This document shows positions 1 to 64,000 of a DNA stretch of 64,000 bases, one piece after another. How positions within the stretch are numbered: position 1 is the first letter of the stretch; each line of letters starts with the position of its first letter. The stretch is from a virus (lineage: Duplodnaviria; Caudoviricetes). The stretch lies in IMG/VR virus record IMGVR_UViG_3300032303_002003, positions 68,904 through 132,903 of that record; one strand, written 5' to 3'. Under the pieces are notes generated by a model. It had not been told where the DNA came from and did not search any database. It worked only from the letters and a program-made list of their open reading frames with translations. The position numbers and the translations under genes were made by a program.

Positions 1-312
1 AGGTCTTTCATTTGATGAAATGTTATTAACCCACTCTTTGGCAGATGGAATATATCCATTACAATCTTCCTTGACGTGTTGTTCCCCAACATATCTTGTA
101 TATACCGTTTTCCCATCAGAGTTTTTAAATTCCGTACCAAACCTCTGTTCCATTTCAAATATACCTTCGCTATGATGTCTAAACATTCTGTGTAAAGAAT
201 CCCCAAACCATCCTTTGGTTTCATCAAGCCATTCGTGCAGATGAATATAATCCTCCCATTTCCCACCAAATTTCTTGGCAGAACTCTTCGCGTGTAAATT
301 TGGATGAGCCAT
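1..312 (-). CDS. DUF6915-like protein (runs off window start)
   Basis: Manual translation MAHPNLHAKSSAKKFGGKWEDYIHLHEWLDETK...HRMFRHHSEG...VGEQHVKEDC; His-rich pattern recalled for DUF6915; not in ORF track. Confidence 0.7.
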   Translation of the reverse strand, partial: MAHPNLHAKSSAKKFGGKWEDYIHLHEWLDETKGWFGDSLHRMFRHHSEGIFEMEQRFGTEFKNSDGKTVYTRYVGEQHVKEDCNGYIPSAKEWVNNISSNERP

Positions 313-313
313 A

Positions 314-493
314 TTATATTTCTTTAAGTATGTATTCGTGAGCAGAATCGGAGTTTGATTGAAACAACAATCTTGTTTTTTCTGCTTCGGCGTAATCTTC
401 AAAATCTAACACCTCTCCGTGTGTATCTATTATTACTACAGGTACTTTAACACCCTTTTCGGTTAATTCCATTTTTTTAATTATTATCCACAT
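314..493 (-). CDS. small hypothetical protein (59 aa)
   Basis: Manual translation MWIIIKKMELTEKGVKVPVVIIDTHGEVLDFEDY...; fills gap between co-oriented genes. Confidence 0.6.
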   Translation of the reverse strand: MWIIIKKMELTEKGVKVPVVIIDTHGEVLDFEDYAEAEKTRLLFQSNSDSAHEYILKEI

Positions 494-494
494 A

Positions 495-833
495 TTATTT
501 AATTATTTGTATTAAAATTATTATTATAGCCAAAAGTATTGAAATTAATGTTTTAATTGTAAATGGTTCTTTAAATAAAAGTGAACTCATAATACTAAAA
601 ACAATAATACCTATTCCAAAACCTATAAATCTTGATTGCCAAATTTCACCTCCAAAATATAAAACTAAACTTTTTACAGATTGAATATATAACCAACTTA
701 TTGGTATACTCACCAATAATAATATATACGGATGTTTCTCATACCAACCATATTTTACATTACCCTGTAACTGCAAAAAACTACCTATCTGTCCAAACAA
801 TCCATATAACACACCAAAAAATAAGTTATTCAT
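495..833 (-). CDS. small multi-pass membrane protein (SMR/EamA-like size)
   Basis: 112 aa, about four hydrophobic segments. Confidence 0.65.
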   Translation of the reverse strand: MNNLFFGVLYGLFGQIGSFLQLQGNVKYGWYEKHPYILLLVSIPISWLYIQSVKSLVLYFGGEIWQSRFIGFGIGIIVFSIMSSLLFKEPFTIKTLISILLAIIIILIQIIK

Positions 834-996
834 AAAATAAAATTAGTAAAAATATTTGATATTACAAACTTTTTTTTGATATTTATAGTATATCTTCAAA
901 AGAATGTCTTTTGGGATAATATATGAGAAATTGGTTAGTACGAGACGTGATATATCTCAAACCATAAAATTCTAAAATCAATTTATAGAGGAAATC

Positions 997-1020
997 GGGA
1001 GTCATTTGACTCCCATTTTT
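997..1020 (+). terminator. intrinsic terminator
   Basis: GGGAGTC-ATTT-GACTCCC followed by ATTTTT. Confidence 0.7.
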
Positions 1021-1052
1021 ATTTTTAGTATGTTTGAACAAAATAAAATACT

Positions 1053-1364
1053 ATGAAAAAAATTATTAAACATTTGACTTATTTTAGTCGTGAAATTCTA
1101 ATTGTTTCCTTATCTTTGCTTTTATTCATTAATACCATCACACAAAGTAGTGAGAAAAAACTATATCATCTTCAATCAATTGAAAACAAACAATTAAGAA
1201 AAGAATCAGATAGCTTAAAAATGATTAATGATAGTTTAGTTAGTGATAACATCATTATGGAAATGGAATTATACAGACACGAAATGACGAGACAAGAAGT
1301 ATTTTTAAAAAACCCAAAAGTTGGACAAGAATATGAATACTATTTAGGACACTACACAGAATAA
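1053..1364 (+). CDS. membrane-anchored coiled-coil hypothetical protein
   Basis: N-terminal hydrophobic stretch; TATGTTTG (TAnnTTTG) upstream. Confidence 0.65.
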   Translation: MKKIIKHLTYFSREILIVSLSLLLFINTITQSSEKKLYHLQSIENKQLRKESDSLKMINDSLVSDNIIMEMELYRHEMTRQEVFLKNPKVGQEYEYYLGHYTE

Positions 1365-1374
1365 AATATAATAT

Positions 1375-2049
1375 ATGAATATCGGACAAGAATTTACAAG
1401 TTATTACACCAAACATTTGGGTAAAGGTTCTTTGAATTTGCATAACTATGCGGCTCAAATTGAATCATCTATGACACCTTATATCCTTGAAGAACGGGAA
1501 ATGAGGGCGACACAAATCGACATCTTCTCTCGTTTAATGAGAGATAGAATTCTATGGGTTGCCGGTCCTGTTGATGATAGAATGTCTACTATTGTTCAGG
1601 CACAACTTATGTTCTTGGATAATACGGATAAAACTGATATTACTATGCATATTGACTCCGGTGGAGGCTCGGTTAAATCAGGTCTTTCTATGGTTGATGT
1701 GATGAATTACATCGGATGCGATATCAGGACAGTAAACACAGGAATGGCGGCTTCTATGGGTTCAGTATTGCTAGGTGCGGGTACAAAAGGTAAGAGAAGT
1801 TCTTTAAGATTTTCAAGAACGATGCTTCACCAATCATCAGGTGGTTTCCACGGAAATATTCAGGATGCCGAGATTGATATGAAGGAGTGGTACAAAATTA
1901 ACAATACTCTTTTTGAACTTCTTGGTGAATATTGTGGTAAACCCGCAAAACAAGTTATGAAAGATGCCTCAAGGGATTTATGGTTAGATAGTCAGGAATC
2001 TTTAGATTATGGTATTATTGATGAAATTGTTAAAACAAAAAAGAAGTAA
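1375..2049 (+). CDS. clpP: ATP-dependent Clp protease proteolytic subunit
   Basis: DIFSRLMRDRI, AQLMFL, GMAASMGSVLL (Ser), MLHQ (His), RDLWL (Asp), YGIIDEI. Confidence 0.95.
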   Translation: MNIGQEFTSYYTKHLGKGSLNLHNYAAQIESSMTPYILEEREMRATQIDIFSRLMRDRILWVAGPVDDRMSTIVQAQLMFLDNTDKTDITMHIDSGGGSVKSGLSMVDVMNYIGCDIRTVNTGMAASMGSVLLGAGTKGKRSSLRFSRTMLHQSSGGFHGNIQDAEIDMKEWYKINNTLFELLGEYCGKPAKQVMKDASRDLWLDSQESLDYGIIDEIVKTKKK

Positions 2050-2051
2050 TG

Positions 2052-2084
2052 AAAAAAAAGGGTGTCTTTCGACACCCTCCTTTT
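2052..2084. terminator. bidirectional terminator
   Basis: GGGTGTC-TTTC-GACACCC flanked by A and T runs between convergent genes. Confidence 0.7.
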
Positions 2085-2156
2085 AGATTTTGGAACACCC
2101 CCTTTTTTTTAAAAATACTCATTTATATCTAGGACTTTTAAATCCGTCGATACTCT

Positions 2157-2819
2157 TTAGTTACCACCTTGTAGTTTGGTAACAATATCTTTAGCATTAC
2201 CTGAAAATTTATCAAATAATGAACAAATAGGACCTGAAATTTTAGCTTCCATATCGTTAATGAAATCTGAACCTGAAATTTTTCCACCTAATGTATTTCT
2301 TATATAATCGTAAATCATACTACCTTTCTCCGCCTCATCTTGCATTTTCATAATTAAACCTTCAGCAAAAGATTCTAAAAGTAATTTAGTCATCTGATGA
2401 CAATCTTGGAATGCGGCAATTAATTTTCTTGGGTCAGTTGTTATAAGTGAGATAACCGTTTTTTTAACAATACCTTGTGATGTGAAACCTATGGCGGTTA
2501 ATATTTTATCAACCAATGGTTCAGCAATAGTTTCAATTGCACTCTTACCAAAAACATTACCAAATAATTTTTTCAAAATATCCAAAAAACCAATATCTTC
2601 TGTTATCAATAAATTATTTTGAAGGTATGCAAATTCTCTAAAGAGAGTAAATGCAAGTTTTTCTTGTTTACTCTTAGGTAATTTTTTAAAGTTTTTTATG
2701 TTATTAACATCTTCAACAATAATCATAATTCTACTTTTGATTATTTGTTGTTCAATTAATAAAGTTTCTTTTTTTTCTTTAGCTTCAACTATTGCTCTTC
2801 TAATATTTTTTTCTAACAT
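2157..2819 (-). CDS. putative virion/internal protein, helical
   Basis: 220 aa; leader-like NIRRAIVE start, LIE/ITE motifs; last gene of minus-strand run. Confidence 0.6.
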   Translation of the reverse strand: MLEKNIRRAIVEAKEKKETLLIEQQIIKSRIMIIVEDVNNIKNFKKLPKSKQEKLAFTLFREFAYLQNNLLITEDIGFLDILKKLFGNVFGKSAIETIAEPLVDKILTAIGFTSQGIVKKTVISLITTDPRKLIAAFQDCHQMTKLLLESFAEGLIMKMQDEAEKGSMIYDYIRNTLGGKISGSDFINDMEAKISGPICSLFDKFSGNAKDIVTKLQGGN

Positions 2820-2840
2820 AATAATTAATTGTTTTTTCTA

Positions 2841-3953
2841 TTAAGAATAATAATTTTTAGGACATAGTCTCCAAGTATTTGGATTTGTTTTTTTCGTTTT
2901 ATTATCTATACAAGGTTGACTAGCGTTAGGTTGTCGCTGCCCTTCATATTCAGTAGTAACACAAGTTAAAACATCAATAATTTTATCATAATTTTTTTCT
3001 CCACTGAATAATCCACCCCAATTATCATAATATTGTCTAACACAACTTTGAGCATTTTTCTTATCTTCAAAATTAGGTGTATCAAATTCACTCTGTTTAA
3101 AATCATCCCAATATGTTTGTATAATATTTTTACATTCTTTTCTATTATACGTGTTAGCCTCTATTCTTTTTCTCGCCTTTAATTGAGTTGCGCCAGCATC
3201 TTTAACCATTCCGGATTTAGGTCTATACATTGTTAAACCACCTGGAAAAACATTTTCACTATTAGGAATTTTATATGGTACATATTCGTATTGATTAGTC
3301 GCATTCTCTAAATCACCACATAATAACCAAGTGGCGTTTTGTACATCAGCACTTTTAATTTTGTCAACAAAATCTTTTTGTCTTTTATCTAATCCATTAT
3401 ATTTTGGACACGCCGAATTTTCACCTCTTTTAGCTCTATAGAATAGTCTTCCTTCAAATTTTGCTTTCTCCCAAGTAATTCCTTCACCACCAGGATTTAA
3501 AATAAGTGGTTTTACACCATTAGCATCTGGAGTATTTGCCTCATCCCAAGTCATCCATCCACCGCCTTGTTCTGTATTTTTTAAATCTGAGATTTTAGAA
3601 TTGTTAACACATCTCCACTTAGCCCAATTACCCATACTATCTTTAACTCTAACAGATTTATTATTTTCAAAAGTGCGTACTGAATGTTCCTTATCTAAAT
3701 AAAAATAACGATATATAGGAGGACTTGTTTGACCACTCATCTTAACAGCCCATCTAGTCTCTGGAGTATCACCACCACTAACTGGAACTACTTCAGCTGG
3801 TCTTGGAAAACATCCTGTATCTACAAGATTTTGTAACTCTTGTTGTATTGCATCAGTTTGTTCTAAAATAACTCGTTTTCTTGGATTATGCTTATCGTGC
3901 ATTTCCAAAATTCTTTTAATTTCATTTGTGTCTACAATATATTTTGCTTTCAT
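2841..3953 (-). CDS. putative virion protein with EIKRILEM-type leader
   Basis: 370 aa ORF, leader shared with neighbours. Confidence 0.6.
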   Translation of the reverse strand: MKAKYIVDTNEIKRILEMHDKHNPRKRVILEQTDAIQQELQNLVDTGCFPRPAEVVPVSGGDTPETRWAVKMSGQTSPPIYRYFYLDKEHSVRTFENNKSVRVKDSMGNWAKWRCVNNSKISDLKNTEQGGGWMTWDEANTPDANGVKPLILNPGGEGITWEKAKFEGRLFYRAKRGENSACPKYNGLDKRQKDFVDKIKSADVQNATWLLCGDLENATNQYEYVPYKIPNSENVFPGGLTMYRPKSGMVKDAGATQLKARKRIEANTYNRKECKNIIQTYWDDFKQSEFDTPNFEDKKNAQSCVRQYYDNWGGLFSGEKNYDKIIDVLTCVTTEYEGQRQPNASQPCIDNKTKKTNPNTWRLCPKNYYS

Positions 3954-3958
3954 AATAA

Positions 3959-4690
3959 TTAATATTCGGCTTCAGCAGCGTTTTCTTCTTCTCCGCTACC
4001 ATAATTTATTTCATCATCTTTTTTAACTGGTTTTGGTTCAATTTTAACAGGAGGTTTTACAGGTGAAGAAGACTTATCTTTAACCAATTCAATCCAAGTT
4101 TTTGGACCAACTACACCATCAGGTGTTAATCCTTTTGAATTTTGAAAATCAATAACCATTTGTTTTGTTCTACCACCAAATACTCCATCAATTGTTCCGT
4201 CTTTACTGAAATTAGGAAATCCGTGTTTTTTAAGATGTTTTTGTATTTCTTTAACAATATCACCCTTAACACATTTTTTGATAAAAGTTCCTGAAATAAT
4301 ATCAGCACCTGTTGCAGTCGTTGTTGGACAAGCCGCCGGTGATGGTGATGGATTTGGTCCTGGCGCCGGTGATGGTGGTGGGATTACAGGTGGGTTTGGT
4401 ACAGGTGGTGTAGAAGTACAAAATGGTTCAGTTTTTGCCCAATTTAAATCACAACAATATTCTTTGAAAAAATCTTCGGACGTAAGTGGTATTCCGTCGC
4501 TATCCATTATAGGTCTTTTAACATTATTAAAATATAAATATATACCTTTAGAACCCTTACGAGTTTCAAACATATTTAAAAAAGAATCAATGCTGTCAAC
4601 TTTTTTATTATTTTCATCAAATAAATAAATATTTTTTTCGTCGACTATCGACATATAAGTTTTATAAAGTATTTTTCGTTTTTTTAACAT
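3959..4690 (-). CDS. peptidoglycan-binding (PG_binding_1) domain protein with Pro-rich linker
   Basis: VKEIQKHL...DGVFGGRTKQMVIDFQNSKGLTPDGVVGPKTW. Confidence 0.8.
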   Translation of the reverse strand: MLKKRKILYKTYMSIVDEKNIYLFDENNKKVDSIDSFLNMFETRKGSKGIYLYFNNVKRPIMDSDGIPLTSEDFFKEYCCDLNWAKTEPFCTSTPPVPNPPVIPPPSPAPGPNPSPSPAACPTTTATGADIISGTFIKKCVKGDIVKEIQKHLKKHGFPNFSKDGTIDGVFGGRTKQMVIDFQNSKGLTPDGVVGPKTWIELVKDKSSSPVKPPVKIEPKPVKKDDEINYGSGEEENAAEAEY

Positions 4691-4698
4691 TTTTATAA

Positions 4699-5793
4699 TT
4701 ATTTTTCATAAATAGGATTCCCATCAACATCATATCCTATAATTTTTTTATCATCTTTCTTTTCTTCGGGTTTAGTCTCATCAGGGTTAGTTTCATCATC
4801 CTTTTTATCTTTGCCTGAATCATCGAAGAGTTTTTTATCCGCGGCAGAACAAAAAGTTTTCAAGATTGGTTTATCACAAATAGTGGTAAATAATCCATAA
4901 GCTATATATCCGCCAAATAAAGTTGCTCCAATTTTAATTGCCGCCCATAAATTTCCTGGTGTAATATTTTTTTTAGAACCTTCCCAAAAACTTTTCCACC
5001 ACTTTATTTTCCTTTGTACTATTGGGTCGGTAGTTTTTTCAATTGCGGTCAATGCATCTTCTAATTTTTTACCAAATATTTCTAATGCATTCTGTGCTTG
5101 CACTTTTTCTAGTTTTGATAAATTTGTAAATTTATTTTCGGCATCTTTAGCAGCGGTATTTAAAATTTTTATTTCTTCTTCTGTAAACATTTTTTCTTGG
5201 CTAGGTGTCAATTTGAAGTAAGCAATTGCTTCTGCATTTAAAGTAGATGTTGTTGGTCCAACAATTGGAGACGATTTTACATTCGGTTCCCATTTTTCCC
5301 AAAAAATTCTATTTTCATCTGATACCAAACCATATTTTTCCGCGGTTCTAACTATTCTATTATGGTCTTTTGTTGCATTCCATAAATTTTCAAAATCAGA
5401 ATAATTAGATGCCGCACTTTTACTTACAATTCCATCCGCAATTTCTTGGAATATTTGTTTATCTTTTGATAAAATGGCATCAAAAAGAATTCTTGTTGCA
5501 GATGCATCTTTAACCAAGTTATCAACTAAATTTTCAGCACTCTGAGTTGCCCCTTGGGTAACTTCTTCACCGATTTTTTCAAATTTACTTAAAGCACTTG
5601 CATCTGTTGAAATTGATTTCTCAATCGCTTCTAATGAAGCCCTGTCTAACGCCTTTGTACCTGAAATTCCAAATCTTTCAAGAACTTTTTCAATTCCTTC
5701 AATAACTCCAGGTGTTCCTAAAGCTTCATTAAGTAATTTTAAACCAATAATTTCTCTGAATCTATTTATCTCAGATAATATTTCTTTCTTCAT
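4699..5793 (-). CDS. putative virion protein, EINRFREI leader, C-terminal hydrophobic helix
   Basis: 364 aa; LWAAIKIGATLFGGYIAYGLF segment; TATTTAT upstream at 5807-5813. Confidence 0.6.
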   Translation of the reverse strand: MKKEILSEINRFREIIGLKLLNEALGTPGVIEGIEKVLERFGISGTKALDRASLEAIEKSISTDASALSKFEKIGEEVTQGATQSAENLVDNLVKDASATRILFDAILSKDKQIFQEIADGIVSKSAASNYSDFENLWNATKDHNRIVRTAEKYGLVSDENRIFWEKWEPNVKSSPIVGPTTSTLNAEAIAYFKLTPSQEKMFTEEEIKILNTAAKDAENKFTNLSKLEKVQAQNALEIFGKKLEDALTAIEKTTDPIVQRKIKWWKSFWEGSKKNITPGNLWAAIKIGATLFGGYIAYGLFTTICDKPILKTFCSAADKKLFDDSGKDKKDDETNPDETKPEEKKDDKKIIGYDVDGNPIYEK

Positions 5794-5837
5794 AATATTT
5801 TTATTTATAAATATATTTAATATATAAAAAATTTATT

Positions 5838-8567
5838 TTATTCTGTTTTTTTAATGTTTTGACCATTTTCAGAATCTTCCATATCATTATAATATTTTAA
5901 AACTTCTTCATTATTTCCATTATAAAACCACGTACCAATTGGAGGATTAGAAGAGTTTATAATTTTTATAAAATCATCTTCTGTATAGTTTATTTGTTTT
6001 TTTGTTTGTTTATCTGTGAAAGTAATATATTTTTCTTTCTTTTTTTGTCCTGCAATCGCCTCTTGAATCTCCTTATTAATTTCATCTCTAACTTGTTGGG
6101 CCTTTTCTTTGGGTATTGTTGTAACAGTATAACCTTCTATAAGTTTTGCCTTTTCTTTTATAATAAAATCTTTTTTTCCTTTAATGACATCAGAAGATAA
6201 AACTGCTTTTTGTTCATTGGATAAACTAACATTTAATGCAATTTGTTCCAAATAAATTCTCATAATCAATTGTTGATTTGGACTCAAATTATTCATGTAA
6301 GTTTTGGCGGCTCTTTTTTCTTGTTCAGTTTCTATACAATTCTTACAAAATTGGTTGATAAATTCAACAGTTTTGTCATGTAAATCTTCAATAGTTTTCA
6401 TTACTTTAAAATCAGTATATATGGTTGCCCCAAATTTGACAATTCCCGGAATTTTTCTAACTTTAGATGTTTTTTCAGCAAAATTTTCAAGGTTTGAAAA
6501 AACATTTTTAAAATCGTTTTCACTTAAAGACATGCTTTTTCTAAAAATTAAAGATTCTTCTTTTGTTAAAAATCCTGAGGCCAAAAATTGTTCCATTTGT
6601 TTAGGAGTATTTAATAATCCTTCATTTAATGAGCTAATTTTTTCTGCAAGACTTTTTGTAACATCAACTGTTAATTCTTCCGCCTTAAATATATTTGCAA
6701 CCTTACCATATATCTTATGTATTTGTGGTAAACAAGCAAAGAAAAATGACAATGCAGCCTCTTTAGTATCTCCTTTGGCAAGTTGATAAGTTCCAACACT
6801 AACATTCATTATGATATCTGCAGCTGTTGCAGCACCAACTAACCAAGGTGCAGCACCGCCCATAGTACAAATAGTTGTAATTGTTGCAATCCCTAACTGA
6901 GCCCATATTAACCATTCATCAATAAAATAATCAAAAGCATTTCTATTATCATATCCATAATTTTGAATTGTGCCACTAACCATAGCTTTTAACTTATTAT
7001 ATTCATCTTTTTGCTCATCAGTTAAATAATTATAAACAAATTCCATCACAGTACCATTTGATGTACCATCCATATCAAAATTTGTAACCTCAAACTGATG
7101 TGACTCTTCAAATTCTTTTAATTTTTGTTTCGCAGTACTTAATTCTTGTTTAAATTTAATTTTTAATTCCGGACAAATACCTGTTGGAAATTTTTCATCA
7201 TAATATTTGTTGATTAAATTAGTTATTTGAACTCTACAATTATTACTTGGTGTTTTTGACTCTTCTTTTGTTGCGGCAATTTGAACGGAACTAGGTAATG
7301 TAGATGGTCTAGGAAATTTATTGGAAATTATTTTTCCTGACTCATCAAGAAAATATTTATCCCATTCTTTGCTATAAGCACAACTCAAATCCAATGGATT
7401 TGTAATTATTTCATATAATTCAGTTAAAAAATCTTCATAACAAAAAGGACTAAATCCTTTTGGGGTCGTTATTTCTAAATTAGGAGTTAATCTTTGTTCA
7501 AATTTTTCTCCTGCAATTCTCATATGCTGCTCTACTCTGTTTTCTAAATTTGCCTTATTTACACTACATCTCAACTGACCTTCACTAGTTGTTATTAGTA
7601 AATTATAATCAAATTGATTTCCGTCATCAATTAACGATGGACTACCACCACCATAATATCTATTATTTTTTACTTTTTCATATAAACTTTTAAGATTTAT
7701 TAATCTTGACATATCAACCTTTACAATAACATATCCTGTATAATTTGGAGGAATTTCTTTACTTGTAAATTCAAAATCAGTTACTTCATCCATCCACTCT
7801 TGAGCGTTTTTTTGACCTAAATAATCACTCTGATACGATGTCGCATATATTTCAACTTTTTCTATTTTTAAAGGTCTATCAGTGTTGTTATTACTTATTT
7901 CATAGGTTATTGTAGTTGCTTTTGGAAAATTTTGATACCCAAATTCTATTGGTTTATCTTTACTTATTTTAACACTAACTAACCCCGTGTTATCTTTTGG
8001 GTCATCGGTCTTCCAATTATATGGAGTTTGAGGTCTTTCACCTTTGTATAACACATTTTTTGTTCCTTCTCCACTTGAATTATAAACATAATAACCTTTA
8101 AAATAATAACCATTAAATTTATCTTTAGGGTCTCCTCCTTTTTTTTGGGTTATATAGGCTCTCATTTCATCACCATTTTCTTTTTCAAATGAAGAAACTG
8201 AGGGGATATTTAAAAACTCTTGAAACAATTCTTTATTCCACAACTGGCCAGTTGAACCTGTAAATTTACTACCATCATTTGCAACCCAATTTGAAGGGTC
8301 TGCTGTTGTGTCAAAAATATCTGTTATTATTATATTTGAAGGTGCGTATAACGAAAATTTACCGTCTGGTGATTTTATTCTATTATTTTGATAAACTTGT
8401 TTAATTTCATCCGTACTATATTTAGGAGAAGTTGGGAATGATTGTGGGGCCTCAATAATTAAACTTTTTTTATTTTCTGTTAAAGTTTTTTTTGTGTCAT
8501 AATTCATTAATAACTTCATTCTATGAAGTAATTCATTTGTTTCTTGAATTGTAAAATTTTTCTTCAT
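5838..8567 (-). CDS. large putative virion/ejection protein with central hydrophobic hairpin
   Basis: 909 aa; leader ELLHRMKLLMNYDTKKTLTEN; hydrophobic WAQLGIATITTICTMGGAAPWLVGAATAADII. Confidence 0.6.
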   Translation of the reverse strand: MKKNFTIQETNELLHRMKLLMNYDTKKTLTENKKSLIIEAPQSFPTSPKYSTDEIKQVYQNNRIKSPDGKFSLYAPSNIIITDIFDTTADPSNWVANDGSKFTGSTGQLWNKELFQEFLNIPSVSSFEKENGDEMRAYITQKKGGDPKDKFNGYYFKGYYVYNSSGEGTKNVLYKGERPQTPYNWKTDDPKDNTGLVSVKISKDKPIEFGYQNFPKATTITYEISNNNTDRPLKIEKVEIYATSYQSDYLGQKNAQEWMDEVTDFEFTSKEIPPNYTGYVIVKVDMSRLINLKSLYEKVKNNRYYGGGSPSLIDDGNQFDYNLLITTSEGQLRCSVNKANLENRVEQHMRIAGEKFEQRLTPNLEITTPKGFSPFCYEDFLTELYEIITNPLDLSCAYSKEWDKYFLDESGKIISNKFPRPSTLPSSVQIAATKEESKTPSNNCRVQITNLINKYYDEKFPTGICPELKIKFKQELSTAKQKLKEFEESHQFEVTNFDMDGTSNGTVMEFVYNYLTDEQKDEYNKLKAMVSGTIQNYGYDNRNAFDYFIDEWLIWAQLGIATITTICTMGGAAPWLVGAATAADIIMNVSVGTYQLAKGDTKEAALSFFFACLPQIHKIYGKVANIFKAEELTVDVTKSLAEKISSLNEGLLNTPKQMEQFLASGFLTKEESLIFRKSMSLSENDFKNVFSNLENFAEKTSKVRKIPGIVKFGATIYTDFKVMKTIEDLHDKTVEFINQFCKNCIETEQEKRAAKTYMNNLSPNQQLIMRIYLEQIALNVSLSNEQKAVLSSDVIKGKKDFIIKEKAKLIEGYTVTTIPKEKAQQVRDEINKEIQEAIAGQKKKEKYITFTDKQTKKQINYTEDDFIKIINSSNPPIGTWFYNGNNEEVLKYYNDMEDSENGQNIKKTE

Positions 8568-8570
8568 TGA

Positions 8571-8825
8571 TTACCAAGTTTGATTTGCAACACCTCTTTT
8601 AACACCAGTGTTCCATACTTCACCTTTTTTACCTAACATATTAGCCTTACTTCTTGCAGGTCCCCCAACAATATCCGCCCATTGTGGCATTGCCTTTCCA
8701 CCACCACCTGATGGTGATGAGGAACTACTAGCACCTGCGGTCTCCTGTTCAGTAAATTCTTCTTTACTTTCGGATTTTGTATTATTTTTATAAAATTTGA
8801 TTAAAAAATCTACGTCTAAATTCAT
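8571..8825 (-). CDS. small conserved-type phage protein
   Basis: 84 aa; FTEQE then Gly/Ser linker and two W..RG/RS.AN repeats; TATTTAT 5 nt upstream. Confidence 0.65.
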   Translation of the reverse strand: MNLDVDFLIKFYKNNTKSESKEEFTEQETAGASSSSSPSGGGGKAMPQWADIVGGPARSKANMLGKKGEVWNTGVKRGVANQTW

Positions 8826-8837
8826 AACTTATAAATA

Positions 8838-9161
8838 TCAGTAAAATTCGGATTTCGGTATTGATTTAGAATTTATTGTATAATACTCATTTAAGAAAGA
8901 TATTAGTATGTCTTCATCTAATTCAGTTTCATCTGTGGTAGGTTCATCTTCGTCATCATCCTCAAAAAAATCAAATGATTCTGTCTCTAATTCATATCCG
9001 TATTCTTCTGCTAATGTGTAGTCAATTTGGTCGTTTCTTAAAACATCCTCGTTATCATCTATTGTTCTGAAACTTACTTCTAATATATTTGAATCTGTAT
9101 TGAGGAAGTAAGATATTATTTCTTTAATTTCCATATGGTTTGTTTTATAAAGAAATATCAC
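8838..9161 (-). CDS. acidic hypothetical protein
   Basis: ORF track; likely start at MEIKEII. Confidence 0.65.
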   Translation of the reverse strand: MIFLYKTNHMEIKEIISYFLNTDSNILEVSFRTIDDNEDVLRNDQIDYTLAEEYGYELETESFDFFEDDDEDEPTTDETELDEDILISFLNEYYTINSKSIPKSEFY

Positions 9162-9187
9162 AAAATATATGAAAATCTACATTTGCA

Positions 9188-9214
9188 TAAAAAAACCCTC
9201 CGTTTTGGAGGGTT
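9188..9214 (-). terminator. intrinsic terminator
   Basis: AACCCTCC-loop-GGAGGGTT with U-tail on minus strand. Confidence 0.65.
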
Positions 9215-9220
9215 AATTTT

Positions 9221-9991
9221 TTAATTATATCTATTCATTCGGTTGAACATCTCATTTATCTTTGTTTTTTGTGTGATAAATGATTCTTTAATATCTTCAT
9301 CAATTTCTTCCCAATCAATATCTTCAACATCACCCATTTTTCTTTTCATTCTTTTTGGTGCTGTGTCTCTTTCTCCGTAATCTACTAAATCATAAAATTT
9401 ATCGCTATAATCTGTAAAATCATCATAATCATTTGTATCATAAAAACCTTCTTCCATTTCTTGCTCATTACGAGTATATGGTCCTTGAGCTTGATTAGGC
9501 CCATCAGATTTAAAATCATACGCCTCAAAATCAATATCAGAATATAATGGACTTGGTCCTGAAATTTCATCTAACTCATCAGAAAATGCAGATTCCATTT
9601 GTTCGTATTCAACTTCTTCGTCTGTGTAATCAAATTTATTTTTTGATTTATTAAATGGTTTTGCAACATCATAAATCCCTTCTTCTTCCATATCTTCTTC
9701 CATATATCCTCTTCCACATTCCATACATTCTCCTTCCATTAATGGTGAACCGCATTCAGAACATACTTCTTTTGATTCTTTCATATAAATTTTATTGTTA
9801 TATGAACTAACTTCGCCTGAACCATTAACGGTAATGCCTTCTTTATCATTTGCAAAATCTTGAACATAAAGTGGTTGTTCGTTTTGAACTTCGTTCTGCA
9901 TTCTTTTGTATCCGTTATAAACTTCTCTGTGTTTACCTAAAATGTCTGACTTCTCATCATTTGATAATTGTCCTAAAGTATAAAATCTCAT
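9221..9991 (-). CDS. acidic protein with CxxC/CxxC zinc ribbon, scaffold-like
   Basis: CSECGSPLMEGECMECG; very acidic; many xxE motifs; TATTTAT upstream. Confidence 0.6.
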   Translation of the reverse strand: MRFYTLGQLSNDEKSDILGKHREVYNGYKRMQNEVQNEQPLYVQDFANDKEGITVNGSGEVSSYNNKIYMKESKEVCSECGSPLMEGECMECGRGYMEEDMEEEGIYDVAKPFNKSKNKFDYTDEEVEYEQMESAFSDELDEISGPSPLYSDIDFEAYDFKSDGPNQAQGPYTRNEQEMEEGFYDTNDYDDFTDYSDKFYDLVDYGERDTAPKRMKRKMGDVEDIDWEEIDEDIKESFITQKTKINEMFNRMNRYN

Positions 9992-10176
9992 AATATATTA
10001 TTTTATAATAAATACATTCTTATTTGAGAAATTATTGATTATTGATTTTATTTCTTTTATCTTTGTGGAAACAAGTTGAATTCTTTTTTTTCTGATAGTT
10101 TATTGGTAGTTTACTAGAGAACTAATTTGAATTCACTTGTTTTTTTTAAACATTAACAAAACAACAAAAAATAATT

Positions 10177-10413
10177 ATGAAACTACAATTACTTGTGTTC
10201 AACACAACACTAAAAACAGTAAAACTTTATGAAAGTGACGAAGAATCTAAAATTCTTTTTCATTTTTCTAACATTCCAACAGTAAAAGTAAAAGAAGAAG
10301 GACAGTATTATGAAGTTATTCAAAAAGGTATTGATATGATGACTTCCGAAGAAAGAAGTCTTCCAATCGCAAGATTCCCTATCGCTAATACAAATATGCT
10401 TATTGAAAAATAA
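10177..10413 (+). CDS. hypothetical protein
   Basis: ORF downstream of TATCTTTG promoter (10058-10065). Confidence 0.65.
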   Translation: MKLQLLVFNTTLKTVKLYESDEESKILFHFSNIPTVKVKEEGQYYEVIQKGIDMMTSEERSLPIARFPIANTNMLIEK

Positions 10414-10595
10414 TGCCGAACTTTGAAAAAATATTGAATGAGAATATCTCTCACAGTATGATTCTTGATAGAGATGGGATTTTAAAGGCTCTCAAAATTT
10501 CATATGAAATTGGTAAAGTAGAGGCTTTAGAATCCCTCCTTTCTTTTGATATTTCCGCAGAATTAAAAGAAAAAATAATTAAGGAATTATATTAG
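10413..10595 (+). CDS. hypothetical protein
   Basis: Start overlaps upstream stop (TAATG). Confidence 0.6.
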   Translation: MPNFEKILNENISHSMILDRDGILKALKISYEIGKVEALESLLSFDISAELKEKIIKELY

Positions 10596-11179
10596 ATGAA
10601 ATTTCCGTAAAAATCCCACATTTTATTTGCTAGTTTTCTAATATTAGAATTAACATTATCAACTGAAACTTCTTTTCCCTTCGATTCCAGATATTTCATA
10701 GTGCCTCTAATCATCATACTTTTAACACTGTCAGCCATATCTAAAACTTGTTCAAACGCTTCTTTATCGGGTGGATTTTCCCCGTAGTACCTATCAATAT
10801 GTTCCCTACCTGCATAAAGTAATGGAGACGCCGCAAACATATTAGTAATTCCACTTTCTCTAACTTTCATAAGAAAATCTCTTACGTCTCTATGTTTAAA
10901 ATATTTTAATAAATCTCCATTATCCCTTAACCAATCTTCTGCGGACTCATCTATGTTCTTTTTTTTTACGTGTTTCCAAACATCGTAGTTTGATAAGATA
11001 GATAAACTACTTCCGTTGTCCCATTTTACGGTGAGAATTTTATTACCATCCTCAAATGGGTCATTTGCGATATGTGTAACAGTTCCTTCTGTACCGGGGT
11101 TAACTGTTGTCTCGCCTTCCATATGGTATAGAATAATTCTATCTCCAAGGTTTAATTCAGGATTTTTTGCACTTTTCAT
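10592..11179 (-). CDS. DUF4314-like plus DUF5049-like fusion protein
   Basis: GDRIILYHM...PGTEGTV...VKWDNGSSLSIL; then KVRESGITNMF. Confidence 0.6.
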   Translation of the reverse strand: MKSAKNPELNLGDRIILYHMEGETTVNPGTEGTVTHIANDPFEDGNKILTVKWDNGSSLSILSNYDVWKHVKKKNIDESAEDWLRDNGDLLKYFKHRDVRDFLMKVRESGITNMFAASPLLYAGREHIDRYYGENPPDKEAFEQVLDMADSVKSMMIRGTMKYLESKGKEVSVDNVNSNIRKLANKMWDFYGNFI

Positions 11180-11212
11180 AACAATAAATATTATAATTAT
11201 ATTTATATAAAT

Positions 11213-11833
11213 ATGAACTTTTTAATAACAGAAACACAATTAAAATTTTTAGTTGAAGGAATTTCAAGTCCAAGGGTTGTTGAATATTTGAGAAAGATGA
11301 ATTCATTCACAAATAGAATGGTTAATAAGGTTGGGAAAAAATACGGACTTAATTTAAGATTATTAACTACTTGGGGTCCTGCAGTTGGAGGACTTGTTAT
11401 GCCACTTGATAATTTTATTAGAACGGGTGAATTTAATTTGGATGATAATCAAATTGCATTAATATTATGTGGAGCGGCTGCCACATTATTTTTTGATAAT
11501 AAACCTTTAATGAGGGAATTGGTTAAAAAAATTAAAGAAGAGGGTATTGAGGACGCTTTTAAAGCGGTTTTACGTAAAGGAAAGGATTTGAAATATGCTT
11601 TTACAACATTTATTGAATCTTTAAATGTTACAATCAATAGTGCATCTGAAATATTATCTTACGCATTTTTATTACCAATTATTCCTGATATTCAAAGTAT
11701 GATTGCAAGAAGTGCTGACTTAACTAAAACGGCAACTTTAATTGGTGAAAGAATGGGTGCTTCGGGTTTGATTTTGATTAGTTCTGCGGCCCTTATATCA
11801 ATATTGAATAAAATATTAAAAAGATTATCTTAA
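11213..11833 (+). CDS. leader-bearing (LITETQ) protein with hydrophobic helices
   Basis: MNFLITETQLKFLVE; TATTTAT at 11200-11206. Confidence 0.7.
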   Translation: MNFLITETQLKFLVEGISSPRVVEYLRKMNSFTNRMVNKVGKKYGLNLRLLTTWGPAVGGLVMPLDNFIRTGEFNLDDNQIALILCGAAATLFFDNKPLMRELVKKIKEEGIEDAFKAVLRKGKDLKYAFTTFIESLNVTINSASEILSYAFLLPIIPDIQSMIARSADLTKTATLIGERMGASGLILISSAALISILNKILKRLS

Positions 11834-12825
11834 TTTCCAAAATTGGCAATTTTCTTTTTTAACTTATCAATATGTTTTTGCTTTAATCTGTGATTTTTTT
11901 TATTTTTTCTAAACCATTCATCCATCACAGATTCCAAACTTCTTTTTTCGGCTCTTGCTCTTCTCATAAATCCGTTGTATTGAGCTTCTAATTCGTGATG
12001 TTGAGTATAATAATCATAAGGTTTTTCTGGGTCTTCAGGAAATTCATAACCTCTTTCGTGTTGAATCATATGTGTTAATTCGTGAGTAAGGGTTTCATTT
12101 AATTCGCCTGTTAAATCTTGTAGGTATTCTCTACCTTCATTTGGATTGATTGTTATTGTAATTTTAATAATATCTTCATCTCTATAATAATCTGCGTCCA
12201 ATTCATATCCCGAAATAGATTCATCTTCAATAATATTTAATTCGACTGAAAATTCTGTATCTAATTGCGTAAAACTATATAACATATCCTCACCACTTAC
12301 ATCTTCGGGTAAGGAAAATTCTCCTTCTTGTCCAAACTTTAAAAATTGTATAATATCTGCGGTTATTTTTCTAACAACGCTGTCTAATTTACCTTCAACA
12401 ATTAAATTTTCGTTCATAGTTTCTTGTTCAGGGTACAAATTTACGACTTTATTGCAAAATACCAAATAATCTTGTCCCCAATATTGTAAAAAATTTTCTA
12501 AAATTACATCAACATCATTAGATAATCTCAAATAAAAAGTGGAATTATTCATAGAACTCGGATTGTTAATAACTTTTTCACCAGGTATTAGATTTTTCAT
12601 AACTTTATCAGTATCCGCATCTCCCGATGGAACTATGTAGATTGTATACATAAGATATTTAACATATTCCCCCCTCCTAATTAAACTCCTAAAATCTGTT
12701 AATTCAATTTTGATTGTTATTGGATAAAAATTATCAATTAAAGGATAATTAACACTAAATGTGTGAGTTTTAAGGAATTTATTAACTCTTGCCAATAACT
12801 TATCTTGTGAAAATTCATTTTCCAT
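11830..12825 (-). CDS. two-module protein with C-terminal zincin-like (HExxH) domain
   Basis: THELTHMIQH ... ELEAQ; linker MNENLIVE. Confidence 0.7.
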   Translation of the reverse strand: MENEFSQDKLLARVNKFLKTHTFSVNYPLIDNFYPITIKIELTDFRSLIRRGEYVKYLMYTIYIVPSGDADTDKVMKNLIPGEKVINNPSSMNNSTFYLRLSNDVDVILENFLQYWGQDYLVFCNKVVNLYPEQETMNENLIVEGKLDSVVRKITADIIQFLKFGQEGEFSLPEDVSGEDMLYSFTQLDTEFSVELNIIEDESISGYELDADYYRDEDIIKITITINPNEGREYLQDLTGELNETLTHELTHMIQHERGYEFPEDPEKPYDYYTQHHELEAQYNGFMRRARAEKRSLESVMDEWFRKNKKNHRLKQKHIDKLKKKIANFGN

Positions 12826-12908
12826 ATCACTATAAATACCGAAAAAATAATAAGTGTTTTAGTTGATTGAGATTTTTAATTTTCTTACTTTTTTAAAAAA
12901 TATATTGT

Positions 12909-13997
12909 ATGTCGAGAATAGATGAACTAAAAAAACAACACCCACAATTTAACATAAATTATTTTGATATTTTCAGGAGATTGGATATTTCAAAATCAGG
13001 TAAATATATGCCAGTAATATCACATATGGTTAATGAATCATTAAAAAAAAGGGTTGAGCACAGAAGTGAGTTAGATTCTGTAAAATCAAGATGTGATGAA
13101 TATGGATTTGATTATAAGGGACTTAATGAATATGAAATTATTGTTTCATATCTCATATTAGATTATGTTACTTCAAGAGATTGGGATATTATGAAAGAAT
13201 TTATGGAGTATATGGAAAGAGGGGTTATTGATAATAAGGATGTTTTAACATATAAAAATATGGAAGATGTTAGAGCGGCAGTATCATCATCAACCTTAAA
13301 ATTATATTCAAAAGAACTTCAAAATCAAATTCATAAAGAGTATGAAGATGAAACTTGGATTGCGGTTAGGCCACTTTCATTTGAAGCGTCTATGAAATAC
13401 GGAGCATCAACCAAATGGTGCACCACATACAAAAAAGAAAAAGAATATTTTGCAAAATATTTTTCAAGAGGTGTATTAGTTTATTTTATCAATAAAATTA
13501 CAGGTTATAAATTCGCATTATATAGTGAAGTTTATGAAGAAAATAACGATATTTCATTTTGGAATGCAGAAGACAGTAGAGTTGATTTTTTACAATTAGA
13601 TATTGATTCATATCTATTACCAATTATTAGAAATTTAGCAACTTGTAAGATAAAGAATAGTGAGATGTTGCATCCTGATGATTTAGATAAAGTTTTAGTT
13701 GATTGTCAATATTTTATATACAAAAGCAGTTTGGTGGAAGGAATAGATTTGGCAGAAGGGCCTATTCAACCGGTGGCGGGTATTACTATGAGATATGCCA
13801 ATAATGCTAATAATACTCTAACAATTAATCATCCCCCTTATCCTGATGATTACGAATATGAGGAGGTTGTTGGAGACGTTGAAGTATCGACGGCAACTCT
13901 TATACGACCAGCAGGTGATTACATAGTATACGGTAACCCAAATCAATTTAGAATAACAAGGACAGACGATGGTGAAGTTCAATTAACAAGTGCATAA
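12909..13997 (+). CDS. hypothetical protein with YGxxTKWCT motif (PcfJ-like)
   Basis: VRPLSFEASMKYGASTKWCTT motif typical of large-phage proteins. Confidence 0.6.
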   Translation: MSRIDELKKQHPQFNINYFDIFRRLDISKSGKYMPVISHMVNESLKKRVEHRSELDSVKSRCDEYGFDYKGLNEYEIIVSYLILDYVTSRDWDIMKEFMEYMERGVIDNKDVLTYKNMEDVRAAVSSSTLKLYSKELQNQIHKEYEDETWIAVRPLSFEASMKYGASTKWCTTYKKEKEYFAKYFSRGVLVYFINKITGYKFALYSEVYEENNDISFWNAEDSRVDFLQLDIDSYLLPIIRNLATCKIKNSEMLHPDDLDKVLVDCQYFIYKSSLVEGIDLAEGPIQPVAGITMRYANNANNTLTINHPPYPDDYEYEEVVGDVEVSTATLIRPAGDYIVYGNPNQFRITRTDDGEVQLTSA

Positions 13998-14026
13998 GTT
14001 TTAATTTTACCAGATATTTATTTCAT

Positions 14027-14794
14027 ATGCAAAATCTGCAAGAGCTATACGACAAATACCAAGTAACGGAAAAAAACATATCAACAGGTAATTTATCCCG
14101 ACTTGAAAAAACAATAACTGAATTAGATAAGTTAGATAAGGTGTTATTACTCGCCTGTTCCAACAGATATAATTGGAATAAGGATGACGTTGATATACCA
14201 AAATCAACAATTCTCGCTATGATAATTCAGGAAGCTCTTGGAGATAAAGCAACTCTAATAGATGTTCCTGAATTAACCATTCACCCTTGTGAAGGAAATG
14301 TTTCAAGAAAAGATGGTAACTCCTGTGGATTGAAAAAAGCGTTACTTAAAGATGATAAAAAAAATCCATCGGGATTTCACAGATGTTGGGCTAGTCTTAA
14401 TAATAGCGATGACGAACTTTGGAGAATTTCAAAAGAATTATTTGAATCAAACGCAGTTATATTTTTTACTTCCGTAAGATGGGGACAAGCAAGTATGTTC
14501 TACCAAAAACTTATTGAGAGATTAACTTGGATTGAAAATAGACACGACACTCTTGGTGAATCAAATATAATTAAAGATATTGAAAGTGGTTTTATCTGTA
14601 CAGGACAAAACTGGCACGGGTTAGATGTTGTTGAAACTCAAAGAAAAGTTCATTCTTTTTATGGTTTCAAACCTAACGATAAGTTTTATTGGAATTGGCA
14701 ATACACAAGTAAAGTTACTGATGAAACACAAACATCTTACAAAGATTCATTTGGCGCTTTCGCCAAAAAGTTTGGATTGGATAAGTTATATTAA
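14027..14794 (+). CDS. flavodoxin-fold NAD(P)H-dependent FMN reductase / iron-sulfur flavoprotein-like
   Basis: VLLLACSNR, IHPCEGNVS..C..RCW, AVIFFTSVRWG, QKLIERL. Confidence 0.75.
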   Translation: MQNLQELYDKYQVTEKNISTGNLSRLEKTITELDKLDKVLLLACSNRYNWNKDDVDIPKSTILAMIIQEALGDKATLIDVPELTIHPCEGNVSRKDGNSCGLKKALLKDDKKNPSGFHRCWASLNNSDDELWRISKELFESNAVIFFTSVRWGQASMFYQKLIERLTWIENRHDTLGESNIIKDIESGFICTGQNWHGLDVVETQRKVHSFYGFKPNDKFYWNWQYTSKVTDETQTSYKDSFGAFAKKFGLDKLY

Positions 14795-14804
14795 GCCAAC
14801 GAAT

Positions 14805-15197
14805 TTACCACGCCCTACAGCTCCAAAATTTTGGTTTCCAACGAGGTCCTGGATTTTGGCAGTTATGTCTTGCTCTAAATGACTTTCTTCTTGCAGGATT
14901 GTTCTTTTTAATAGTCATTCTTTTTCCGTGTGCTGATTTACCACCAAACCCGAAATTAACTTTGACTACATTTCCTTTGTCGTTCTTAACATACACTTTC
15001 GATTTTTTAACATCGCCCTGCATAACCTTACCTAACTGAACTTTTCTACCCCTATATTCCGCTTCATTCAAATTATTATCATCGGCAATAAAATCTGTTA
15101 TTTCCACAGAACCATATTCATCTTCATAGATGATATTTTCTCTTTCTTTAATTATATTATTTAACGCTTCTCTAATAATAAACTTTAAATTCTCCAT
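14805..15197 (-). CDS. conserved phage protein (DUF6321-like, SFRARHxC motif)
   Basis: LNEAEYRGRKV...VYVKN..GNVVKVNFG...RRKSFRARHNC...WSCRAW. Confidence 0.7.
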   Translation of the reverse strand: MENLKFIIREALNNIIKERENIIYEDEYGSVEITDFIADDNNLNEAEYRGRKVQLGKVMQGDVKKSKVYVKNDKGNVVKVNFGFGGKSAHGKRMTIKKNNPARRKSFRARHNCQNPGPRWKPKFWSCRAW

Positions 15198-15237
15198 ATA
15201 GTGTATTTTCTAAATAAATACTTCTATATTTCACAAT

Positions 15238-15435
15238 ATGAAATCATTTTTAGTATTATTAGTTTTAATTGGTAAACTTTATTTAGGTGCAAGAATAATG
15301 TGGTGGGTTTTTTTAAAATTCACAACACCAGAATTACACAATTTTAACGAAATTGATGTTTATGTCGTTCTTTTGATTTTTGACATATGGATTGGAGGTC
15401 AATCTGTGGAAATTGAGAAAATAAAAGAAAATTAG
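15238..15435 (+). CDS. small membrane protein
   Basis: Two hydrophobic segments, directly upstream of endolysin. Confidence 0.55.
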   Translation: MKSFLVLLVLIGKLYLGARIMWWVFLKFTTPELHNFNEIDVYVVLLIFDIWIGGQSVEIEKIKEN

Positions 15436-15492
15436 TATCTCCTTTTAATAACTTAAATACTTATAGTTAAATAAACACACAATTATAATAAA

Positions 15493-16308
15493 ATGTTATT
15501 AAAAAAAGGCTCACAAGGAGAAGAAGTTAAAAAAATTCAACAAAAGTTGGGTTTGGTTGCCGATGGAATATTTGGTTCAGGCACCGAACAGGCTGTAAAA
15601 ACCTGGCAATCACAACACGGATTGATAAACGATGGTGTTATTGGAACTAACACTTGGGATAAGATGTTTCCAAAAGTAATTGGTGAACCGGCACCCGCTC
15701 CTGTGTCGTCAGGTTCATTAAAATTTGAAAGTTTAAGAGATTATATTCCCGCAAATGTATTGGCACAAATTCCCGATACAATTACAAAATTTGGAATTAA
15801 CACACCTTTAAGACTTGCACACTTTTTATCACAATGCGCTCACGAATCAGGTAAATTTAAGGTTGCAGAGGAAAATCTTAACTATTCTGCAGATGGATTA
15901 AAGAAAATTTTCACAAAATATTTTCCGGGTAATTTGGCAGAATCTTATGCAAGACAACCTGAAAAAATCGCTTCAAGAGTTTATGGTGCTAGAATGGGTA
16001 ATGGCGATGAAACAACAAAAGAAGGCTATAAATTCCGTGGAAGAGGGTATATCCAATTAACTGGTAAAGATAATTATAAATCATTTGGGCAATCTATAAA
16101 TGAGGATATTATTTCTAATCCGGATTTAGTTGCCTCAAAATATCCATTACTTTCAGCCGCTTGGTTCTTCCAAAGATGTTTAACAAAATGTGATGTAGGT
16201 GCAACTAGAGATGGTGTTATTGCGGTAACTAAATGTGTAAATGGAGGAACTAATGGGTTAAATGAACGTATTGAATATTTTAACCAATTTTATAAATTAC
16301 TATCTTAA
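15493..16308 (+). CDS. modular endolysin: PG_binding_1 plus glycoside hydrolase family 19
   Basis: DGIFGSGTEQAVK..Q..HGL..DGVIG; AHFLSQCAHES, ENLNYS, FRGRGYIQLTGKDNY, VNGGTNGLNER. Confidence 0.9.
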   Translation: MLLKKGSQGEEVKKIQQKLGLVADGIFGSGTEQAVKTWQSQHGLINDGVIGTNTWDKMFPKVIGEPAPAPVSSGSLKFESLRDYIPANVLAQIPDTITKFGINTPLRLAHFLSQCAHESGKFKVAEENLNYSADGLKKIFTKYFPGNLAESYARQPEKIASRVYGARMGNGDETTKEGYKFRGRGYIQLTGKDNYKSFGQSINEDIISNPDLVASKYPLLSAAWFFQRCLTKCDVGATRDGVIAVTKCVNGGTNGLNERIEYFNQFYKLLS

Positions 16309-16345
16309 AGTCCAATCAAAACTGCCTTCTCATATATTTATTGTT

Positions 16346-17062
16346 ATGAATTACAAAAAAATATATGATGACTTAATGTCTACAAGAATTCTCTTAAAAC
16401 CGCAACGAATCAAACAGAAAAGTTGTGGTTTTTATTTTGAGGGACATCACATAATACCTAAATGGATGGGCGGTTCGGGAAATAGTAATAGACCAAAAAA
16501 TAATCCTAATATTGTTCTTTTAACCGCAAGGGAACATTTTTTATCTCATTGGTTATTATGGAGAATATATAGGAATAGACCATCTTCTTTAGCATTTCAT
16601 AGAATGATTTCTCGCAACGGAAATCAAACTCGAATTACATCTTCCAGAGGATATGAAGAGGCTAGAGAATCTTACAGAATTACAAACTTGGGTAACAAAT
16701 ACGGGTTGGATAAAAAAAGGATAGTCTCAGAAGAGCAAAAGAAAAAACAATCAGAAATGATGAAAGGTAAGTATGATGGTGAAAAAAACCCTTTTTTTGG
16801 TAAAAAACACAACGACATTACTAAAGAAAAAATAAGAAAAAGTAGAGTTGATAAAAAAAAGGATAAAATTTGGAATTATTTTGGGAAAAGAATCTTATTA
16901 AAAAATAATTTAGTTGTTGGAATATTTGAAACATCTGATGAAATTGCTGATTTCATAGGATGTAGTAAGGGTAATGTTCGTCACGTTTTATCAGGAAATC
17001 AAAAAACTGCAAAGGGATATGTTATTAAATACTTAAAAGAATATTACGATTTATTGAAGTAA
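16346..17062 (+). CDS. HNH homing endonuclease with NUMOD3/NUMOD1-type DNA-binding motifs
   Basis: EGHHIIPKWMGGS...NIVLLTAREHFLSH; NPFFGKKH; start moved to MNYKK (TATTTAT at 16335-16341). Confidence 0.85.
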   Translation: MNYKKIYDDLMSTRILLKPQRIKQKSCGFYFEGHHIIPKWMGGSGNSNRPKNNPNIVLLTAREHFLSHWLLWRIYRNRPSSLAFHRMISRNGNQTRITSSRGYEEARESYRITNLGNKYGLDKKRIVSEEQKKKQSEMMKGKYDGEKNPFFGKKHNDITKEKIRKSRVDKKKDKIWNYFGKRILLKNNLVVGIFETSDEIADFIGCSKGNVRHVLSGNQKTAKGYVIKYLKEYYDLLK

Positions 17063-17140
17063 AAACTTGATTTTATAAAAAAAATGTGATATTTATTTCT
17101 TACATCACTCCTTTTTGAGAGTGTCTCATATATCAATCCT

Positions 17141-17181
17141 AAAAGACTCGCAAAAATAATTTTGACGAGTCTTTTTTTTTT
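17141..17181 (+). terminator. intrinsic terminator
   Basis: AAGACTCG...CGAGTCTT followed by a long T run. Confidence 0.7.
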
Positions 17182-17209
17182 ATTATCTTTGTTGTAAAAT
17201 AAATGTTAT

Positions 17210-18100
17210 ATGCCATTATTACAAAAACCAACCAACATTTACCACACGGGTGAACAAAATACTGCAAGTTCAAAAGATTCTTGGATGAATGAGTTTGAGG
17301 ATATGTTTAAGACAGAACTTGGTGAGAAAGTTGTTGAAGAAACCTTAAAACAAGATAAGATACAAGAGTTTGTAGAACCGGTAAAAGTAATTGAACCAAC
17401 TATTGACGAACTTACATACGAACAAAAAATGGAGTTTGTTAAAAAATTCGCAAAAGAATTTAATTTGGAATTCACGATGAAAGTCACGCCTTCTATACCT
17501 GTAAATTCAACTCCCTCTGTAACCCCAACTATTGAGCCTGTAAAAGAAGAGGAAGTAATTGAACCTGAACCAATTAAAGAAGAAGTTAAGGTTGAAACTC
17601 CAAAACAAACGGAAAAGCCGATTACCTTTAATTTTGAAAAACCTGAAGGGTGGAACAAGAAAAGAAATAGAATGAGTTTTTCTAAAGTTTTTTTTAACGG
17701 ATTATTCGGTATTGATATGGACCCAGCTGATTTTAGAAGATATGAGAAATTTATGGATAATTTTAAACCAGTACTTATTATTTTATTAATTGCGGGACTT
17801 GTTATTTCAGGTTATTACTTTAAGGTTGATGATAAAAACACAGGAAAAAAAGTAACACTTATTGATAGGACTTTTAATTTTTGTGTTGATACGTATGATA
17901 AATGGACAGGAAGAGATAAAAAATATAACCCTACTGATACAATAAAAGTTTATAATCAGGACACACCTGTAACCGAAACATTTAATATTAACTATCAACC
18001 ATATTATCTTGATTCACTTAATAAAATAGATACAACTAAAATAGATACCACTCAAACTTCAAGTGATTGGGAAAAAGAATATCAACAATTAAATAATTAA
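17210..18100 (+). CDS. single-pass membrane hypothetical protein
   Basis: VLIILLIAGLVISGYYF; TATCTTTG promoter upstream. Confidence 0.65.
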   Translation: MPLLQKPTNIYHTGEQNTASSKDSWMNEFEDMFKTELGEKVVEETLKQDKIQEFVEPVKVIEPTIDELTYEQKMEFVKKFAKEFNLEFTMKVTPSIPVNSTPSVTPTIEPVKEEEVIEPEPIKEEVKVETPKQTEKPITFNFEKPEGWNKKRNRMSFSKVFFNGLFGIDMDPADFRRYEKFMDNFKPVLIILLIAGLVISGYYFKVDDKNTGKKVTLIDRTFNFCVDTYDKWTGRDKKYNPTDTIKVYNQDTPVTETFNINYQPYYLDSLNKIDTTKIDTTQTSSDWEKEYQQLNN

Positions 18101-18104
18101 ACAT

Positions 18105-18617
18105 ATGAAAAAATTTATAAAATCTTTAACTAATTTTTGGACTTTTAGAAAAGTAATTTGGAATTTCAGGTGGTGGGATTACTCCTTCACTTTGGATGTG
18201 CTAAAAGTTTGTCTAAAAGAAATGTCCAATAATCTTGAAACAAAAGGTATTGAGGTTGATGCTCCAAGAATTAAAAAAGTTGAAAAGATGAGAAGAGCAA
18301 TTGAGATTATGAATAATATGAAAGGTGTTACTCATATTGAAATGGCGGAAAAAGAACTTGGTGAGTTATTTATTGAACCGTTTGAATTTAAACCCTCCGA
18401 ATCACACCCCGGTTCATTTGAATTAGTTGATAATAAAAAACCTGAACAAAAAGAACATAATAATAAAGTTTATGCAAGAGCTCGTGAAATAGAAGAACAA
18501 GAATGGGCGGAACTTTGGGAGATATTCAAAGGACAAAACAACTCCGAGTATGATTGTGAAAAACAAGATTGGAATGATTGGTTTGACGGGACGGGAGCCC
18601 GCGGATGGTGGGATTAG
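18105..18617 (+). CDS. hypothetical protein (Trp-rich, ends RGWWD)
   Basis: ORF track, operon context. Confidence 0.7.
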   Translation: MKKFIKSLTNFWTFRKVIWNFRWWDYSFTLDVLKVCLKEMSNNLETKGIEVDAPRIKKVEKMRRAIEIMNNMKGVTHIEMAEKELGELFIEPFEFKPSESHPGSFELVDNKKPEQKEHNNKVYARAREIEEQEWAELWEIFKGQNNSEYDCEKQDWNDWFDGTGARGWWD

Positions 18618-18636
18618 AATTAAAAAAATTTATAAT

Positions 18637-18792
18637 ATGTGGATAATATATTTAGTAATGTTTGTTATTACAGCGATTATTTCCTATCTTTGGACAATAG
18701 GAATTGATAAAATGAAGGATAAACACCCTGACTATAAGGGTGATGACTTTTTAAATTTTGAAGAAGATGAAGACTATAAAATTCATAAGTGA
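18637..18792 (+). CDS. small membrane protein
   Basis: MWIIYLVMFVITAIISYLWTIGIDKMKDKHPDYKGDDF. Confidence 0.6.
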   Translation: MWIIYLVMFVITAIISYLWTIGIDKMKDKHPDYKGDDFLNFEEDEDYKIHK

Positions 18793-19444
18793 TACTCACG
18801 GAAAACACGAATATCTCACAAGTAAGGGTATGGGAAACATTTTAGGTAGTGGCGATATTCTAGTTCACTGCGGAGATGTAACTAATATGGGAAGAAGTCA
18901 CGAAATCAAGGAATTTTTAGATTGGTTCAGTAACACACCATTTACTCACAAGGTATTTATCGCAGGAAACCACGATTTTGGATTCCAATATGCAGATACA
19001 ATTGCACCTGAATATATTGAGAAAGGTGTTCATTACCTTTTTGATAGTAGTGTTGAAATTGATGGGATAAAATTTTATGGTAGTCCTTGGCAACCTGAAT
19101 TTTATGATTGGGCGTTTAATCTTCCAAGAGGAGAAAAACTTGCCGAAAAGTGGGCTAAAATACCGGGTAATACTGATATTCTTATAACTCACGGACCGGC
19201 ATTTAGAATGTTAGACCACACCATAAGTGGGCAAATGGTTGGGGATGAAGATTTATTTAACAGAATTATGGAAATTCAACCAAAAATCCACGCTTGTGGG
19301 CACATCCACTGGGCTTACGGACAAAAGAGTTTTAATGATGTTGATTTTATAAATGCTTCCGTTCTTAATGAAAGATATGAACACGAAAACAAACCTATTG
19401 TTGTTAATTTTGATGAAAACACCAAATTATTTGATTACATTTAA
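18767..19444 (+). CDS. calcineurin-like metallophosphoesterase (MPPED-like)
   Basis: SDTH, HCGD, GNHD, THGP, GHIH motifs. Confidence 0.9.
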   Translation: MKTIKFISDTHGKHEYLTSKGMGNILGSGDILVHCGDVTNMGRSHEIKEFLDWFSNTPFTHKVFIAGNHDFGFQYADTIAPEYIEKGVHYLFDSSVEIDGIKFYGSPWQPEFYDWAFNLPRGEKLAEKWAKIPGNTDILITHGPAFRMLDHTISGQMVGDEDLFNRIMEIQPKIHACGHIHWAYGQKSFNDVDFINASVLNERYEHENKPIVVNFDENTKLFDYI

Positions 19445-19455
19445 AAAAAATTAAA

Positions 19456-19638
19456 ATGAAAACATTAAAAGCATTAAAAAATTGGATTAAGGGTTATAGA
19501 TTACACCCAAAAGAAGCCAGAAGAATTGAAGACTTATGGAATAACATTAAAATTGGTTTTTTTACTATTTTATTTATTCTAATTATTATTTGGTTATTAT
19601 CTGGTTTTGGATTTTTTGATACTAAACTAGGATATTAA
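19456..19638 (+). CDS. small membrane protein
   Basis: C-terminal hydrophobic helix. Confidence 0.55.
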   Translation: MKTLKALKNWIKGYRLHPKEARRIEDLWNNIKIGFFTILFILIIIWLLSGFGFFDTKLGY

Positions 19639-19645
19639 ATTAAAA

Positions 19646-19852
19646 ATGACACCACAGGAGGCGTATAAAAACTATTACAGATATTGTAGAGATACGGAAA
19701 CTTGGACTTCTGATTTTATTAGACATAATCTCAAAAAGAGTTATATTGACTATGAGGAGTTTAATTTTGAGGAGTTCAAAGATAAGATATTAACTGATGA
19801 TAAGTTTAATGAGCGGTGGGGTAATGGATGTAGGGAAAAATTAAAAAAATAA
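19646..19852 (+). CDS. hypothetical protein
   Basis: ORF track; FEEFKDKILTDDKFNERWG resembles the thyA insertion. Confidence 0.6.
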   Translation: MTPQEAYKNYYRYCRDTETWTSDFIRHNLKKSYIDYEEFNFEEFKDKILTDDKFNERWGNGCREKLKK

Positions 19853-19856
19853 GATT

Positions 19857-20324
19857 ATGAATAAAAAATTTAGAGAACATAGACCAGGATATTTTTCAGG
19901 TTTTGAGAATCAAACATATGATGTTAAAGATTTTAATGAAGTATTAGAAATACCGTTTGTTAAAAAATTTTCAGAAGATAAAGGATTCTATTCTTATGCG
20001 GTGAGTGTTAATACCGAACCTGAATATAAATTAACTCTTATGGCGTTATATAATTGGGATGATGAATATAATGGTTGTAAAACTTGGTGGGTTGTTGGTT
20101 ACTTACCTGGATTCATAATGTACGAAACAAAATTAAAAGAATACGAAGATTTAATTTGCGGACATAAACCAAACTGTTGGACCAGAAAATATATCGGTAA
20201 TAAAGATATGTTAGGTATGAATAGACCTGAAGAAAGTAAAATGAAAATTTTAAAAGAATTGGGATGGGAAAGAGATGACCCATTTGGTATTGCAAATTAT
20301 TGTAATTGTGGATTAAAAAAATAG
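19857..20324 (+). CDS. hypothetical protein
   Basis: ORF track, operon context. Confidence 0.65.
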   Translation: MNKKFREHRPGYFSGFENQTYDVKDFNEVLEIPFVKKFSEDKGFYSYAVSVNTEPEYKLTLMALYNWDDEYNGCKTWWVVGYLPGFIMYETKLKEYEDLICGHKPNCWTRKYIGNKDMLGMNRPEESKMKILKELGWERDDPFGIANYCNCGLKK

Positions 20325-20330
20325 AAAGTT

Positions 20331-20534
20331 ATGAATTTTGGAACAAATGGATGCATGTATAACTGTGGTGATAGTTGTACAGGAGAATGTATAGAACCTA
20401 TAAAACCTATGAGTAAGAAACAAAATGCAAGAATCCTAACAGATTTATTAGAATATCTTAAAGAAGAACATTCAAATCTTCCAACACACGTTTTTGAAGT
20501 ATTAGGTGAAGTAATATATGATTTAAAAAAATAG
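20331..20534 (+). CDS. small Cys-rich protein
   Basis: CMYNCGDSCTGEC. Confidence 0.55.
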   Translation: MNFGTNGCMYNCGDSCTGECIEPIKPMSKKQNARILTDLLEYLKEEHSNLPTHVFEVLGEVIYDLKK

Positions 20535-20540
20535 AAAGTT

Positions 20541-20978
20541 ATGAATAGTGAAATAATAAAGAATAAACTTGGTGATGAATCTATGTGGAATCAGCCAGGG
20601 TTTCCCGAATCTTTTGATAAATTCATTGAGGATAAAACATCTCCCATAGGTGAAGGAAATGACCCGTGGAAATACAACATTCCATTAAATGAATTATCCA
20701 TTAACGCATCGCAAGTAGAACAACCGGTGTTTGTATATAATGGACGTGTATATCAATCTCAAATTAGAAAAGAACCTTTATTAAGAACTCACGAATTAGA
20801 TAAAAACTTTTCAAATCTTGAGGATAATTCGCAAATAAAAAAAGAGTTGGAGGATTTTATAAACAACAACTACACCCATATCTACCAAGTTATTGAGGAG
20901 AGAATGGCGTCCTTTGTTGGTGATAATAGAGTAATGAATGAAGTTACATACATTATTAGAGGTGTTAAAATAATTTAA
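20541..20978 (+). CDS. hypothetical protein
   Basis: ORF track; preceded by the same ttaaaaaaatagaaagttATG junction as 20331. Confidence 0.6.
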   Translation: MNSEIIKNKLGDESMWNQPGFPESFDKFIEDKTSPIGEGNDPWKYNIPLNELSINASQVEQPVFVYNGRVYQSQIRKEPLLRTHELDKNFSNLEDNSQIKKELEDFINNNYTHIYQVIEERMASFVGDNRVMNEVTYIIRGVKII

Positions 20979-20980
20979 TT

Positions 20981-22135
20981 ATGAATATAGACAAACAATA
21001 CCAAAAATTACTTCAGGATATAATCCATAATGGAGTTGAAAAGAAAGACAGAACCGGTACAGGAACCATAAGTGTTTTCGGTAGACAAATCCGCCACAAA
21101 ATGAGTGAGGGATTTCCTTTACTAACTACAAAGAAAATGCATTGGAAGTCAATCGTAACAGAACTACTATGGTTCTTGCGTGGTGAAACCAATATCAAAC
21201 ATCTTGTCGATAATGGATGTCATATATGGGATGGTGATGCTTATAAGAGATATGTAAAATCATTCTTCGTTGGGGAATTAGCTAAAAACTATGAAAATGA
21301 TTTTGATGAGTATTATTTTAATATAATGGAACACCAAAACCTATTAGGATGGCCTCAGGAAGGACCGATATCAAAAGAAGAGTTCATCGGCAAAATCAAA
21401 ACCGATGATGAGTTTGCTAGTAAGTGGGGTGAATTAGGACCGATTTATGGTAGACAGTGGAGGGGATGGAAATATATGGGGCCTAAATCTCAAAAAGAGA
21501 TGTTAGATGAGAATACTAATTGGCCTTGGAAAATAACAGAAATAGACCAAATCGCAAACTCAATCAATTTGCTTAAAATAGACCCAGATTCTAGACGCAA
21601 TAAAGTTAATGCTTGGAATGTAGGTGAGTTAGACCAAATGGTACTTCCACCCTGTCATACTGATTTTCAATTTTATACGAGAGAGTTCCGTATAGATGAA
21701 CGATATAATTTGATTGAGAAAGATAAACATACTCAGTTTGCAAATTGGCAAGATTTAGGCACTGATAGATTAAAAGAGGTGTTAGATGAAAAAAATGTAC
21801 CAACCAGAGCAATCTCTTTAATGTGGAGTCAACGCTCAGTAGATACATTCCTTGGTTTACCATTCAATATAGCGTCTTATGGATTGCTACTTGAAATCAT
21901 AGCCAAAGAAGTTAATATGATTCCTGATGAATTGATTGGTAATTTGGGTGACGTTCATTTGTATAATAATCACAAAGAACAAGCGGTAGAACAAATTGGA
22001 AGAGACCCATATGAGTTACCAACATTAGAAATACACTCAAGTAAAATTGATGATATTGCACATCACGAAATTGCTGACTTTGAAATAAAAAACTATCAAT
22101 CACATCCAAGTATTAAAGCACCACTAAGTAATTAA
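20981..22135 (+). CDS. thyA: thymidylate synthase ThyA with insertions
   Basis: DRTGTGT, FPLLTTKK, ELLWFL, LGPIYGRQWR, DSRR, LPPCH, QRSVDTFLGLPFNIASY, GDVHLYNNH. Confidence 0.97.
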   Translation: MNIDKQYQKLLQDIIHNGVEKKDRTGTGTISVFGRQIRHKMSEGFPLLTTKKMHWKSIVTELLWFLRGETNIKHLVDNGCHIWDGDAYKRYVKSFFVGELAKNYENDFDEYYFNIMEHQNLLGWPQEGPISKEEFIGKIKTDDEFASKWGELGPIYGRQWRGWKYMGPKSQKEMLDENTNWPWKITEIDQIANSINLLKIDPDSRRNKVNAWNVGELDQMVLPPCHTDFQFYTREFRIDERYNLIEKDKHTQFANWQDLGTDRLKEVLDEKNVPTRAISLMWSQRSVDTFLGLPFNIASYGLLLEIIAKEVNMIPDELIGNLGDVHLYNNHKEQAVEQIGRDPYELPTLEIHSSKIDDIAHHEIADFEIKNYQSHPSIKAPLSN

Positions 22136-22138
22136 CCA

Positions 22139-22489
22139 ATGGAAATTAAAAAGATTACATATAATGATGTTGAGAATGAGTTTAAAGAACTCAAACCTGA
22201 CCTATTAGATAAACACGCCACTTACTACGGATGTTTAATTAAAAATGAATTGGTTGGCGTTGTGTCTTATGTGGAACACGAATCAGTAATCTACTTATGT
22301 CATGCTTATGTTAAAGAAGAACACAGAAATAAAGGGATATATAAACTATTGTGGAACTACAGAGATTCAAAAATTAAAGATACTGATAAGATAGTTTACG
22401 CACACTGCAATGTTGATAGCCTAAAACATTTTATAAATAATGGCTACACAATAGAGAAAGGATTGTTTAAAGTTGTTAAAACAAAATAA
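22139..22489 (+). CDS. GNAT-family acetyltransferase
   Basis: AYVKEEHRNKGIYKLL (motif A), SLKHFINNGY. Confidence 0.8.
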   Translation: MEIKKITYNDVENEFKELKPDLLDKHATYYGCLIKNELVGVVSYVEHESVIYLCHAYVKEEHRNKGIYKLLWNYRDSKIKDTDKIVYAHCNVDSLKHFINNGYTIEKGLFKVVKTK

Positions 22490-22492
22490 AAT

Positions 22493-22681
22493 ATGGAAAA
22501 TAATAAAATTGGTTCGGATATTGGATTAGAAGATAAAGTTTGTTATAATTGCCAACATCTTGCTTGGATGATTGGAATAGGTCAAGGATTAAAATGTACA
22601 AATCCGAAGAAAGAAAAAAAATACGAAACAATTCCAAGTATCAAACACACTTGCGAATTATTTAAATCAAAAAATAAATAA
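22493..22681 (+). CDS. small Cys4 zinc-binding protein
   Basis: CYNC...C...C. Confidence 0.6.
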   Translation: MENNKIGSDIGLEDKVCYNCQHLAWMIGIGQGLKCTNPKKEKKYETIPSIKHTCELFKSKNK

Positions 22682-22682
22682 T

Positions 22683-22916
22683 ATGAAAAAAATTTTATTT
22701 GTATTAGCATTAATAATCTCATTATCATCTTGTTATATTGAACCACCATATTATTCGCAGTGTGGAGAAGTTGTTGGGCCGGGATTTGTTCAGTATACAA
22801 GTTGGGGTTATAGATATTATCTACCTGTAAGAATGTATAATGGATTTGTTATGGATGTTCTTGTTGACCAATTCACTTTTAACAACGCAGGACCTGGAAT
22901 GAGAATTTGTTATTGA
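22683..22916 (+). CDS. putative lipoprotein
   Basis: MKKILFVLALIISLSSC lipobox. Confidence 0.7.
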   Translation: MKKILFVLALIISLSSCYIEPPYYSQCGEVVGPGFVQYTSWGYRYYLPVRMYNGFVMDVLVDQFTFNNAGPGMRICY

Positions 22917-22941
22917 TAAGAAATTATCTTATATTTGCATT

Positions 22942-23619
22942 ATGAAAAATTTACTACTACTATTAACAGTAACAACTATTTTAAGTTGTTCGAAAAATGA
23001 TGAAATTTCAAGACAAACGAGTAACGATGTTCCTCAGGTTCAAATTGGTTCACAAATTTGGGCTAAAAGAAATCTTGACGTATCAACCTACAGAAATGGA
23101 GATACAATCCCACAAGTAACCGACCCAACAGAATGGAGAAATTTAACCACAGGTGCTTGGTGTTATTATAACAATGACCCTGAAATGGGAAAAATTTATG
23201 GAAAGTTATATAATTGGGAAGCCGTTTCCGACCCAAGAGGACTCGCACCTCAAGGGTGGAAAATACCATCAGATTCTGATTGGACAATTCTAACTAATTA
23301 TTTGGGCGGTGACTCTCTTGCTGGTGTAAAATTAAAAGAAAGTGGTACAGAACATTGGATTATAAATTTTTATGGTACAAATAATTATGGTTTTAGTGCA
23401 CTTCCGAATGGAATTAGATGTGAAGATGGTGCGTTTTGTGTTTTAGGTATTAAATCTAACTGGTGGTCAAATACTTATTTACCACCACACGGTTGTTTTC
23501 CTGGTGGAGGCGTTACTAGAAGCTTATATGGTGAAGATTTTGGATTTTATCAAAATCAATTAAAAATGGGTGGTATGAAATATTTTTACGGATTATCTGT
23601 TAGATGTTTAAAAAATTAA
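22942..23619 (+). CDS. FISUMP (Fibrobacter succinogenes major paralogous) domain lipoprotein
   Basis: Lipobox ILSC; VQIGSQIWAKRNL, YGKLYNW, PQGWKIPS..DW, GFSALP.G, GLSVRCLK. Confidence 0.9.
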   Translation: MKNLLLLLTVTTILSCSKNDEISRQTSNDVPQVQIGSQIWAKRNLDVSTYRNGDTIPQVTDPTEWRNLTTGAWCYYNNDPEMGKIYGKLYNWEAVSDPRGLAPQGWKIPSDSDWTILTNYLGGDSLAGVKLKESGTEHWIINFYGTNNYGFSALPNGIRCEDGAFCVLGIKSNWWSNTYLPPHGCFPGGGVTRSLYGEDFGFYQNQLKMGGMKYFYGLSVRCLKN

Positions 23620-23632
23620 TTATATTTGTATT

Positions 23633-23842
23633 ATGGAAAACAAAAAATCTTTAGACGAATTAGAAGACTCGGGTGATTTAATGGAATATCTTAAGTCAGA
23701 GAGGTTCCAACAAGAAATGCTTGAAAGAATAAAAGAAAGTACTTGGGAAGAAGGGCTTCCTATGATTTATATGGATAAAGAAGGGTGGTTGGTTAAAGAG
23801 TGGAAAGATGGAAAAATTGAAAAAGTAAAAAAATTGCAATGA
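23633..23842 (+). CDS. hypothetical protein
   Basis: TATATTTG 4 nt upstream of ATG. Confidence 0.65.
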   Translation: MENKKSLDELEDSGDLMEYLKSERFQQEMLERIKESTWEEGLPMIYMDKEGWLVKEWKDGKIEKVKKLQ

Positions 23843-24255
23843 AAAAATTATTCTTGGACGACATCAGGGTTCCTTTTGACTGCGCAAAATATATGCGTCC
23901 TGACGACTTAAAATATATGTATGAGGATGAGGAGTGGGATATTGTAAGAACTTATAATGATTTTGTTGGGTATATTGAACATTTCGGTGTGCCTGATTTA
24001 ATCTCATTTGACCACGACTTGGCCGACGAACACTACTCACCTATGATGTATGATAATAGTTCATTATATAATCAGTTATACGATGAATTCAAAGAAAAAA
24101 CCGGCTATGATTGTGCCAAATGGTTATGTAATTACTGTTCTGAAAACGGATTACCTTTACCAACATATTTGGTTCATTCAATGAATCCTGTCGGTAGGGA
24201 TAATATCTTGGGAGTTTTTAAGAACTTTGAAAGATTTGAAAAAAGGGTGAAGTAA
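23839..24255 (+). CDS. cyclic-phosphate processing receiver-domain protein
   Basis: LFLDDIR, ISFDHDL, TGYDCAKWL, VHSMNPVG. Confidence 0.8.
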   Translation: MKKLFLDDIRVPFDCAKYMRPDDLKYMYEDEEWDIVRTYNDFVGYIEHFGVPDLISFDHDLADEHYSPMMYDNSSLYNQLYDEFKEKTGYDCAKWLCNYCSENGLPLPTYLVHSMNPVGRDNILGVFKNFERFEKRVK

Positions 24256-24270
24256 TTTTCACCTTTTTTT
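24241..24270 (+). terminator. intrinsic terminator
   Basis: AAAAGGGTGAA-loop-TTCACCTTTT plus T run. Confidence 0.65.
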
Positions 24271-24284
24271 TATATTTATTGTTT

Positions 24285-24902
24285 ATGGAGAATGCAAGTT
24301 TATTTCACAACTACTCAAAAAAACATTTGGCTTTTATTATAAGTGAGCTCATTAATAATAATTTTGATTTTACTGACCCATATGCGGATGATTATAATAT
24401 AAATATTCTTGAGGATGCGGTAAAACCATTTGGTGAATCAATATCAGATATTGATATGGAGTTTTTTTCAAAACTAATTCAAAACGATGAGGGGTTGGCG
24501 GTTGAGATTTCAAATTCAAAATCAAGTAAATCTTTATATGAAAGATTGGAAATACCAAAAGTAGACAAATATAATGTACACTGGAAAGAGAGAGGTTCTT
24601 GTACTTATGAAAGATTTTTTAGAGATACTTGGGATTCATACGATAAAGATTGGGTTGAATACGCAATTGATAAGGCACATAATGATGGAAATTATGAAAA
24701 ATGGAGTGCAGAATACGATACAGATTATGAGAATTTTGAATCTTATGATGATGTTTTCACAAGTGTTGAAAAAATTGTAGAAACAAAACAATCAGGAATT
24801 GATAAACTTGTAATTGAAAATACAAGTTATGCGATTGATTCACTTGATAGAAAATCTTTAATTATTCTTAAAAGTATAATTGATAAGAAGTTAGGACTTT
24901 AA
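24285..24902 (+). CDS. acidic hypothetical protein
   Basis: ATG 5 nt after TATTTAT (24273-24279). Confidence 0.65.
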   Translation: MENASLFHNYSKKHLAFIISELINNNFDFTDPYADDYNINILEDAVKPFGESISDIDMEFFSKLIQNDEGLAVEISNSKSSKSLYERLEIPKVDKYNVHWKERGSCTYERFFRDTWDSYDKDWVEYAIDKAHNDGNYEKWSAEYDTDYENFESYDDVFTSVEKIVETKQSGIDKLVIENTSYAIDSLDRKSLIILKSIIDKKLGL

Positions 24903-25109
24903 CTTCTTTTTTTGGTCTGCAAGGTCTCCTAAAGTCATCTTTTTTTGATTCCACGGATTGAAACTTCTCTTCCACTTATATTCCACGTTTATAGGTCCAT
25001 AAGGGTTCTTATTTAAGTCGTATTTCCAAATTGAAGTACATTCGTCATCTTCATAGATACGTTCAAATTTGGTGGGTTTCTCTACTTTTGGGTTGATTGA
25101 TACTGCCAT
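24891..25109 (-). CDS. hypothetical protein
   Basis: ORF track. Confidence 0.6.
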   Translation of the reverse strand: MAVSINPKVEKPTKFERIYEDDECTSIWKYDLNKNPYGPINVEYKWKRSFNPWNQKKMTLGDLADQKKKLKS

Positions 25110-25110
25110 A

Positions 25111-26049
25111 TTAAATACATTTTTGAACTAGTGATGAAATTGGTTTTGGTGGTACCTTTTTATCGTGAAAATAATAAAACTCTCCTTCAGATGGAAATAC
25201 TGAAATACCTTTATAAGGTATTGATTTTAACGCATCATTCTGGTTTGATTTAACTTGTATTGAAAACCAAATATTTCTACATTTCATCGCACCATCAAAT
25301 CCTGCTCTATCTACAAAATTACCACCGCCTGAAAAAATCCTTAAATTTTCTTCACTCACACCTAATTGTCTTAACTGATTAAAAAATTTATTTTCAACTT
25401 CTTGTCCTCCACCCCAAGTTTTTGAAAAAATAGTTTGTTTATAATTTTCTCTATCAATCAATATCGCTCTTAATAAATCGTGAGCGGCCATTGAGTCCGA
25501 ACCACCACTATAATATTCTTCTAAAAAATCATCAACATTTATTTCTGTATTAGAATCAATTCTATTGTTAATTAAATTAATCCACAGAATAATATTATTA
25601 TCAAACATATTAACAATACTCCATTCGTCGTCTTTTTCGTGAAATAAAACAATAAATTTTGAATTTGGATTAACTAATTGTAATTCTAAAAAATCTAAAT
25701 TTTCTTTTAAATCATTTCTTTTTGAATTTGATAATTCTAAATTATCAAAAACAAAATTAATATCCTCTATATTTTTTTTAATAAACTCAGCACTAGGAAC
25801 TTTTAATTGTAAACCATGCTTTTCTAACCAATAATTTATTTTTCTATTAGTATTAGGTTCAATATAATTTTTAATATCACTAAAAATTTTCACACCCGAA
25901 CCTTTAATTTTATCTTTCTGAGAATCAGTTAAAGAGTTATAGGTTAATTTCTTTAAATTTGGTTTTTTTTCAGTATTATTATCTTCCATAATAGTTCTTT
26001 TCACCAAAGATACTAACTCAGATTCACTTAACCTAATAATTTTTTTCAT
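25111..26049 (-). CDS. leader-bearing protein with C-terminal PD-(D/E)XK nuclease-like domain
   Basis: MKKIIRLSESELVSLVKR leader; GQEVE...VDRAGFDG...IQVKS. Confidence 0.65.
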   Translation of the reverse strand: MKKIIRLSESELVSLVKRTIMEDNNTEKKPNLKKLTYNSLTDSQKDKIKGSGVKIFSDIKNYIEPNTNRKINYWLEKHGLQLKVPSAEFIKKNIEDINFVFDNLELSNSKRNDLKENLDFLELQLVNPNSKFIVLFHEKDDEWSIVNMFDNNIILWINLINNRIDSNTEINVDDFLEEYYSGGSDSMAAHDLLRAILIDRENYKQTIFSKTWGGGQEVENKFFNQLRQLGVSEENLRIFSGGGNFVDRAGFDGAMKCRNIWFSIQVKSNQNDALKSIPYKGISVFPSEGEFYYFHDKKVPPKPISSLVQKCI

Positions 26050-26074
26050 ATTTCTATAAATACTATGTAAAAAT

Positions 26075-26104
26075 AAAAAACCCCACTCTTTTGAAGTGGG
26101 GTTT
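26075..26104 (-). terminator. intrinsic terminator (CCCCACT family)
   Basis: AAACCCCACT...AGTGGGGTTT. Confidence 0.7.
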
Positions 26105-26111
26105 AATGTTT

Positions 26112-26387
26112 TTACTCAGCTGGAGGAGGTGGAGGTGTGTCATCAGGGTTTGTTGGTTTTTTTCCCCATATTTTATCAACAGAGGATAAACCCAAACATC
26201 CAAAAGCCAACATAGCCACAGCATCTACTAACGGAGTTGATGGTGCAATGTGTTGTTCTGTGAAACTATTTTGATACAAAGTCGCACAAAGTGTGATTGT
26301 ACAAAAAAGTCCACAAAGACGCTTCATTGAAACATTTCCGTGTTCATCTGAGAATAAACTTCTGATAGAATTAAAAAGTCCTTTCAT
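26112..26387 (-). CDS. two-TM membrane protein, holin-like
   Basis: SMKRLCGLFC.., AFGCLGLSSVDK; two hydrophobic helices. Confidence 0.55.
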   Translation of the reverse strand: MKGLFNSIRSLFSDEHGNVSMKRLCGLFCTITLCATLYQNSFTEQHIAPSTPLVDAVAMLAFGCLGLSSVDKIWGKKPTNPDDTPPPPPAE

Positions 26388-26450
26388 AATATTGGTAATT
26401 TACTTACCAATAAATAGTTTCAAAAAGTAAATAGTTAATACTATTTTTTG

Positions 26451-26525
26451 TGGTAGGACCAAGAATCGAACTTGGGGCACACGACATCTCTGCACGCTGC
26501 TCTAACCCACTGAGCTATCACTACC
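26451..26525 (-). tRNA. tRNA-like RNA with non-canonical anticodon arm
   Basis: Acceptor GGTAG(T)GA/TCCTACC, D-arm TAGCTCAGTGGGTTAGAGC, T-arm CCAAG-TTCGATT-CTTGG; anticodon arm does not form a 5-bp stem with 7-nt loop; CCA not encoded. Confidence 0.75.
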
Positions 26526-26529
26526 ATTA

Positions 26530-26820
26530 TTAATTTATTAAATTCCCGTCAATATATTTTTTAATTGTTCTTCTCAAAGTTGGTTCGTCAATATCATTCC
26601 ATTTACCATCTTCCAAATTGAAAATTTTATTAACCATATTTTTTTTATTTCCGGTTAATATTTTCCTTTTGTCATCAATTGTTATAAAATGAACGATATT
26701 ATCAAGTATTTTTTGAGAATCTACGGGGTACGCTCTTTTAAGATGTCTTAAAAACTCATCCGAAGTATTATCTTGATATTTTGATAAAATTTGTTTTTTT
26801 TCTTCTTCGCTAATGAACAT
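26530..26820 (-). CDS. leader-bearing (ISEEEKKQIL) hypothetical protein
   Basis: Start at MFISEEE, TATTTAT 4 nt upstream. Confidence 0.65.
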   Translation of the reverse strand: MFISEEEKKQILSKYQDNTSDEFLRHLKRAYPVDSQKILDNIVHFITIDDKRKILTGNKKNMVNKIFNLEDGKWNDIDEPTLRRTIKKYIDGNLIN

Positions 26821-26856
26821 AATGATAAATATAATATTTATTTTAAAAATAATCAA

Positions 26857-26979
26857 ATGGCAAAAGGTTCTAATGACTCAAGAAAATTAACTTTCGGTAA
26901 AAGAAAAAAAGGTGCAGCTAAAAAAGCGTTTAACAAACATAATAAAAGACCGAAAAAATACGTGGGGCAAGGTAGATAA
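26857..26979 (+). CDS. small basic protein ending KKYVGQGR
   Basis: 40 aa Lys/Arg-rich; YxGQGR ending seen in many phage small basic proteins; TATTTAT upstream. Confidence 0.7.
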   Translation: MAKGSNDSRKLTFGKRKKGAAKKAFNKHNKRPKKYVGQGR

Positions 26980-27006
26980 TTTCTAATCCTATCTTATATT
27001 TTTAAT

Positions 27007-27291
27007 ATGGACCCGAAAAAAAGGCTTTTTCGACTGATAGAGGTGTACCTTAATGAGTACAGAAAAAATGAAGTGGAAGAGATATATGGAAAGGGTACCA
27101 AAATTAAAATCCACACAATAAATCATAGTATTACAACAAACTCACTTTTAATTGAGGCGGTTATTTATCTTGGAGATATAATAACTGAAGAAGTTATGGA
27201 TAGGGAACTTGCAGATATTATAATACAAGAAGCTCTTGATTATTTTTATCCTGAATGTTCTATTAAAACTATGGTCCGGTGGGATGCTTAA
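27007..27291 (+). CDS. hypothetical protein
   Basis: ORF track. Confidence 0.65.
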   Translation: MDPKKRLFRLIEVYLNEYRKNEVEEIYGKGTKIKIHTINHSITTNSLLIEAVIYLGDIITEEVMDRELADIIIQEALDYFYPECSIKTMVRWDA

Positions 27292-27584
27292 TCTTTTAAC
27301 TTATGTAATTCCGAATTTTCTTTTTGTAGAAATTCAACTTTAACCGCTAACGCCGCAACTTGTTCCGTCAATCTTAAAATAGTAGTACGCATTTCATCTT
27401 TTTCTTTACTACTTTCAATCAACAAAGCTTCCAATTTAGCAATTCTTTCTCTACATTCATCACGAAGATATCCTTCATCTTTTTCTTTTCTTTGAGCTCT
27501 TCTTTCATAAAATCTCCAAGCGGAAGACGAACCCAATACTGTTACAGCTGTTACAATTGCGGTCCAAATAGTTTCTTGATTCAT
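27288..27584 (-). CDS. N-terminal TM plus coiled-coil protein (possible lysis accessory)
   Basis: TIWTAIVTAVTVLGSSSAW then heptad-rich region. Confidence 0.6.
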   Translation of the reverse strand: MNQETIWTAIVTAVTVLGSSSAWRFYERRAQRKEKDEGYLRDECRERIAKLEALLIESSKEKDEMRTTILRLTEQVAALAVKVEFLQKENSELHKLKD

Positions 27585-27632
27585 AGGCAGTTTTATAATA
27601 TAAATAATAAATATTTCAAAATAATTAAAAAA

Positions 27633-28139
27633 CTAATTATGAGCATAAATTAAACAACCATTTTTAATTTTATCAATTAAAATATTATTTACTGAATCAG
27701 GAGTTGAAAAACAACCCCAGGACCACGGTTTAGTCATTTTTTTTGTTGAGTGAAATATTATTGCTCTTTTTTCGGCGTTTGAATTTAATTCTTTATCTAA
27801 ACCACTAATAATTAATGAATATCCATAATATCCATAATATGTATTTTTTGTTACAAATGCACCTAAACTTGTTTTTTTTGAATTAATTGTATTACTAAAT
27901 TCTTTTGCATATTCATCACCACTATTATATGCGTGACTAACCACACTTTTTAATATGATTTTTTGATTTTTCATATCTACTAAAAATAGTCTTTTTTCAT
28001 ATATTGATTTTGTGAAATCAATAATTACAACATAATCTTTATTAGGGGTATTATATTTTTTTTGAATTTGATTTGCTAAATCAAGGATGCTGTCTTTTGG
28101 TTGACAAAAAACTGATAATAAAATAAATAATAGTTTCAT
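27633..28139 (-). CDS. murein L,D-transpeptidase catalytic domain protein (YkuD_2-like), secreted
   Basis: IIDF.K...KRLF, VSH..NSG, TSLGAF.T, RAIIFH, WSWGC; signal-like N-terminus. Confidence 0.85.
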   Translation of the reverse strand: MKLLFILLSVFCQPKDSILDLANQIQKKYNTPNKDYVVIIDFTKSIYEKRLFLVDMKNQKIILKSVVSHAYNSGDEYAKEFSNTINSKKTSLGAFVTKNTYYGYYGYSLIISGLDKELNSNAEKRAIIFHSTKKMTKPWSWGCFSTPDSVNNILIDKIKNGCLIYAHN

Positions 28140-28189
28140 AATTAATATTTTTACAAAAATAAAAATAAATTATGAAACTACAAAAAAAA

Positions 28190-29203
28190 TTAAGAATATT
28201 TTACTGTAAGTGGGATTCTTTTACTACCGGTTCTTGCCAACCAAGTGGTATAATATTTTGCAAAATCGGGCATCTGATTTGTCAAATCAATACATCCGGA
28301 GGAACCTGCTATTCCTCCTCCGTGAACGTAAAAACTACCTCTACCGTAAGTATTAGTGTTTTTATCCGGTGAAATAGGGGCTCTATAATCACCCCAAGCA
28401 ATTCTATCATCAACACTGCCAGAATTCCAATCGTGACCGGCATCTTCATTTTCTCTCCTCATTTTATATAAATCCCAAATGTTTTTAACACCATTTATTA
28501 ACTTTTCAGCCTTTTCACCTGTTCTTGTTTGTACTGTCCCTAAAGTATAACTACCTTCAGGTAAGGGTCCCTCACTTTTTATTTTAGAATATTCTTTTGG
28601 TGATTTAACATATTCAGGATTTGCTCCGTAACCTGATACCCAATCTTTTTGTTCCGGGCTATTAGTTGCCGGTAAAGGTTGTCTTCCACTAACCGCCGAC
28701 CATTGTTTAACTGTTTTACCACCACTTAACCAAGATAATGTTTTACCATTAAAATATAAACTAGAGTCAGGTTCTTTGGTTATTTTTGGTGAAGGAACAT
28801 TATTATCATAAATTTTTTCTATTTTTTTTGCAACTTCTTTAGTTCCTGTAGATTTTGGTTCTGATGTTTTTGGTTTTGAACAACTTTGTTTTAAAGGTTC
28901 GCATCCTAATTTTGGTGCGGTAAGAACTCCAACAAACCCTGTTTGTTTAATTCCATTTTTTTTCTGAAATGCAATTACTGCTTGTCTAGTTTTTTCACCA
29001 TAAATTCCGTCAATACCATCTTTATTTGGTCCAGTTGTACCCAAAAAAGAACCAAACCCCTTATCTTTTAGTGATGATTGAATACATTCAATATTATTTT
29101 GTGGACATTGACTCAAATCAGGTATTACTGGTGAATCTTCATTTAAAAATTCACGAATAAGTTTAGTTAATTCAGATTCAGTAAGAGTTATAATTTTTTT
29201 CAT
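28190..29203 (-). CDS. leader plus PG-binding plus Tlde1/DUF2778-like L,D-transpeptidase-fold protein
   Basis: MKKIITLTESEL leader; DGIYGEKTRQAVIAFQ; GPLPEGSY, GRGSFYVHGG, GSSGCI. Confidence 0.8.
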   Translation of the reverse strand: MKKIITLTESELTKLIREFLNEDSPVIPDLSQCPQNNIECIQSSLKDKGFGSFLGTTGPNKDGIDGIYGEKTRQAVIAFQKKNGIKQTGFVGVLTAPKLGCEPLKQSCSKPKTSEPKSTGTKEVAKKIEKIYDNNVPSPKITKEPDSSLYFNGKTLSWLSGGKTVKQWSAVSGRQPLPATNSPEQKDWVSGYGANPEYVKSPKEYSKIKSEGPLPEGSYTLGTVQTRTGEKAEKLINGVKNIWDLYKMRRENEDAGHDWNSGSVDDRIAWGDYRAPISPDKNTNTYGRGSFYVHGGGIAGSSGCIDLTNQMPDFAKYYTTWLARTGSKRIPLTVKYS

Positions 29204-29208
29204 ATTTT

Positions 29209-29703
29209 TTAATCCCCTTTTATTATTGATAAGGAATGTTTTAAAAATTCTTTTGCTCTTGGGTCAATATGATTAAATGACATTACTTTTTCAATATCAC
29301 TAACCAATTCTTCTCCATGCTCATTCTCTTTATATAATTCAATTATTTTATCCATAGCTCTATTACATTCTTTACTCTGTTCCTCAAAATAATTATATGG
29401 TTTATAAGCCTTTAATGTGTTCATTACATTATTAGCCAAATGAACTCCACCATCATTAACTTTTTCTAAAGTATGGTATGACCTAAGAGTTTCTAACGCA
29501 TCTGTTAAACCTCTAACACCATTTTTTCTTAATTTAATTCCATCAACATAGTCCTCATATTCATCTTCCCCCATAACCTCATCTAATGACTTGGTGTTTC
29601 CTTTATGGCAAAACCTTTTTTCTTCGGAGGTTTTTTGTTCAAAGAAATAATTCTTTCTTATTTCTTTTCTTTCTTCTTCTGTGAGTGTAAATCTTTTATT
29701 CAT
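29209..29703 (-). CDS. leader-bearing (LTEEERKEIR) hypothetical protein
   Basis: ORF track; TATTTAT 5 nt upstream. Confidence 0.65.
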   Translation of the reverse strand: MNKRFTLTEEERKEIRKNYFFEQKTSEEKRFCHKGNTKSLDEVMGEDEYEDYVDGIKLRKNGVRGLTDALETLRSYHTLEKVNDGGVHLANNVMNTLKAYKPYNYFEEQSKECNRAMDKIIELYKENEHGEELVSDIEKVMSFNHIDPRAKEFLKHSLSIIKGD

Positions 29704-29708
29704 ACTTT

Positions 29709-29720
29709 ATAAATATTTAT
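29709..29720. promoter_or_regulatory. palindromic ATAAATATTTAT, overlapping divergent TATTTAT motifs
   Basis: Perfect 12-bp palindrome, 5 nt and 4 nt from two divergent ATGs. Confidence 0.6.
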
Positions 29721-29724
29721 GTTT

Positions 29725-30360
29725 ATGAAAAAGTTTTTTTTATTTAAATTATTGTTGTTAATTTCAATTACAACATTTTCTCAAGATACTGTGAGAATTA
29801 AACATATTAATTATACTACAGTATTTTCAAAATCAAAGAGATATCCTGTATTAGTTGAATGGTGGTTAACCAAATCTATGGTTACTTGTCTAACACCTTT
29901 AAAAAGGAAAGATAATTTCAAACCAGACCCCCAGTTACCTAAAGAAACTGATATTGCTGCTGATTATGTTGGTAGTGGTACGGATAGGGGACATATGTGT
30001 CCTGCGGCCGATAATTTATGCCAAACGCAAGAAGTTCAAGATGAATGTTTTTATTTTTCTAATATGGCCTCGCAGTACCATAGTTTAAACGCAGGAGATT
30101 GGAAATCAGTTGAAACTTGGACTAGAGAAATTACACAAAAATACGATTCAATTCACATTTGGTGTGGTAATATTGGAGAAGTTAAAAAAATTGGTTCTGT
30201 ATCAGTTCCAAAAGTTTGTTGGAAAATTATTTACATTAAACAAACTAAAGAGTGGGTGGGATTTATATTTAATAATACCACGGATAAACCAACAGGAATG
30301 GATTCCCATAAGGTAACTAAACAGATTATTGAAAAAGAAACGGGATTTAAATTTAATTAA
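29725..30360 (+). CDS. secreted DNA/RNA non-specific endonuclease (NucA/EndoG family)
   Basis: Signal peptide; YVGSGTDRGHMCPAAD, FYFSNMASQ..LNAGDW..E, VPKVCWK. Confidence 0.9.
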   Translation: MKKFFLFKLLLLISITTFSQDTVRIKHINYTTVFSKSKRYPVLVEWWLTKSMVTCLTPLKRKDNFKPDPQLPKETDIAADYVGSGTDRGHMCPAADNLCQTQEVQDECFYFSNMASQYHSLNAGDWKSVETWTREITQKYDSIHIWCGNIGEVKKIGSVSVPKVCWKIIYIKQTKEWVGFIFNNTTDKPTGMDSHKVTKQIIEKETGFKFN

Positions 30361-30551
30361 CGATATAACTTTTCAGTTTCGTTATAAATCATTTTCATTC
30401 TTCTTTCAATCTCAACAATTTTTCTTTCGTCGCTTTCCGAGATGTTAACACTTTGTGCTCTTATCAATCTAACTTCTTCTTGAAGTCTTTGATATTGATG
30501 AAGTAAATTGTTGTAGGCTGTTGCTTTTTGTTCGGTTGTTAAATTTTGCAT
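30357..30551 (-). CDS. small coiled-coil protein
   Basis: ORF track. Confidence 0.6.
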   Translation of the reverse strand: MQNLTTEQKATAYNNLLHQYQRLQEEVRLIRAQSVNISESDERKIVEIERRMKMIYNETEKLYR

Positions 30552-30584
30552 AATTAATTATAATTTACCTTATTAAAGAGTAAA

Positions 30585-30857
30585 CTATGGTTGGTATTTT
30601 ATACTTGAGAAAGTTTTATTTAAATCGTCTAAATTTCTATATATTCTACCTTTTAATGTTGTATCAACTTCTTTACCTGATTGTAACATATTAAGTAGTT
30701 CTTTTAACTTGTCTATAATCTCTTCTACAGACTGTTCGGCGTCCTTATTTCCGTCGCCTGAAGAAAAGTTAGGTAATTGGGTGTATTTATCCAAATCCAT
30801 TGCAGTTTCAATTAATTTGACTAATTCGGATTCTTTTATTAATATTGTTCGTGGCAT
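30585..30857 (-). CDS. leader-bearing (IKESELVKLIE) small protein
   Basis: Leader motif, TATTTAT 5 nt upstream. Confidence 0.65.
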   Translation of the reverse strand: MPRTILIKESELVKLIETAMDLDKYTQLPNFSSGDGNKDAEQSVEEIIDKLKELLNMLQSGKEVDTTLKGRIYRNLDDLNKTFSSIKYQP

Positions 30858-30993
30858 CTATTATAAATATGATAATTAAATTCTTTCTATTACTTGAAAG
30901 AAAAAAGGACTTATTACAGTCCATATTTCTTATTGTGGGTACGTTTGTTTTTTTATACTTATTTTTTGTTGTTTACTTAATTGTTAGATTTTT

Positions 30994-31791
30994 TCAATAG
31001 TTGTCCTCAACAGGTTTTTTTATCTTAATTAATTCAGGGTATTTAGTTGCAAAATATCTTTTTACTTCTTCGTGGTCAAGTACTTTTGTTTTTGGTGATA
31101 ATCTTCTTGGTTTTTTATGAACATCATTAAAAACAGCTCCTACATAAACATAATTAGGTAATACATTAACCCAAATATTTAAAGACTCCAAGTATAAAAA
31201 AGTATCAGAGAAAAGAACCTCAACATCATCTAATACTGCTAAATACATTTGTTTACCTAATCCAGTTCCTTTTGATTCACTATCTATTCCTGAAGTTGAT
31301 ACCGCCCAAGAATTTTTAGGAAATTTAACCTCACCAAAAAAATCTGAAGCTTTTCTCACAGAAATTGAACCTATTGACTGCTCAAGTTCCGAATCAAAAA
31401 AGAAGTATTGTTTGGCATTATAAGTCATTTCAATAAAACAATCTAATCCACCCAATTTTCTAAGTTTCAAAAATTTTTTTGCAAGATAATATGCGAGATT
31501 TGATAAAACATCTTTTGTTTTTAATTCTAATGGAATGTCATAATCACCTTCAAAATTATCAGGAAACAATTGAGAATATCTTTTAGCATCAGAACCTTTA
31601 AATTTAGTTAATTTATATCCAAGTTCATTTTTAATGTAATCTTTAATTGCATTTTTTATATTCTTTTCATTAACTCTTTCTTTAATTATTGTAAAAATAT
31701 CTACATAACTATCTACCGGGTCCCAACTCCCTTGCTGGATATTTATTTCTGATATAAGTTTGTATTGCTTTTCCGTAACAATGTATTTCAT
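30994..31791 (-). CDS. leader-bearing protein with GNAT-like C-terminal region
   Basis: MKYIVTEKQ leader; IDSESKGTGLGKQMY resembles GNAT motif A. Confidence 0.6.
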   Translation of the reverse strand: MKYIVTEKQYKLISEINIQQGSWDPVDSYVDIFTIIKERVNEKNIKNAIKDYIKNELGYKLTKFKGSDAKRYSQLFPDNFEGDYDIPLELKTKDVLSNLAYYLAKKFLKLRKLGGLDCFIEMTYNAKQYFFFDSELEQSIGSISVRKASDFFGEVKFPKNSWAVSTSGIDSESKGTGLGKQMYLAVLDDVEVLFSDTFLYLESLNIWVNVLPNYVYVGAVFNDVHKKPRRLSPKTKVLDHEEVKRYFATKYPELIKIKKPVEDNY

Positions 31792-31847
31792 AATATATAA
31801 ATATAAACAAATCAGATGTTGGTAATATTTATTAATAAATAAAAATT

Positions 31848-32225
31848 ATGAGTAAAATAATAAGATTAACTGAATCTGAATTAGTTGGATTGGTTAAAAG
31901 AATGATTAAAGAAAGTGAAGAAGGTTTTGAAAGAATTGATGATGACTTTGAAGATATTCCTGATAAACTAACAGATTTCTCCGATGAATATGATGATGAC
32001 GATATCGTAGACTACGGTTTTGATGTTGAAGATAAGTTTAGCGATGACGATGAATTTCAAAATAAAATGAAATTAAAATCACATATGGGTAAAAATAGAC
32101 AAAGTAGTATTGGTATTGGTGGAGGTACAAGATGGGATAAAGACAGTGAAAAAGAATGGAGTCCCATTAAAGCGGATGACTTACCATTAGATAAGTTTTT
32201 AAAATCAAAATACAATAAGATGTAA
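31848..32225 (+). CDS. leader-bearing acidic protein
   Basis: MSKIIRLTESELVGLVKRMIKE; TATTTAT at 31826-31832. Confidence 0.7.
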   Translation: MSKIIRLTESELVGLVKRMIKESEEGFERIDDDFEDIPDKLTDFSDEYDDDDIVDYGFDVEDKFSDDDEFQNKMKLKSHMGKNRQSSIGIGGGTRWDKDSEKEWSPIKADDLPLDKFLKSKYNKM

Positions 32226-32230
32226 AAATC

Positions 32231-32258
32231 AAATCCCACTTTAAAAGTGGGATTTTTT
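32231..32258. terminator. bidirectional terminator
   Basis: AAATCCCACT...AGTGGGATTT between convergent genes. Confidence 0.75.
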
Positions 32259-32259
32259 A

Positions 32260-32802
32260 TTAAGCTAAACTACTTATTTTTGGTGATGAGCCTCTATCAT
32301 ATCCACTAATAACTTTTGCAATTAAATCACCTGTTCCCCAAGTTTTCAATTGATTAGAACAATCCTGTGTTATTTTTTTTGCACCAATATTATTCTTCAA
32401 GCCATTAACAATACAACCATATCTACCATTATTTAATGTTTTGATAGTTGCGTTAAGCCCATCATCCATTGACGCATAATTTTTAACACCAACACTATTA
32501 AAGTTAGTTGAGTTCGGCATTGACTGTGTTGTATTAAATGGATTATATTTTCCCGCTTTACCTTCAGATTGTCTCCAAGCATGTAAAAATTTTAAATTCT
32601 CATCTGATGTTGGTGCACCTAACTCTTGTAATATTTTATTATAAAAATCATCATCGCTTTTAATTGATGAGATTTCGGAAGATTTTTTACCACCAAATAA
32701 TGATGATAAATCAAAATCACTTTTTCCTAAAATCATATTAACTACCTTTTTTAACAAATCTTCTAACTGAGATTCTGTTATCAATATATCTTTTTTCTTC
32801 AT
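32260..32802 (-). CDS. leader-bearing lysozyme-like protein
   Basis: ILITESQL leader; AWRQSEG...YNPFNTT...NSVGVKNY...ATIKTL pattern. Confidence 0.6.
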   Translation of the reverse strand: MKKKDILITESQLEDLLKKVVNMILGKSDFDLSSLFGGKKSSEISSIKSDDDFYNKILQELGAPTSDENLKFLHAWRQSEGKAGKYNPFNTTQSMPNSTNFNSVGVKNYASMDDGLNATIKTLNNGRYGCIVNGLKNNIGAKKITQDCSNQLKTWGTGDLIAKVISGYDRGSSPKISSLA

Positions 32803-32818
32803 TTTAATTATTTTAATT

Positions 32819-35017
32819 TTAAGGACAAGTAACACTACTTGATTTTATTGTAACATTTAATGTTGATAATAATCCTTTAGCATCTTTAACTGTTACTGTA
32901 TAAGTTGCGGGAGCTAGATTACTATAGGTTGTAGTACTCGTATATGCCGAGTTATTTACTTTGTATGTATATGGTGCAGTTCCGCCACTCGCACTAATTG
33001 TAAATGAGCCATTATTACCTGTCCTACAAGTTACATTTGTTGATGAAACTAATACACCTATTGGTGTTGCAGAGTATTTGTATAAACCAATATCCATAGT
33101 TCCTGATAAAGTAACTCCTGCAAAATCTTTATTTAATCCACTAATTGTTGTACCAGCGCCTACACCCAAACTACCTGGAACTAAATGTAAGTCCCAATTC
33201 TCAGGAAATGCTGATGATGTATCAACAAATAATTTTGTTTGTGTTTGATATTCAACTTGTCCCGTCGCGATATTTAATACTCCTCCTAAAGCAGTTAAAT
33301 TAGACCCAACTCCACCTTTAATATAATAAATGTTATTTCTATGAAAATATCTATTTTTCCAATTAGTGGTATTGTTATTACTCCATCCGTGTTTTGCAGG
33401 ATATAACATTTCCCCCCCTGAGGTTGAGTAAAATATATTATTTCTTAAGTCAATCATTGTATCTGCCCATAACCCCCATTTTGAACTATCAGAAGGATAC
33501 TGTATAACACTTCTAAAACCACCGTAATTGCATAATGCCGGATTTGTAGGATAACTCCAACTTAAATCTGATTCTGGTGCATATGCTCTAAATACATAAC
33601 CCGTTCCTGTTGATGGGTTTAATATAACCGTTGTTGACATTGGAGCATCTACAGTGACTTGTCCACTCCCTATATTAGTTATTGTCCGATATGCCACTTC
33701 ATCATCATCATATAATCTAGTACCGACTTGTAATCCTGCAGTACTTGTAAATGTTACAGTAGTTGAGCCCTGAACTGTGCCTCCTTTAACCACAAACGCA
33801 TCGGGACATTTATATTTATTTCTAAAAAACCAAAACTGTGAAAACCCTTGACCGTCTCCATATATATCATCACCAAAACCATTTCCATTCATTCTATCTT
33901 TATTATTTGAAATGACAACATTATTCCAAAAATATAAATGGTGGTTATTGGCGGCAAATACATCGCCATAGCTTCCGTGTAAATATGCCAACTGTCCACA
34001 ATTAATTACTTTATTATAAGCAACCGTATCATATTGGGCACCATTGGCCGTATCTGTATTATCTCTATTTCCCATTTCTATTACCCCTGAACAATCTACA
34101 AAGGTATTATAAACTATCTTACTATTTTTAAGACACCAAAACCAATCTAAGGCGATTCCGCCTAAACCATTACAATCACTAACTCTACCACTCGCAGACC
34201 AAGCACCTTTAATGAAATTATTACTAATTTCTAAATTAAATCCTGATAAGCCCTCTATCGCACCTCCTAACACATCTGTAAATCCAATAGTATCTGTTGT
34301 TCCTTTAAAATTGGTAAATACATTATTTGTTATTTTACTATTTATCGCGGCAACTCCCGAAAACCCAAATGACATATTACTGAATACACAATTTTTTACT
34401 ACGCAATTAGTCACCATTGGAGTCCTTAATGCTGGATTACTAGCACCTCCTTGACCCCATTGGCCTAACTCAATTCCACCATATGTTAATGCTGCAGTTT
34501 TTTTATCTGCATATGAAAATCTAGTGTCATTAAATTGTAATCCATCAACAACAATGTCATGCACGCCCGAAAAACTAAATATTGTTCTAAATTTTTGAGG
34601 AACTGCAGTTGATAATGGCCATAAAAAATTTGGTAAAGGTTGTGTAATGTCACCATAATTTGTAAAAACAATTGGCGCTGATGGTGTTCCGCTTGGTGCA
34701 ACATAATAATTATCATTTGAATTCCACCATACAACCGCACTAAACCAAGATGGATAACTATTTAATCCATTAGCAAATACATCTCCCCTTTTAAATGCTA
34801 AAGTATCTCCAGGTTGAAATGAGAATCCAACAATATATTGTCCTCTTTTTGTTACAAGATAACTAATCTTGGTGGTTGATTGCCAAGGAGTATTTATGTT
34901 TTGAGCTTGGTCTGTAGTGTAAGAATCATTACCTGATGAACTACTAAAATAGAATTTTCTTGCGTGAGCGAAAATCGTTAATAAACTTAACGTTAATACT
35001 AATAATACTTTTTTCAT
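32819..35017 (-). CDS. secreted right-handed beta-helix protein with C-terminal SprB repeat
   Basis: Signal peptide; YFSSSSGND..PW, PGDTLAFKRG, parallel beta-helix N-x-F/I repeats, DIGLYKY; NVTCRTGNNGSFTISASGGTAPYTY. Confidence 0.8.
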   Translation of the reverse strand: MKKVLLVLTLSLLTIFAHARKFYFSSSSGNDSYTTDQAQNINTPWQSTTKISYLVTKRGQYIVGFSFQPGDTLAFKRGDVFANGLNSYPSWFSAVVWWNSNDNYYVAPSGTPSAPIVFTNYGDITQPLPNFLWPLSTAVPQKFRTIFSFSGVHDIVVDGLQFNDTRFSYADKKTAALTYGGIELGQWGQGGASNPALRTPMVTNCVVKNCVFSNMSFGFSGVAAINSKITNNVFTNFKGTTDTIGFTDVLGGAIEGLSGFNLEISNNFIKGAWSASGRVSDCNGLGGIALDWFWCLKNSKIVYNTFVDCSGVIEMGNRDNTDTANGAQYDTVAYNKVINCGQLAYLHGSYGDVFAANNHHLYFWNNVVISNNKDRMNGNGFGDDIYGDGQGFSQFWFFRNKYKCPDAFVVKGGTVQGSTTVTFTSTAGLQVGTRLYDDDEVAYRTITNIGSGQVTVDAPMSTTVILNPSTGTGYVFRAYAPESDLSWSYPTNPALCNYGGFRSVIQYPSDSSKWGLWADTMIDLRNNIFYSTSGGEMLYPAKHGWSNNNTTNWKNRYFHRNNIYYIKGGVGSNLTALGGVLNIATGQVEYQTQTKLFVDTSSAFPENWDLHLVPGSLGVGAGTTISGLNKDFAGVTLSGTMDIGLYKYSATPIGVLVSSTNVTCRTGNNGSFTISASGGTAPYTYKVNNSAYTSTTTYSNLAPATYTVTVKDAKGLLSTLNVTIKSSSVTCP

Positions 35018-35042
35018 ACTTTTTTTTATTTTTTATTTTTAT

Positions 35043-37109
35043 TTAACAATTAGTAACATCTATAGTCCATCCACTTGAAACTAAACTTGTATATGCACTA
35101 TACCCTAATGTATTTGCTGATAAACAACCATTACCTGTTTGATTAAATAATGTTATTGTATCTGGACTCTGCCAATAAGTAGTTGCACTTAAATTAATTA
35201 ATATATTATTTATACCATTATTAGATAATGAATTATCATTTAAATATAAATACTTAATTGAATTAGGGAATGGATTACCAGATAACCAAGGATTAAATGT
35301 TGAGATTGAATTATAACTTAAATTTAATGTTTGTAATGCATTAGGTATTGGTTGATATGGTGAGAAATTAGATATTGAATTATAACTCAAATTTAATGTT
35401 TGTATACTTGGAATTGGGGACGATGGATTAAATGTAGTGATTAAGTTATTGTTCAAATAAAGATTTGTAAAATTTTGTGAAAAAACTATTGTTGGTGTAA
35501 ATCCTGTTAATAAATTATTATTTAAGTACAAATTAGTTAACCCTTGTGGTACATTAGTTGGTGTAAATGCAGTTATACTATTGTATGATAAATCCAATGT
35601 TTGAACTGAGCTTGGTAATGTTGAAATTCTATCATCAAAATTTGTAATTATATTTCCACCTAACATCAAAGAATATAATGATGTTAAACCATCTAATCCT
35701 GTAATATCCCTAAGTCTATTATTACCATACCCTGATGATATATCTAAATAATTAATGATTGTCGCATCGCTTAATGTTGTGGTTGCAGTGTAAGTAGTGT
35801 TTGCGGTATATGTGTGTGTTGGTTGATAATTATCCGTTCCTGTATAAGCACTTGTTCTTCCATCACCCCAATTCACATTCATAGTAAAGTTAGATGAACC
35901 TTGTATAAACCAATTTTGAGTATTTCCTGTTGGACTAAATACAAATTTAATATTTGTTTGATTTGATATGCTAGGTGTTGGTGTGGCGGTTTTAGTTATT
36001 GTAGGGGTTGGAGTTGGTGTTGTTCCTGATAAAGTTCTTGTTGGTGTTGGTGTGGCGGTTTTAGTAGGAGTAACTGTTGGAGTTTTAGTTATTGTAGGGG
36101 TTGGAGTTGGTGTTGTTCCTGATAAAGTTCTTGTTGGTGTTGGTGTGGCGGTTTTAGTAGGAGTAACTGTTGGAGTTTTAGTTTTAGTAGGTGTTATTGT
36201 TGGTGTAGCGGTTTTAGTAGGAGTAACTGTAGGAGTTTTAGTTTTAGTAGGTGTTATTGATGGTGTAATTGATGGCGTTGGCGTATTAGTTCCTGTTGGT
36301 GTAGGGGTTACTTGTCTACAAGGTATATACTCTAAACATTGTCCACAGTAATCACCAGGTCCGTCCGCAACTAAATTATACGAATATCTTGGTCCTGTAA
36401 ATGGAAGCGGTGGATTTGGATTAATTCCAACACACCCGCTAAATCCCAAACTACCTAAACTATCATTACCCTCAACATACCACATTTGATAATCATATGG
36501 TATATTTGGTGGAATATTATCAAGAGCAAATATTGTATTCGTACAACAATCTTTATAATAATAAGTTCCTAGTGGTGCGTTAAATTCCGGAGCCGCTTTA
36601 GAAACAGGTGTTAAAACTTGTGTTGTATCCCCTGTTGTCGCATATACCACATTTGAAATTGTGCTTGTATCATTTAACCTATCATAGTCATCATCAATAT
36701 ATGTTTGACTAAATCCTACAGATTTTCCTTTTGGGATTATCACATTTGTTTGGAAATTTATTGGACTACCTGATTTAACACCTAATTCACAATTAAAACT
36801 CATTGATAAATCACAATCCAAAGGTTTACTTGCTTTAAGATTAAAACCTGTTCCAATTGAACCCCTAAAAACATATGTGTCCATAACAAATGAAACTATA
36901 CCAGAATCAGGTGGAAATTTACCTTCGTTTGTTATATTAATAATATTTGTAAAAGGTGTTGAGAATGACCCATCAATAAAAAAAACATTTTTTGTTTCAT
37001 TTGGTTTTAATGTTTCTTGATACTCCCACATTCCGTCGTCACATCTTCTATAATTAAACGTGGCAACACTATTTCCTGTATTTGTTATGACATATTTTCT
37101 ACAATCCAT
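35043..37109 (-). CDS. large structural/adhesin-like protein: Cys-rich N-terminus, Thr/Pro linker, PKD-like domain, leucine-rich repeats
   Basis: TPT repeats; VNWGDG...HTY; LxxLxLxxNxI repeats; TATTTAT upstream. Confidence 0.75.
35989..36174. repeat. two exact 93-bp tandem units inside the Thr/Pro linker
   Basis: Unit starts gttttagttattgtagggg at 35989 and 36082; lies in a wider TP-coding repeat region (about 35975-36310). Confidence 0.85.
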
Positions 37110-37139
37110 AATACTTTAAATATAAATACTTTATTAGAT

Positions 37140-37230
37140 AAAAAAAGGGATAAGAGTAGCGAGTTCTTATCCCAAAGTTTGCGGAACATAACTGCTCCGG
37201 TCCTAAGTCGGGGTTCTTACCCCTACGGTA
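37140..37230 (-). ncRNA. candidate structured RNA (three hairpins, last one terminator-like)
   Basis: GGGGT-AAGA-ACCCC; CGGAGCA-GTTA-TGTTCCG; GGGATAAGA-ACTCGCTAC-TCTTATCCC-T6. Confidence 0.5.
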
Positions 37231-37232
37231 TT

Positions 37233-37757
37233 TTAAAAATCTATTCCTTCAACGTGAACAGGTAATCCAATATTTGGTTCCCAGTTTTGTTTAATATATT
37301 CCATAACTTTCATTAAAGAATCACCGGTGTTTCCTTCATTCATTCCTTCAACAAGTAATTCATCTTTTTCTTGTGATGTTGTTAATCTTAATTTATTTCC
37401 CGCATCAAAATATTCAAAACCATATCCATCTTCGTCAATTATATTACTTACTTGAAATATTTGAAATAGGGTGTCTCCGTCTTTTTCATCTCCAAGTATC
37501 ATAATGTCTTTATAATCAATAAATCCACTACTTATTAATCTGGACATCACCTCACTTGAAAAAATTATTTTTTCAGCATCATCAAGTTCTACTTCATCTT
37601 CTTCGGGTTCAATTTTCTCATCAGGATTTTGTAAAATATGTAATTCTTCGGGAGTAAGAGATTCTTTACCCAACTCATTCATCTTATCAAGTATTCTATC
37701 AATCTCATCTTGATTAACTAATCTTCTATACTGCTCTTCCGTTATAATAATTTTCAT
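37233..37757 (-). CDS. leader-bearing protein with DUF6576-like motif
   Basis: MKIIITEEQY; EIDRILDKMNELGKESLTPEE. Confidence 0.65.
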   Translation of the reverse strand: MKIIITEEQYRRLVNQDEIDRILDKMNELGKESLTPEELHILQNPDEKIEPEEDEVELDDAEKIIFSSEVMSRLISSGFIDYKDIMILGDEKDGDTLFQIFQVSNIIDEDGYGFEYFDAGNKLRLTTSQEKDELLVEGMNEGNTGDSLMKVMEYIKQNWEPNIGLPVHVEGIDF

Positions 37758-37759
37758 AA

Positions 37760-37873
37760 TTACTTTTCCTTTAATTTATTAAGAATAATTGAATTTTCTG
37801 TTATTCTTTTAATTGTTTTTTGTATTGAACGTCTACTCTTTAATTTGTGTAGTTTTTTAACTCTTTTTGCCAT
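37760..37873 (-). CDS. small basic protein (37 aa)
   Basis: Manual translation MAKRVKKLHKLKSRRSIQKTIKRITENSIILNKLKEK; TATTTAT at 37888-37894. Confidence 0.55.
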   Translation of the reverse strand: MAKRVKKLHKLKSRRSIQKTIKRITENSIILNKLKEK

Positions 37874-37894
37874 AATAATATTTTACAATAAATA

Positions 37895-38458
37895 CTACGG
37901 AATATAAACTCTAATATTTTTATAACCTTGAGATGCCAAATAATCTTTCGCAAGATTTTTAATTGTGTATTCACTTCTTCGACTAACCCAATCTTTCTTT
38001 AATATAATTTTAATTTCCATTTCATATTTTGAAGTTAAATCAAATCTAATTGAGTGAATACTATCTCCATCACCTGTTGATTTCATATATTTTTTTAAAT
38101 CTTTAAGAAACTTTTCGGCAAATTCTTTTTTGTTTATAAATGGGGAGGAAATGAACCATCTATCTATTCCAAGCGCATCTGAAAGTCTATCAAATTTATT
38201 GTCGTAGTCTTTTATGTAAGAATATTCACCTTTTGCGTATCTCTCGGCGTCCATATTCATAGTTAAAGTTATCTCATTCTGAGTCTTACCATCATCCAAA
38301 TTTTTTATTTCATCATATCGGTAAAGTTTTAATTCATCATTTGGAAACTCTTGTCTAAGTTCCCTAATAAATATTTTAGCATTTCTTGGGAGCTCCGATT
38401 CATTTTGGTAAATTCTATGTTCTACCGTATCATTATGTGTATGAAAAATATTTGGCAT
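37895..38458 (-). CDS. hypothetical protein, paralog of 38471-39052
   Basis: ESELPRNAKIF...YAKGE..KFDRLSDALGI...KFLKDLKK.MKST. Confidence 0.75.
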   Translation of the reverse strand: MPNIFHTHNDTVEHRIYQNESELPRNAKIFIRELRQEFPNDELKLYRYDEIKNLDDGKTQNEITLTMNMDAERYAKGEYSYIKDYDNKFDRLSDALGIDRWFISSPFINKKEFAEKFLKDLKKYMKSTGDGDSIHSIRFDLTSKYEMEIKIILKKDWVSRRSEYTIKNLAKDYLASQGYKNIRVYIP

Positions 38459-38470
38459 AATCAATAAATA

Positions 38471-39052
38471 CTATGGAACGTGAATTGAAACATTTTTATA
38501 TCCAAGTGAATCAAGATAGTATCTCGCAGCATGCTTAACTTGACCATACCTACTCCAAAAATCTCTTTTAAGCACAAATACAAGTTCCAAATCGTGAGTA
38601 TTATTTACATTAAATTTAATTGCATGAATATAGTCACCAACGTCAGTTGATTTCATAAATTTTTTTAGGTCTTTAAGAAATTTCTCACCAAATTCTTTTT
38701 TATTTACAATTTTGGTGAAGGCAGTCCAACTTTCAATACCTAATGCATCTGCAAGGTAGTCAAATTTATTGTTTATATAATGACGGTTGCCAGATACTTC
38801 TCCTTTTGCATAAGCTTCAGCATCCACAAAATAGTTTAAATCCAAGTCATCATTATTATCATCAGGGTCATAATCTTTATCACCAGGATTCAATAAACTT
38901 TTACTTACACTATACTCATCAAATTTTAGATTATCACCTAATTTACTTCTTAATTCTTTAAGAAAAATTTTGATGTTTCTAGGTAATTCACTTTCATCAT
39001 TATACATAGTGATTTGAGCTGTTTCATTATAGTTATTATAAACTTTTGGCAT
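38471..39052 (-). CDS. hypothetical protein, paralog of 37895-38458
   Basis: Same motifs; identical upstream TATTTATTGATTATGCC. Confidence 0.75.
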   Translation of the reverse strand: MPKVYNNYNETAQITMYNDESELPRNIKIFLKELRSKLGDNLKFDEYSVSKSLLNPGDKDYDPDDNNDDLDLNYFVDAEAYAKGEVSGNRHYINNKFDYLADALGIESWTAFTKIVNKKEFGEKFLKDLKKFMKSTDVGDYIHAIKFNVNNTHDLELVFVLKRDFWSRYGQVKHAARYYLDSLGYKNVSIHVP

Positions 39053-39064
39053 AATCAATAAATA

Positions 39065-39463
39065 TTAACCCGCAATTGTTTTAACGGGAAGTTCAAATGT
39101 TTTTTCAAACCATATTTTAAATCCTGGCTTCCACTCTCCCCTACCAAAAGTTGAATTTAAAGTTTCAACAAAGTCATTTCTAATAATTTCAATTAGGGGC
39201 GCCTTATCAGCCCATTTATTAATAATAAACCAGCTGCTATCGGGGTCAAGCCCCTCATAATACTCTTTAAAGATATATTCAAAAAGTGGTTCGTGTTCAA
39301 TATTATTTTTATAATCATCATCATAAAACATAATAAGATTTTCATCTATACTCTCTGTATCATAGTTAAATGAAGATTCATTATAAATCTTATCTTTGAA
39401 CATATGCTCCAAGAATTTAATAACCAAGTTATTTAATCTATTTTCTGTTATAATGTATTTCAT
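39065..39463 (-). CDS. leader-bearing hypothetical protein
   Basis: MKYIITENRL; ends WFEKTFELPVKTI. Confidence 0.7.
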   Translation of the reverse strand: MKYIITENRLNNLVIKFLEHMFKDKIYNESSFNYDTESIDENLIMFYDDDYKNNIEHEPLFEYIFKEYYEGLDPDSSWFIINKWADKAPLIEIIRNDFVETLNSTFGRGEWKPGFKIWFEKTFELPVKTIAG

Positions 39464-39466
39464 AAT

Positions 39467-39724
39467 TTAAAGCGTAATATATTCAATACTTAAATTAAAC
39501 TTTTCTCCCGTATGGTCCAAAATTTCTTTTATATAATCTTGAATATCTTGTTCTTGTTGGTATTCGGTCCCATCAACATAAATTACCACATTAAAAATTC
39601 CCTCCTTCATCCTGTAATTTTCGCTCACATCTTCAACCTCAACGCTTTCAATTTCAGGAAATTTCTTTGGTAAAAGAGTTGATAATAATTTCTTAAACAT
39701 TTTATATTTTTGTTCTGTAGTCAT
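39467..39724 (-). CDS. small alpha/beta module protein
   Basis: KKFPEIESVEV motif shared with 42281 and 44673. Confidence 0.65.
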   Translation of the reverse strand: MTTEQKYKMFKKLLSTLLPKKFPEIESVEVEDVSENYRMKEGIFNVVIYVDGTEYQQEQDIQDYIKEILDHTGEKFNLSIEYITL

Positions 39725-40038
39725 TACATTATATTGTGAATCTTTTTAACTTCGGGGTATCTTTTATTTATATATCTTGCCATAGATTGGTGATATTCTT
39801 TTTGGGTTATATCAAGAATTGCATTTGCATCTCCAAGTATCGGTCCGTGCGAAAACCATAAACTATCATCAAGATATGGATGTCCGAGAAGCACTTCACG
39901 TCCAATAAAAAACCCAGACCATTTTTCGATACTATCTTTCAATTTTACACTTTCACGATAAATTGAATCTTTAAATATACTATCAAAATAACGAAACATT
40001 ATTTTGTCTATCATCTCATTAGTTAATTCATTTTCCAT
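39724..40038 (-). CDS. hypothetical protein
   Basis: TATTTAT 4 nt upstream. Confidence 0.65.
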   Translation of the reverse strand: MENELTNEMIDKIMFRYFDSIFKDSIYRESVKLKDSIEKWSGFFIGREVLLGHPYLDDSLWFSHGPILGDANAILDITQKEYHQSMARYINKRYPEVKKIHNIM

Positions 40039-40065
40039 AATAATAAATATAATAAAGATAAATTA

Positions 40066-40104
40066 AAAAACCCCGATGGATGATTTCTCGACATCAATCG
40101 GGGT
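40066..40104 (-). terminator. long-stem terminator
   Basis: ACCCCGAT.GATG-loop-CATC.ATCGGGGT plus T run on minus strand. Confidence 0.6.
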
Positions 40105-40124
40105 CGCCTTTCACATCAATTTTG

Positions 40125-41003
40125 TCATATATTAGGAATTGCTTTTGTTGTTATATTAACTTCACCAAGTAAATCCAAATTTAAAAAAACTGATTTATCT
40201 GATAATATAGATGAATATTTTGCAAACAAAGCGGAAATATCGGGTTGTGGAGTACCACCAAGTTTTATTGGACTATAAAATTTCCATAATTGAGTAAGGG
40301 CTCCCTTGGAAGTATAATCAGGAATAAATTTTAATCCCACAGGATTTTCTACTTTATATATTTTAACATCAGGAAATGACAGTTTTTTTTGTTTAAAAAA
40401 TTGAATTAATTTTTCTCTTATTTTTAACCCATCATCATTTGGATTTAATCCTAAAATTTCCCGTAACCTTTGAACTCTAGTGTATGTTTCCTCCTCAGAT
40501 TGTACATAATTGTCTTTTCCGTCCTGTGCATTATAATATCCTGTTGAATTTGAATGACTTTTTTCTCCAAGAGATTCTAATTTGAAATCTATAAGGTGAC
40601 CCATTTCATGCAGAATTGTATCATACAAAATACTACCTTTAGCTGAAATCTGATTTCCATTCTTTTGAAATAATTTATTTAAAGCCAAATTTATAATATT
40701 TGGATTTTGTTTGTTAACCCAACCAAGTTTGTCAGATTTTGGTATAATTTTAAATTTTATGTTTGGAATAAAATTCTTAATTTCATTAATATTTTTTTTA
40801 TTTTTAAATTTTGCAATTGTTTCTGGCTTAGAATAATGTGATTTATAATATTCTTTAACTTTATTTCCTTCTGTTTTAATCAAATTATTAATCTTTGATT
40901 TTTCTTCTGTGGTTAAAGTTGCTGGTCTGGTATTTTGTTCTTTTATAATTCTTTTAACTAACCGAGTCATATCCTTTTCGGTTAACCTTACGATTTTTGC
41001 CAT
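40125..41003 (-). CDS. leader-bearing zincin-like metallopeptidase
   Basis: MAKIVRLTEKDMTRLVKRIIKE; ILHEMGHLID ... EEETY. Confidence 0.7.
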   Translation of the reverse strand: MAKIVRLTEKDMTRLVKRIIKEQNTRPATLTTEEKSKINNLIKTEGNKVKEYYKSHYSKPETIAKFKNKKNINEIKNFIPNIKFKIIPKSDKLGWVNKQNPNIINLALNKLFQKNGNQISAKGSILYDTILHEMGHLIDFKLESLGEKSHSNSTGYYNAQDGKDNYVQSEEETYTRVQRLREILGLNPNDDGLKIREKLIQFFKQKKLSFPDVKIYKVENPVGLKFIPDYTSKGALTQLWKFYSPIKLGGTPQPDISALFAKYSSILSDKSVFLNLDLLGEVNITTKAIPNI

Positions 41004-41049
41004 AAAAATATTTTAATAATAAATACTCATATAAAATAAAAAACCCCAA

Positions 41050-41409
41050 TTAAGAACTAATGGGGTCAGGAATAAATTTCAATAAATCATTAACCTTTTT
41101 TATATCATATTTATCGGCAAACCATTCCCTAACATATCTCATAGCATCATCATCACAAACGGAAAAGAATCGGCAAATCATATTACATAATTCAAGCCCA
41201 CGAAATATTGAAATGGAATCATTTTTGCAAACCTTAAATGATAATATCAAAATACCTTTATTGGAATAAAGATTATATGTGTCCTTATTTATTTTCCAAG
41301 TTTGTCCATAAAGTTCATAAACAGGGGTGAAAGTACATTTAACATTAATTCCATCACCAACATAACCATCAAGAAATTTATTAATAACCTTTTTTAAATG
41401 TTGTTCCAT
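41050..41409 (-). CDS. hypothetical protein
   Basis: ICRFFSV..DDAMRYVREWF; TATCTTTG promoter upstream. Confidence 0.65.
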   Translation of the reverse strand: MEQHLKKVINKFLDGYVGDGINVKCTFTPVYELYGQTWKINKDTYNLYSNKGILILSFKVCKNDSISIFRGLELCNMICRFFSVCDDDAMRYVREWFADKYDIKKVNDLLKFIPDPISS

Positions 41410-41510
41410 AATATATCTTTTTTACAAAGATAATGAAACATAATTAAATCACCAAAAAAAGGGGCGGGGGGATTAAACCGACCGAAGGGAGGGGACGAAG
41501 TCCGTCAGTC

Positions 41511-41541
41511 AAAAAAAACCCCACTCTTATTAGGAATGGGG
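41511..41541 (-). terminator. intrinsic terminator (CCCCA family)
   Basis: CCCCA...TGGGG with A8 on the plus strand. Confidence 0.55.
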
Positions 41542-41563
41542 ATAATTTAATATAATAAAATTA

Positions 41564-41914
41564 TTAAACATAAGAAGAACCTGAAGACTTTTGATTTTTA
41601 ACATACTCAGAACATCCACAAGCATCACTTAACAATTTATCGGCGGCGTCAGATATCGGGGTATCATTATTTACTTGTTTCGGAACATTACAAAAATATT
41701 TAACTCCCGTTTTGTCAAAATTCTTATTAGACCCCCTATGTGACCCTTGGAAATAACAACCTTGTGAGTCTTTTATAATTGTATCCAAATCAGTCAAATC
41801 ATTACCAACTCTAATTTTTATTACATTTGGTAATTTTTCAAGTTTTTGTTCTTGAATAACTCTTCTAACAAGTCTTGTTAAATCTGATTCCGTTAATCTT
41901 ATAATCTTTGCCAT
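41564..41914 (-). CDS. leader-bearing small protein
   Basis: MAKIIRLTESDLTRLVRRVIQE. Confidence 0.7.
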   Translation of the reverse strand: MAKIIRLTESDLTRLVRRVIQEQKLEKLPNVIKIRVGNDLTDLDTIIKDSQGCYFQGSHRGSNKNFDKTGVKYFCNVPKQVNNDTPISDAADKLLSDACGCSEYVKNQKSSGSSYV

Positions 41915-41936
41915 AATATTTTTGTTTTATGATAAA

Positions 41937-42239
41937 TTAAAAGTCTGTTTCGGGGTCAGCAGCATTTAACCTTGGTTTTCTTCCCGTATTAGTTGTTGGA
42001 GGTGTTTGTCTCGTTGGTGCAGTTGGTTGAGGTCTATTAGGAGCCGGGAACTTAATTTGACTATTCTGAGTCGGAACAATACAGAATCCTCCATCTGAAG
42101 TCATAATTCCCCATTTATTATTTTGAAACTTTAATGTTCCTTGTGTACCATCGGTACAGGTTGCGTTTGTTTCTTCATTAATTACTCTTCTAACGATTTT
42201 ATTTAAATCTGATTCAGTTAATCTTACAATTTTTGACAT
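41937..42239 (-). CDS. leader-bearing small protein
   Basis: MSKIVRLTESDLNKIVRRVINEE. Confidence 0.7.
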   Translation of the reverse strand: MSKIVRLTESDLNKIVRRVINEETNATCTDGTQGTLKFQNNKWGIMTSDGGFCIVPTQNSQIKFPAPNRPQPTAPTRQTPPTTNTGRKPRLNAADPETDF

Positions 42240-42280
42240 AATATATTTTTAATAATAAATATCACACACGGGGAAAAAAA

Positions 42281-42574
42281 TCAATCACCACCATAATCAT
42301 CTTCAGAGCCAGCTTCCAAATAATAAAACCTAACCCTACCATTAAGTCCAATGGCATCCCTTATATCAAGAACGGAATCTTCAAACTTTTTCCAATCATC
42401 AAAATCACCCCAATCATTAATTTTAAAAAAAATATTATATATCATATTTTTTTCCTTATCAATATAATGACTATTCATATCCCTTTCCGAACTTACCTCA
42501 ATTTCCACAATAAATGGATATTGTTTTTTCATCACGCGGGAAATCATACGTGTAAATAATTCTTTATCTTTCAT
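42281..42574 (-). CDS. small alpha/beta module protein
   Basis: KQYPFIVEIEV; TATTTAT 5 nt upstream. Confidence 0.65.
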   Translation of the reverse strand: MKDKELFTRMISRVMKKQYPFIVEIEVSSERDMNSHYIDKEKNMIYNIFFKINDWGDFDDWKKFEDSVLDIRDAIGLNGRVRFYYLEAGSEDDYGGD

Positions 42575-42638
42575 AATATATAAATATAATAAAAAACCCC
42601 CACTATTAAAGATGGGGGTTATATAAGTTTAAAAAAGA

Positions 42639-42947
42639 TTAGTCTTGCAAAAACATTCCATAAGGGTCATCAAGTGACGCTTCAATCGCGGATTCTATTT
42701 CATCTTTTTCTTCATCAGATAATGAATCATTATCTGCAGCCTCCATTGAAATATTAATTAAATCATTATAAGTTTGTTTGAGGGTTTCCAAATGACGACC
42801 GAGTTCACTTCTATATTCATCAAAAGATTTTTCTTTTTCAGGGCGGTTGGTTACATTCCATTTAGGTGAAAATTCCTCATCTTCCTTAATTACCTTTTTA
42901 ACCAATCTATTTAAATCTGCTTCCGTTAATTTTGTTATTCTTGCCAT
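42639..42947 (-). CDS. leader-bearing acidic helical protein
   Basis: MARITKLTEADLNRLVKKVIKE. Confidence 0.7.
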   Translation of the reverse strand: MARITKLTEADLNRLVKKVIKEDEEFSPKWNVTNRPEKEKSFDEYRSELGRHLETLKQTYNDLINISMEAADNDSLSDEEKDEIESAIEASLDDPYGMFLQD

Positions 42948-43023
42948 AATATTATTTTTAATTATAAATATCTCATATAAATAAAAAACCTACGTTGAAG
43001 AAATATGGGGGGATAATCTTAAA

Positions 43024-43293
43024 TCAATCTTTAATCTCATCAACAATATCCTGAAACTCACCTTCATCAGATATATAATTCAATTTATCCATAAAGTTAT
43101 AATATATTTTTTTGGAATAATTATCAACAAGTTGATTAATCCTTCTTCTGGACCTAATAGATGTTACATCAACATATTCATTTATATTTTGAATAATAAC
43201 ATCTTTTATTGAATCAATTGTTATTGGTTCATAAAATTCTTTTTCCTGTTCCAAAATATTTTTAAATTGAGATTCGGTTATAATATATTTCAT
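43024..43293 (-). CDS. leader-bearing small protein
   Basis: MKYIITESQFKNILE. Confidence 0.7.
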   Translation of the reverse strand: MKYIITESQFKNILEQEKEFYEPITIDSIKDVIIQNINEYVDVTSIRSRRRINQLVDNYSKKIYYNFMDKLNYISDEGEFQDIVDEIKD

Positions 43294-43386
43294 ATATCAT
43301 AAATACCTCACACAAATAAAAAATAATTTGATGTATCCCCCAAAATTATTTATATTTAGATATTTATAATAAAAAGGGGATACATT

Positions 43387-43938
43387 ATGGCATACAGACC
43401 TTACATATGGAGAAAGAATAATCCTGAAAAAAGATTAGAACAAAAAAGAAGAGAAAAAGTTAGAAGATATTTGAGAGATATGGGAATTCTACCACCCGTT
43501 GGAGAAGAAATGAACGAAGAACAAAAACTAATTGATACACAAATATCAAATAATGATTTTTCATATTGGGATAATATTAAATCAAATAAAGGAAGTTCAG
43601 GAGGAAAACAAATTAAAACAAAAATAAAATCTCCCGAATATATTATTTGGTATAGGGCTAAAGAAAATGCAAAGAAAAAAAATTATGAATTTAATTTAGA
43701 AATACTTGATATAACAATACCCGAATATTGTCCCCTTCTTGGAATTAAATTAATATGGGGAATAGAAAATAAAAATTCAAATAACTATTATTCCATAGAT
43801 AGAATAGATAGTTCAAAAGGTTATGTTAAAGGAAATATACAGATAGTATCACTTCTAGCAAATACTATGAAAAATAATGCAACAAAAGAACAACTTATTA
43901 CCTTCGCAAAAAATATTCTCAATATATACAAACCCTAA
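43387..43938 (+). CDS. HNH-like free-standing endonuclease
   Basis: YCPLLGIKL...YSIDRIDSSKGYVKGNIQIVSLLANTMK. Confidence 0.8.
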   Translation: MAYRPYIWRKNNPEKRLEQKRREKVRRYLRDMGILPPVGEEMNEEQKLIDTQISNNDFSYWDNIKSNKGSSGGKQIKTKIKSPEYIIWYRAKENAKKKNYEFNLEILDITIPEYCPLLGIKLIWGIENKNSNNYYSIDRIDSSKGYVKGNIQIVSLLANTMKNNATKEQLITFAKNILNIYKP

Positions 43939-44146
43939 TTTTTAGAAAAAAAATGCCAAAATTTTTTTTTAATATACCACCCCTTTTTATAAACACCCCG
44001 TCGTGTTTTAGAAAAACAAAATCTAAAATACCCCCATTTACCCAAAAATTTTTTTTTGATTAACATAGGGGATTGTCCCCCCTATTAGTGACAAAATGAC
44101 GGGTAGGGAGGGGGGATACGGAGAATAGGTCAGGGGGGGAGGGTAG

Positions 44147-44218
44147 TTATCCCCACTGAGGGGGGGTAGGTATGTGGATAACTTTTTATTATCCCCCTCC
44201 CCATATAAGTTATCCACA
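44147..44218. promoter_or_regulatory. DnaA-box cluster (left)
   Basis: TGTGGATAA 44173-44181, TTATCCACA 44210-44218, TTATCCCCA 44147-44155, in non-coding G-run-rich DNA. Confidence 0.6.
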
Positions 44219-44299
44219 GTATGACACCTTGTCTGTTAATAACTTTATTTCCATATGTCTTGACTATATCATATCTTTGTACCCAATAAAATAAATCAT

Positions 44300-44701
44300 A
44301 TGACGGACGAACAAGCTATCAAGTTTAATAAGTATGTTGCAAAGCAGACCAAGAATGTTATGGTGGATAGGGTAATAGAAGTCACAACATATAGAATGCA
44401 GTTAAAGGTTAAGGTATCATCTGTTATTGCTCCCAAAGGTAAGTGGGGTGATTTCAGATTTAATGTTAAGGTGGTGGAGAGTAAGGTTAAATCATCTGTA
44501 TGGAATCAGGATGGTACAAGAGTTAGAGATAACAATGGGGACCTTGTGTTTGAATATGTTCCCCGACGCATAAATAGAAGTGATGTTAATAACACCAATA
44601 ATAATATCAGAAGGGAAGTTGGATATAAGTGTAGGGAGATGTTGGGGTTCTTTGGTATTGATGGATGGAGGGTTAAGGTTGAGAAGGTAACCCACTCTTA
44701 A
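44300..44701 (+). CDS. basic hypothetical protein
   Basis: ORF track; TATCTTTG upstream. Confidence 0.7.
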   Translation: MTDEQAIKFNKYVAKQTKNVMVDRVIEVTTYRMQLKVKVSSVIAPKGKWGDFRFNVKVVESKVKSSVWNQDGTRVRDNNGDLVFEYVPRRINRSDVNNTNNNIRREVGYKCREMLGFFGIDGWRVKVEKVTHS

Positions 44702-45128
44702 GTGCATCCTTATCAATATAGAAATTTGATATATCAAATACTCTTTCATTTGCTAATCTTAATTCTTGGGGGATTGCATTGGACCGAGCTACACTATGTA
44801 GTATATTTAGTATATCATCAATAAGTGGTTTGAAATAAGCAATTCTTTCTTGTATGTTATCACCATTAAAAAATGCTGCAAAACTTGATGCTCCCCATAT
44901 ATTTGGGTCAGAGCTCAAATAATACCTCATATAGAAGTTATCAATCTCATACTTTGGCATAATCTCCATTAACTTATAAATGTCAATGTATATATCTAAA
45001 AATATTAGGGATTTATATTTCTCCACATCATCGGGGACCACCAATCTAATAATAAATGGATAATTTTTTTTTAATATCTTTTTAACCGCCTTAAAGGGGA
45101 AACTACTTTCTACTTCCTGTTTATTCAT
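44673..45128 (-). CDS. alpha/beta module protein
   Basis: KNYPFIIRLVV; TATTTAT 4 nt upstream. Confidence 0.65.
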   Translation of the reverse strand: MNKQEVESSFPFKAVKKILKKNYPFIIRLVVPDDVEKYKSLIFLDIYIDIYKLMEIMPKYEIDNFYMRYYLSSDPNIWGASSFAAFFNGDNIQERIAYFKPLIDDILNILHSVARSNAIPQELRLANERVFDISNFYIDKDALKSGLPSQP

Positions 45129-45197
45129 ACATATAAATATATTATATATAATAAAAATAGATTTTGCCGTCTCAATTAATTGTCGTACCTTTGTACT

Positions 45198-45611
45198 ATG
45201 AAAGTAACAACAAAGACATATAATCTATCCCCCCGTGAGCATAAGCGTATCGTGGGGGAAACCATTAAGTGGTGTCAGCAGTTCTTTGGTATAAACCATA
45301 GGAGAAAAAATGAGTTCACTTATTATGTGGGTCCCCAACCCAAACGCTTACTTAAAAAATATGGTAAGTACTTCGGGTGTTATGACTGCGTTAAAAATAA
45401 GTTGAATATATTTCCCGAGAACAATAAGAATATTAAAGACCTGATTAAAACCACCATCCACGAATATACCCATTATACCCAACCCATTCGTTCCAAGTAT
45501 TACAAACTTAATGAACAGTATGGTTATCTAAACAACCCCTTTGAAGTGGTTGCTCGCACAAATGAAAAGTTATATAAAGTATGTTGGAAGTCTATTAAAG
45601 GTTCTCTATGA
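45198..45611 (+). CDS. small zincin-like (HExxH) protein
   Basis: TTIHEYTHYTQ...NPFEVVAR; TACCTTTG 4 nt upstream of ATG. Confidence 0.75.
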   Translation: MKVTTKTYNLSPREHKRIVGETIKWCQQFFGINHRRKNEFTYYVGPQPKRLLKKYGKYFGCYDCVKNKLNIFPENNKNIKDLIKTTIHEYTHYTQPIRSKYYKLNEQYGYLNNPFEVVARTNEKLYKVCWKSIKGSL

Positions 45612-45846
45612 GGACCTGACAGTGTGAAATGATTTGCTTGGGGGTGATATTGTCACCCCCATATTCGTATAGTCCCTCCACTTTAGCATCCACACATCCC
45701 CATTTAGTTGGGAGAATAGGTTTCTTATTCCATATGTGTTTGGGTTTCTCAAAATATAATAGTCCTAATGTTACCCCACTTATTCCCACCTCCACACATA
45801 TACGGTCCTCCGTTAGTCTTTGAATGTCGTATGTCAATTTGTCCAT
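45595..45846 (-). CDS. hypothetical protein
   Basis: ORF track. Confidence 0.55.
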   Translation of the reverse strand: MDKLTYDIQRLTEDRICVEVGISGVTLGLLYFEKPKHIWNKKPILPTKWGCVDAKVEGLYEYGGDNITPKQIISHCQVLIENL

Positions 45847-45883
45847 AGTGTTAAATATAGGTTAAGAACATATAAAAATAAAG

Positions 45884-45930
45884 TTATCCACACCCACTTA
45901 TCCACACTGACATATTGTCTATGGGGATAA
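45884..45930. promoter_or_regulatory. DnaA-box cluster (right)
   Basis: TTATCCACA 45884-45892 and 45898-45906, TGGGGATAA 45922-45930. Confidence 0.6.
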
Positions 45931-46717
45931 CTTTTTGTTAAAAAATTTGAAAATGTCATATTGTCAGTTGGGTGTTACAGTGGGGACAATCCCCTTCCCC
46001 CATATTAGGGGTTACAGAAATAAACATTTCCTCCCACTTTTTACCACCATTATTAGGCTGGTTATAGGTAGAACCCCACTTTTTCCCTTCTGACGCTATC
46101 AGGAGAACCACTTTTTTACTATATACATTTTCCAGCTAAAAATAGAAGACTTAAATTAAATGCGGGTGGGTGAACGTAGTGAACCTTTAGGAGTATATCT
46201 TCAACGAAAATTTGTTTTATGTCCACATTTATTCCAACGAAAAAGTGTATATTACACCACATAAAACGAACGATAATATTCCCCATTAGTAAACATATAG
46301 TATGGTGGGATTTTGTGGGGATAATATAAGTTATAAAGTTAGGGTAGATATTTACACTTTGTGTAATGGAATGAGGGTGGGTATAACTTATTATTCCCAC
46401 ATAGTATATGTAAGAAAATGAGACATATAACGGATTTATTCCTGTGGGTTTATCCCACCGACTGACAAGGAGTATATACTCTCATAATTTTACATACTAT
46501 ACCCACATAAGATATGTTATTAATATATGGGGGGTAAATTGTCGCGGCAGTGTCGCGAGAATTTAATGAGGGGAAATTATACTTCTCCGAATAGAATGAG
46601 GGGAAGAAAGAATTAACTTATGAAAGAGGACAACCCCATCCGCAGGAATGGGGGATTTGTTGTCCGAGTGAATAAGTTAATTGTTTATTCCATAGTATTT
46701 TTTTATCATTATGTATT

Positions 46718-47038
46718 ATGGAGATTAGAATAAGAAGAAGATTAAATGATGTGGATGATTTTGTTATTTTTATGATTACAGTAGTTTATCCTGCCGTCAG
46801 TCCGGTAAGTAAAACCCCCATAAATTATGGTGATTGGAATAATTATAGACAATCTGTTCTTAATTCTATTTTACGTCACGCATTAATGAGTTTCATAACT
46901 AAAGATTTCTTAAAAGAATGGGATAGTAAAGTTGAATTCGAATTGAAACAATATGTTTTATCCAAATATACTGATAAGTTATATGAGGAGTATAAGAAAA
47001 CCGCCCACTATATTAAAAATGAATTATCATCAGTATAA
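46718..47038 (+). CDS. RR-module family protein
   Basis: IRIRRRLNDVDDFV...Y.DKL.EEY. Confidence 0.65.
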   Translation: MEIRIRRRLNDVDDFVIFMITVVYPAVSPVSKTPINYGDWNNYRQSVLNSILRHALMSFITKDFLKEWDSKVEFELKQYVLSKYTDKLYEEYKKTAHYIKNELSSV

Positions 47039-47050
47039 TATTTATCTATT

Positions 47051-47347
47051 ATGAATAATTACATTAGAGCACTCAGAAGACTTTGGGCAATTGATAATTT
47101 AGTTAAATATAGATTGGAGGATTATGATAAAATATATATGGAGTATGGATTATGTGATGAGGATAAAAATTATTTTTATGCTGTTGTTAGTGGATGGGTT
47201 ATAGAACAAATGTATTATAATTACTTCGGAGATATTGATGATAGCTCTGATGAGTGGACGGAAATATTTGATGTTATGGAGAAGTATATTAATTCAGTAC
47301 ACAAAAAAACTATTATGGACTTCTTTACTGATAGATGTAATAAGTAG
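47051..47347 (+). CDS. RR-module family protein
   Basis: RALRRLWAIDNLV...LCD...FFTDRC. Confidence 0.7.
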   Translation: MNNYIRALRRLWAIDNLVKYRLEDYDKIYMEYGLCDEDKNYFYAVVSGWVIEQMYYNYFGDIDDSSDEWTEIFDVMEKYINSVHKKTIMDFFTDRCNK

Positions 47348-47764
47348 TTATTTTTTCTTTACACAATTTGGATATCTTTTCCCAAACATAGTTTTCATCC
47401 CCTTTTGAGTATATCCTTTCCAACACTTTTCTGTTAGTTCCTCTTCTGTCATTTCTTCTTTATCAGATTTTAATTTTTCTTTAACATAGTTAACTAATGG
47501 TTCTTCATATTTCATATATGATTTCCAATATTCATTATCTGTTGCCGCATTATCAATATCATTAAATTTTTTTGTTGCAATAAGTTGCCTTACAGCGTCA
47601 TAAATCGCATCTTCCGAATAATCATACACTTTAATCCTATTCTTAACATCTTTAACCAAATCATCCAATTCATCAATATCAAATCTTCTTCTAAACCACG
47701 GGCTGAGACTTTCGTTAATACCCATCACCTCCTTAATTCTCTGTATGTTTTCTTGTAAGTTCAT
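47348..47764 (-). CDS. leader plus RR-like module plus CWxGY...PNCV tail
   Basis: MNLQENIQRIKEVMGINES; ELTEKCWKGYTQKGMKTMFGKRYPNCVKKK. Confidence 0.75.
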   Translation of the reverse strand: MNLQENIQRIKEVMGINESLSPWFRRRFDIDELDDLVKDVKNRIKVYDYSEDAIYDAVRQLIATKKFNDIDNAATDNEYWKSYMKYEEPLVNYVKEKLKSDKEEMTEEELTEKCWKGYTQKGMKTMFGKRYPNCVKKK

Positions 47765-47797
47765 AATGATATAAATATCTCGTATATTTATAATGAT

Positions 47798-48121
47798 ATG
47801 AAATATGTTATAACGGAAACACAGGCTGAAAGGATTAAAATTCTTCGTAGGATTAATGGCGAGGATTGGGATTGGATAAGTGAAATAGTTGAGGAAGGAA
47901 TTGATTTATATAACCCCTGCCATTATGAAAGCAAAGAAGATTATATGGATTCTGTTGCAAGAAGTTGTGCTAATGCTTATCTATTAAACTATTTTGATTT
48001 TGGGAAGCGTTCAGATACATTTTTCCAACTTTATAATTATATGATTGCATTAATTAAAAAAAGAATGGGTGATGATATAATGAACCATTATGAAGATTTA
48101 ATAAACGATTGCGAAGATTAA
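47798..48121 (+). CDS. leader plus RR-module protein
   Basis: MKYVITETQ..ILRR...PCHY. Confidence 0.75.
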   Translation: MKYVITETQAERIKILRRINGEDWDWISEIVEEGIDLYNPCHYESKEDYMDSVARSCANAYLLNYFDFGKRSDTFFQLYNYMIALIKKRMGDDIMNHYEDLINDCED

Positions 48122-48122
48122 T

Positions 48123-48398
48123 ATGAAATACATTATAACGGAAACACAAGCTGAAAGATTGCAAGTTATGAGAAGAATAAAAGAATTAAGGGAGTATATC
48201 AAATCTTCGGATGCTTATAACTATATTTGTGATTATAGCTCATTTGATGATTTCTTATATGACGGATTATATTTGGGTATGCAAGAGGATGGAGAACTTG
48301 ATTGGGTAACATCAAATAATATTGATTATGTGTTTGATGTTATTAACACGATGTTCTATAAGGAATTAAAAAATTTTTATAAAAATAGATGCAATTAA
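48123..48398 (+). CDS. leader plus RR-module protein
   Basis: MKYIITETQ..VMRR...ICDY. Confidence 0.75.
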   Translation: MKYIITETQAERLQVMRRIKELREYIKSSDAYNYICDYSSFDDFLYDGLYLGMQEDGELDWVTSNNIDYVFDVINTMFYKELKNFYKNRCN

Positions 48399-48399
48399 T

Positions 48400-48795
48400 A
48401 TGAAATACATTATAACAGAAAATATGTTTAAAGACCTTGTCCGTAAATTAATGGGTGGCAAAAGCAAAGAAGAAATAGAAGAAAATAAGAGACGTATCAA
48501 AAAACTGATGGATAAGTATATGACCCACCATTTGTTAAGCGGATTAAAAGAAGGCGAGGTTAAGGGTTATATAAAAGGTTGGTATAAAGGAAGTAACCCT
48601 GTTATTGGTATAACACATTCAGGCATGATGAATTTTAATGAAGATTTGACTGATGACTTACAAAAAACATTTGGTTTAAATTATGATGATGCAAAGGAAG
48701 CTATTGCTATTCGTATGATAGATATGTATAACATAACTGAACCTGTTAAATGGACTAAATTCAATTATAAGGTTGAAGATGATGAAGATTATTAA
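48400..48795 (+). CDS. leader-bearing hypothetical protein
   Basis: MKYIITEN; LQKTFGLNYDDAKEAI. Confidence 0.7.
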   Translation: MKYIITENMFKDLVRKLMGGKSKEEIEENKRRIKKLMDKYMTHHLLSGLKEGEVKGYIKGWYKGSNPVIGITHSGMMNFNEDLTDDLQKTFGLNYDDAKEAIAIRMIDMYNITEPVKWTKFNYKVEDDEDY

Positions 48796-48804
48796 AAATT
48801 AATT

Positions 48805-49497
48805 ATGAAATACGCTGTAGACAATTTTAGTGATGATGAATTAATGAGAATTATTCGTAAATTTATTAATCACATATACGGGAAACAATTAACTATGAAA
48901 GAAAATAGTAGTGGGTATATTAATTTCTATTCTTCGGGACCCGTGGCACCATATCACAGAAACTTATCAGGTAGATTGTGGATTGATGATGATAGATTAT
49001 ATAATATAATAGAAACTTTCTTTTCAATAAGTGGACATCAGGCACTTGCCTTAATTGGTTTTTATTTCTCAAATTTTTATGGTATTAAAGTAACGGACGC
49101 AAGAATTCAATCTCACATATTTTTTGATACACGAATTGATTATTCACAGTTTGATGATGAGAACTATCAAGTTGAAGATGATGATGATGATGAGGATATT
49201 ATAACTGAATCGCAGTTTGATAGATATAAGAAATTAGTTAGAAAATATGTTATATCTATGAAATATCCTGGTGTTTGTAAGATTGAGGTGATGGATGATG
49301 AAGATGAAGATAAGATGTATGTTCACGTTTTCTTTTCCGCCGAGTGGTATGCAGAAACCGCTAATACTGGAGGTGAGATGAGTATTGTAAAAAAAGTTGT
49401 GGGAACAATTGTGGAAATAAAACAAGAATTGGAAGAAATGTTTTCCCCTATGAAATTTTATGTGGGACATAGCATTAGAGCAAATAAAAATTGTTAA
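48805..49497 (+). CDS. two-module protein with internal IITESQ leader-like linker
   Basis: ...EDIITESQFDRY...MKYPGVCKIEV. Confidence 0.7.
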   Translation: MKYAVDNFSDDELMRIIRKFINHIYGKQLTMKENSSGYINFYSSGPVAPYHRNLSGRLWIDDDRLYNIIETFFSISGHQALALIGFYFSNFYGIKVTDARIQSHIFFDTRIDYSQFDDENYQVEDDDDDEDIITESQFDRYKKLVRKYVISMKYPGVCKIEVMDDEDEDKMYVHVFFSAEWYAETANTGGEMSIVKKVVGTIVEIKQELEEMFSPMKFYVGHSIRANKNC

Positions 49498-49498
49498 T

Positions 49499-49783
49499 AT
49501 GAAATACATTATAACTGAAACACAAAGAGATAGATTAATGGTAAGAAGAAGATTACCTGAACTTAAAGATTTGATTCAAAACTTATTCCCTTTTTATTAT
49601 CCTTGCGATTATGATTCTTTATCAGAATATATGATGGCAATGAAAGTTGAAATGTTTGAAACACTAACACTTGATTGGTTTGAAGGTGTTGATGAAGATG
49701 TAATTTGGGATATGGTTACAGATATATATAGTGATTATATGGCCGATAACTATATCTCCAATTGTGGAGAAAACCAAAAATAA
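49499..49783 (+). CDS. leader plus RR-module protein
   Basis: MKYIITETQ..VRRR...YPCDY. Confidence 0.75.
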   Translation: MKYIITETQRDRLMVRRRLPELKDLIQNLFPFYYPCDYDSLSEYMMAMKVEMFETLTLDWFEGVDEDVIWDMVTDIYSDYMADNYISNCGENQK

Positions 49784-49788
49784 TAACT

Positions 49789-50088
49789 ATGAAATACATC
49801 ATAACGGAAACACAATTACATTATTTAAGAAGATTATCTATTATTGATAAGTTAATTAAAAGTTCTCTTGAAATGTTTGATAGATGGCACTTTTCTAATA
49901 TTGATGTTGATTATATGATTAAATATCTTGTACCAGATGTTGCCGAATTATATTTTTTTAGATTTGCCGACGACATTTATATTGATGGTGAGGATTATGG
50001 TAAATTAACAGATTTTCTTGAAGTATATTTGGAAAAAAATTGGAGAGATAAACTTGAAAGCATAATAAAAAGTCATAAAGGAAAATGA
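49789..50088 (+). CDS. leader plus RR-module protein
   Basis: MKYIITETQLHYLRRL. Confidence 0.75.
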   Translation: MKYIITETQLHYLRRLSIIDKLIKSSLEMFDRWHFSNIDVDYMIKYLVPDVAELYFFRFADDIYIDGEDYGKLTDFLEVYLEKNWRDKLESIIKSHKGK

Positions 50089-50462
50089 AATACATTATAA
50101 CAGAAGAACAACATTTAAGATTATATAAGATAATGAAAAATCTTATGCTTGAAAGGCTTCCAATACTTGAATTTCCTCTTGAAAAAAAGAATATTTTTGT
50201 AAAGGGTAATAGTGGATATGGTTCAGGTTTAGATGACTATAACAAATTTACAACATTCTATAAAGATGCTGATGGTGAGCCTTGGTTTAAAGAATTTGAT
50301 GATAGAGATAGATTTGAAGATTCCAAATGGGAGGTTAATGAAGGATTAGAATTTCTTTTTGATGTATTTGGTGAAGATTTGTTTATGGATTTCGTTAAAC
50401 ATTATTTTAACATAAACCTTAGAGTAAAAGGTAATAAATCTTGGGATTGGGTTTTTAGATAA
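50085..50462 (+). CDS. leader-bearing hypothetical protein
   Basis: MKYIITEEQ. Confidence 0.7.
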   Translation: MKYIITEEQHLRLYKIMKNLMLERLPILEFPLEKKNIFVKGNSGYGSGLDDYNKFTTFYKDADGEPWFKEFDDRDRFEDSKWEVNEGLEFLFDVFGEDLFMDFVKHYFNINLRVKGNKSWDWVFR

Positions 50463-50930
50463 TTATATGTAAGCTGGTTTGTTGTTTAATTCTTCTTCTG
50501 TTGGTGGTACTACATAATATATGTTGAATAAACTATAATGTGGTTCAAATCCTATTCTTTGTGATAAATTTTCAATTTCTGTTGATAGTTCATATGGTTG
50601 TCCTTTATAATTATTATCTACAAAACGTTTATCAATCTCCATTCCGTAATATATAAACATATCTTCTTTTGATGTATAGTTTCCCCAATTCTTACTCAAA
50701 TTTTCAAAGTATTCAGGTTTGATTTCTATGAGTATTCTTGCACCCCAAGTGTTACGCATCATTCCTCTATGAAACTCTTCCTCTTCTTTTAATTCAACTG
50801 AATAAAGTTTTTCAACCCAAGTATAATCACCTTTCTTTAAGATGAGTTTATTAATCATCTTTGCTAAAACTTCCTCTGAATGAGCTTTGTCTTCTCTTAA
50901 TACTTTTCTTATGGTTTCTCTTAAATTCAT
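50463..50930 (-). CDS. leader-bearing hypothetical protein
   Basis: MNLRETIRKVLRED. Confidence 0.7.
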   Translation of the reverse strand: MNLRETIRKVLREDKAHSEEVLAKMINKLILKKGDYTWVEKLYSVELKEEEEFHRGMMRNTWGARILIEIKPEYFENLSKNWGNYTSKEDMFIYYGMEIDKRFVDNNYKGQPYELSTEIENLSQRIGFEPHYSLFNIYYVVPPTEEELNNKPAYI

Positions 50931-52198
50931 TAAACTTTTCTTTTAATTAGTGAGAAGTAATACCCCATATTATTATTCTTATCACCAGGTTTTTTAATAA
51001 GTAGTGGTTGTCCTACCATACCATCTAATTTTTTCTTAACTTCCTTCCAATCTAAATCGGGAAACCAAGATGCGAAATTTCTTAATAAATCATTCCAAGA
51101 TTCAAATTTGTCTGAAAAACCATTTCCTCCGTGTCTATATGCATGCTTCCAAAATATGTAAGAATCACCTAAAATATTATTATCTAACTCAAAAAAATTA
51201 TCTATGAATTCTTTGAGCTGTTTTCCGTATCTTTCACGAAAAAACTCTGCCAATTCATCTACCAACTTTTGTTTTTCATCATCAGGCATTTCGTATAGTT
51301 CAGGTACTTCATCAATAAAAACATATGCGGTATAATGACAAGCCCTACTAGTCAAACCAGCTAAATTGTTTGATTCTTTACTATATCTGTATGAACTAAG
51401 TGCTTGTTTTTTAAGTTGGTTAAATACGCTATCGTCGTCACCAAAATTAACTCTTCTTCTTAATGATGGAGGAACCGTAGATTCTTCTGTTATTTGTTCT
51501 TCATCACCAAATTCATCAATATATCTTTTTTTAATTTTGTCGTAGTAATATCTTTCCAAAAATTTCATTATGTTTTCTTCTTCTTCTTTTGTTATTCTTA
51601 TTTCAGGTTCTTCAAGCTCACCTTCTTCACCCCAATATTCAAATTCTTGTGATACATAATCAATATAAACATTAAAAATAACTTTATCTACAAACCACTG
51701 AATTCCCGCTTTTTTCAATACACTATGACTTATATGACTAACACACCAATCAATTGCTTCATCAACAATACTATCCAAATTATTAACCCTTCTTAATACT
51801 TTGTTGAGAAGAGATTTGGTTCTATCGTTGCTTTCCTTTATCATTTCACTATCTTCGCACTTTTCAACATATTTTGTATATAAATCAACATTTACTCCAA
51901 ACATATTGTATACCACAAGCCAAATTTCATCAAATATTTTTTCTTCCTTCTCTCTTACCGCTTCTGTTCTTGGCCAGTTCTTACTTCCATATCCACCAAT
52001 AAAATATACCGACACTTTATAATCATTTTCCAAATATTTGCCTCCTGATATTGTTTCCCTGTCCCAAGGAGCCACTACTTCAACTTTACACACATTACCA
52101 TATTGTGGAACAATAATTGTATCCAATAATTTAGTGATTAGATTAGTATAATCTCTCTCTTCTTTTAAAATTCTTCTTATGGTATGTTTTAGGTTCAT
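50930..52198 (-). CDS. leader-bearing multi-module polyprotein-like protein
   Basis: MNLKHTIRRILKEE; linkers MIKES, QITEES. Confidence 0.75.
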   Translation of the reverse strand: MNLKHTIRRILKEERDYTNLITKLLDTIIVPQYGNVCKVEVVAPWDRETISGGKYLENDYKVSVYFIGGYGSKNWPRTEAVREKEEKIFDEIWLVVYNMFGVNVDLYTKYVEKCEDSEMIKESNDRTKSLLNKVLRRVNNLDSIVDEAIDWCVSHISHSVLKKAGIQWFVDKVIFNVYIDYVSQEFEYWGEEGELEEPEIRITKEEEENIMKFLERYYYDKIKKRYIDEFGDEEQITEESTVPPSLRRRVNFGDDDSVFNQLKKQALSSYRYSKESNNLAGLTSRACHYTAYVFIDEVPELYEMPDDEKQKLVDELAEFFRERYGKQLKEFIDNFFELDNNILGDSYIFWKHAYRHGGNGFSDKFESWNDLLRNFASWFPDLDWKEVKKKLDGMVGQPLLIKKPGDKNNNMGYYFSLIKRKV

Positions 52199-52800
52199 TA
52201 TGGATTAACTTTTAACATATTATAAAAATAATTGGTAATACCTTCAAAGTTCTTTGCTTTTTTTCGTTTCAAATCATTTCTTGTTTTAGATATTAAATTC
52301 TCAAAATGTGATATAGGTACGTTACGATAAACCGCATTTAAAAATGGAGTATCTTCTTTATCTATTACCCCCAATTTAATAAATTCTCTCACTTTTCTTG
52401 TTGCAAACTCATCAGCAATTATCTCTATTTCTTTCATCGTTTCGGCAGCCTCTTCAACACTTATCTCGCCCAAATAACATTCATACATTTTATCATCACC
52501 ATATTTTTTATATTGATATTGGTGAGCAATTTCGTGAGCCACAACAAATAAAAAAGATGATAATGGATACCTAAAAATTATATTATTGAAGACAATCCCA
52601 TTATGTAATGCCAATCCCATTGCAGGATGTTTAAATTGGGAAACTTCTATCTTCTTACAATTTGAATTTTCAATAAATGATTTGAGATTATCAATATATG
52701 GTTCAATTTCAGGATATTTAGATACGACACTGGTTAAGAATGGTTGTATCCCTTCTGTCTCTTCTTTTAAAATTCTTCTTATGGTGTTTTTTATACTCAT
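52198..52800 (-). CDS. leader-bearing zincin-like metallopeptidase
   Basis: MSIKNTIRRILKEE; VAHEIAHQYQ ... EIIADEFA. Confidence 0.75.
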   Translation of the reverse strand: MSIKNTIRRILKEETEGIQPFLTSVVSKYPEIEPYIDNLKSFIENSNCKKIEVSQFKHPAMGLALHNGIVFNNIIFRYPLSSFLFVVAHEIAHQYQYKKYGDDKMYECYLGEISVEEAAETMKEIEIIADEFATRKVREFIKLGVIDKEDTPFLNAVYRNVPISHFENLISKTRNDLKRKKAKNFEGITNYFYNMLKVNP

Positions 52801-54407
52801 GGCAAATTAAATCCTTTTATGTAATGTTCAACTAACATAATAAATATTTCGTGAATATCTTTGTTAGACAGTTTTTCGTATGATACGTGAACATCGTTGA
52901 GAGCTCCATAACCAGCTTTATAAAAAACAGTTATAGATACTCTTTTAATTCCAAAATAAGCAATTTCCCACTCCTCAACATCAGTTTCCTTATAAACAAT
53001 TGGGTCTTCATTCAAATCGTGAACTGATATTCCTCCGTGTTTTAAAACAATATCTCTAATAAAATTTTCCTCTATTTCCCTTGTTATTGTACCTTCACCA
53101 ACTATTCTAACCAAGTCATCATAACTTCCAACAATATCAAGTGCATCTCCAATTCCTTTATTTTGTATTATATCAGTAAACTTTTTTGAGAGTGAGCTTG
53201 ATTCAGTTAAACTTTTCTTTTCAATCGCCTTGTGATACACATTTCTTATTCTATCACCAAATAAGGATTGAATTCCACCCTTTATTTCCAAAATTTCATC
53301 ATCTTTATATGTAACACTTGATTCAACAAAAGTATCATAAATGTATTCCCAAAGGTGTTCTATAACTAAATAAACAAATTCTGTTTCACCCAATTTTTCA
53401 AGTGGTATAACATTTTTATCTCTCAAATGCCATTCTATCTCATCATATATTATTAAATCCAAATGATAAAGTAAGTCATTAGGATTTATCCTTCTAAAAA
53501 GCTTATTTAATTGTTTTTTTCTATCAATATCTTCCGTAATTTTAACTTTGGTATCACAAGGTAGTGTAATAACAATCACATCAAGATGGGGTAGAAAATC
53601 ATTTATGTGTAATCTTACTTTAGTTTCAAATTCGGTGCCTCTTGTATGAGTTTCAAGAATTACAAGATAATGTCTAAAAGATTCATCATCTCCAAAGGTA
53701 TTATCCATAGCCCTAACTTGGACACCGCATAGCATATAAATCTTCATATTCAAGACAATCTCTTCAATATATTTGCACCACTTATCTTTTTTAAACTTAT
53801 TTTCCTTTCCCTCTTCTTCTGTTATTGTATCTTTGTTTAAAATACCCAAATCTTTTTTTATGTAATCTGTGTAATTATCTTTGATATAAAAATAAACCCA
53901 ATCATATTCTTTATCTTCATAATCTATTTTATTAATATCACAAAAATCACCAATAACTAAATCAAACATCGTGCTCATTAACACATCCTCATCGTATCTT
54001 TCAATATCATACTGGTAAGCGTGAGAATGTTGTGAGATTATGTCTTTGATTTGTTCGCCTCTGCGTCTCATAAACATCTCAAATCTTTTCCATTTTTTTT
54101 GCTCGTGACTATCACTTTCTTCAATAACAGGTTCACCATCACAATTGGATTCATCATAACGCTCTTTTATTTTCTTTGCATATATTTTGGAAACAACATC
54201 CCAAATTTCATTTGCATTATCCCTAAAAAATCCCTCCGAATCTATATAAGAAAATTCCGCCTTTAATGCAATAGCAAAATGACCCAATCCGTGATAATCA
54301 CAAGGGTATATAAAAGGATATGAGTTTCTAATTATACCCCATATCTCATCAAGCCTACGTAAAATTTGTAATCTTATATTTTGTTCTTCTGTAATTATAA
54401 ATTTCAT
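52797..54407 (-). CDS. five-module polyprotein-like protein
   Basis: MKFIITEEQ; linkers VIEES, TITEE, KITED, SLTES. Confidence 0.75.
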   Translation of the reverse strand: MKFIITEEQNIRLQILRRLDEIWGIIRNSYPFIYPCDYHGLGHFAIALKAEFSYIDSEGFFRDNANEIWDVVSKIYAKKIKERYDESNCDGEPVIEESDSHEQKKWKRFEMFMRRRGEQIKDIISQHSHAYQYDIERYDEDVLMSTMFDLVIGDFCDINKIDYEDKEYDWVYFYIKDNYTDYIKKDLGILNKDTITEEEGKENKFKKDKWCKYIEEIVLNMKIYMLCGVQVRAMDNTFGDDESFRHYLVILETHTRGTEFETKVRLHINDFLPHLDVIVITLPCDTKVKITEDIDRKKQLNKLFRRINPNDLLYHLDLIIYDEIEWHLRDKNVIPLEKLGETEFVYLVIEHLWEYIYDTFVESSVTYKDDEILEIKGGIQSLFGDRIRNVYHKAIEKKSLTESSSLSKKFTDIIQNKGIGDALDIVGSYDDLVRIVGEGTITREIEENFIRDIVLKHGGISVHDLNEDPIVYKETDVEEWEIAYFGIKRVSITVFYKAGYGALNDVHVSYEKLSNKDIHEIFIMLVEHYIKGFNLP

Positions 54408-54416
54408 TTTATATAA

Positions 54417-54755
54417 TTATTTGTTATACTCCTCACAAGTCATTTTATATATTTCTTTGAGCTCATTTCCAAACCAATCATAACACATACTAGTAACTAT
54501 TTCATTAATCTCTTCATATCTATAATCATCAAACATTTCTTCGTGTGTTGATAAAAAGTAACTTACCGCATCATTTATAACCGCATCCATATATTCATAT
54601 TCATAATGAAAATCACTACATAATGTTGGGTATTCCATTTCCGCATCATTAATATATTCTTTAAGAGTTTCTTTATTAAGTCTTCTTTTAACCCATAACA
54701 TAGGGTCTGACTCACATAATAATTTTGATTGTGATTCTGTTATTATAAATTTCAT
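54417..54755 (-). CDS. leader plus RR-module protein
   Basis: MKFIITESQ..WVKRRL...LCSDF. Confidence 0.75.
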   Translation of the reverse strand: MKFIITESQSKLLCESDPMLWVKRRLNKETLKEYINDAEMEYPTLCSDFHYEYEYMDAVINDAVSYFLSTHEEMFDDYRYEEINEIVTSMCYDWFGNELKEIYKMTCEEYNK

Positions 54756-54768
54756 CTTATATAAATAT

Positions 54769-54795
54769 CAAAATCCCTCCTTTTGGGGAGGGAAT
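54769..54795 (-). terminator. intrinsic terminator
   Basis: TCCCTCC-loop-GGAGGGA. Confidence 0.6.
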
Positions 54796-54812
54796 TAATT
54801 GTTTAATTATTT

Positions 54813-54899
54813 TTAATCTTCATCATCCTCATCTTTGGTATATTGCCAGTTCCAATACAAATCTTCATTAGGTTTGAATCCATAAAATTTATGAACTTC
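54813..54899 (-). pseudogene. orphan fragment homologous to the C-terminus of the flavodoxin-like gene
   Basis: EVHKFYGFKPNEDLYWNWQYTKD versus KVHSFYGFKPNDKFYWNWQYTSK in 14027-14794; no own start codon. Confidence 0.75.
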
Positions 54900-55299
54900 C
54901 TTTATAGATTAATTCTAAACATTCAGGAGAAATATTTTCAAATGTAAGTATATTATATTCATAATCCCCACCTTTATAATGATTATCTTTATACCAAATA
55001 ACTCCCGCACATTTTGTATCAATTACCCATATATCATCATCCCAAGTAGAGTCATACCAATAATTTTCATTTTCGGAGTCTGTTGCAAAAATCGCTGGCT
55101 TACATTCCTCTTTACTAAAATTTTGTGAATAAATCTTATAACATTCACCAACCGACGCCTTTAATCCTGTACGTTTTATATCATCTCTCCAAACAGGATT
55201 TGATTTATGAATAAGAAACTTACCCGGAGTATACTCATCTCCCGCCGGCGAATATAATTCTTCTCTTAATACTTTTTTTATGGTTTGTCTTATATTCAT
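54889..55299 (-). CDS. leader-bearing ADP-ribosyltransferase-fold-like protein
   Basis: MNIRQTIKKVLREE; LIHKS...IKRTGL...AIFAT...IWVID...ENISPECL. Confidence 0.55.
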   Translation of the reverse strand: MNIRQTIKKVLREELYSPAGDEYTPGKFLIHKSNPVWRDDIKRTGLKASVGECYKIYSQNFSKEECKPAIFATDSENENYWYDSTWDDDIWVIDTKCAGVIWYKDNHYKGGDYEYNILTFENISPECLELIYKGSS

Positions 55300-55300
55300 T

Positions 55301-55720
55301 TTATTTTGTTTTCTTTACACAGTTAGGATATTTTTTACCAAACATTGTTTTCATTCCTTTTTGAGTATATCCCGCCCAACATCTTTCAGTTAGTTCTGAT
55401 TCTTTCATCTCTTTTTGCTCTTCTTTGTGGGGATTTTCTAATTCGTTAATAGATTTTACAAGTTTATGACATTTTTCACTTACCCCACCCTTTTCGTGGT
55501 CAGTTATTGATACCTTTACTTTGTTGTAATTTATTGTGATATCCGGATGATGGTTTTGTTGTTCCGCTATCTTCGCAACTTTATTAACAAAATCTATTGA
55601 ATCATTAAAATCTTTGAATTTGAATGTTTTTTCCAATTTTTCTTTGGACGTTCCCCAATCTTTGGATTCAATTACATTCATCACTTCTTGTATTCTCTGT
55701 ATGTTTTCTTGTAGGTTCAT
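55301..55720 (-). CDS. leader plus pterin-4a-carbinolamine dehydratase-like domain plus CWxGY tail
   Basis: LEKTFKFKDF..SIDFVNKVAKIAEQQNHHPDI...THDxGG-like TDHEKGGVSEK. Confidence 0.85.
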   Translation of the reverse strand: MNLQENIQRIQEVMNVIESKDWGTSKEKLEKTFKFKDFNDSIDFVNKVAKIAEQQNHHPDITINYNKVKVSITDHEKGGVSEKCHKLVKSINELENPHKEEQKEMKESELTERCWAGYTQKGMKTMFGKKYPNCVKKTK

Positions 55721-55721
55721 A

Positions 55722-56111
55722 TTATTTTTCTGATTCAGGTATTTTAGTATCTTTGATAAATTTATCGTGAGCATCCTTATATGACTTTTGACTTTCATCA
55801 TTCACATCTTCATCACCGACGAGAGAATAATTTATTTCATCAAGAATCACATTTACAGAAAAAGATTTACCTTTCTTATTGTGGAACTTTCCATCTTCGT
55901 ATTCAGATAGTTTAGATGCATCACCCATAACATCAGGAAATACATATTCATTCCACATACTAATAATTTCATTAGCTGATGTTGATGAACCAACTTCAGA
56001 ATGTAATCCTTTATATTTTTTTGGGATTTTTATGTCGTTTTTTCCCTCACTAATAATTTTTTTAACCAATCTTGTTAAATCAGATTCAGTTAATTTTACA
56101 ATTTTTCTCAT
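55722..56111 (-). CDS. leader-bearing hypothetical protein
   Basis: MRKIVKLTESDLTRLVKKIISE. Confidence 0.7.
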   Translation of the reverse strand: MRKIVKLTESDLTRLVKKIISEGKNDIKIPKKYKGLHSEVGSSTSANEIISMWNEYVFPDVMGDASKLSEYEDGKFHNKKGKSFSVNVILDEINYSLVGDEDVNDESQKSYKDAHDKFIKDTKIPESEK

Positions 56112-56122
56112 ATTTTTTTATA

Positions 56123-56434
56123 TTATTCTTCATTTAATAAACTTTCAAGTTCATCTGCCAGACTTTCAAGTTCGTCCATCCTTCTTCTTCCTGCTATACT
56201 CGTTCTAAAAAATCTTTTCTTATTTAATTTTCTAACTTCATCTACCAATTCCTCAAAACTCATATCATAAAGTTCATCTTCATCTATTATATCCATTCCC
56301 GTCAATAAATCAGTAATTTTTCCTGATACGTCTAATAACTTATCTGTGTGAAAATCTTCGTCTTCGTCTTCCTTTATTATTTTTTTAACCAATCTTGTTA
56401 AATCAGATTCAGTTAATTTTACAATTTTTTTCAT
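56123..56434 (-). CDS. leader-bearing acidic protein
   Basis: MKKIVKLTESDLTRLVKKIIKE. Confidence 0.7.
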   Translation of the reverse strand: MKKIVKLTESDLTRLVKKIIKEDEDEDFHTDKLLDVSGKITDLLTGMDIIDEDELYDMSFEELVDEVRKLNKKRFFRTSIAGRRRMDELESLADELESLLNEE

Positions 56435-56455
56435 TATAAAGTTTTATTATAAATA

Positions 56456-57727
56456 TCACTTATTTAGTAACTTTTTAGAATACTTTTCTCTGTGGAATTT
56501 TATAGCGAATCTGTGAACCTCATCCTGTATCTTTGCAAGAACGGAATAGTTCATACTATCCATAATAGATTTTCTTGAACCATCCGTGAGATGAATGGTT
56601 GATGACTTGTGTTTATCATCTTTGGATATGGAGATTAAATCAACTTTGTCTGTGATATGAAGAGCACCAAATACTTTGATTGCAACATTAAGTTGTCCAA
56701 CCCCACCATCAATAACAACAAGGTGTGGTAGTTGTTTTTTCTCATCAAGTAAGCGTTTGAACCTTCTGTGTAATACTTCACCAAAAGATGCGTAGTCATT
56801 AGCACCCGAGAATGATTTAATATTAAACTTTCTGTATTCACTCTTATCAGGAACTTGATTAACAAATCTAACAGATGCAGCAACATTACAATCACCCTGA
56901 TGATGTGAATTATCAAACGCCTCAATAATAACAGGAAGATTCTTTAATCCTAATGTGTTTTGTATATCCGCAGCAACTTTACCAATCTGTCTAACACGAA
57001 CGGGTTCAACCGCAGTTTCAAGTTGATTAAGGGCATTAAGTCGGTGTAGATATGTGTTTGCTTTCTCAAACTCCATATTCTGTGATAAGGCGTTCATCTC
57101 CCTTGTTAATTCCTTTCTAACAAAAGAAAAGTTCAACTCAAATAACTTTTTGATTAACATTATGTTTTTGAAGTTTTGGAATATAACATCAACATTAACA
57201 CAAGGAGCCATACATCTACCCAAATGATACTCCAAACAAGGTTTGAACTTACCATCCTTGATTGCTATTGTTGTGAGCTCATAAGAGCAAGAACGGAGAG
57301 GAAAAACATCGTGAAGTAGGTTGTATACCTCCTGACACTTTAACCCATTTGTGAAGTCCATAGAGGGTCTATCTTCGGGTTTTTCTCTAACCATTTGAAG
57401 ACGGGGAACAGGATTATCTGTTATGGTGATAGACCAATTACGAGTCTTATCATCCTTACCTTTGATGTTAAACCTTGGCTTATATAATTTGATTAGTTCT
57501 TCTTCAAGAGCGATTGCATCCTGTTCGGTGGGTGTGGTTCTAAACTCAACATCTTTGATATTCTCAACAAGGAGTTTTGTCTTACCTTCTTGGGTTTTTT
57601 TGAAATAAGAGTTGACACGTCTTGGTAGGTATTTAGACATACCCACATATATAATCTGTTCCTTGTCATCTTTAAAGATGTAACAACCTGCAGATTTTGG
57701 TGCCGACTTGACTTTTTCCATTAACAT
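56456..57727 (-). CDS. uvrC: UvrC-like excinuclease (GIY-YIG, Cys-rich, UVR, RNase H-like; no C-terminal HhH)
   Basis: GCYIF...IIYVG, EEELIKLYKPRFN, CLEYHLGRCMAPC, IEAFDNSH, YRKFNI, VIDGGVGQL, IQDEVHRFA. Confidence 0.9.
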   Translation of the reverse strand: MLMEKVKSAPKSAGCYIFKDDKEQIIYVGMSKYLPRRVNSYFKKTQEGKTKLLVENIKDVEFRTTPTEQDAIALEEELIKLYKPRFNIKGKDDKTRNWSITITDNPVPRLQMVREKPEDRPSMDFTNGLKCQEVYNLLHDVFPLRSCSYELTTIAIKDGKFKPCLEYHLGRCMAPCVNVDVIFQNFKNIMLIKKLFELNFSFVRKELTREMNALSQNMEFEKANTYLHRLNALNQLETAVEPVRVRQIGKVAADIQNTLGLKNLPVIIEAFDNSHHQGDCNVAASVRFVNQVPDKSEYRKFNIKSFSGANDYASFGEVLHRRFKRLLDEKKQLPHLVVIDGGVGQLNVAIKVFGALHITDKVDLISISKDDKHKSSTIHLTDGSRKSIMDSMNYSVLAKIQDEVHRFAIKFHREKYSKKLLNK

Positions 57728-57749
57728 AGGACAAAGATAGGATAATTAT

Positions 57750-58142
57750 TTAATTCTGCCTATTAAAATTTAATATTTTTGTTGTACTATATTGGGGTAT
57801 TCTATCAAAAAATATCAGTTCTTTTGCGTATTCACTACCATAAACGGGCTGTCCTATGTAATCACTACCTACAACCATATAGTCAGGTTCATACTCTTTA
57901 ATTAATTCAATCATATATTCTCTTGAAGAAAATATTTTAACATCATTAACACATTTGAGTGCCAATAACATATCAACTCTATCTTTAATATTATTGAATG
58001 GTCTGTCTTCCCCTTTAAGTTCTTTAACTCTTTCGTCAGTATCAACCCCAACTCTTAAAGTTCCAAGAGAGGCGGCATATTCCAATAATCTAATGTGTCC
58101 AATGTGTAGAACATCAAATGTTCCGTTTACCCAAACTTTCAT
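57750..58142 (-). CDS. heptose-1-phosphate nucleotidyltransferase (HldC/RfaE domain II-like)
   Basis: NGTFDVLHIGH, VGVDTD..VKELKG..RP, VGSDY, RIPQYSTT. Confidence 0.85.
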   Translation of the reverse strand: MKVWVNGTFDVLHIGHIRLLEYAASLGTLRVGVDTDERVKELKGEDRPFNNIKDRVDMLLALKCVNDVKIFSSREYMIELIKEYEPDYMVVGSDYIGQPVYGSEYAKELIFFDRIPQYSTTKILNFNRQN

Positions 58143-58146
58143 ATCT

Positions 58147-58899
58147 TTATGGTGTTGCAACTCCTCGTTTTGATACAACAATCGAGGACATTTCATTTGC
58201 ATATTTTAATGATGATTCAATATATTTTGTCTCGTAATACTTTACAATAAATGATGCTGTGAATGTATCACCAGCACCACTAACATCTATTGTCTCCTGT
58301 GGTTTTGGTGATGGATATGTGATTCCACTGAAACTACATCCCTCATCACCAAGAGTTGTTATAACATTTTTTAAATTACCCAAATGTTGATTATTCTCAG
58401 CCTCTTTTTTATTTAACTTAACAAATGTGAATGAGTTAATAACTTCTTCGGTTAATTTTCTTTTTGAATCAAGTATTGATAATTTTGATAATTCCCCAAT
58501 TTCTTTTAATAATACCAAATCCAAAAACCCTTTATCATAATCACTAACAATTACAATGTCCATCTCCCTAATTCTTTCCTTATCAACATAAGTCATTTCA
58601 AATCTCTTAATTTTGTTCTCACCTTCATCAACCCTGATAAACATATGATTAGTTTTCTTATCAATATATCTTGTCTTTGTAATAAGTTCAGGTTGAGTTA
58701 TTTTATAAACAATTGAATCTGTTGAGATGGCGTTAATATTCTGCACCACATTTCCCGCCATTCCGTCGTTTTTCTTAACTTCGTGTGGCGTTAAAACTGG
58801 TACAGGTGCTTCAGGTGAGAGCCTGTTTGTTTGACAATAAATGAATGTGTCGGTACACGTTTCACCTATTACCAAAATTTTAATCTTCGTTGTATTCAT
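58147..58899 (-). CDS. PfkB-family heptose-7-phosphate kinase (HldA/RfaE domain I-like)
   Basis: RLSPEAPVPV, GMAGNV, TKTR, VSDYDKG, DVSGAGDTF. Confidence 0.88.
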   Translation of the reverse strand: MNTTKIKILVIGETCTDTFIYCQTNRLSPEAPVPVLTPHEVKKNDGMAGNVVQNINAISTDSIVYKITQPELITKTRYIDKKTNHMFIRVDEGENKIKRFEMTYVDKERIREMDIVIVSDYDKGFLDLVLLKEIGELSKLSILDSKRKLTEEVINSFTFVKLNKKEAENNQHLGNLKNVITTLGDEGCSFSGITYPSPKPQETIDVSGAGDTFTASFIVKYYETKYIESSLKYANEMSSIVVSKRGVATP

Positions 58900-59125
58900 A
58901 ATCAGGATTATTTTGATATATCCAAATGTGATTATAACAATTAAATATTGTAAGTTCAAACTGAAATGCCGGTGAGTGCTCATCCTTATACAAATCTAAA
59001 TTAACTCTAAATTTGAAGAATGTTATACCATCCTTAAAATTTCTAATCATTGCAAAAAATTGTCCTTCCCAATATATTCTTTTCTTTTTTGAGATTGTTC
59101 CGTGTGGTGTGAATCCTAAATACAT
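58880..59125 (-). CDS. hypothetical protein
   Basis: ORF track. Confidence 0.55.
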   Translation of the reverse strand: MYLGFTPHGTISKKKRIYWEGQFFAMIRNFKDGITFFKFRVNLDLYKDEHSPAFQFELTIFNCYNHIWIYQNNPDYEYNED

Positions 59126-59128
59126 ATT

Positions 59129-59299
59129 TTAATTAGTTTTTAATGTGTCTATTTTATAGATGTAGGTTCTTGTAGCTTGGTATTTAACACCATTCTTTTT
59201 GAATCTGTATGTTGTTATTGTTTGATTTGAAGTTGTTTGATATGATGTATCACAACTAACAAAACTAATAACCGCTAATAAACATAATAACTTTTTCAT
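59129..59299 (-). CDS. small lipoprotein (56 aa)
   Basis: Manual translation MKKLLCLLAVISFVSCDTSYQ... Confidence 0.6.
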   Translation of the reverse strand: MKKLLCLLAVISFVSCDTSYQTTSNQTITTYRFKKNGVKYQATRTYIYKIDTLKTN

Positions 59300-59691
59300 A
59301 TTTTATTCCATTTTTTATTTGAATCTAATTTAAAACTTCCCATATGTTCCATTCCCCAACTTGATGGTGTTATAATTGAAAGAAAGGTTGTTTTATTCCC
59401 TCTTTTATATAAGTGATATGTCTCACCAATTATTGGGATGAAGGTGTATTGTGAGCGGTAAACCTCGTCATTCCAATACACCTCCTCCAACATCTTATCA
59501 AATTGTTCTTTCAGTTCTTCGTATCTTGTAGCAAATTCTTTATTTGCATTCATCGCCTGACTTTTCTTCCATCCATCAACATCATCAAGTTTTATTGCCG
59601 GTGCTCCAAGATTTGAACCATAAGTTAATTCTCTTGGGTAATACCCCTTCTCTTCACTCCAAACAACCAAATCAGGTTTTTTTTTACCCAT
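59296..59691 (-). CDS. DUF2452-like protein
   Basis: YGSNLGAPAI...FIPIIGETYHLY...FLSII.P..W...GSFKL. Confidence 0.75.
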   Translation of the reverse strand: MGKKKPDLVVWSEEKGYYPRELTYGSNLGAPAIKLDDVDGWKKSQAMNANKEFATRYEELKEQFDKMLEEVYWNDEVYRSQYTFIPIIGETYHLYKRGNKTTFLSIITPSSWGMEHMGSFKLDSNKKWNKI

Positions 59692-60196
59692 TATTTAATA
59701 TATTTATAATTTTATTTTTTATACCCAATTGTTTAATCCCCTCAAAATCATTAGTCAAAACAAACTTATTCTCCTCATTTGTTATTACCATATACTTACC
59801 AACATTCAAATCATCAATAACAACATAGTTAGTGATATTGTTTCTCGTTACATATTCTCCTATTTGATATGCCCTGTTCATTGTTAAATTACCAAATGAT
59901 GCGAGTTCACTTACTGTAATATCAATAGGTGATTTATTAACTCCATTGAACTTAAAAATCTTATCCAAATCTTCTAAACTAAAATGCTCTCTCCAATCTG
60001 AACTCAAAACAATATCCGCACCTGTCTCATCCAAGATTTCATTAAATATCTTAACACACTTGGGGTCAAACGGATATGGTATTTTTATTTCTTTCGCAAT
60101 ATCATTCTTCTCCCAAAATTTCTTTCGGTTCATCATATACTGCTTGTTGGTTGCCAACACGCCATCTAAATCAAGGAATATATTTGCTTTACTCAT
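59684..60196 (-). CDS. HAD domain protein (HAD_SAK_2, RNA-repair-associated type)
   Basis: IFLDLDGVL, IVLSSDWR, YVVIDD. Confidence 0.85.
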   Translation of the reverse strand: MSKANIFLDLDGVLATNKQYMMNRKKFWEKNDIAKEIKIPYPFDPKCVKIFNEILDETGADIVLSSDWREHFSLEDLDKIFKFNGVNKSPIDITVSELASFGNLTMNRAYQIGEYVTRNNITNYVVIDDLNVGKYMVITNEENKFVLTNDFEGIKQLGIKNKIINILNNG

Positions 60197-60213
60197 ATCA
60201 CAAAGATAAGAAA

Positions 60214-60420
60214 TTATTTTGTAATTAAAGTAAATTTCTCCGCATCTTCAGCTAATTTTTTAATTTCTTCAGGACTTTCTTTTACGTTAATAACTTGTCC
60301 CCCAATTGTATAGACAATTGAAAAATTATCATATTCTGTGATATTACATATCATAATTGGGTTAATATGATGCTTTAAATCACCCGCGGCTGAATTTAAT
60401 TCTATATATTTGTTTTGCAT
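60214..60420 (-). CDS. small FlbD-like beta protein
   Basis: INPIMI..I.E...VKESPEEI. Confidence 0.55.
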   Translation of the reverse strand: MQNKYIELNSAAGDLKHHINPIMICNITEYDNFSIVYTIGGQVINVKESPEEIKKLAEDAEKFTLITK

Positions 60421-60447
60421 ATTTTTAATGTTTTATTTTACACTTTT

Positions 60448-61068
60448 TTAATTTTTATACTTAATTTGGAAGTTGTCTTTAATATATTCTATTTGCTCGT
60501 AGGTTAATGAACCACTCACATTATTTTCGTTCCACCAAGTAATAGGAACAAAATATGTACCTGTAAAATAATCACCTAACCTATTTGGATTGTTTAATCC
60601 AACATTTTTCTTTACTAACTTAAAGAGTAGATATGTTTTATTTCTTATAGAACAATCAAACTTTATTCCCGCCAAATAATTCTCTGAGAATACTGAATTA
60701 CCCGTTATTTGGTAGTTGTCTTCAATATAATATTGATTAAGTGGTTCTCGTACTGGTTTTGGTTTCTCAACTTCAACAATTGGTTCTGTTTTAACAATAA
60801 TAGGTTTTGATTTTTGTTTTTTAACTACCTTAGGCGTCTCAATTACCTTTGGTTTTTCAACAGGTTTTGGCGTCTCAACAACAACTTTAACATTATCAAA
60901 TTTTTCAACTCTACTTAATAATTTTAAATTATTTAAACTATCTTTTTCTCGGGCTAAAGAATTTTGTGCTTCAACAAATGCAGGAAAATAGTCGTCATCC
61001 ACCGACACCTGAGCCCAACTTGTGTTTATCGCCATAATTAAACCTATGGCTATACATATTTTTTTCAT
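60448..61068 (-). CDS. secreted hypothetical protein
   Basis: Signal peptide MKKICIAIGLIMAINTSWAQ; K/P/E-rich linker. Confidence 0.65.
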   Translation of the reverse strand: MKKICIAIGLIMAINTSWAQVSVDDDYFPAFVEAQNSLAREKDSLNNLKLLSRVEKFDNVKVVVETPKPVEKPKVIETPKVVKKQKSKPIIVKTEPIVEVEKPKPVREPLNQYYIEDNYQITGNSVFSENYLAGIKFDCSIRNKTYLLFKLVKKNVGLNNPNRLGDYFTGTYFVPITWWNENNVSGSLTYEQIEYIKDNFQIKYKN

Positions 61069-61277
61069 ATTACAATGTTATAATATTTTCTTGATATAGT
61101 CAAATTTCACTTGACTTTTGGGTGGGTGGATTAAACTTATTTCTTAACCAATTCTTTACTCTTAATGGTAATGGGACGTGCAACGAACCTTCAATCTCGG
61201 CAAATATTTCATTCCAAGTATCAAAATGTGTTGCAGGTTTATTGATTGTATCTATTTTATCTGTTTTTTCTTTCATA

Positions 61278-61484
61278 TTAATCTTGTGTATATTCGTGAG
61301 TGTCTGGGCCATATGCCTTTAATATTGCAACCCCATTTTCAATAATGTAATTCATTTCTTTATCAACTTCACCCCAAAGCTTCAACCAAAAAGAATGTTG
61401 TTCGTGTATTGGATATGATACACCATTTACTTTTAATAACCAATTATCCCATCCTGTTTTAAATAATTTACCTTTCATAACCAT
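61278..61484 (-). CDS. hypothetical protein
   Basis: ORF track. Confidence 0.55.
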   Translation of the reverse strand: MVMKGKLFKTGWDNWLLKVNGVSYPIHEQHSFWLKLWGEVDKEMNYIIENGVAILKAYGPDTHEYTQD

Positions 61485-61704
61485 CTATAATTTGTTTAAA
61501 TTTTATCATAAAATCAATATTCTCTTGCTCGTGATAAACGTGTATGAGTCTAGCATAAATGAACTCCAAATGTTCTTTATCCTTATTTCTTTCCGCTTTC
61601 TCTTTGAGGGGAAGTTTCATATTGTTTTTCATAAGTTCTTTTACCCTTGCAGCAACGTCACCCATAAGTTCTTCACTAACTCCTGGTATTAAATCAATAT
61701 TCAT
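61468..61704 (-). CDS. hypothetical protein
   Basis: ORF track. Confidence 0.55.
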   Translation of the reverse strand: MNIDLIPGVSEELMGDVAARVKELMKNNMKLPLKEKAERNKDKEHLEFIYARLIHVYHEQENIDFMIKFKQIIDGYER

Positions 61705-61805
61705 ATTATTTTTTTTTATTTTTTCTTTTTAGTTCCCACGCCATCAGGAATCCACACACGGATATAACCCCAATTAAAACACTATCATTTATCATATTAT
61801 TATTT

Positions 61806-62939
61806 TTAATGCGAATCTTCTACATTGTGCTTTTCAGAGTAAATAAGGTAATCCGGGTTTATAACTTTTGAGATTTTAGAACGTTCGCCACTAGTATGTT
61901 TAACCACTATACCTTCGTGTGGAACTTTGGTTTTGGGTATGAAATTATTAACCACAAACATATCCTGAACTTCTTTACTCCATTTACCAACATATAATTC
62001 TTCTACGTGTGGTAATCTTAATAAGTCATTTAATATCAATTTAGTATTAAGTGTATCCAAGTATTTACCATCTATCATTATATCAAACCCCACAAACTTT
62101 ATCTCTTCCAAACCATAATCATATCCTTTCTGTATTCCCGCACCATAGATTTCACCATATAATGTTATACCTGAACCAGTGTCTTCTAATAAATAATGTT
62201 TAACAAAATTCCATAACTTTTCTTTTATGTTATATTTGTCCTCTATCTCCCTCCATACATCAGTTGAGTAAAACCCTTGCGAATCAGAACCTTTCTCAAC
62301 ATTATGGGAACCATAGCAAAAATCATAATCTATCCATTTATCGGCAACTCTAAAAAACTTTTTAACTTTATCCCAAAATGATAATTTTACTTTTTTAACC
62401 ACTGCAAATCTCGCATTTGTTCCGTGTATCTTCCTTGTTATTTGGACGATGTCTTCCTCATTAAACATATCAGGAACGTTCTTTTGATTTGGGAACTTAT
62501 AATATACCAAGAAGTTCGGGTTTTCCGAATATCTTATTGTTCTACCTGAACCAAGAGTTATTTGTTTAACTGGTGGCTCATACTTGAATATCTTTAAAAT
62601 TTCCATCACATCGTCTCCTTCGTAATATACACCTTTAGTACGAGTAGGAACATAACTGAATGGAATAATCAAACACTCACTATAAACACCTCTTAACTTT
62701 ACTGTACGAACTCTCTGTCCTTTACGGAGATAGTTAGTTACGTTCATTGCGTCAGATAAACTCTCGGGTATAACCGCATCGGTGGTTGCAACAACAACCA
62801 AATCACCAACATTATATTCCCCCTTCTGTATGATGCAATTCCATCCACCGATGCGGGCTTGTTCTATTTTATCTGCACCAACTATTTCTTTTATTTCATC
62901 TATCTTTGCGACATAAGCGCAACTGTTAACATTTTCCAT
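61806..62939 (-). CDS. RNA ligase, DRB0094/Rnl2-like with N-terminal OB-like domain
   Basis: ADKIE..GW.C, VKLRGVYSE; motif I TRKIHGTN, YGEIYG, FDI, HEGIVVK, KVINPDYL. Confidence 0.9.
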   Translation of the reverse strand: MENVNSCAYVAKIDEIKEIVGADKIEQARIGGWNCIIQKGEYNVGDLVVVATTDAVIPESLSDAMNVTNYLRKGQRVRTVKLRGVYSECLIIPFSYVPTRTKGVYYEGDDVMEILKIFKYEPPVKQITLGSGRTIRYSENPNFLVYYKFPNQKNVPDMFNEEDIVQITRKIHGTNARFAVVKKVKLSFWDKVKKFFRVADKWIDYDFCYGSHNVEKGSDSQGFYSTDVWREIEDKYNIKEKLWNFVKHYLLEDTGSGITLYGEIYGAGIQKGYDYGLEEIKFVGFDIMIDGKYLDTLNTKLILNDLLRLPHVEELYVGKWSKEVQDMFVVNNFIPKTKVPHEGIVVKHTSGERSKISKVINPDYLIYSEKHNVEDSH

Positions 62940-63070
62940 AACTTTTTATTTACGAGTTAAAAATTCATATATGACTTGAACGGTTGCACCAAAAAATATG
63001 GATGCCGCCGCGAATAGTAAAAAATATACCAACCCAATATCCCAATTATTTTTTTTCATTCTTATTAAAT

Positions 63071-63925
63071 TTATTGTGTTACTTCCTCCGAGTCTAACTT
63101 TCTCCATCTAAATGGTGGTGCTATGGCGTTTCTTGGTGTTATTTCCTCCGATTTTAATTCTTCTTCCGTCTCGTATGAAAGCCCTAACCACCGCCCAACA
63201 GGTGTAATTTCCTGAGATTTTAATTCTTCTTCCATATCAGAGCCCGAAAATAAAAACAATGAATCTGGTATAACTTCCACCGAGTTTAATTCTTCTTGCA
63301 CCCTCATCAATTGATTTGTAATACTGGTATGTGGTGTCACTTCCTCCTGTTTTAAGTTTCTCCAACTATATGGTGGTGCAATGGCCTCTTTTGGTGTTAC
63401 TTCCTCATTTTTTAATTGTGATTCCACCAACTGAAAGGAACAGGCATGTTGAGCTCTAGGTGTCACTTCCTCCGATTTTAATTGTGCTTCCACCTTATAC
63501 CATAAAGGTTGTCTTTTTAATTTTGGTGTAACTACCTCCTGTTTTAATTGTTCTTCCACCTGTTGTTTCATAACAAGCCAAGAAGCTTTTGGTGTAACTT
63601 CCTCCTGTTTTAATTGAGATTCCACCTTTCCCCAAGCAAGTTCCTCCTCCATAAAAGGTCTAACTTCCCCCGATTTTAATTGTGCTTCCACCCATTCCTT
63701 TATAAGTTGTTGGGTTTCTTCGTAACCATAGGAGAACATATCGGAAATATTACTCCAAACTGAATATAAAACCCATAATGTGCCAGATTTTTCCAATTCC
63801 AATATTACCTTATCATCTTTTTTGAAGAAGGTAGAATTAGGATAATATTTTGATTTAACAGAAAACATACCCTTAAACAAGAATTCCAAATAATCAAACT
63901 GAACTTCCCTTACTCTATCTTTCAT
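63071..63925 (-). CDS. N-terminal module followed by about 9.5 repeat-plus-variable 22-aa units
   Basis: VExQLKxEEVTP repeated with unique 10-aa inserts; TATATTTG promoter at 63957-63964. Confidence 0.75.
   Translation of the reverse strand: MKDRVREVQFDYLEFLFKGMFSVKSKYYPNSTFFKKDDKVILELEKSGTLWVLYSVWSNISDMFSYGYEETQQLIKEWVEAQLKSGEVRPFMEEELAWGKVESQLKQEEVTPKASWLVMKQQVEEQLKQEVVTPKLKRQPLWYKVEAQLKSEEVTPRAQHACSFQLVESQLKNEEVTPKEAIAPPYSWRNLKQEEVTPHTSITNQLMRVQEELNSVEVIPDSLFLFSGSDMEEELKSQEITPVGRWLGLSYETEEELKSEEITPRNAIAPPFRWRKLDSEEVTQ
63075..63692. repeat. CRISPR-geometry array: 10 degenerate repeats (36 bp; two of 34 bp) with 9 spacers (30 bp; two of 26 bp)
   Basis: Repeat starts at 63075, 63135, 63201, 63267, 63333, 63393, 63459, 63525, 63591, 63657; consensus GGTGTnACTTCCTCCnnTTTTAATTGTnnTTCCACC. 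Confidence 0.9.
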
Positions 63926-64000
63926 TTTTTCTTAAATTTAATTAAATCAATAATTGCAAATATAACAAGAACTCCCATAATAATCAAAAAATTTATCAAC

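Follow-up and report, generated by a model that had tools for sequence, protein, structure and literature searches.

Why would a phage encode long proteins that read as strings of small modules, when the same modules also occur as separate genes, and what would become of such strings in an infection? The question is raised by a locus in a 64,000-nucleotide stretch of viral DNA (the window), part of a 133-kb fragment from an uncultured giant phage of T4 type. CheckV puts the completeness of this fragment at 44%, so the full genome is probably near 300 kb. A first-pass annotation divided three open reading frames (ORFs) of the locus into modules separated by protease-site-like linkers. The coordinates and module parses of all three hold (536, 422 and 230 aa), and the pattern is wider than it had noted. 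The chains and their joints are as follows.

52797..54407, minus strand: 536-aa ORF, leader MKFIITE (residues 1-7) and five modules, namely M1 (residues 8-93) and M2 (99-193), both helical RR modules, M3 (~199-288, alpha/beta), M4 (294-398, helical, RR) and M5 (404-536, alpha/beta)
54114..54128, minus strand: joint 1, VIEES (residues 94-98)
53814..53828, minus strand: joint 2, TITEE (residues 194-198)
53529..53543, minus strand: joint 3, KITED (residues 289-293)
53199..53213, minus strand: joint 4, SLTES (residues 399-403)
50930..52198, minus strand: 422-aa ORF, helical leader MNLKHTIRRILKEE and three modules, m1 (alpha/beta plait), m2 (helical) and m3 (RR helices plus an alpha/beta part)
51830..51844, minus strand: joint MIKES (residues 119-123)
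51479..51496, minus strand: joint QITEES (residues 235-240)
48805..49497, plus strand: 230-aa ORF, consisting of an N-module, an acidic tract, a leader remnant and an alpha/beta C-module
49198..49215, plus strand: internal leader remnant IITESQ (residues 132-137)

Joints between modules

The seven joints of the three ORFs all conform to [LIV]-x-E-[ESD]. Folds predicted to span the linkers would have counted against the first-pass annotation; in AlphaFold2 models, confidence instead dips at the joints. The model of the 536-aa protein (mean pLDDT 75.9, pTM 0.34) falls below pLDDT 50 at residues 91-93, 190-203, 291-298 and 398-403, at the four joints. That of the 422-aa protein (84.2 and 0.50) does so at both joints, residues 117-120 and 236-239, and also at residues 187-197 within m2. 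Every joint of these two chains (4/4 and 2/2) is in or adjoins such a stretch, and pTM is low in both models. No predicted fold extends across a joint, and the models place domain boundaries there.

Alignments with metagenome relatives show the joints to be homologous to N-terminal leaders. Joint 1 of the 536-aa chain lines up with ...IITEEQ, the leader in stand-alone M2 relatives (P0022, P0024), and joint 2 with the N-terminal MKYIISEEQ of 344-aa M3-M4-M5 proteins (P0003-5, P0007). Stand-alone M3 proteins (P0017, P0018, P0023) end ...VKI/VNI directly before joint 3, M3+M5 fusions in relatives carry the joint sequence VKITES, and stand-alone M5 proteins begin MKYIITES (P0016) or MKKKYIIKES (P0015). 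At the position of the QITEES joint, stand-alone m3 proteins have ...RILREE, and IITESQ of the 230-aa ORF is letter-identical to part of the N-terminus MKYIITESQF of 43024-43293. Some relatives keep the entire internal leader minus its Met. Two odd junctions, RLDE/K in P0002 and DTI/IESS in P0006 (slash at the junction), are still at h-x-E sites.

In relatives the same modules stand on their own, follow an N-terminal leader (MKYIITE or MNLQETIRRILREE) or form other fusions, as expected of chains built from independently occurring units. The 25 homologue clusters of the 536-aa ORF comprise 12 other architectures. M1, M2, M3 and M5 are each found alone behind a leader (4/5 modules), and M4 has no solo form in these clusters. 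The 422-aa ORF has 229 relatives (cluster representatives, E<=1e-3), which fall into its three modules and include solo forms of all three. For the 230-aa ORF, 26 relatives comprise the N-module alone (8), the same fusion (10), the N-module with an RR-type module (3) or with a 48400-like module (1), a 50085-like module followed by the N-module (3), and one cut by a contig end; its C-module is never alone among them (solo forms of 1/2 modules). Within the window, M1 is a paralogue of the stand-alone 49499-49783, as first suspected (BLASTP, 42% identity over 89 aa, E 2.8e-18; 6.1e-17 in another search), and of 48123-48398 (E 1.2e-9).

Module order, compared across related genomes as the first-pass annotation had suggested, is shuffled at the joints: break points coincide with them, and what is an internal joint in one relative matches, in alignment, another relative's N-terminal leader. 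Among cluster representatives related to the 422-aa ORF, all 39 internal junctions carry [LIVMF]xE within 16 residues upstream, against 38% of all 16-residue windows in these relatives (p 4e-17); for [LI]xE the count is 36/39, against a null of 24%. Chain loci differ even between 95%-identical phages. From these alignments, the joints derive from leaders and the modules have been shuffled at them.

Leader peptides and neighbouring genes

The chains are embedded among stand-alone genes with leaders of the same kinds:

47798-48121, 48123-48398 and 48400-48795, plus strand: stand-alone leader genes, all starting MKY[IV]ITE
49499-49783, 49789-50088 and 50085-50462, plus strand: stand-alone leader genes, all starting MKYIITE
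50463..50930, minus strand: 155-aa stand-alone gene, leader MNLRETIRKVLRED
52198..52800, minus strand: 200-aa leader protein (MSIKNTIRRILKEE) with a HEIAH zincin-like motif, between the 536-aa and 422-aa genes
54417..54755, minus strand: 112-aa stand-alone RR module, leader MKFIITES, fused behind M1+M2 in relative P0008

Leaders are N-terminal peptides common to otherwise unrelated proteins whose downstream folds differ. There are three types: MKYIITE; M-x-K-I-V-R-LTESDL; and MNLQETIRRILREE or its variant MNLQENIQRIKEVMGINE. Each ends, at the sequence level, in hydrophobic-x-Glu (IITE, RLTE, ILRE/ILKE, GINE/VIES). Strict patterns place the three types on 13, 8 and 6 of 190 ORFs, and some 35-42 of the 190, about a fifth, are leader-tagged. 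The motif [LI][TS]E occurs 105 times in the 190 ORFs, 31 times ending within the first 12 residues, where 4.9 are expected (p 2e-15). Synonymous codons vary in the leaders (TAT/TAC, ATT/ATA/ATC, ACA/ACG/ACT/ACC), and in a 55-sequence alignment of relatives under ~50% identical, I7 and E13 are the sole nearly invariant leader columns. Conservation of the leader, as judged from these patterns, acts at the peptide level. A promoter-like motif, TATTTAT[AT], lies at most 45 nt upstream of 52 of the 190 ORFs. These include the portal, terminase and scaffold genes and at least 18 leader genes; the motif is not upstream of the thymidylate synthase, RNA ligase, UvrC-like, cytidylyltransferase-like and FtsH-like genes.

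By iterated profile search, the RR modules 49499, 47798, 48123, 54417, 46718 and 49789 form one superfamily, which also takes in the N-part of m3 of the 422-aa ORF with 54417, 47348, 47051 and 49789. The alpha/beta modules are assigned to that class from predicted structure; profile comparison establishes no link among them (top hhalign probability 45%). The three chains have no Pfam, PHROG or NCBIfam match and no module of recognisable function, and Foldseek searches against PDB gave no match at E<=1e-3. Nor does any of 15 locus proteins match a head-protein or internal-protein family in Pfam or PHROG.

Head genes and the fate of the chains

The first-pass annotation had a prohead protease release the modules, and the contig does encode one, of the T4 gp21 family (Peptidase_S77, E 1.6e-22; T4 gp21 structure 5jbl, E 1.7e-12). 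It also encodes a portal (Portal_T4, E 7.9e-75), a major capsid protein (Gp23, E 4.6e-72), the large terminase and, between the protease and capsid protein genes, an acidic 490-aa scaffold-like ORF; the T4 head-assembly set (gp20 portal, gp23, gp21/S77 protease and scaffold) is present. The T4 prohead protease follows the cleavage rule [L/I]-x-E. The N-terminal extension of the phage's capsid protein contains LLE-6, IKE-23, LKE-44 and INE-60 (followed by A), all preceding the segment aligned to residue 28 of mature T4 gp23. The protease itself begins MKELRLLE (site LLE-8); the corresponding LIE-9 of T4 gp21 is said in PMC9026906 to fit its cleavage logo. By sequence, capsid protein and protease have matching sites at T4 site positions.

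We favour, as modestly probable, the reading that the modules are cargo targeted to the capsid in T4 style, and that shuffling at leader-derived joints has made this cargo combinatorial. On the model of the T4 capsid targeting sequence (CTS), the leader would direct a protein into the prohead scaffold core, and the gp21-family serine protease would cut after the Glu of leader or joint. The freed 10-20 kDa modules would remain in the head and enter the host along with the DNA; targeting, cleavage, ejection and any effector role are what we infer. Recombination or deletion within leader-coding DNA would join neighbouring cassettes into multi-module ORFs. As the leader end survives as the joint, one N-terminal leader would load the chain, which the protease would then cut into modules. 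The location of the locus, ~70 kb from the head genes, counts against capsid cargo, and so does the number of leader proteins, ~40, which greatly exceeds the handful packaged by T4.

More tentatively, and with rather less confidence, we conjecture that the leader may be a dual-purpose 'joint', at once a recombination site (12-25 conserved bases), a capsid address and a head-protease cut site. If so, T4-like giant phages would possess an exon-shuffling-like system in which any new module combination is automatically loaded, cut apart and injected. It would explain a metagenome-wide family with hundreds of architectures and no cultured phage representing it; a tblastn search of 50,697 GenBank phage records gave no match to the family.

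The chains might instead work uncut, each acting as one whole multi-domain protein, whether packaged or not, in the way of 'polyvalent proteins'. Leader and joint would then be a structural module start (helix N-cap plus hydrophobic staple) and a recombination scar. Hydrophobic-[TS]-E-x-x-hydrophobic is also a classic helix N-cap and hydrophobic-staple signal, and in the 536-aa model the motif caps the N-terminus of module 1's first helix, which begins directly after the leader Thr; the other modules begin after 3-12 coil residues past the joint. Retention of the leader end in a fusion would follow from the need to preserve the downstream fold. Moreover, the motif is not depleted inside modules, so there is no sign of selection against stray sites: beyond residue 25, observed/expected is 1.08 in leader ORFs vs 1.20 in other ORFs for [LI]xE, and 1.55 vs 1.39 for [LI][TS]E. 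Polyvalent proteins are also described (PMC5512222) as often delivered unprocessed. However, uncut chains do not explain the conservation of pre-cap residues (MKY-I-I or the whole 13-residue helix) on unrelated folds, both alpha/beta and all-helical, the fixed P3 and Glu amid varying neighbours, or the same motif at T4 site positions in capsid protein and protease, and we regard this reading as unlikely, if worth keeping in view.

We give little credence to the idea that the leader serves a different process as an address or tag (timed degradation by an FtsH-like AAA+ protease, membrane or pole localisation, a non-capsid structure), with the chains as by-products of cassette shuffling. The contig does encode a 686-aa homologue of such an ATP-dependent protease (phrog_4871, E 1.6e-232), the tagged ORFs are very many, and leaders occur on enzymes such as a pterin-4a-carbinolamine dehydratase, unexpected as capsid cargo. 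Yet no positive evidence ties the leaders to the FtsH-like protease; leader endings belong to the motif class of the head protease family, leader and head genes have the promoter-like motif in common, and the head module is of T4 type. Less probable still is cutting, before or after delivery, by the leader-bearing zincin-like 52198-52800 protein, much as polyvalent proteins have been proposed to process themselves with metallopeptidase domains. Its HEIAH motif, its weak similarity to the SprT family (E 0.024) and, over the HExxH stretch, to site-2 protease 3b4r (E 0.09), and its position between the two chain genes both here and in the 95% relative L009 would suit that role. Both matches fall far short of any curated cut-off, and it is the serine prohead protease family, rather than the zincins, that characteristically cuts after the Glu of hydrophobic-x-Glu.

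Comparison with known systems

The first-pass annotation called the strategy rarely described. This is fair for protease-jointed cargo chains, but the components are already known, from the T4 capsid targeting sequence and its hypervariable internal proteins, from giant-phage heads in which cleavage takes place at several sites, and from the concept of 'polyvalent proteins'. To our knowledge, T4 has no chain of cargo modules. PMC9026906, PMC3012670 and PMC5694885 describe for T4 a 10-residue targeting sequence with cleavage after Glu, propeptides of 7 (Alt) to 65 (gp23) residues, and hypervariable internal proteins that have only the targeting sequence in common. The phage analysed here resembles T4 with its CTS-bearing, gp21-processed IPI, IPII, IPIII and Alt in having a T4-type portal, capsid protein and S77 protease, and a short N-terminal peptide, ending hydrophobic-x-Glu, on unrelated hypervariable small proteins. 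Its leaders (7-19 residues) are inside the T4 propeptide range, and the locus varies between 95%-identical phages in the manner of T-even internal-protein loci. The likeness is one of organisation, not descent: no sequence relationship to T4 IPI-III, Alt or CTS was found among 15 locus proteins (Pfam, PHROG). In contrast to T4, there are three leader types rather than one, ~40 tagged ORFs rather than ~4, and leader remnants inside ORFs as joints of combinatorially shuffled modules, in a phage known from sequence alone.

Polyvalent proteins, known from phages and conjugative elements (Iyer, Burroughs, Anand, de Souza and Aravind 2017; PMC5512222), likewise place several unrelated small domains, also found solo, on one phage polypeptide, with proposed packaging and delivery with DNA and proposed proteolytic domain release. 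By the yardstick of at least two distinct domains, also solo, in one polypeptide, the chains here have five, three and two modules. A known repertoire (zincin peptidase, ART, MuF, ParB, helicases, methylase and others) defines such proteins, and the processing proposed for them is autoproteolysis by an in-chain metallopeptidase. None of this repertoire was found in the three chains (Pfam, PHROG, NCBIfam; Foldseek PDB E<=1e-3), and here, unlike in polyvalent proteins, the joints are marked by one fixed motif, of the class associated with head proteases.

The inner-body and ejection proteins of the giant phages phiKZ, 201phi2-1 and SPN3US, processed by gp21-related S80 proteases, offer another parallel: a three-residue motif with Glu cleavage (predicted here), several sites per protein, dozens of head proteins, and paralogous families. 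Their motif is A/S/G-x-E, and the removed fragments are propeptides, degraded and mostly lost (PMC10052503 and PMC5694885). Here, the pieces between joints are instead modules predicted to fold, most of which also exist as genes of their own. Processing of the phiKZ type does not fit, as P3 of the joints is I, L or V and the protease scores 80.4 bits for S77 vs 16.6 for S80, below the 23.4-bit cut-off. RNA virus polyproteins are similar in working only, as one product with units separated by virus-protease sites (putative here). The viruses, proteases and purpose are unrelated, and the chains here are optional variants of separately encoded modules rather than the sole expression route.

Two observations concern other leader proteins. 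The 28190-29203 protein is an enzyme of the L,D-transpeptidase/Tlde1 type that binds peptidoglycan and lacks a signal peptide, which fits delivery from the virion. In two leader proteins the Cys-rich tail matches part of T4-like cyanophage proteins at 85-92% identity, and one of those cyanophage proteins is annotated 'virion protein' in S-SCSM1.

Module chains and leader-like joints

Three open reading frames (ORFs) of this uncultured T4-type phage encode chains of modules. The joints between modules resemble the leaders, short N-terminal peptides ending in hydrophobic-x-Glu, that are carried by about 35–42 of the 190 ORFs. These chains were proposed in the first-pass annotation, and both its coordinates and its parse into modules are borne out.

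52797-54407 (-), 536-aa ORF of five modules (M1-M5): leader MKFIITE; joints VIEES (residues 94-98), TITEE (194-198), KITED (289-293) and SLTES (399-403)
50930-52198 (-), 422-aa ORF of three modules (m1-m3): leader MNLKHTIRRILKEE; joints MIKES (119-123) and QITEES (235-240)
48805-49497 (+), 230-aa ORF of an N-module and a C-module: leader MKYAVDN; internal IITESQ (132-137) behind an acidic tract

M1 had also been taken for a paralog of the stand-alone gene 49499-49783, and the two indeed share 42% identity (E 2.8e-18); 48123-48398 matches M1 at 31% identity (E 1.2e-9). In iterated profile searches over the proteins of this analysis, the modules named 'RR' form one superfamily, which takes in the stand-alone genes starting at 46718, 47051, 47348, 47798, 48123, 49499, 49789 and 54417. 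The modules named 'alpha/beta' are alpha/beta in the predicted models. A single alpha/beta family lacks sequence support: the best hhalign probability, between m1 and 39467-39724, is 45%, and all others are at most 25%.

AlphaFold2 models were built from alignments of 21 sequences for the 536-aa ORF and 55 for the 422-aa ORF, and in neither do the predicted folds span the linkers, in keeping with the annotated parse. The 536-aa model (pTM 0.34, mean pLDDT 75.9) falls below a pLDDT of 50 at residues 1-3, 91-93, 190-203, 237-242, 291-298 and 398-403. The dips at 91-93, 190-203, 291-298 and 398-403 place all four joints in or beside low-confidence coil, and the dip within M3 is a hairpin loop. 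The 422-aa model (pTM 0.50, mean pLDDT 84.2) dips at both joints (117-120 and 236-239) and within m2 (187-197), and its leader forms a separate helix (residues 3-13). Judged from the pLDDT dips and low pTM, the domains are probably independent of each other.

Foldseek returned no PDB match at E≤1e-3 for either model, and BFVD gave a single match, a 97-aa viral protein without a name (E 7.4e-4). In a wide structural search, m1 best matched 3byp (Z 8.4, rmsd 3.5, 78 residues aligned), within the tool's 'common' range, and its model points to a generic ferredoxin-like plait; the T7 Ocr row of this search (Z 5.9) is not meaningful. The chain modules matched no family in Pfam, PHROG or NCBIfam, and the ESM Atlas gave no usable match.

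Module shuffling in relatives

The first-pass annotation suggested comparing related genomes for shuffling of modules at the linkers, and such shuffling is what the relatives of the 536-aa ORF display. A search of 5.8 billion proteins found 25 metagenome relatives (P0001-P0025), 10 about as long as the ORF and 15 shorter.

Module composition of the 25 relatives of the 536-aa ORF ('-like' modules are named by the start of a window gene)
All five modules, full form: P0001
Leader + M2-M5: P0002
M3-M4-M5: P0003-5, P0007, P0009 (start MKYIISEEQ or MKLIITEEQ, at the exact position of the window's DTITEEE)
M1 + M2 + part of M4 + M5: P0006
M1 + M2 + 54417-like module: P0008
M1 + M2 + 47798-like module: P0010
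M3 + M5, joint VKITES: P0011-13
M1 + 47798-like module: P0014, P0020, P0021
M2 + 47798-like module: P0022
M5 alone: P0015, P0016
M3 alone: P0017-19, P0023 (P0017, P0018 and P0023 end ...VKI/VNI)
M2 alone: P0024
M1 alone: P0025

Break points coincide with joints in 23 of the 25, and the two exceptions, P0002 and P0006, have junctions at other hydrophobic-x-Glu sites (RLDE, FVES). M4 does not stand alone in any of the 25. Simple stop-codon loss can be rejected as the origin of the fusions: the 'MKY' that opens the downstream leader is absent from the joints, and with it at least 12 bases.

An exhaustive search of 1.84 billion representatives with the 422-aa ORF gave 229 matches at E≤1e-3, of which 135 reach 1e-10 and 17 reach 1e-30, and this family of 229 cluster representatives is wholly without annotation. 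Three modules are apparent among the 150 matches listed, with boundaries at query residues ∼115-123 and 235-239. Fifty-five of these 150 consist almost wholly of m1-m3 (31 m3 alone, 19 m1 alone, 2 m2 alone and 3 combinations), and the other 95, which reach 824 aa in length, carry extra modules of other kinds. Where a module stands alone, the protein starts with MNLQETIRRILREE, MNLQENIxRIKEVMGINE or something very similar. An internal copy is preceded either by a short ...[LIV]-x-E-[ES] (ESIIKEE/TQIP, GYITE/SALP, EFLNES) or by an entire leader lacking its Met (TKLQEQIRRIVREE/, IKENIDRIKQVMGIITE/). Long members repeat the motif about every 100 residues (e.g., P0165 at 9, 235, 329, 436 and 532).

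The 26 relatives of the 230-aa ORF include 10 with the same fusion and 8 with the N-module alone (6 with an acidic tail end, 2 with a longer leader). The N-module is followed by an RR-type module in three (joint DDEEVITEEQ) and by a 48400-like module in one (VITENIF), and it follows a 50085-like module in three (YVITENK, RLTENK, VITESE); the remaining relative ends at a contig edge. Computationally, a modular architecture with leader-derived joints is established.

The motif [LI][TS]E occurs 105 times in the 190 ORFs, and 31 occurrences end in the first 12 residues, where 4.9 are expected (p 2e-15). Within 16 residues upstream of an internal module core, [LIVMF]xE is present in 39 of 39 cases against 38% of all same-protein windows, [LI]xE in 36 of 39 (null 24%) and [LIV][TSKNR]E[ESN] in 21 of 39 (null 6%). 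The 39 junction proteins are 50%-identity cluster representatives, and several are clearly related, so the junction p-values overstate independence; the joint motif may in part have been inherited along with the module. It also fits a helix-capping signal, and no avoidance of the motif inside modules was found. Leader peptides are conserved and their synonymous sites variable; I7 and E13 of the leader are the only nearly invariant columns in the 55-sequence alignment of 422-aa ORF relatives. The sole curated family touching a leader is Pfam DUF6576, which matches the leader region MKIIITEEQYRRLVNQDEIDRILDK... of 37233-37757 (-) (29.2 bits, just above the cut-off of 27.3; E 1e-6).

Head genes and predicted loading and cutting

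The virus record (132,903 bases, rated 44% complete, G+C ∼30%) encodes these head proteins outside the window:

Contig, upstream of the window: portal (Portal_T4, E 7.9e-75)
Contig, upstream of the window: large terminase of the T4-type head module
Contig bases 43148-43861: prohead protease, 237 aa (Peptidase_S77, 80.4 bits, E 1.6e-22; T4 gp21 structure 5jbl, E 1.7e-12)
Contig bases 41280-42752 (-): acidic scaffold-like ORF, 490 aa
Contig, upstream of the window: major capsid protein, 587 aa (Gp23, E 4.6e-72)

By portal, the closest cultured phages are Microcystis phage Mel-JY01 and the Flavobacterium 'immuto' phages, at merely 35–41% identity.

In the proposed mechanism, which builds on the first-pass annotation, the leader would load a chain into the capsid and the S77 prohead protease would cut it at the joints. 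We put this prediction, which leans on analogy with T4, slightly above an even chance. Against it speak the fit of the motif to a helix-capping signal, the lack of motif avoidance inside modules and the number of ORFs that carry leaders. The exact cleavage rule of T4 gp21 is [L/I]-x-E. Here, the N-terminal extension of the capsid protein contains LLE-6, IKE-23, LKE-44 and INE-60/A, which precede the segment aligning to residue 28 of mature gp23, and the prohead protease itself starts MKELRLLE. The chain joints agree with the family of this protease and with its probable targets in these two proteins. Two papers (PMC9026906, PMC5694885) describe cleavage after Glu behind a short motif by T4 gp21 and its giant-phage relatives, T4 propeptides of 7 (Alt) to 65 residues (gp23), loading of foreign proteins by the 10-residue targeting sequence of IPIII alone, and LIE-9 of T4 gp21 itself as a match to the gp21 cleavage logo. 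In T4, replacing the Glu of the site by Asp prevents processing and leaves targeting intact (PMC9026906). For the prohead protease paired with leader protein 48123-48398 (91 aa), a complex prediction run without controls scored 0.00, which counts neither for nor against the mechanism. Another possible reader of the leaders is an FtsH-like ATP-dependent protease homologue, unusual for a phage (686 aa, contig bases 55597-57657 (+), outside the window; phrog_4871, E 1.6e-232). The C-terminus of the scaffold-like protein, ...LIESKTYENPQFLRIKDLMGKML, is similar to a leader variant, ...IQRIKEVMGINES, and the leader may imitate the end by which the scaffold binds the capsid.

The system is predicted to work in the manner of T4 capsid targeting and internal proteins, and it resembles the 'polyvalent protein' idea as set out in PMC5512222. 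Four things set it apart: its leaders are of three types, dozens of ORFs are tagged, remnants of leaders form the joints of shuffled multi-module chains, and it has no sequence relationship to known families. Protease-jointed cargo chains were not found in the listed titles and abstracts of work on phage polyproteins and prohead proteases, or in passages of PMC5512222. If loading and cutting by the prohead protease hold, the T4 capsid-targeting principle would extend beyond a few coliphage internal proteins to a general, evolvable cargo platform of uncultured giant phages, whose dozens of injected proteins would be candidates for a part in anti-defence or takeover. A single short peptide would address the protein, mark where it is cut and provide the joint for recombination. 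Virion and viral-fraction proteomes could then be mined for peptides starting after hydrophobic-x-Glu at predicted domain boundaries, and the same rule could guide the design of multi-cargo packaging for phage-based delivery.

Leader proteins, locus layout and distribution

Two features hint at a role for leader proteins in the virion or beyond the cytoplasm. The 337-aa leader protein 28190-29203 (-) combines PG_binding_1 (E 3e-10) with a Tlde1/YkuD L,D-transpeptidase domain and lacks a signal peptide, making it a candidate virion-delivered cell-wall enzyme; PG_binding_1 also occurs in 3959-4690. Leader proteins 47348-47764 (-) and 55301-55720 (-) share a Cys-rich C-terminal tail, their last ∼26 residues after an LTE motif, of the form (E)LTE[KR]CW.GYTQKGMKTMFGK.YPNCVKK. 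Parts of 41 T4-like cyanophage records match this tail at 85–92% identity; in S-SCSM1 the tail falls within a protein of 518 aa that is annotated 'virion protein'. A 25-residue Cys-rich piece is thus conserved between distant phages.

The second of these proteins, 55301-55720, is a pterin-4a-carbinolamine dehydratase, an odd cargo for a capsid. In the phage L009, whose locus is 95% identical to this one, several leader genes are gained or lost, and the pterin dehydratase (L009:17049-17465) has the leader MNLQETIRRVLIE in place of the window's MNLQENIQRIQEVMNVIES and also a different C-terminal tail. Both ends of the enzyme are swappable cassettes; their free exchange does not in itself show their purpose.

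A promoter-like TATTTAT[AT] lies at most 45 nt upstream of 52 of the 190 ORFs. Among these are at least 18 leader genes, the portal, the terminase and the scaffold, which is first in the unit of the capsid protein; the genes for thymidylate synthase, RNA ligase and the UvrC-like, cytidylyltransferase-like and FtsH-like proteins have no copy upstream. This common word suggests that leader genes are co-expressed with head genes. Its 115 copies occur on both contig strands, and many stand 11-13 or 19-23 nt before start codons without a Shine-Dalgarno sequence; the missing ribosome-binding site and the similarity of the portal to those of Flavobacterium phages are hints that the host belongs to the Bacteroidota.

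The locus DNA and the 536-aa and 422-aa ORFs had no match in 50,697 GenBank phage records, nor did the locus match IMG/VR contigs or bacterial and archaeal species genomes; JGI metagenomes held just two near-identical loci. Scans of the 64-kb window for tRNAs and Rfam families found nothing. The plus-strand leader operon 47798-50462 meets the minus-strand operon 56434-50463 with 0 bases between stop codons, and the meeting point (50462/50463) has no terminator-like spacer. DnaA-box-like words, which over the whole window are not in significant excess (42 counted, 28 expected), cluster at 44140-46400 around an ORF-free stretch of 870 bases (45847-46717). Four of the window's six exact copies of TTATCCACA lie there (44173, 44210, 45884 and 45898), as do one-mismatch copies at 44147, 45922 and 46316, and the region may be a replication origin or a regulatory region.

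Follow-up and report, generated by a model that had tools for sequence, protein, structure and literature searches.

A jumbo-phage gene carrying an aged, reshuffled and translated repeat array of CRISPR-type geometry

CRISPR integrases duplicate a fixed-length target around a fixed-length insert at one end of an array. Cassette-type protein repeats, for example those used for typing surface proteins, gain, lose and reorder units by recombination in conserved segments and so form mosaic alleles; their units are alike over the whole length, and variation lies mostly at synonymous sites. The described CRISPR systems closest to the locus reported here are the type VI-B arrays, which, in the part of the source available, have 36-nt repeats with 5′-GUUG/CAAC-3′ ends, 30-nt spacers and a 66-nt crRNA (10.1101/092577), and the paired arrays of F. 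columnare, where, according to the available text, the II-C and VI-B repeats are both 36 bp, the II-C Cas1 fills the VI-B array in trans, and a ruler mechanism operates (PMC8092290). The compact arrays of Al-Shayeb et al. 2020 lack cas1, cas2 and cas4 as far as the available portion describes them (PMC7162821), and a survey of viral solitary repeats, in the portion available, found such units for every CRISPR type except type VI (PMC10651486).

The window analyzed here, 64,000 nt in length, is the final 64 kb of a 132.9-kb IMG/VR virus record that is rated 44% complete, a rating which places the phage genome size at roughly 300 kb. The carrier is an uncultured freshwater/lake jumbo phage, the G+C content is 30.4%, and no tRNA genes were found in the window. 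An ORF of 284 aa, free of internal stops and 75 nt from the contig end, contains a small N-terminal domain (N-domain) followed by ten 36-nt repeats, which were located with a repeat profile on the minus strand from window position 63692 down to 63075. The features are as follows.

63071..63925, minus strand: whole gene, N-domain plus array, 284 aa, with the stop codon at 63071-63073 (from the ORF list and homologous proteins)
63692..63925, minus strand: N-terminal domain, codons 1-78, with an invariant Trp at its end, the last G of this codon doubling as base 1 of repeat 1
63657..63692, minus strand: repeat 1, encoding VEAQLKSGEVRP, the C-terminal end of the last N-domain helix (model helix 68-85)
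63627..63656, minus strand: spacer 1, 30 nt (FMEEELAWGK), found also in relative L009 as unit 5
63591..63626, minus strand: repeat 2, from the repeat profile
63561..63590, minus strand: spacer 2, 30 nt (KASWLVMKQQ), common to L007 and L008
63525..63560, minus strand: repeat 3, from the repeat profile
63495..63524, minus strand: spacer 3, 30 nt (KLKRQPLWYK), common to L007
63459..63494, minus strand: repeat 4, nearest the consensus with 1 mismatch
63429..63458, minus strand: spacer 4, 30 nt (RAQHACSFQL), common to L007 and L008
63393..63428, minus strand: repeat 5, from the repeat profile
63333..63392, minus strand: short unit, 24-nt spacer 5 (KEAIAPPY) plus degenerate repeat 6 with 14 mismatches
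63135..63332, minus strand: three units, spacers HTSITNQLMR, DSLFLFSGSD and VGRWLGLSYE plus repeats 7-9, a 198-nt block missing from L007 and from one run X1 contig
63075..63134, minus strand: short unit, 24-nt spacer 9 (RNAIAPPF) plus degenerate terminal repeat 10 with 15 mismatches, a copy of the other short unit

The repeats start at gene positions 234, 300, 366, 432, 498, 558, 624, 690, 756 and 816, with periods of 66, 66, 66, 66, 60, 66, 66, 66 and 60 nt in order, and the profile thereby confirmed the in-frame layout of ten repeats with seven 66-nt and two 60-nt periods that an earlier note had read from the letters alone. A general repeat search recovered eight copies at 66/126-nt spacing together with a 92-nt pair, 79% alike, that holds both short units, in agreement with the reading of these units as copies of each other; their two 24-nt spacers are 79% alike as well. 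Tandem Repeats Finder, run over 60000-64000, placed none of its nine rows within the array, as expected because the units are only half alike. Mean pairwise identity among the repeats of the window is 72% and no two are identical. Counted against the consensus, the five repeats adjoining the N-domain have 2, 4, 4, 1 and 5 differing positions and the five distal ones 14, 6, 7, 6 and 15, so that the polarity claimed earlier, with decay away from the promoter side, holds. Between the seven 30-nt spacers the mean pairwise identity is 0.268, compared with 0.265 ± 0.017 in shuffles. The inverted GGTG/CACC ends are found in repeats 1-5 and are simply xxG-GTG (Val) and ACA-CC (Thr-Pro) codons.

The product of the array gene matched no Pfam family at E values up to 0.1 and gave only faint PHROG matches, the best with an E value of 0.031. 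Searching with a homolog alignment (A1) found no relative of the gene in 185,579 species genomes; relatives in viral contigs were reached with A1, a single-protein scan having given none. The 58 homologous proteins identified in metagenomes are 172-379 aa long and share the 78-residue N-domain, which is followed by units mostly of 22 residues (15-25 residues within the gene family). Among 57 sequences, 21 columns are invariant, within V40 to W78 and at E80. AlphaFold2, run with A1, predicted the N-domain confidently (pLDDT 80-89 over residues 1-80) as a helix, four strands and two helices, the last of which runs into the residues of repeat 1, and predicted the tail as short low-confidence helices with the spacers mostly at pLDDT < 50. 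With this model domain, a VIA-align fold search gave a best Z of 5.8 (DpnI winged helix, rmsd 3.0, 64 aligned) and all others < 5.2, a BFVD search returned uncharacterised phage proteins alone at E 1.4e-3 or worse, and ESM Atlas structure matches had TM values of 0.39-0.51 (YjbR, DUF1801 and others). These matches name no family for the N-domain and lie below the level at which likeness means more than a common arrangement of elements. The C-terminal cassettes, of three or four conserved kinds, recur across homologs. The product may be pictured as a small folded N-domain to which a tail is attached that can expand, is largely unstructured with short helices, and finishes in conserved cassettes; the conservation of these last cassettes would explain why inserts between domain and tail need to be in frame. 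On the same strand, 3′ of the array gene, lie a short ORF, an RNA ligase (PF09414, PHROG 968) and, farther off, an HAD_SAK_2 protein; by eye, the short ORF looks like a membrane peptide of 37 residues. A single metatranscriptome contig, from a related variant, overlaps the gene, and this by itself is no proof of transcription.

Conservation within the repeat was evaluated for each codon position in 59 unique repeats of the lineage, from which the weaker profile matches (score < 15) had been dropped. Third positions carry 1.47 bits, compared with 1.30 at first and 1.44 at second positions, and G is fixed or nearly so at four third positions of the repeat. Repeat position 25 is G in 59/59 (GAG/GGG), GAG making up 18% of the Glu codons here; the first repeat codon is GTG in 32/59, GTG being 7.9% of Val codons; and repeat base 1 is G in 54 of 74 distinct contexts, with 10.9% G at third positions of the contig. 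The edge codons of the window had been singled out in the earlier note, and all six that have an A-ending synonym do end in G (P = 1.5e-5, a post hoc value calculated from the contig's own usage, with a G-ending share of 0.13-0.18 in 99 long ORFs). The unit begins with the last base of the Trp-78 codon; its 36-nt repeat ends on the second base of a Pro codon, and about 30 nt follow. Because third positions are as conserved as the others and relatives hold exact 36-mer copies, the unit is a DNA entity, which demonstrates that it is defined at the DNA level rather than the protein level and upholds the earlier proposal of DNA/RNA-level constraint on the repeat. The traits of an ordinary protein repeat, units alike throughout with variation richest at synonymous sites, were not found in this comparison. 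At the level of RNA, the repeat folds like its shuffles (z about 0), no compensatory change was seen between repeat positions 2 and 35, and Rfam at E up to 10 returned for the window stretch only a chance match (SodB thermometer, E 0.95) and for the array of a related phage, G001, only five chance matches. The last 15 N-domain codons, which would be the leader, show ordinary synonymous variation (6/10 invariant residues).

How such arrays arise can be read from related phages. In L019, one 36-mer occurs seven times, with a single difference among all copies, and alternates with 30-nt spacers that are mutually unlike; the third base of the Pro codon, which is the first base of the spacer, varies (T, A, A, G, C, T). 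Repeat 1 equals repeat 2 in L002 and L018 and differs from it by 1 mismatch in L017, and in all three the first two repeats enclose a spacer seen nowhere else. The L005/L006 branch (309-kb record), at 26% protein identity, has a different 36-mer sequence, of which L006 carries 4-5 exact copies with 30-nt spacers in the same codon phase. Two L003 paralogs represent the states before and after an insertion: 8720 consists of a repeat and a 16-nt tail, and 8314 of a repeat, 30 nt, a repeat and the same tail. In L002/L010, the newest spacer ends in TA, and the G of the repeat completes a stop codon that splits the gene into 99 + 194 codons. G001, a complete 309-kb record with at least five such arrays, has at 274812-275029, behind one of its N-domain genes, three identical repeats and a degenerate fourth, separated by spacers of 29, 29 and 31 nt; because of these lengths the ORF ends within repeat 2, so that no protein selection can act there, yet the repeats are perfect. 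Consistent with growth at one end, cassettes present in no other protein make up 24/122 at units 1-2 and 15/415 farther on in 61 distinct proteins, counts that come from related, non-independent sequences whose units were split by a custom pattern. Several paralogs occur per genome, each bearing at least one repeat, and the arrays were found solely behind the N-domain family, in lineages with differing repeat sequences. These data showed that the arrays of the relatives grow beside the N-domain: each new, unrelated insert of 29-31 nt comes to lie between two exact copies of what was the first 36-nt repeat. As the stop-bearing insert and the out-of-frame array demonstrate, unit insertion is blind to coding. 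In the window array itself nothing points to recent uptake, its repeats being 1-15 positions off the consensus and all its cassettes shared.

Selection on the reading frame was evaluated with 76 distinct spacers of the family, of which 55 are 30 nt long; spacer lengths are multiples of three by construction, since in-phase repeats alone were counted. In the gene frame a stop occurs in 1/76, as against 43/76 when either of the other two forward frames is read and 31-39/76 for the reverse frames, which shows that units, once inserted, are under selection to stay in frame and free of stops. The shared cassettes have a pN/pS of 0.45 (biased low by the 60% identity threshold) and the N-domain one of 0.27, indicating some protein-level constraint on the cassettes. 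The spacers had been called unique, and they are indeed mutually unrelated within the array, but all nine cassette types of the window recur in other genomes (L007, L008, L009, L013, L002 and L011), at other ranks and in conflicting orders, and are often identical in DNA to the copies there. Across 12 genes, 14/56 cassette families are present in at least two with differing ranks, and 24/81 shared cassette pairs are 100% identical; related variants differing by point changes also exist. Five genomes with N-domains 83-92% identical carry the HTSITNQLMR cassette without a single DNA difference over 47 nt, and the crossover lies within the following repeat. The closest relative, L007, has an N-domain 98% identical to that of the window and is without the 198-nt block of three units. 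Among contigs from run X1, one skips exactly these 198 nt, at the same joint as L007, and another skips 66 nt, and a run X8 contig matched 63043-63428 without difference; in runs X4, X8 and X18, stretches without contig cover carry no meaning. As the cassettes are shared, reordered and often DNA-identical, it follows that recombination reshuffles them: the units drift in sequence, and phages swap and reorder them through recombination within the repeats. The conflicting order of cassettes between genomes is unlike the chronological record of a CRISPR array.

Several traits of CRISPR arrays are present, namely constant 36-nt direct repeats (ten in register in the window, with exact copies in L019, L002, L018 and L006), unrelated spacers of about 30 nt (7/9 window spacers are 30 nt) and polar growth with duplication of the leader-proximal repeat, which was seen in relatives and not in the window. 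A cas1 profile matched none of five phage records, one of them the 309-kb record rated complete, and the control matched in 7/14 genomes. This search of the phage records was made for cas1 alone; thus, of the claim that no cas gene is present, what stands is the absence of cas1, now over the whole 132.9-kb contig. The search for spacer sources covered phage and viral DNA. Comparing 64 spacers with 350 kb of DNA from this phage and its relatives, and 14 G001 spacers with the complete G001 genome, gave nothing above shuffled controls, cultured-phage records gave chance-level matches alone at E up to 10, and four of four spacer cores were without an exact match in viral contigs. When the repeats were compared with a CRISPR-like repeat of G001, z values of 2-6 against shuffles were obtained, which say little because the likeness is as strong in antisense (mean z 4.1) as in sense (3.9), and the exact 21-nt core of that repeat had no match in the 185,579 species genomes. 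Set against the GUUG/CAAC ends, poly-U loop and defined fold of VI-B, the window repeat differs, having GGUG/CACC ends and the sense-strand centre AAUUAAAA. The earlier note had named as signs of an ordinary repeat the absence of protospacers, spacers alignable to each other or invariant across homologs, and repeat variation at synonymous sites; here the outcome is divided, as no protospacers were found in the DNA searched and spacers are shared across homologs, but repeat variation is not concentrated at synonymous sites.

Taken together, the window array is aged, reshuffled and translated, and is neither a CRISPR array in the working sense nor an ordinary protein repeat. A fixed 36-bp target duplicated around a fixed-length insert, at one end and blind to coding, is the footprint of CRISPR-type integration, and we consider it somewhat probable that this is a real gene whose last two thirds are an old member of a family of translated arrays with CRISPR geometry, whose units were integrated in the CRISPR manner and then selected and reshuffled. 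The reaction would be that of a CRISPR-type integrase, in which the target is cut in staggered fashion 36 bp apart, a fixed-length insert is joined in and the gaps are repaired. Its enzyme would most likely be host Cas1-Cas2 acting in trans, because the phages are without cas1 and the 36+30 geometry is that of VI-B and Flavobacterium II-C arrays. What this serves is a more tentative matter. Captured DNA could provide new 10-residue peptide cassettes in 22-codon units, kept by selection and traded by recombination, and so form a natural insertional peptide library, a reading that we regard as possible while leaning somewhat against it. Of the options raised earlier, the uptake and translation of 30-bp inserts fits the family best, given the first-repeat duplication and the open frame, but the window gives no sign of ongoing uptake, its repeats all differing and its cassettes being shared; a set of alternative C-termini found no support beyond the coincidence of repeat 1 with the end of the N-domain.

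An RNA device, proposed earlier as a Cas-less mini-array or decoy, would have its transcript bound and cut by host Cas13b (or by Cas9 with tracrRNA), carrying harmless or phage-chosen guides, with translation secondary. It concerns function and is compatible with the origin by CRISPR-type integration favored above, and the nucleotide-level conservation of the repeat, the several paralogs per genome each with at least one repeat, and the absence of spacers matching the carrier phage, as expected if self-targeting guides are lethal, all agree with it. In the available parts of the sources, the 36+30 unit equals the 66-nt crRNA unit of VI-B (10.1101/092577), compact arrays lacking cas1/cas2, some of them with the repeat of the host, are known from huge phages (PMC7162821), and viral solitary repeats act as RNA anti-CRISPRs, none being found there for type VI (PMC10651486). 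The strong selection for an open ORF would be left unexplained by such a device, the window repeats, decayed to 72% identity, would poorly suit a protein that reads a defined repeat, and the ends are unlike GUUG/CAAC with no fold signal; we judge this function unlikely. Rather less credence is given to an ordinary protein tandem repeat, in which 22-residue units arise by unequal crossing-over, the 12-residue part being held by gene conversion and purifying selection and the 10-residue part driven by diversifying selection. The array is certainly in frame, stop-free and selected to stay so, the cassettes are conserved across genomes with a pN/pS of 0.45 and point-change variants, units are naturally lost and gained in multiples of 66 nt, and the family has units of 15-25 residues. 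What speaks against it is the DNA: third codon positions equally conserved with rare G-ending codons, identical 36-mers flanking spacers of chance-level identity, a unit boundary that falls inside codons, an out-of-frame 29/29/31-nt array that keeps perfect repeats, and a new spacer that bears a stop. A purely recombinational protein mosaic was dropped given the DNA of L019, L006, L002 and G001.

It is decidedly improbable, in our estimation, that an enzyme of the phage itself, unrecognised and other than Cas1, writes the units, possibly with the N-domain protein marking the site. The complete 309-kb genome with its five or more arrays and no cas1, the occurrence of arrays solely behind one domain family across lineages with different repeats, and a weak resemblance between the N-domain and winged-helix DNA-binding folds (best Z 5.8) speak for such an enzyme; against it, the fold matches lie below the level beyond a common arrangement, and known host systems have exactly this 36/30 ruler. 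By far the least credible is a multi-core precursor, in which conserved 12-residue recognition segments flank variable 10-residue cores destined for excision as peptides: a leader-like domain with alternating conserved and variable segments is present and the N-domain is weakly like peptide-binding winged helices (PqqD Z 4.7, TbiB1 Z 4.0), but such Z values do not rise above noise, the neighbours of the gene (the small membrane ORF, the RNA ligase and the HAD protein) include no protease, maturase or transporter, and the DNA-level features are left unexplained. A RiPP-like precursor had been set aside, its fold likeness being at noise level only.

If CRISPR-type integration is the true origin, spacer acquisition would have taken place on the phage's own coding sequence with the product translated, which would tie the machinery of adaptive immunity to protein diversification, provide the first type VI-like repeat units on viruses, and add a natural system whose insertions are held in frame by a ruler of fixed length (36+30 = 22 codons). 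Should the peptide-library reading hold as well, which we put forward with the same reserve as above, this diversification would be neither mutation, reverse-transcriptase-based targeting nor cassette inversion. Annotation also calls for caution, as such arrays, decayed and inside ORFs, are missed by CRISPR finders and by tandem-repeat finders too. Full-text searching, with supplements and subscription journals outside its coverage, found no published description of a translated CRISPR-type array.

Compared with known systems, the arrays resemble the Bacteroidota VI-B (Cas13b) and F. columnare II-C/VI-B arrays, as far as the available text of the two sources describes these, in their 36-nt repeats, unrelated 30-nt spacers and 66-nt unit, in 4-nt complementary repeat ends, a degenerate terminal repeat and transcription from the ‘leader’ side, and in growth at one end that duplicates the first repeat, VI-B loci without cas1/cas2 being filled in trans (10.1101/092577, PMC8092290). 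Unlike VI-B, the phage array lies inside an ORF that is kept open and translated, its ‘leader’ is a coding domain and its lineage has GGTG/CACC ends; its repeats decay with distance, its cassette order is reshuffled, and no cas1 and no protospacer were found. The jumbo-phage carrier, the lack of acquisition genes and the possible use of host Cas proteins are shared with the compact huge-phage arrays of Al-Shayeb et al. 2020, which have a median of six repeats per array compared with ten here and, unlike the translated array, are non-coding, the available portion of that paper making no mention of arrays read as protein (PMC7162821). Viral solitary repeat units and RNA anti-CRISPRs (Camara-Wilpert et al. 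2023, PMC10651486) and virus-borne mini-arrays (PMC6858448), in the parts of these reports available, are likewise CRISPR-repeat look-alikes on viruses without cas genes, and the single-repeat members of the present family are similar to the former. The Racrs, as the same text presents them, are small non-coding RNAs with their own promoter (PMC10651486), unlike the repeat here, which is the coding end of a protein domain. From cassette-type protein repeats, finally, the array differs in that half of its unit is unrelated from copy to copy and the conserved half is conserved as DNA.

Members of the gene family sharing the N-domain, the 78-residue N-terminal domain of the array gene, were located in related phages, including the complete 309-kb record G001, as follows:

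L002:8001-8888, N-domain gene split by its newest spacer (the one nearest the N-domain), with an identical case in L010
L037:14812-15029 (G001 274812-275029), minus strand, N-domain gene followed by an array of four 36-nt repeats, the first three identical and the last degenerate
L003:7980-9392, four tandem N-domain gene paralogs, likewise found in L004 and L022

In both L002 and L010, the newest spacer and the opening base of the repeat that follows it together form a TAG. This stop divides the gene into one ORF of 99 codons and another of 194, which starts at the ATG of the repeat. The G001 array, with spacers of 29, 29 and 31 nt, leaves the frame and extends past the stop. Each of the L003 paralogs has one repeat, to which a single 66-nt unit is added in one paralog, and the 258-kb contig of L013 carries the family at three separate places, L013, L021 and L022.

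The neighbours of the array gene in the window are:

62945-63058, minus strand, short ORF separating the array gene from the RNA ligase gene
61806-62939, minus strand, RNA ligase with a PHA02142 OB-fold
60448-61068, minus strand, 206-aa ORF
59684-60196, minus strand, HAD_SAK_2 domain protein

Read by eye, the short ORF would encode a 37-residue peptide with one hydrophobic stretch. Lying a few genes apart and close downstream of the array gene, the HAD_SAK_2 protein and the RNA ligase are a putative RNA-repair pair. The start of the 206-aa ORF resembles a signal peptide, PK-rich short repeats occur in a run (..ETPKPVEKPKVIETPKVVKK..), and no Pfam family was found for it.

Elsewhere in the window, tandem repeats of 93, 60 and 30 nt with 95% matches occupy 35989-36267 and abound in GTTGG/GTAGG; similar G/T-rich repeats occur at G001 81200-81560 and 164300-164560.

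G001 also carries the following two features:

L038:11930-12240 (G001 291930-292240), minus strand, non-coding array in which a 36-nt repeat occurs four to five times
L038:12452-13783, gene of a 443-aa protein, with the array about 220 nt away, behind the gene

The repeats end in GTTG...CAAC and are separated by spacers of 30, 29, 30 and 30 nt. The 443-aa protein, which has no homolog in the window's contig, contains a Cas12f1-like TNB domain (E 2.5e-20), and its OrfB_IS605 domain match fell below the cut-off. Array and protein may together be a type V-like locus in miniature or, alternatively, a Cas-less, VI-B-like mini-array adjoining an IS element.
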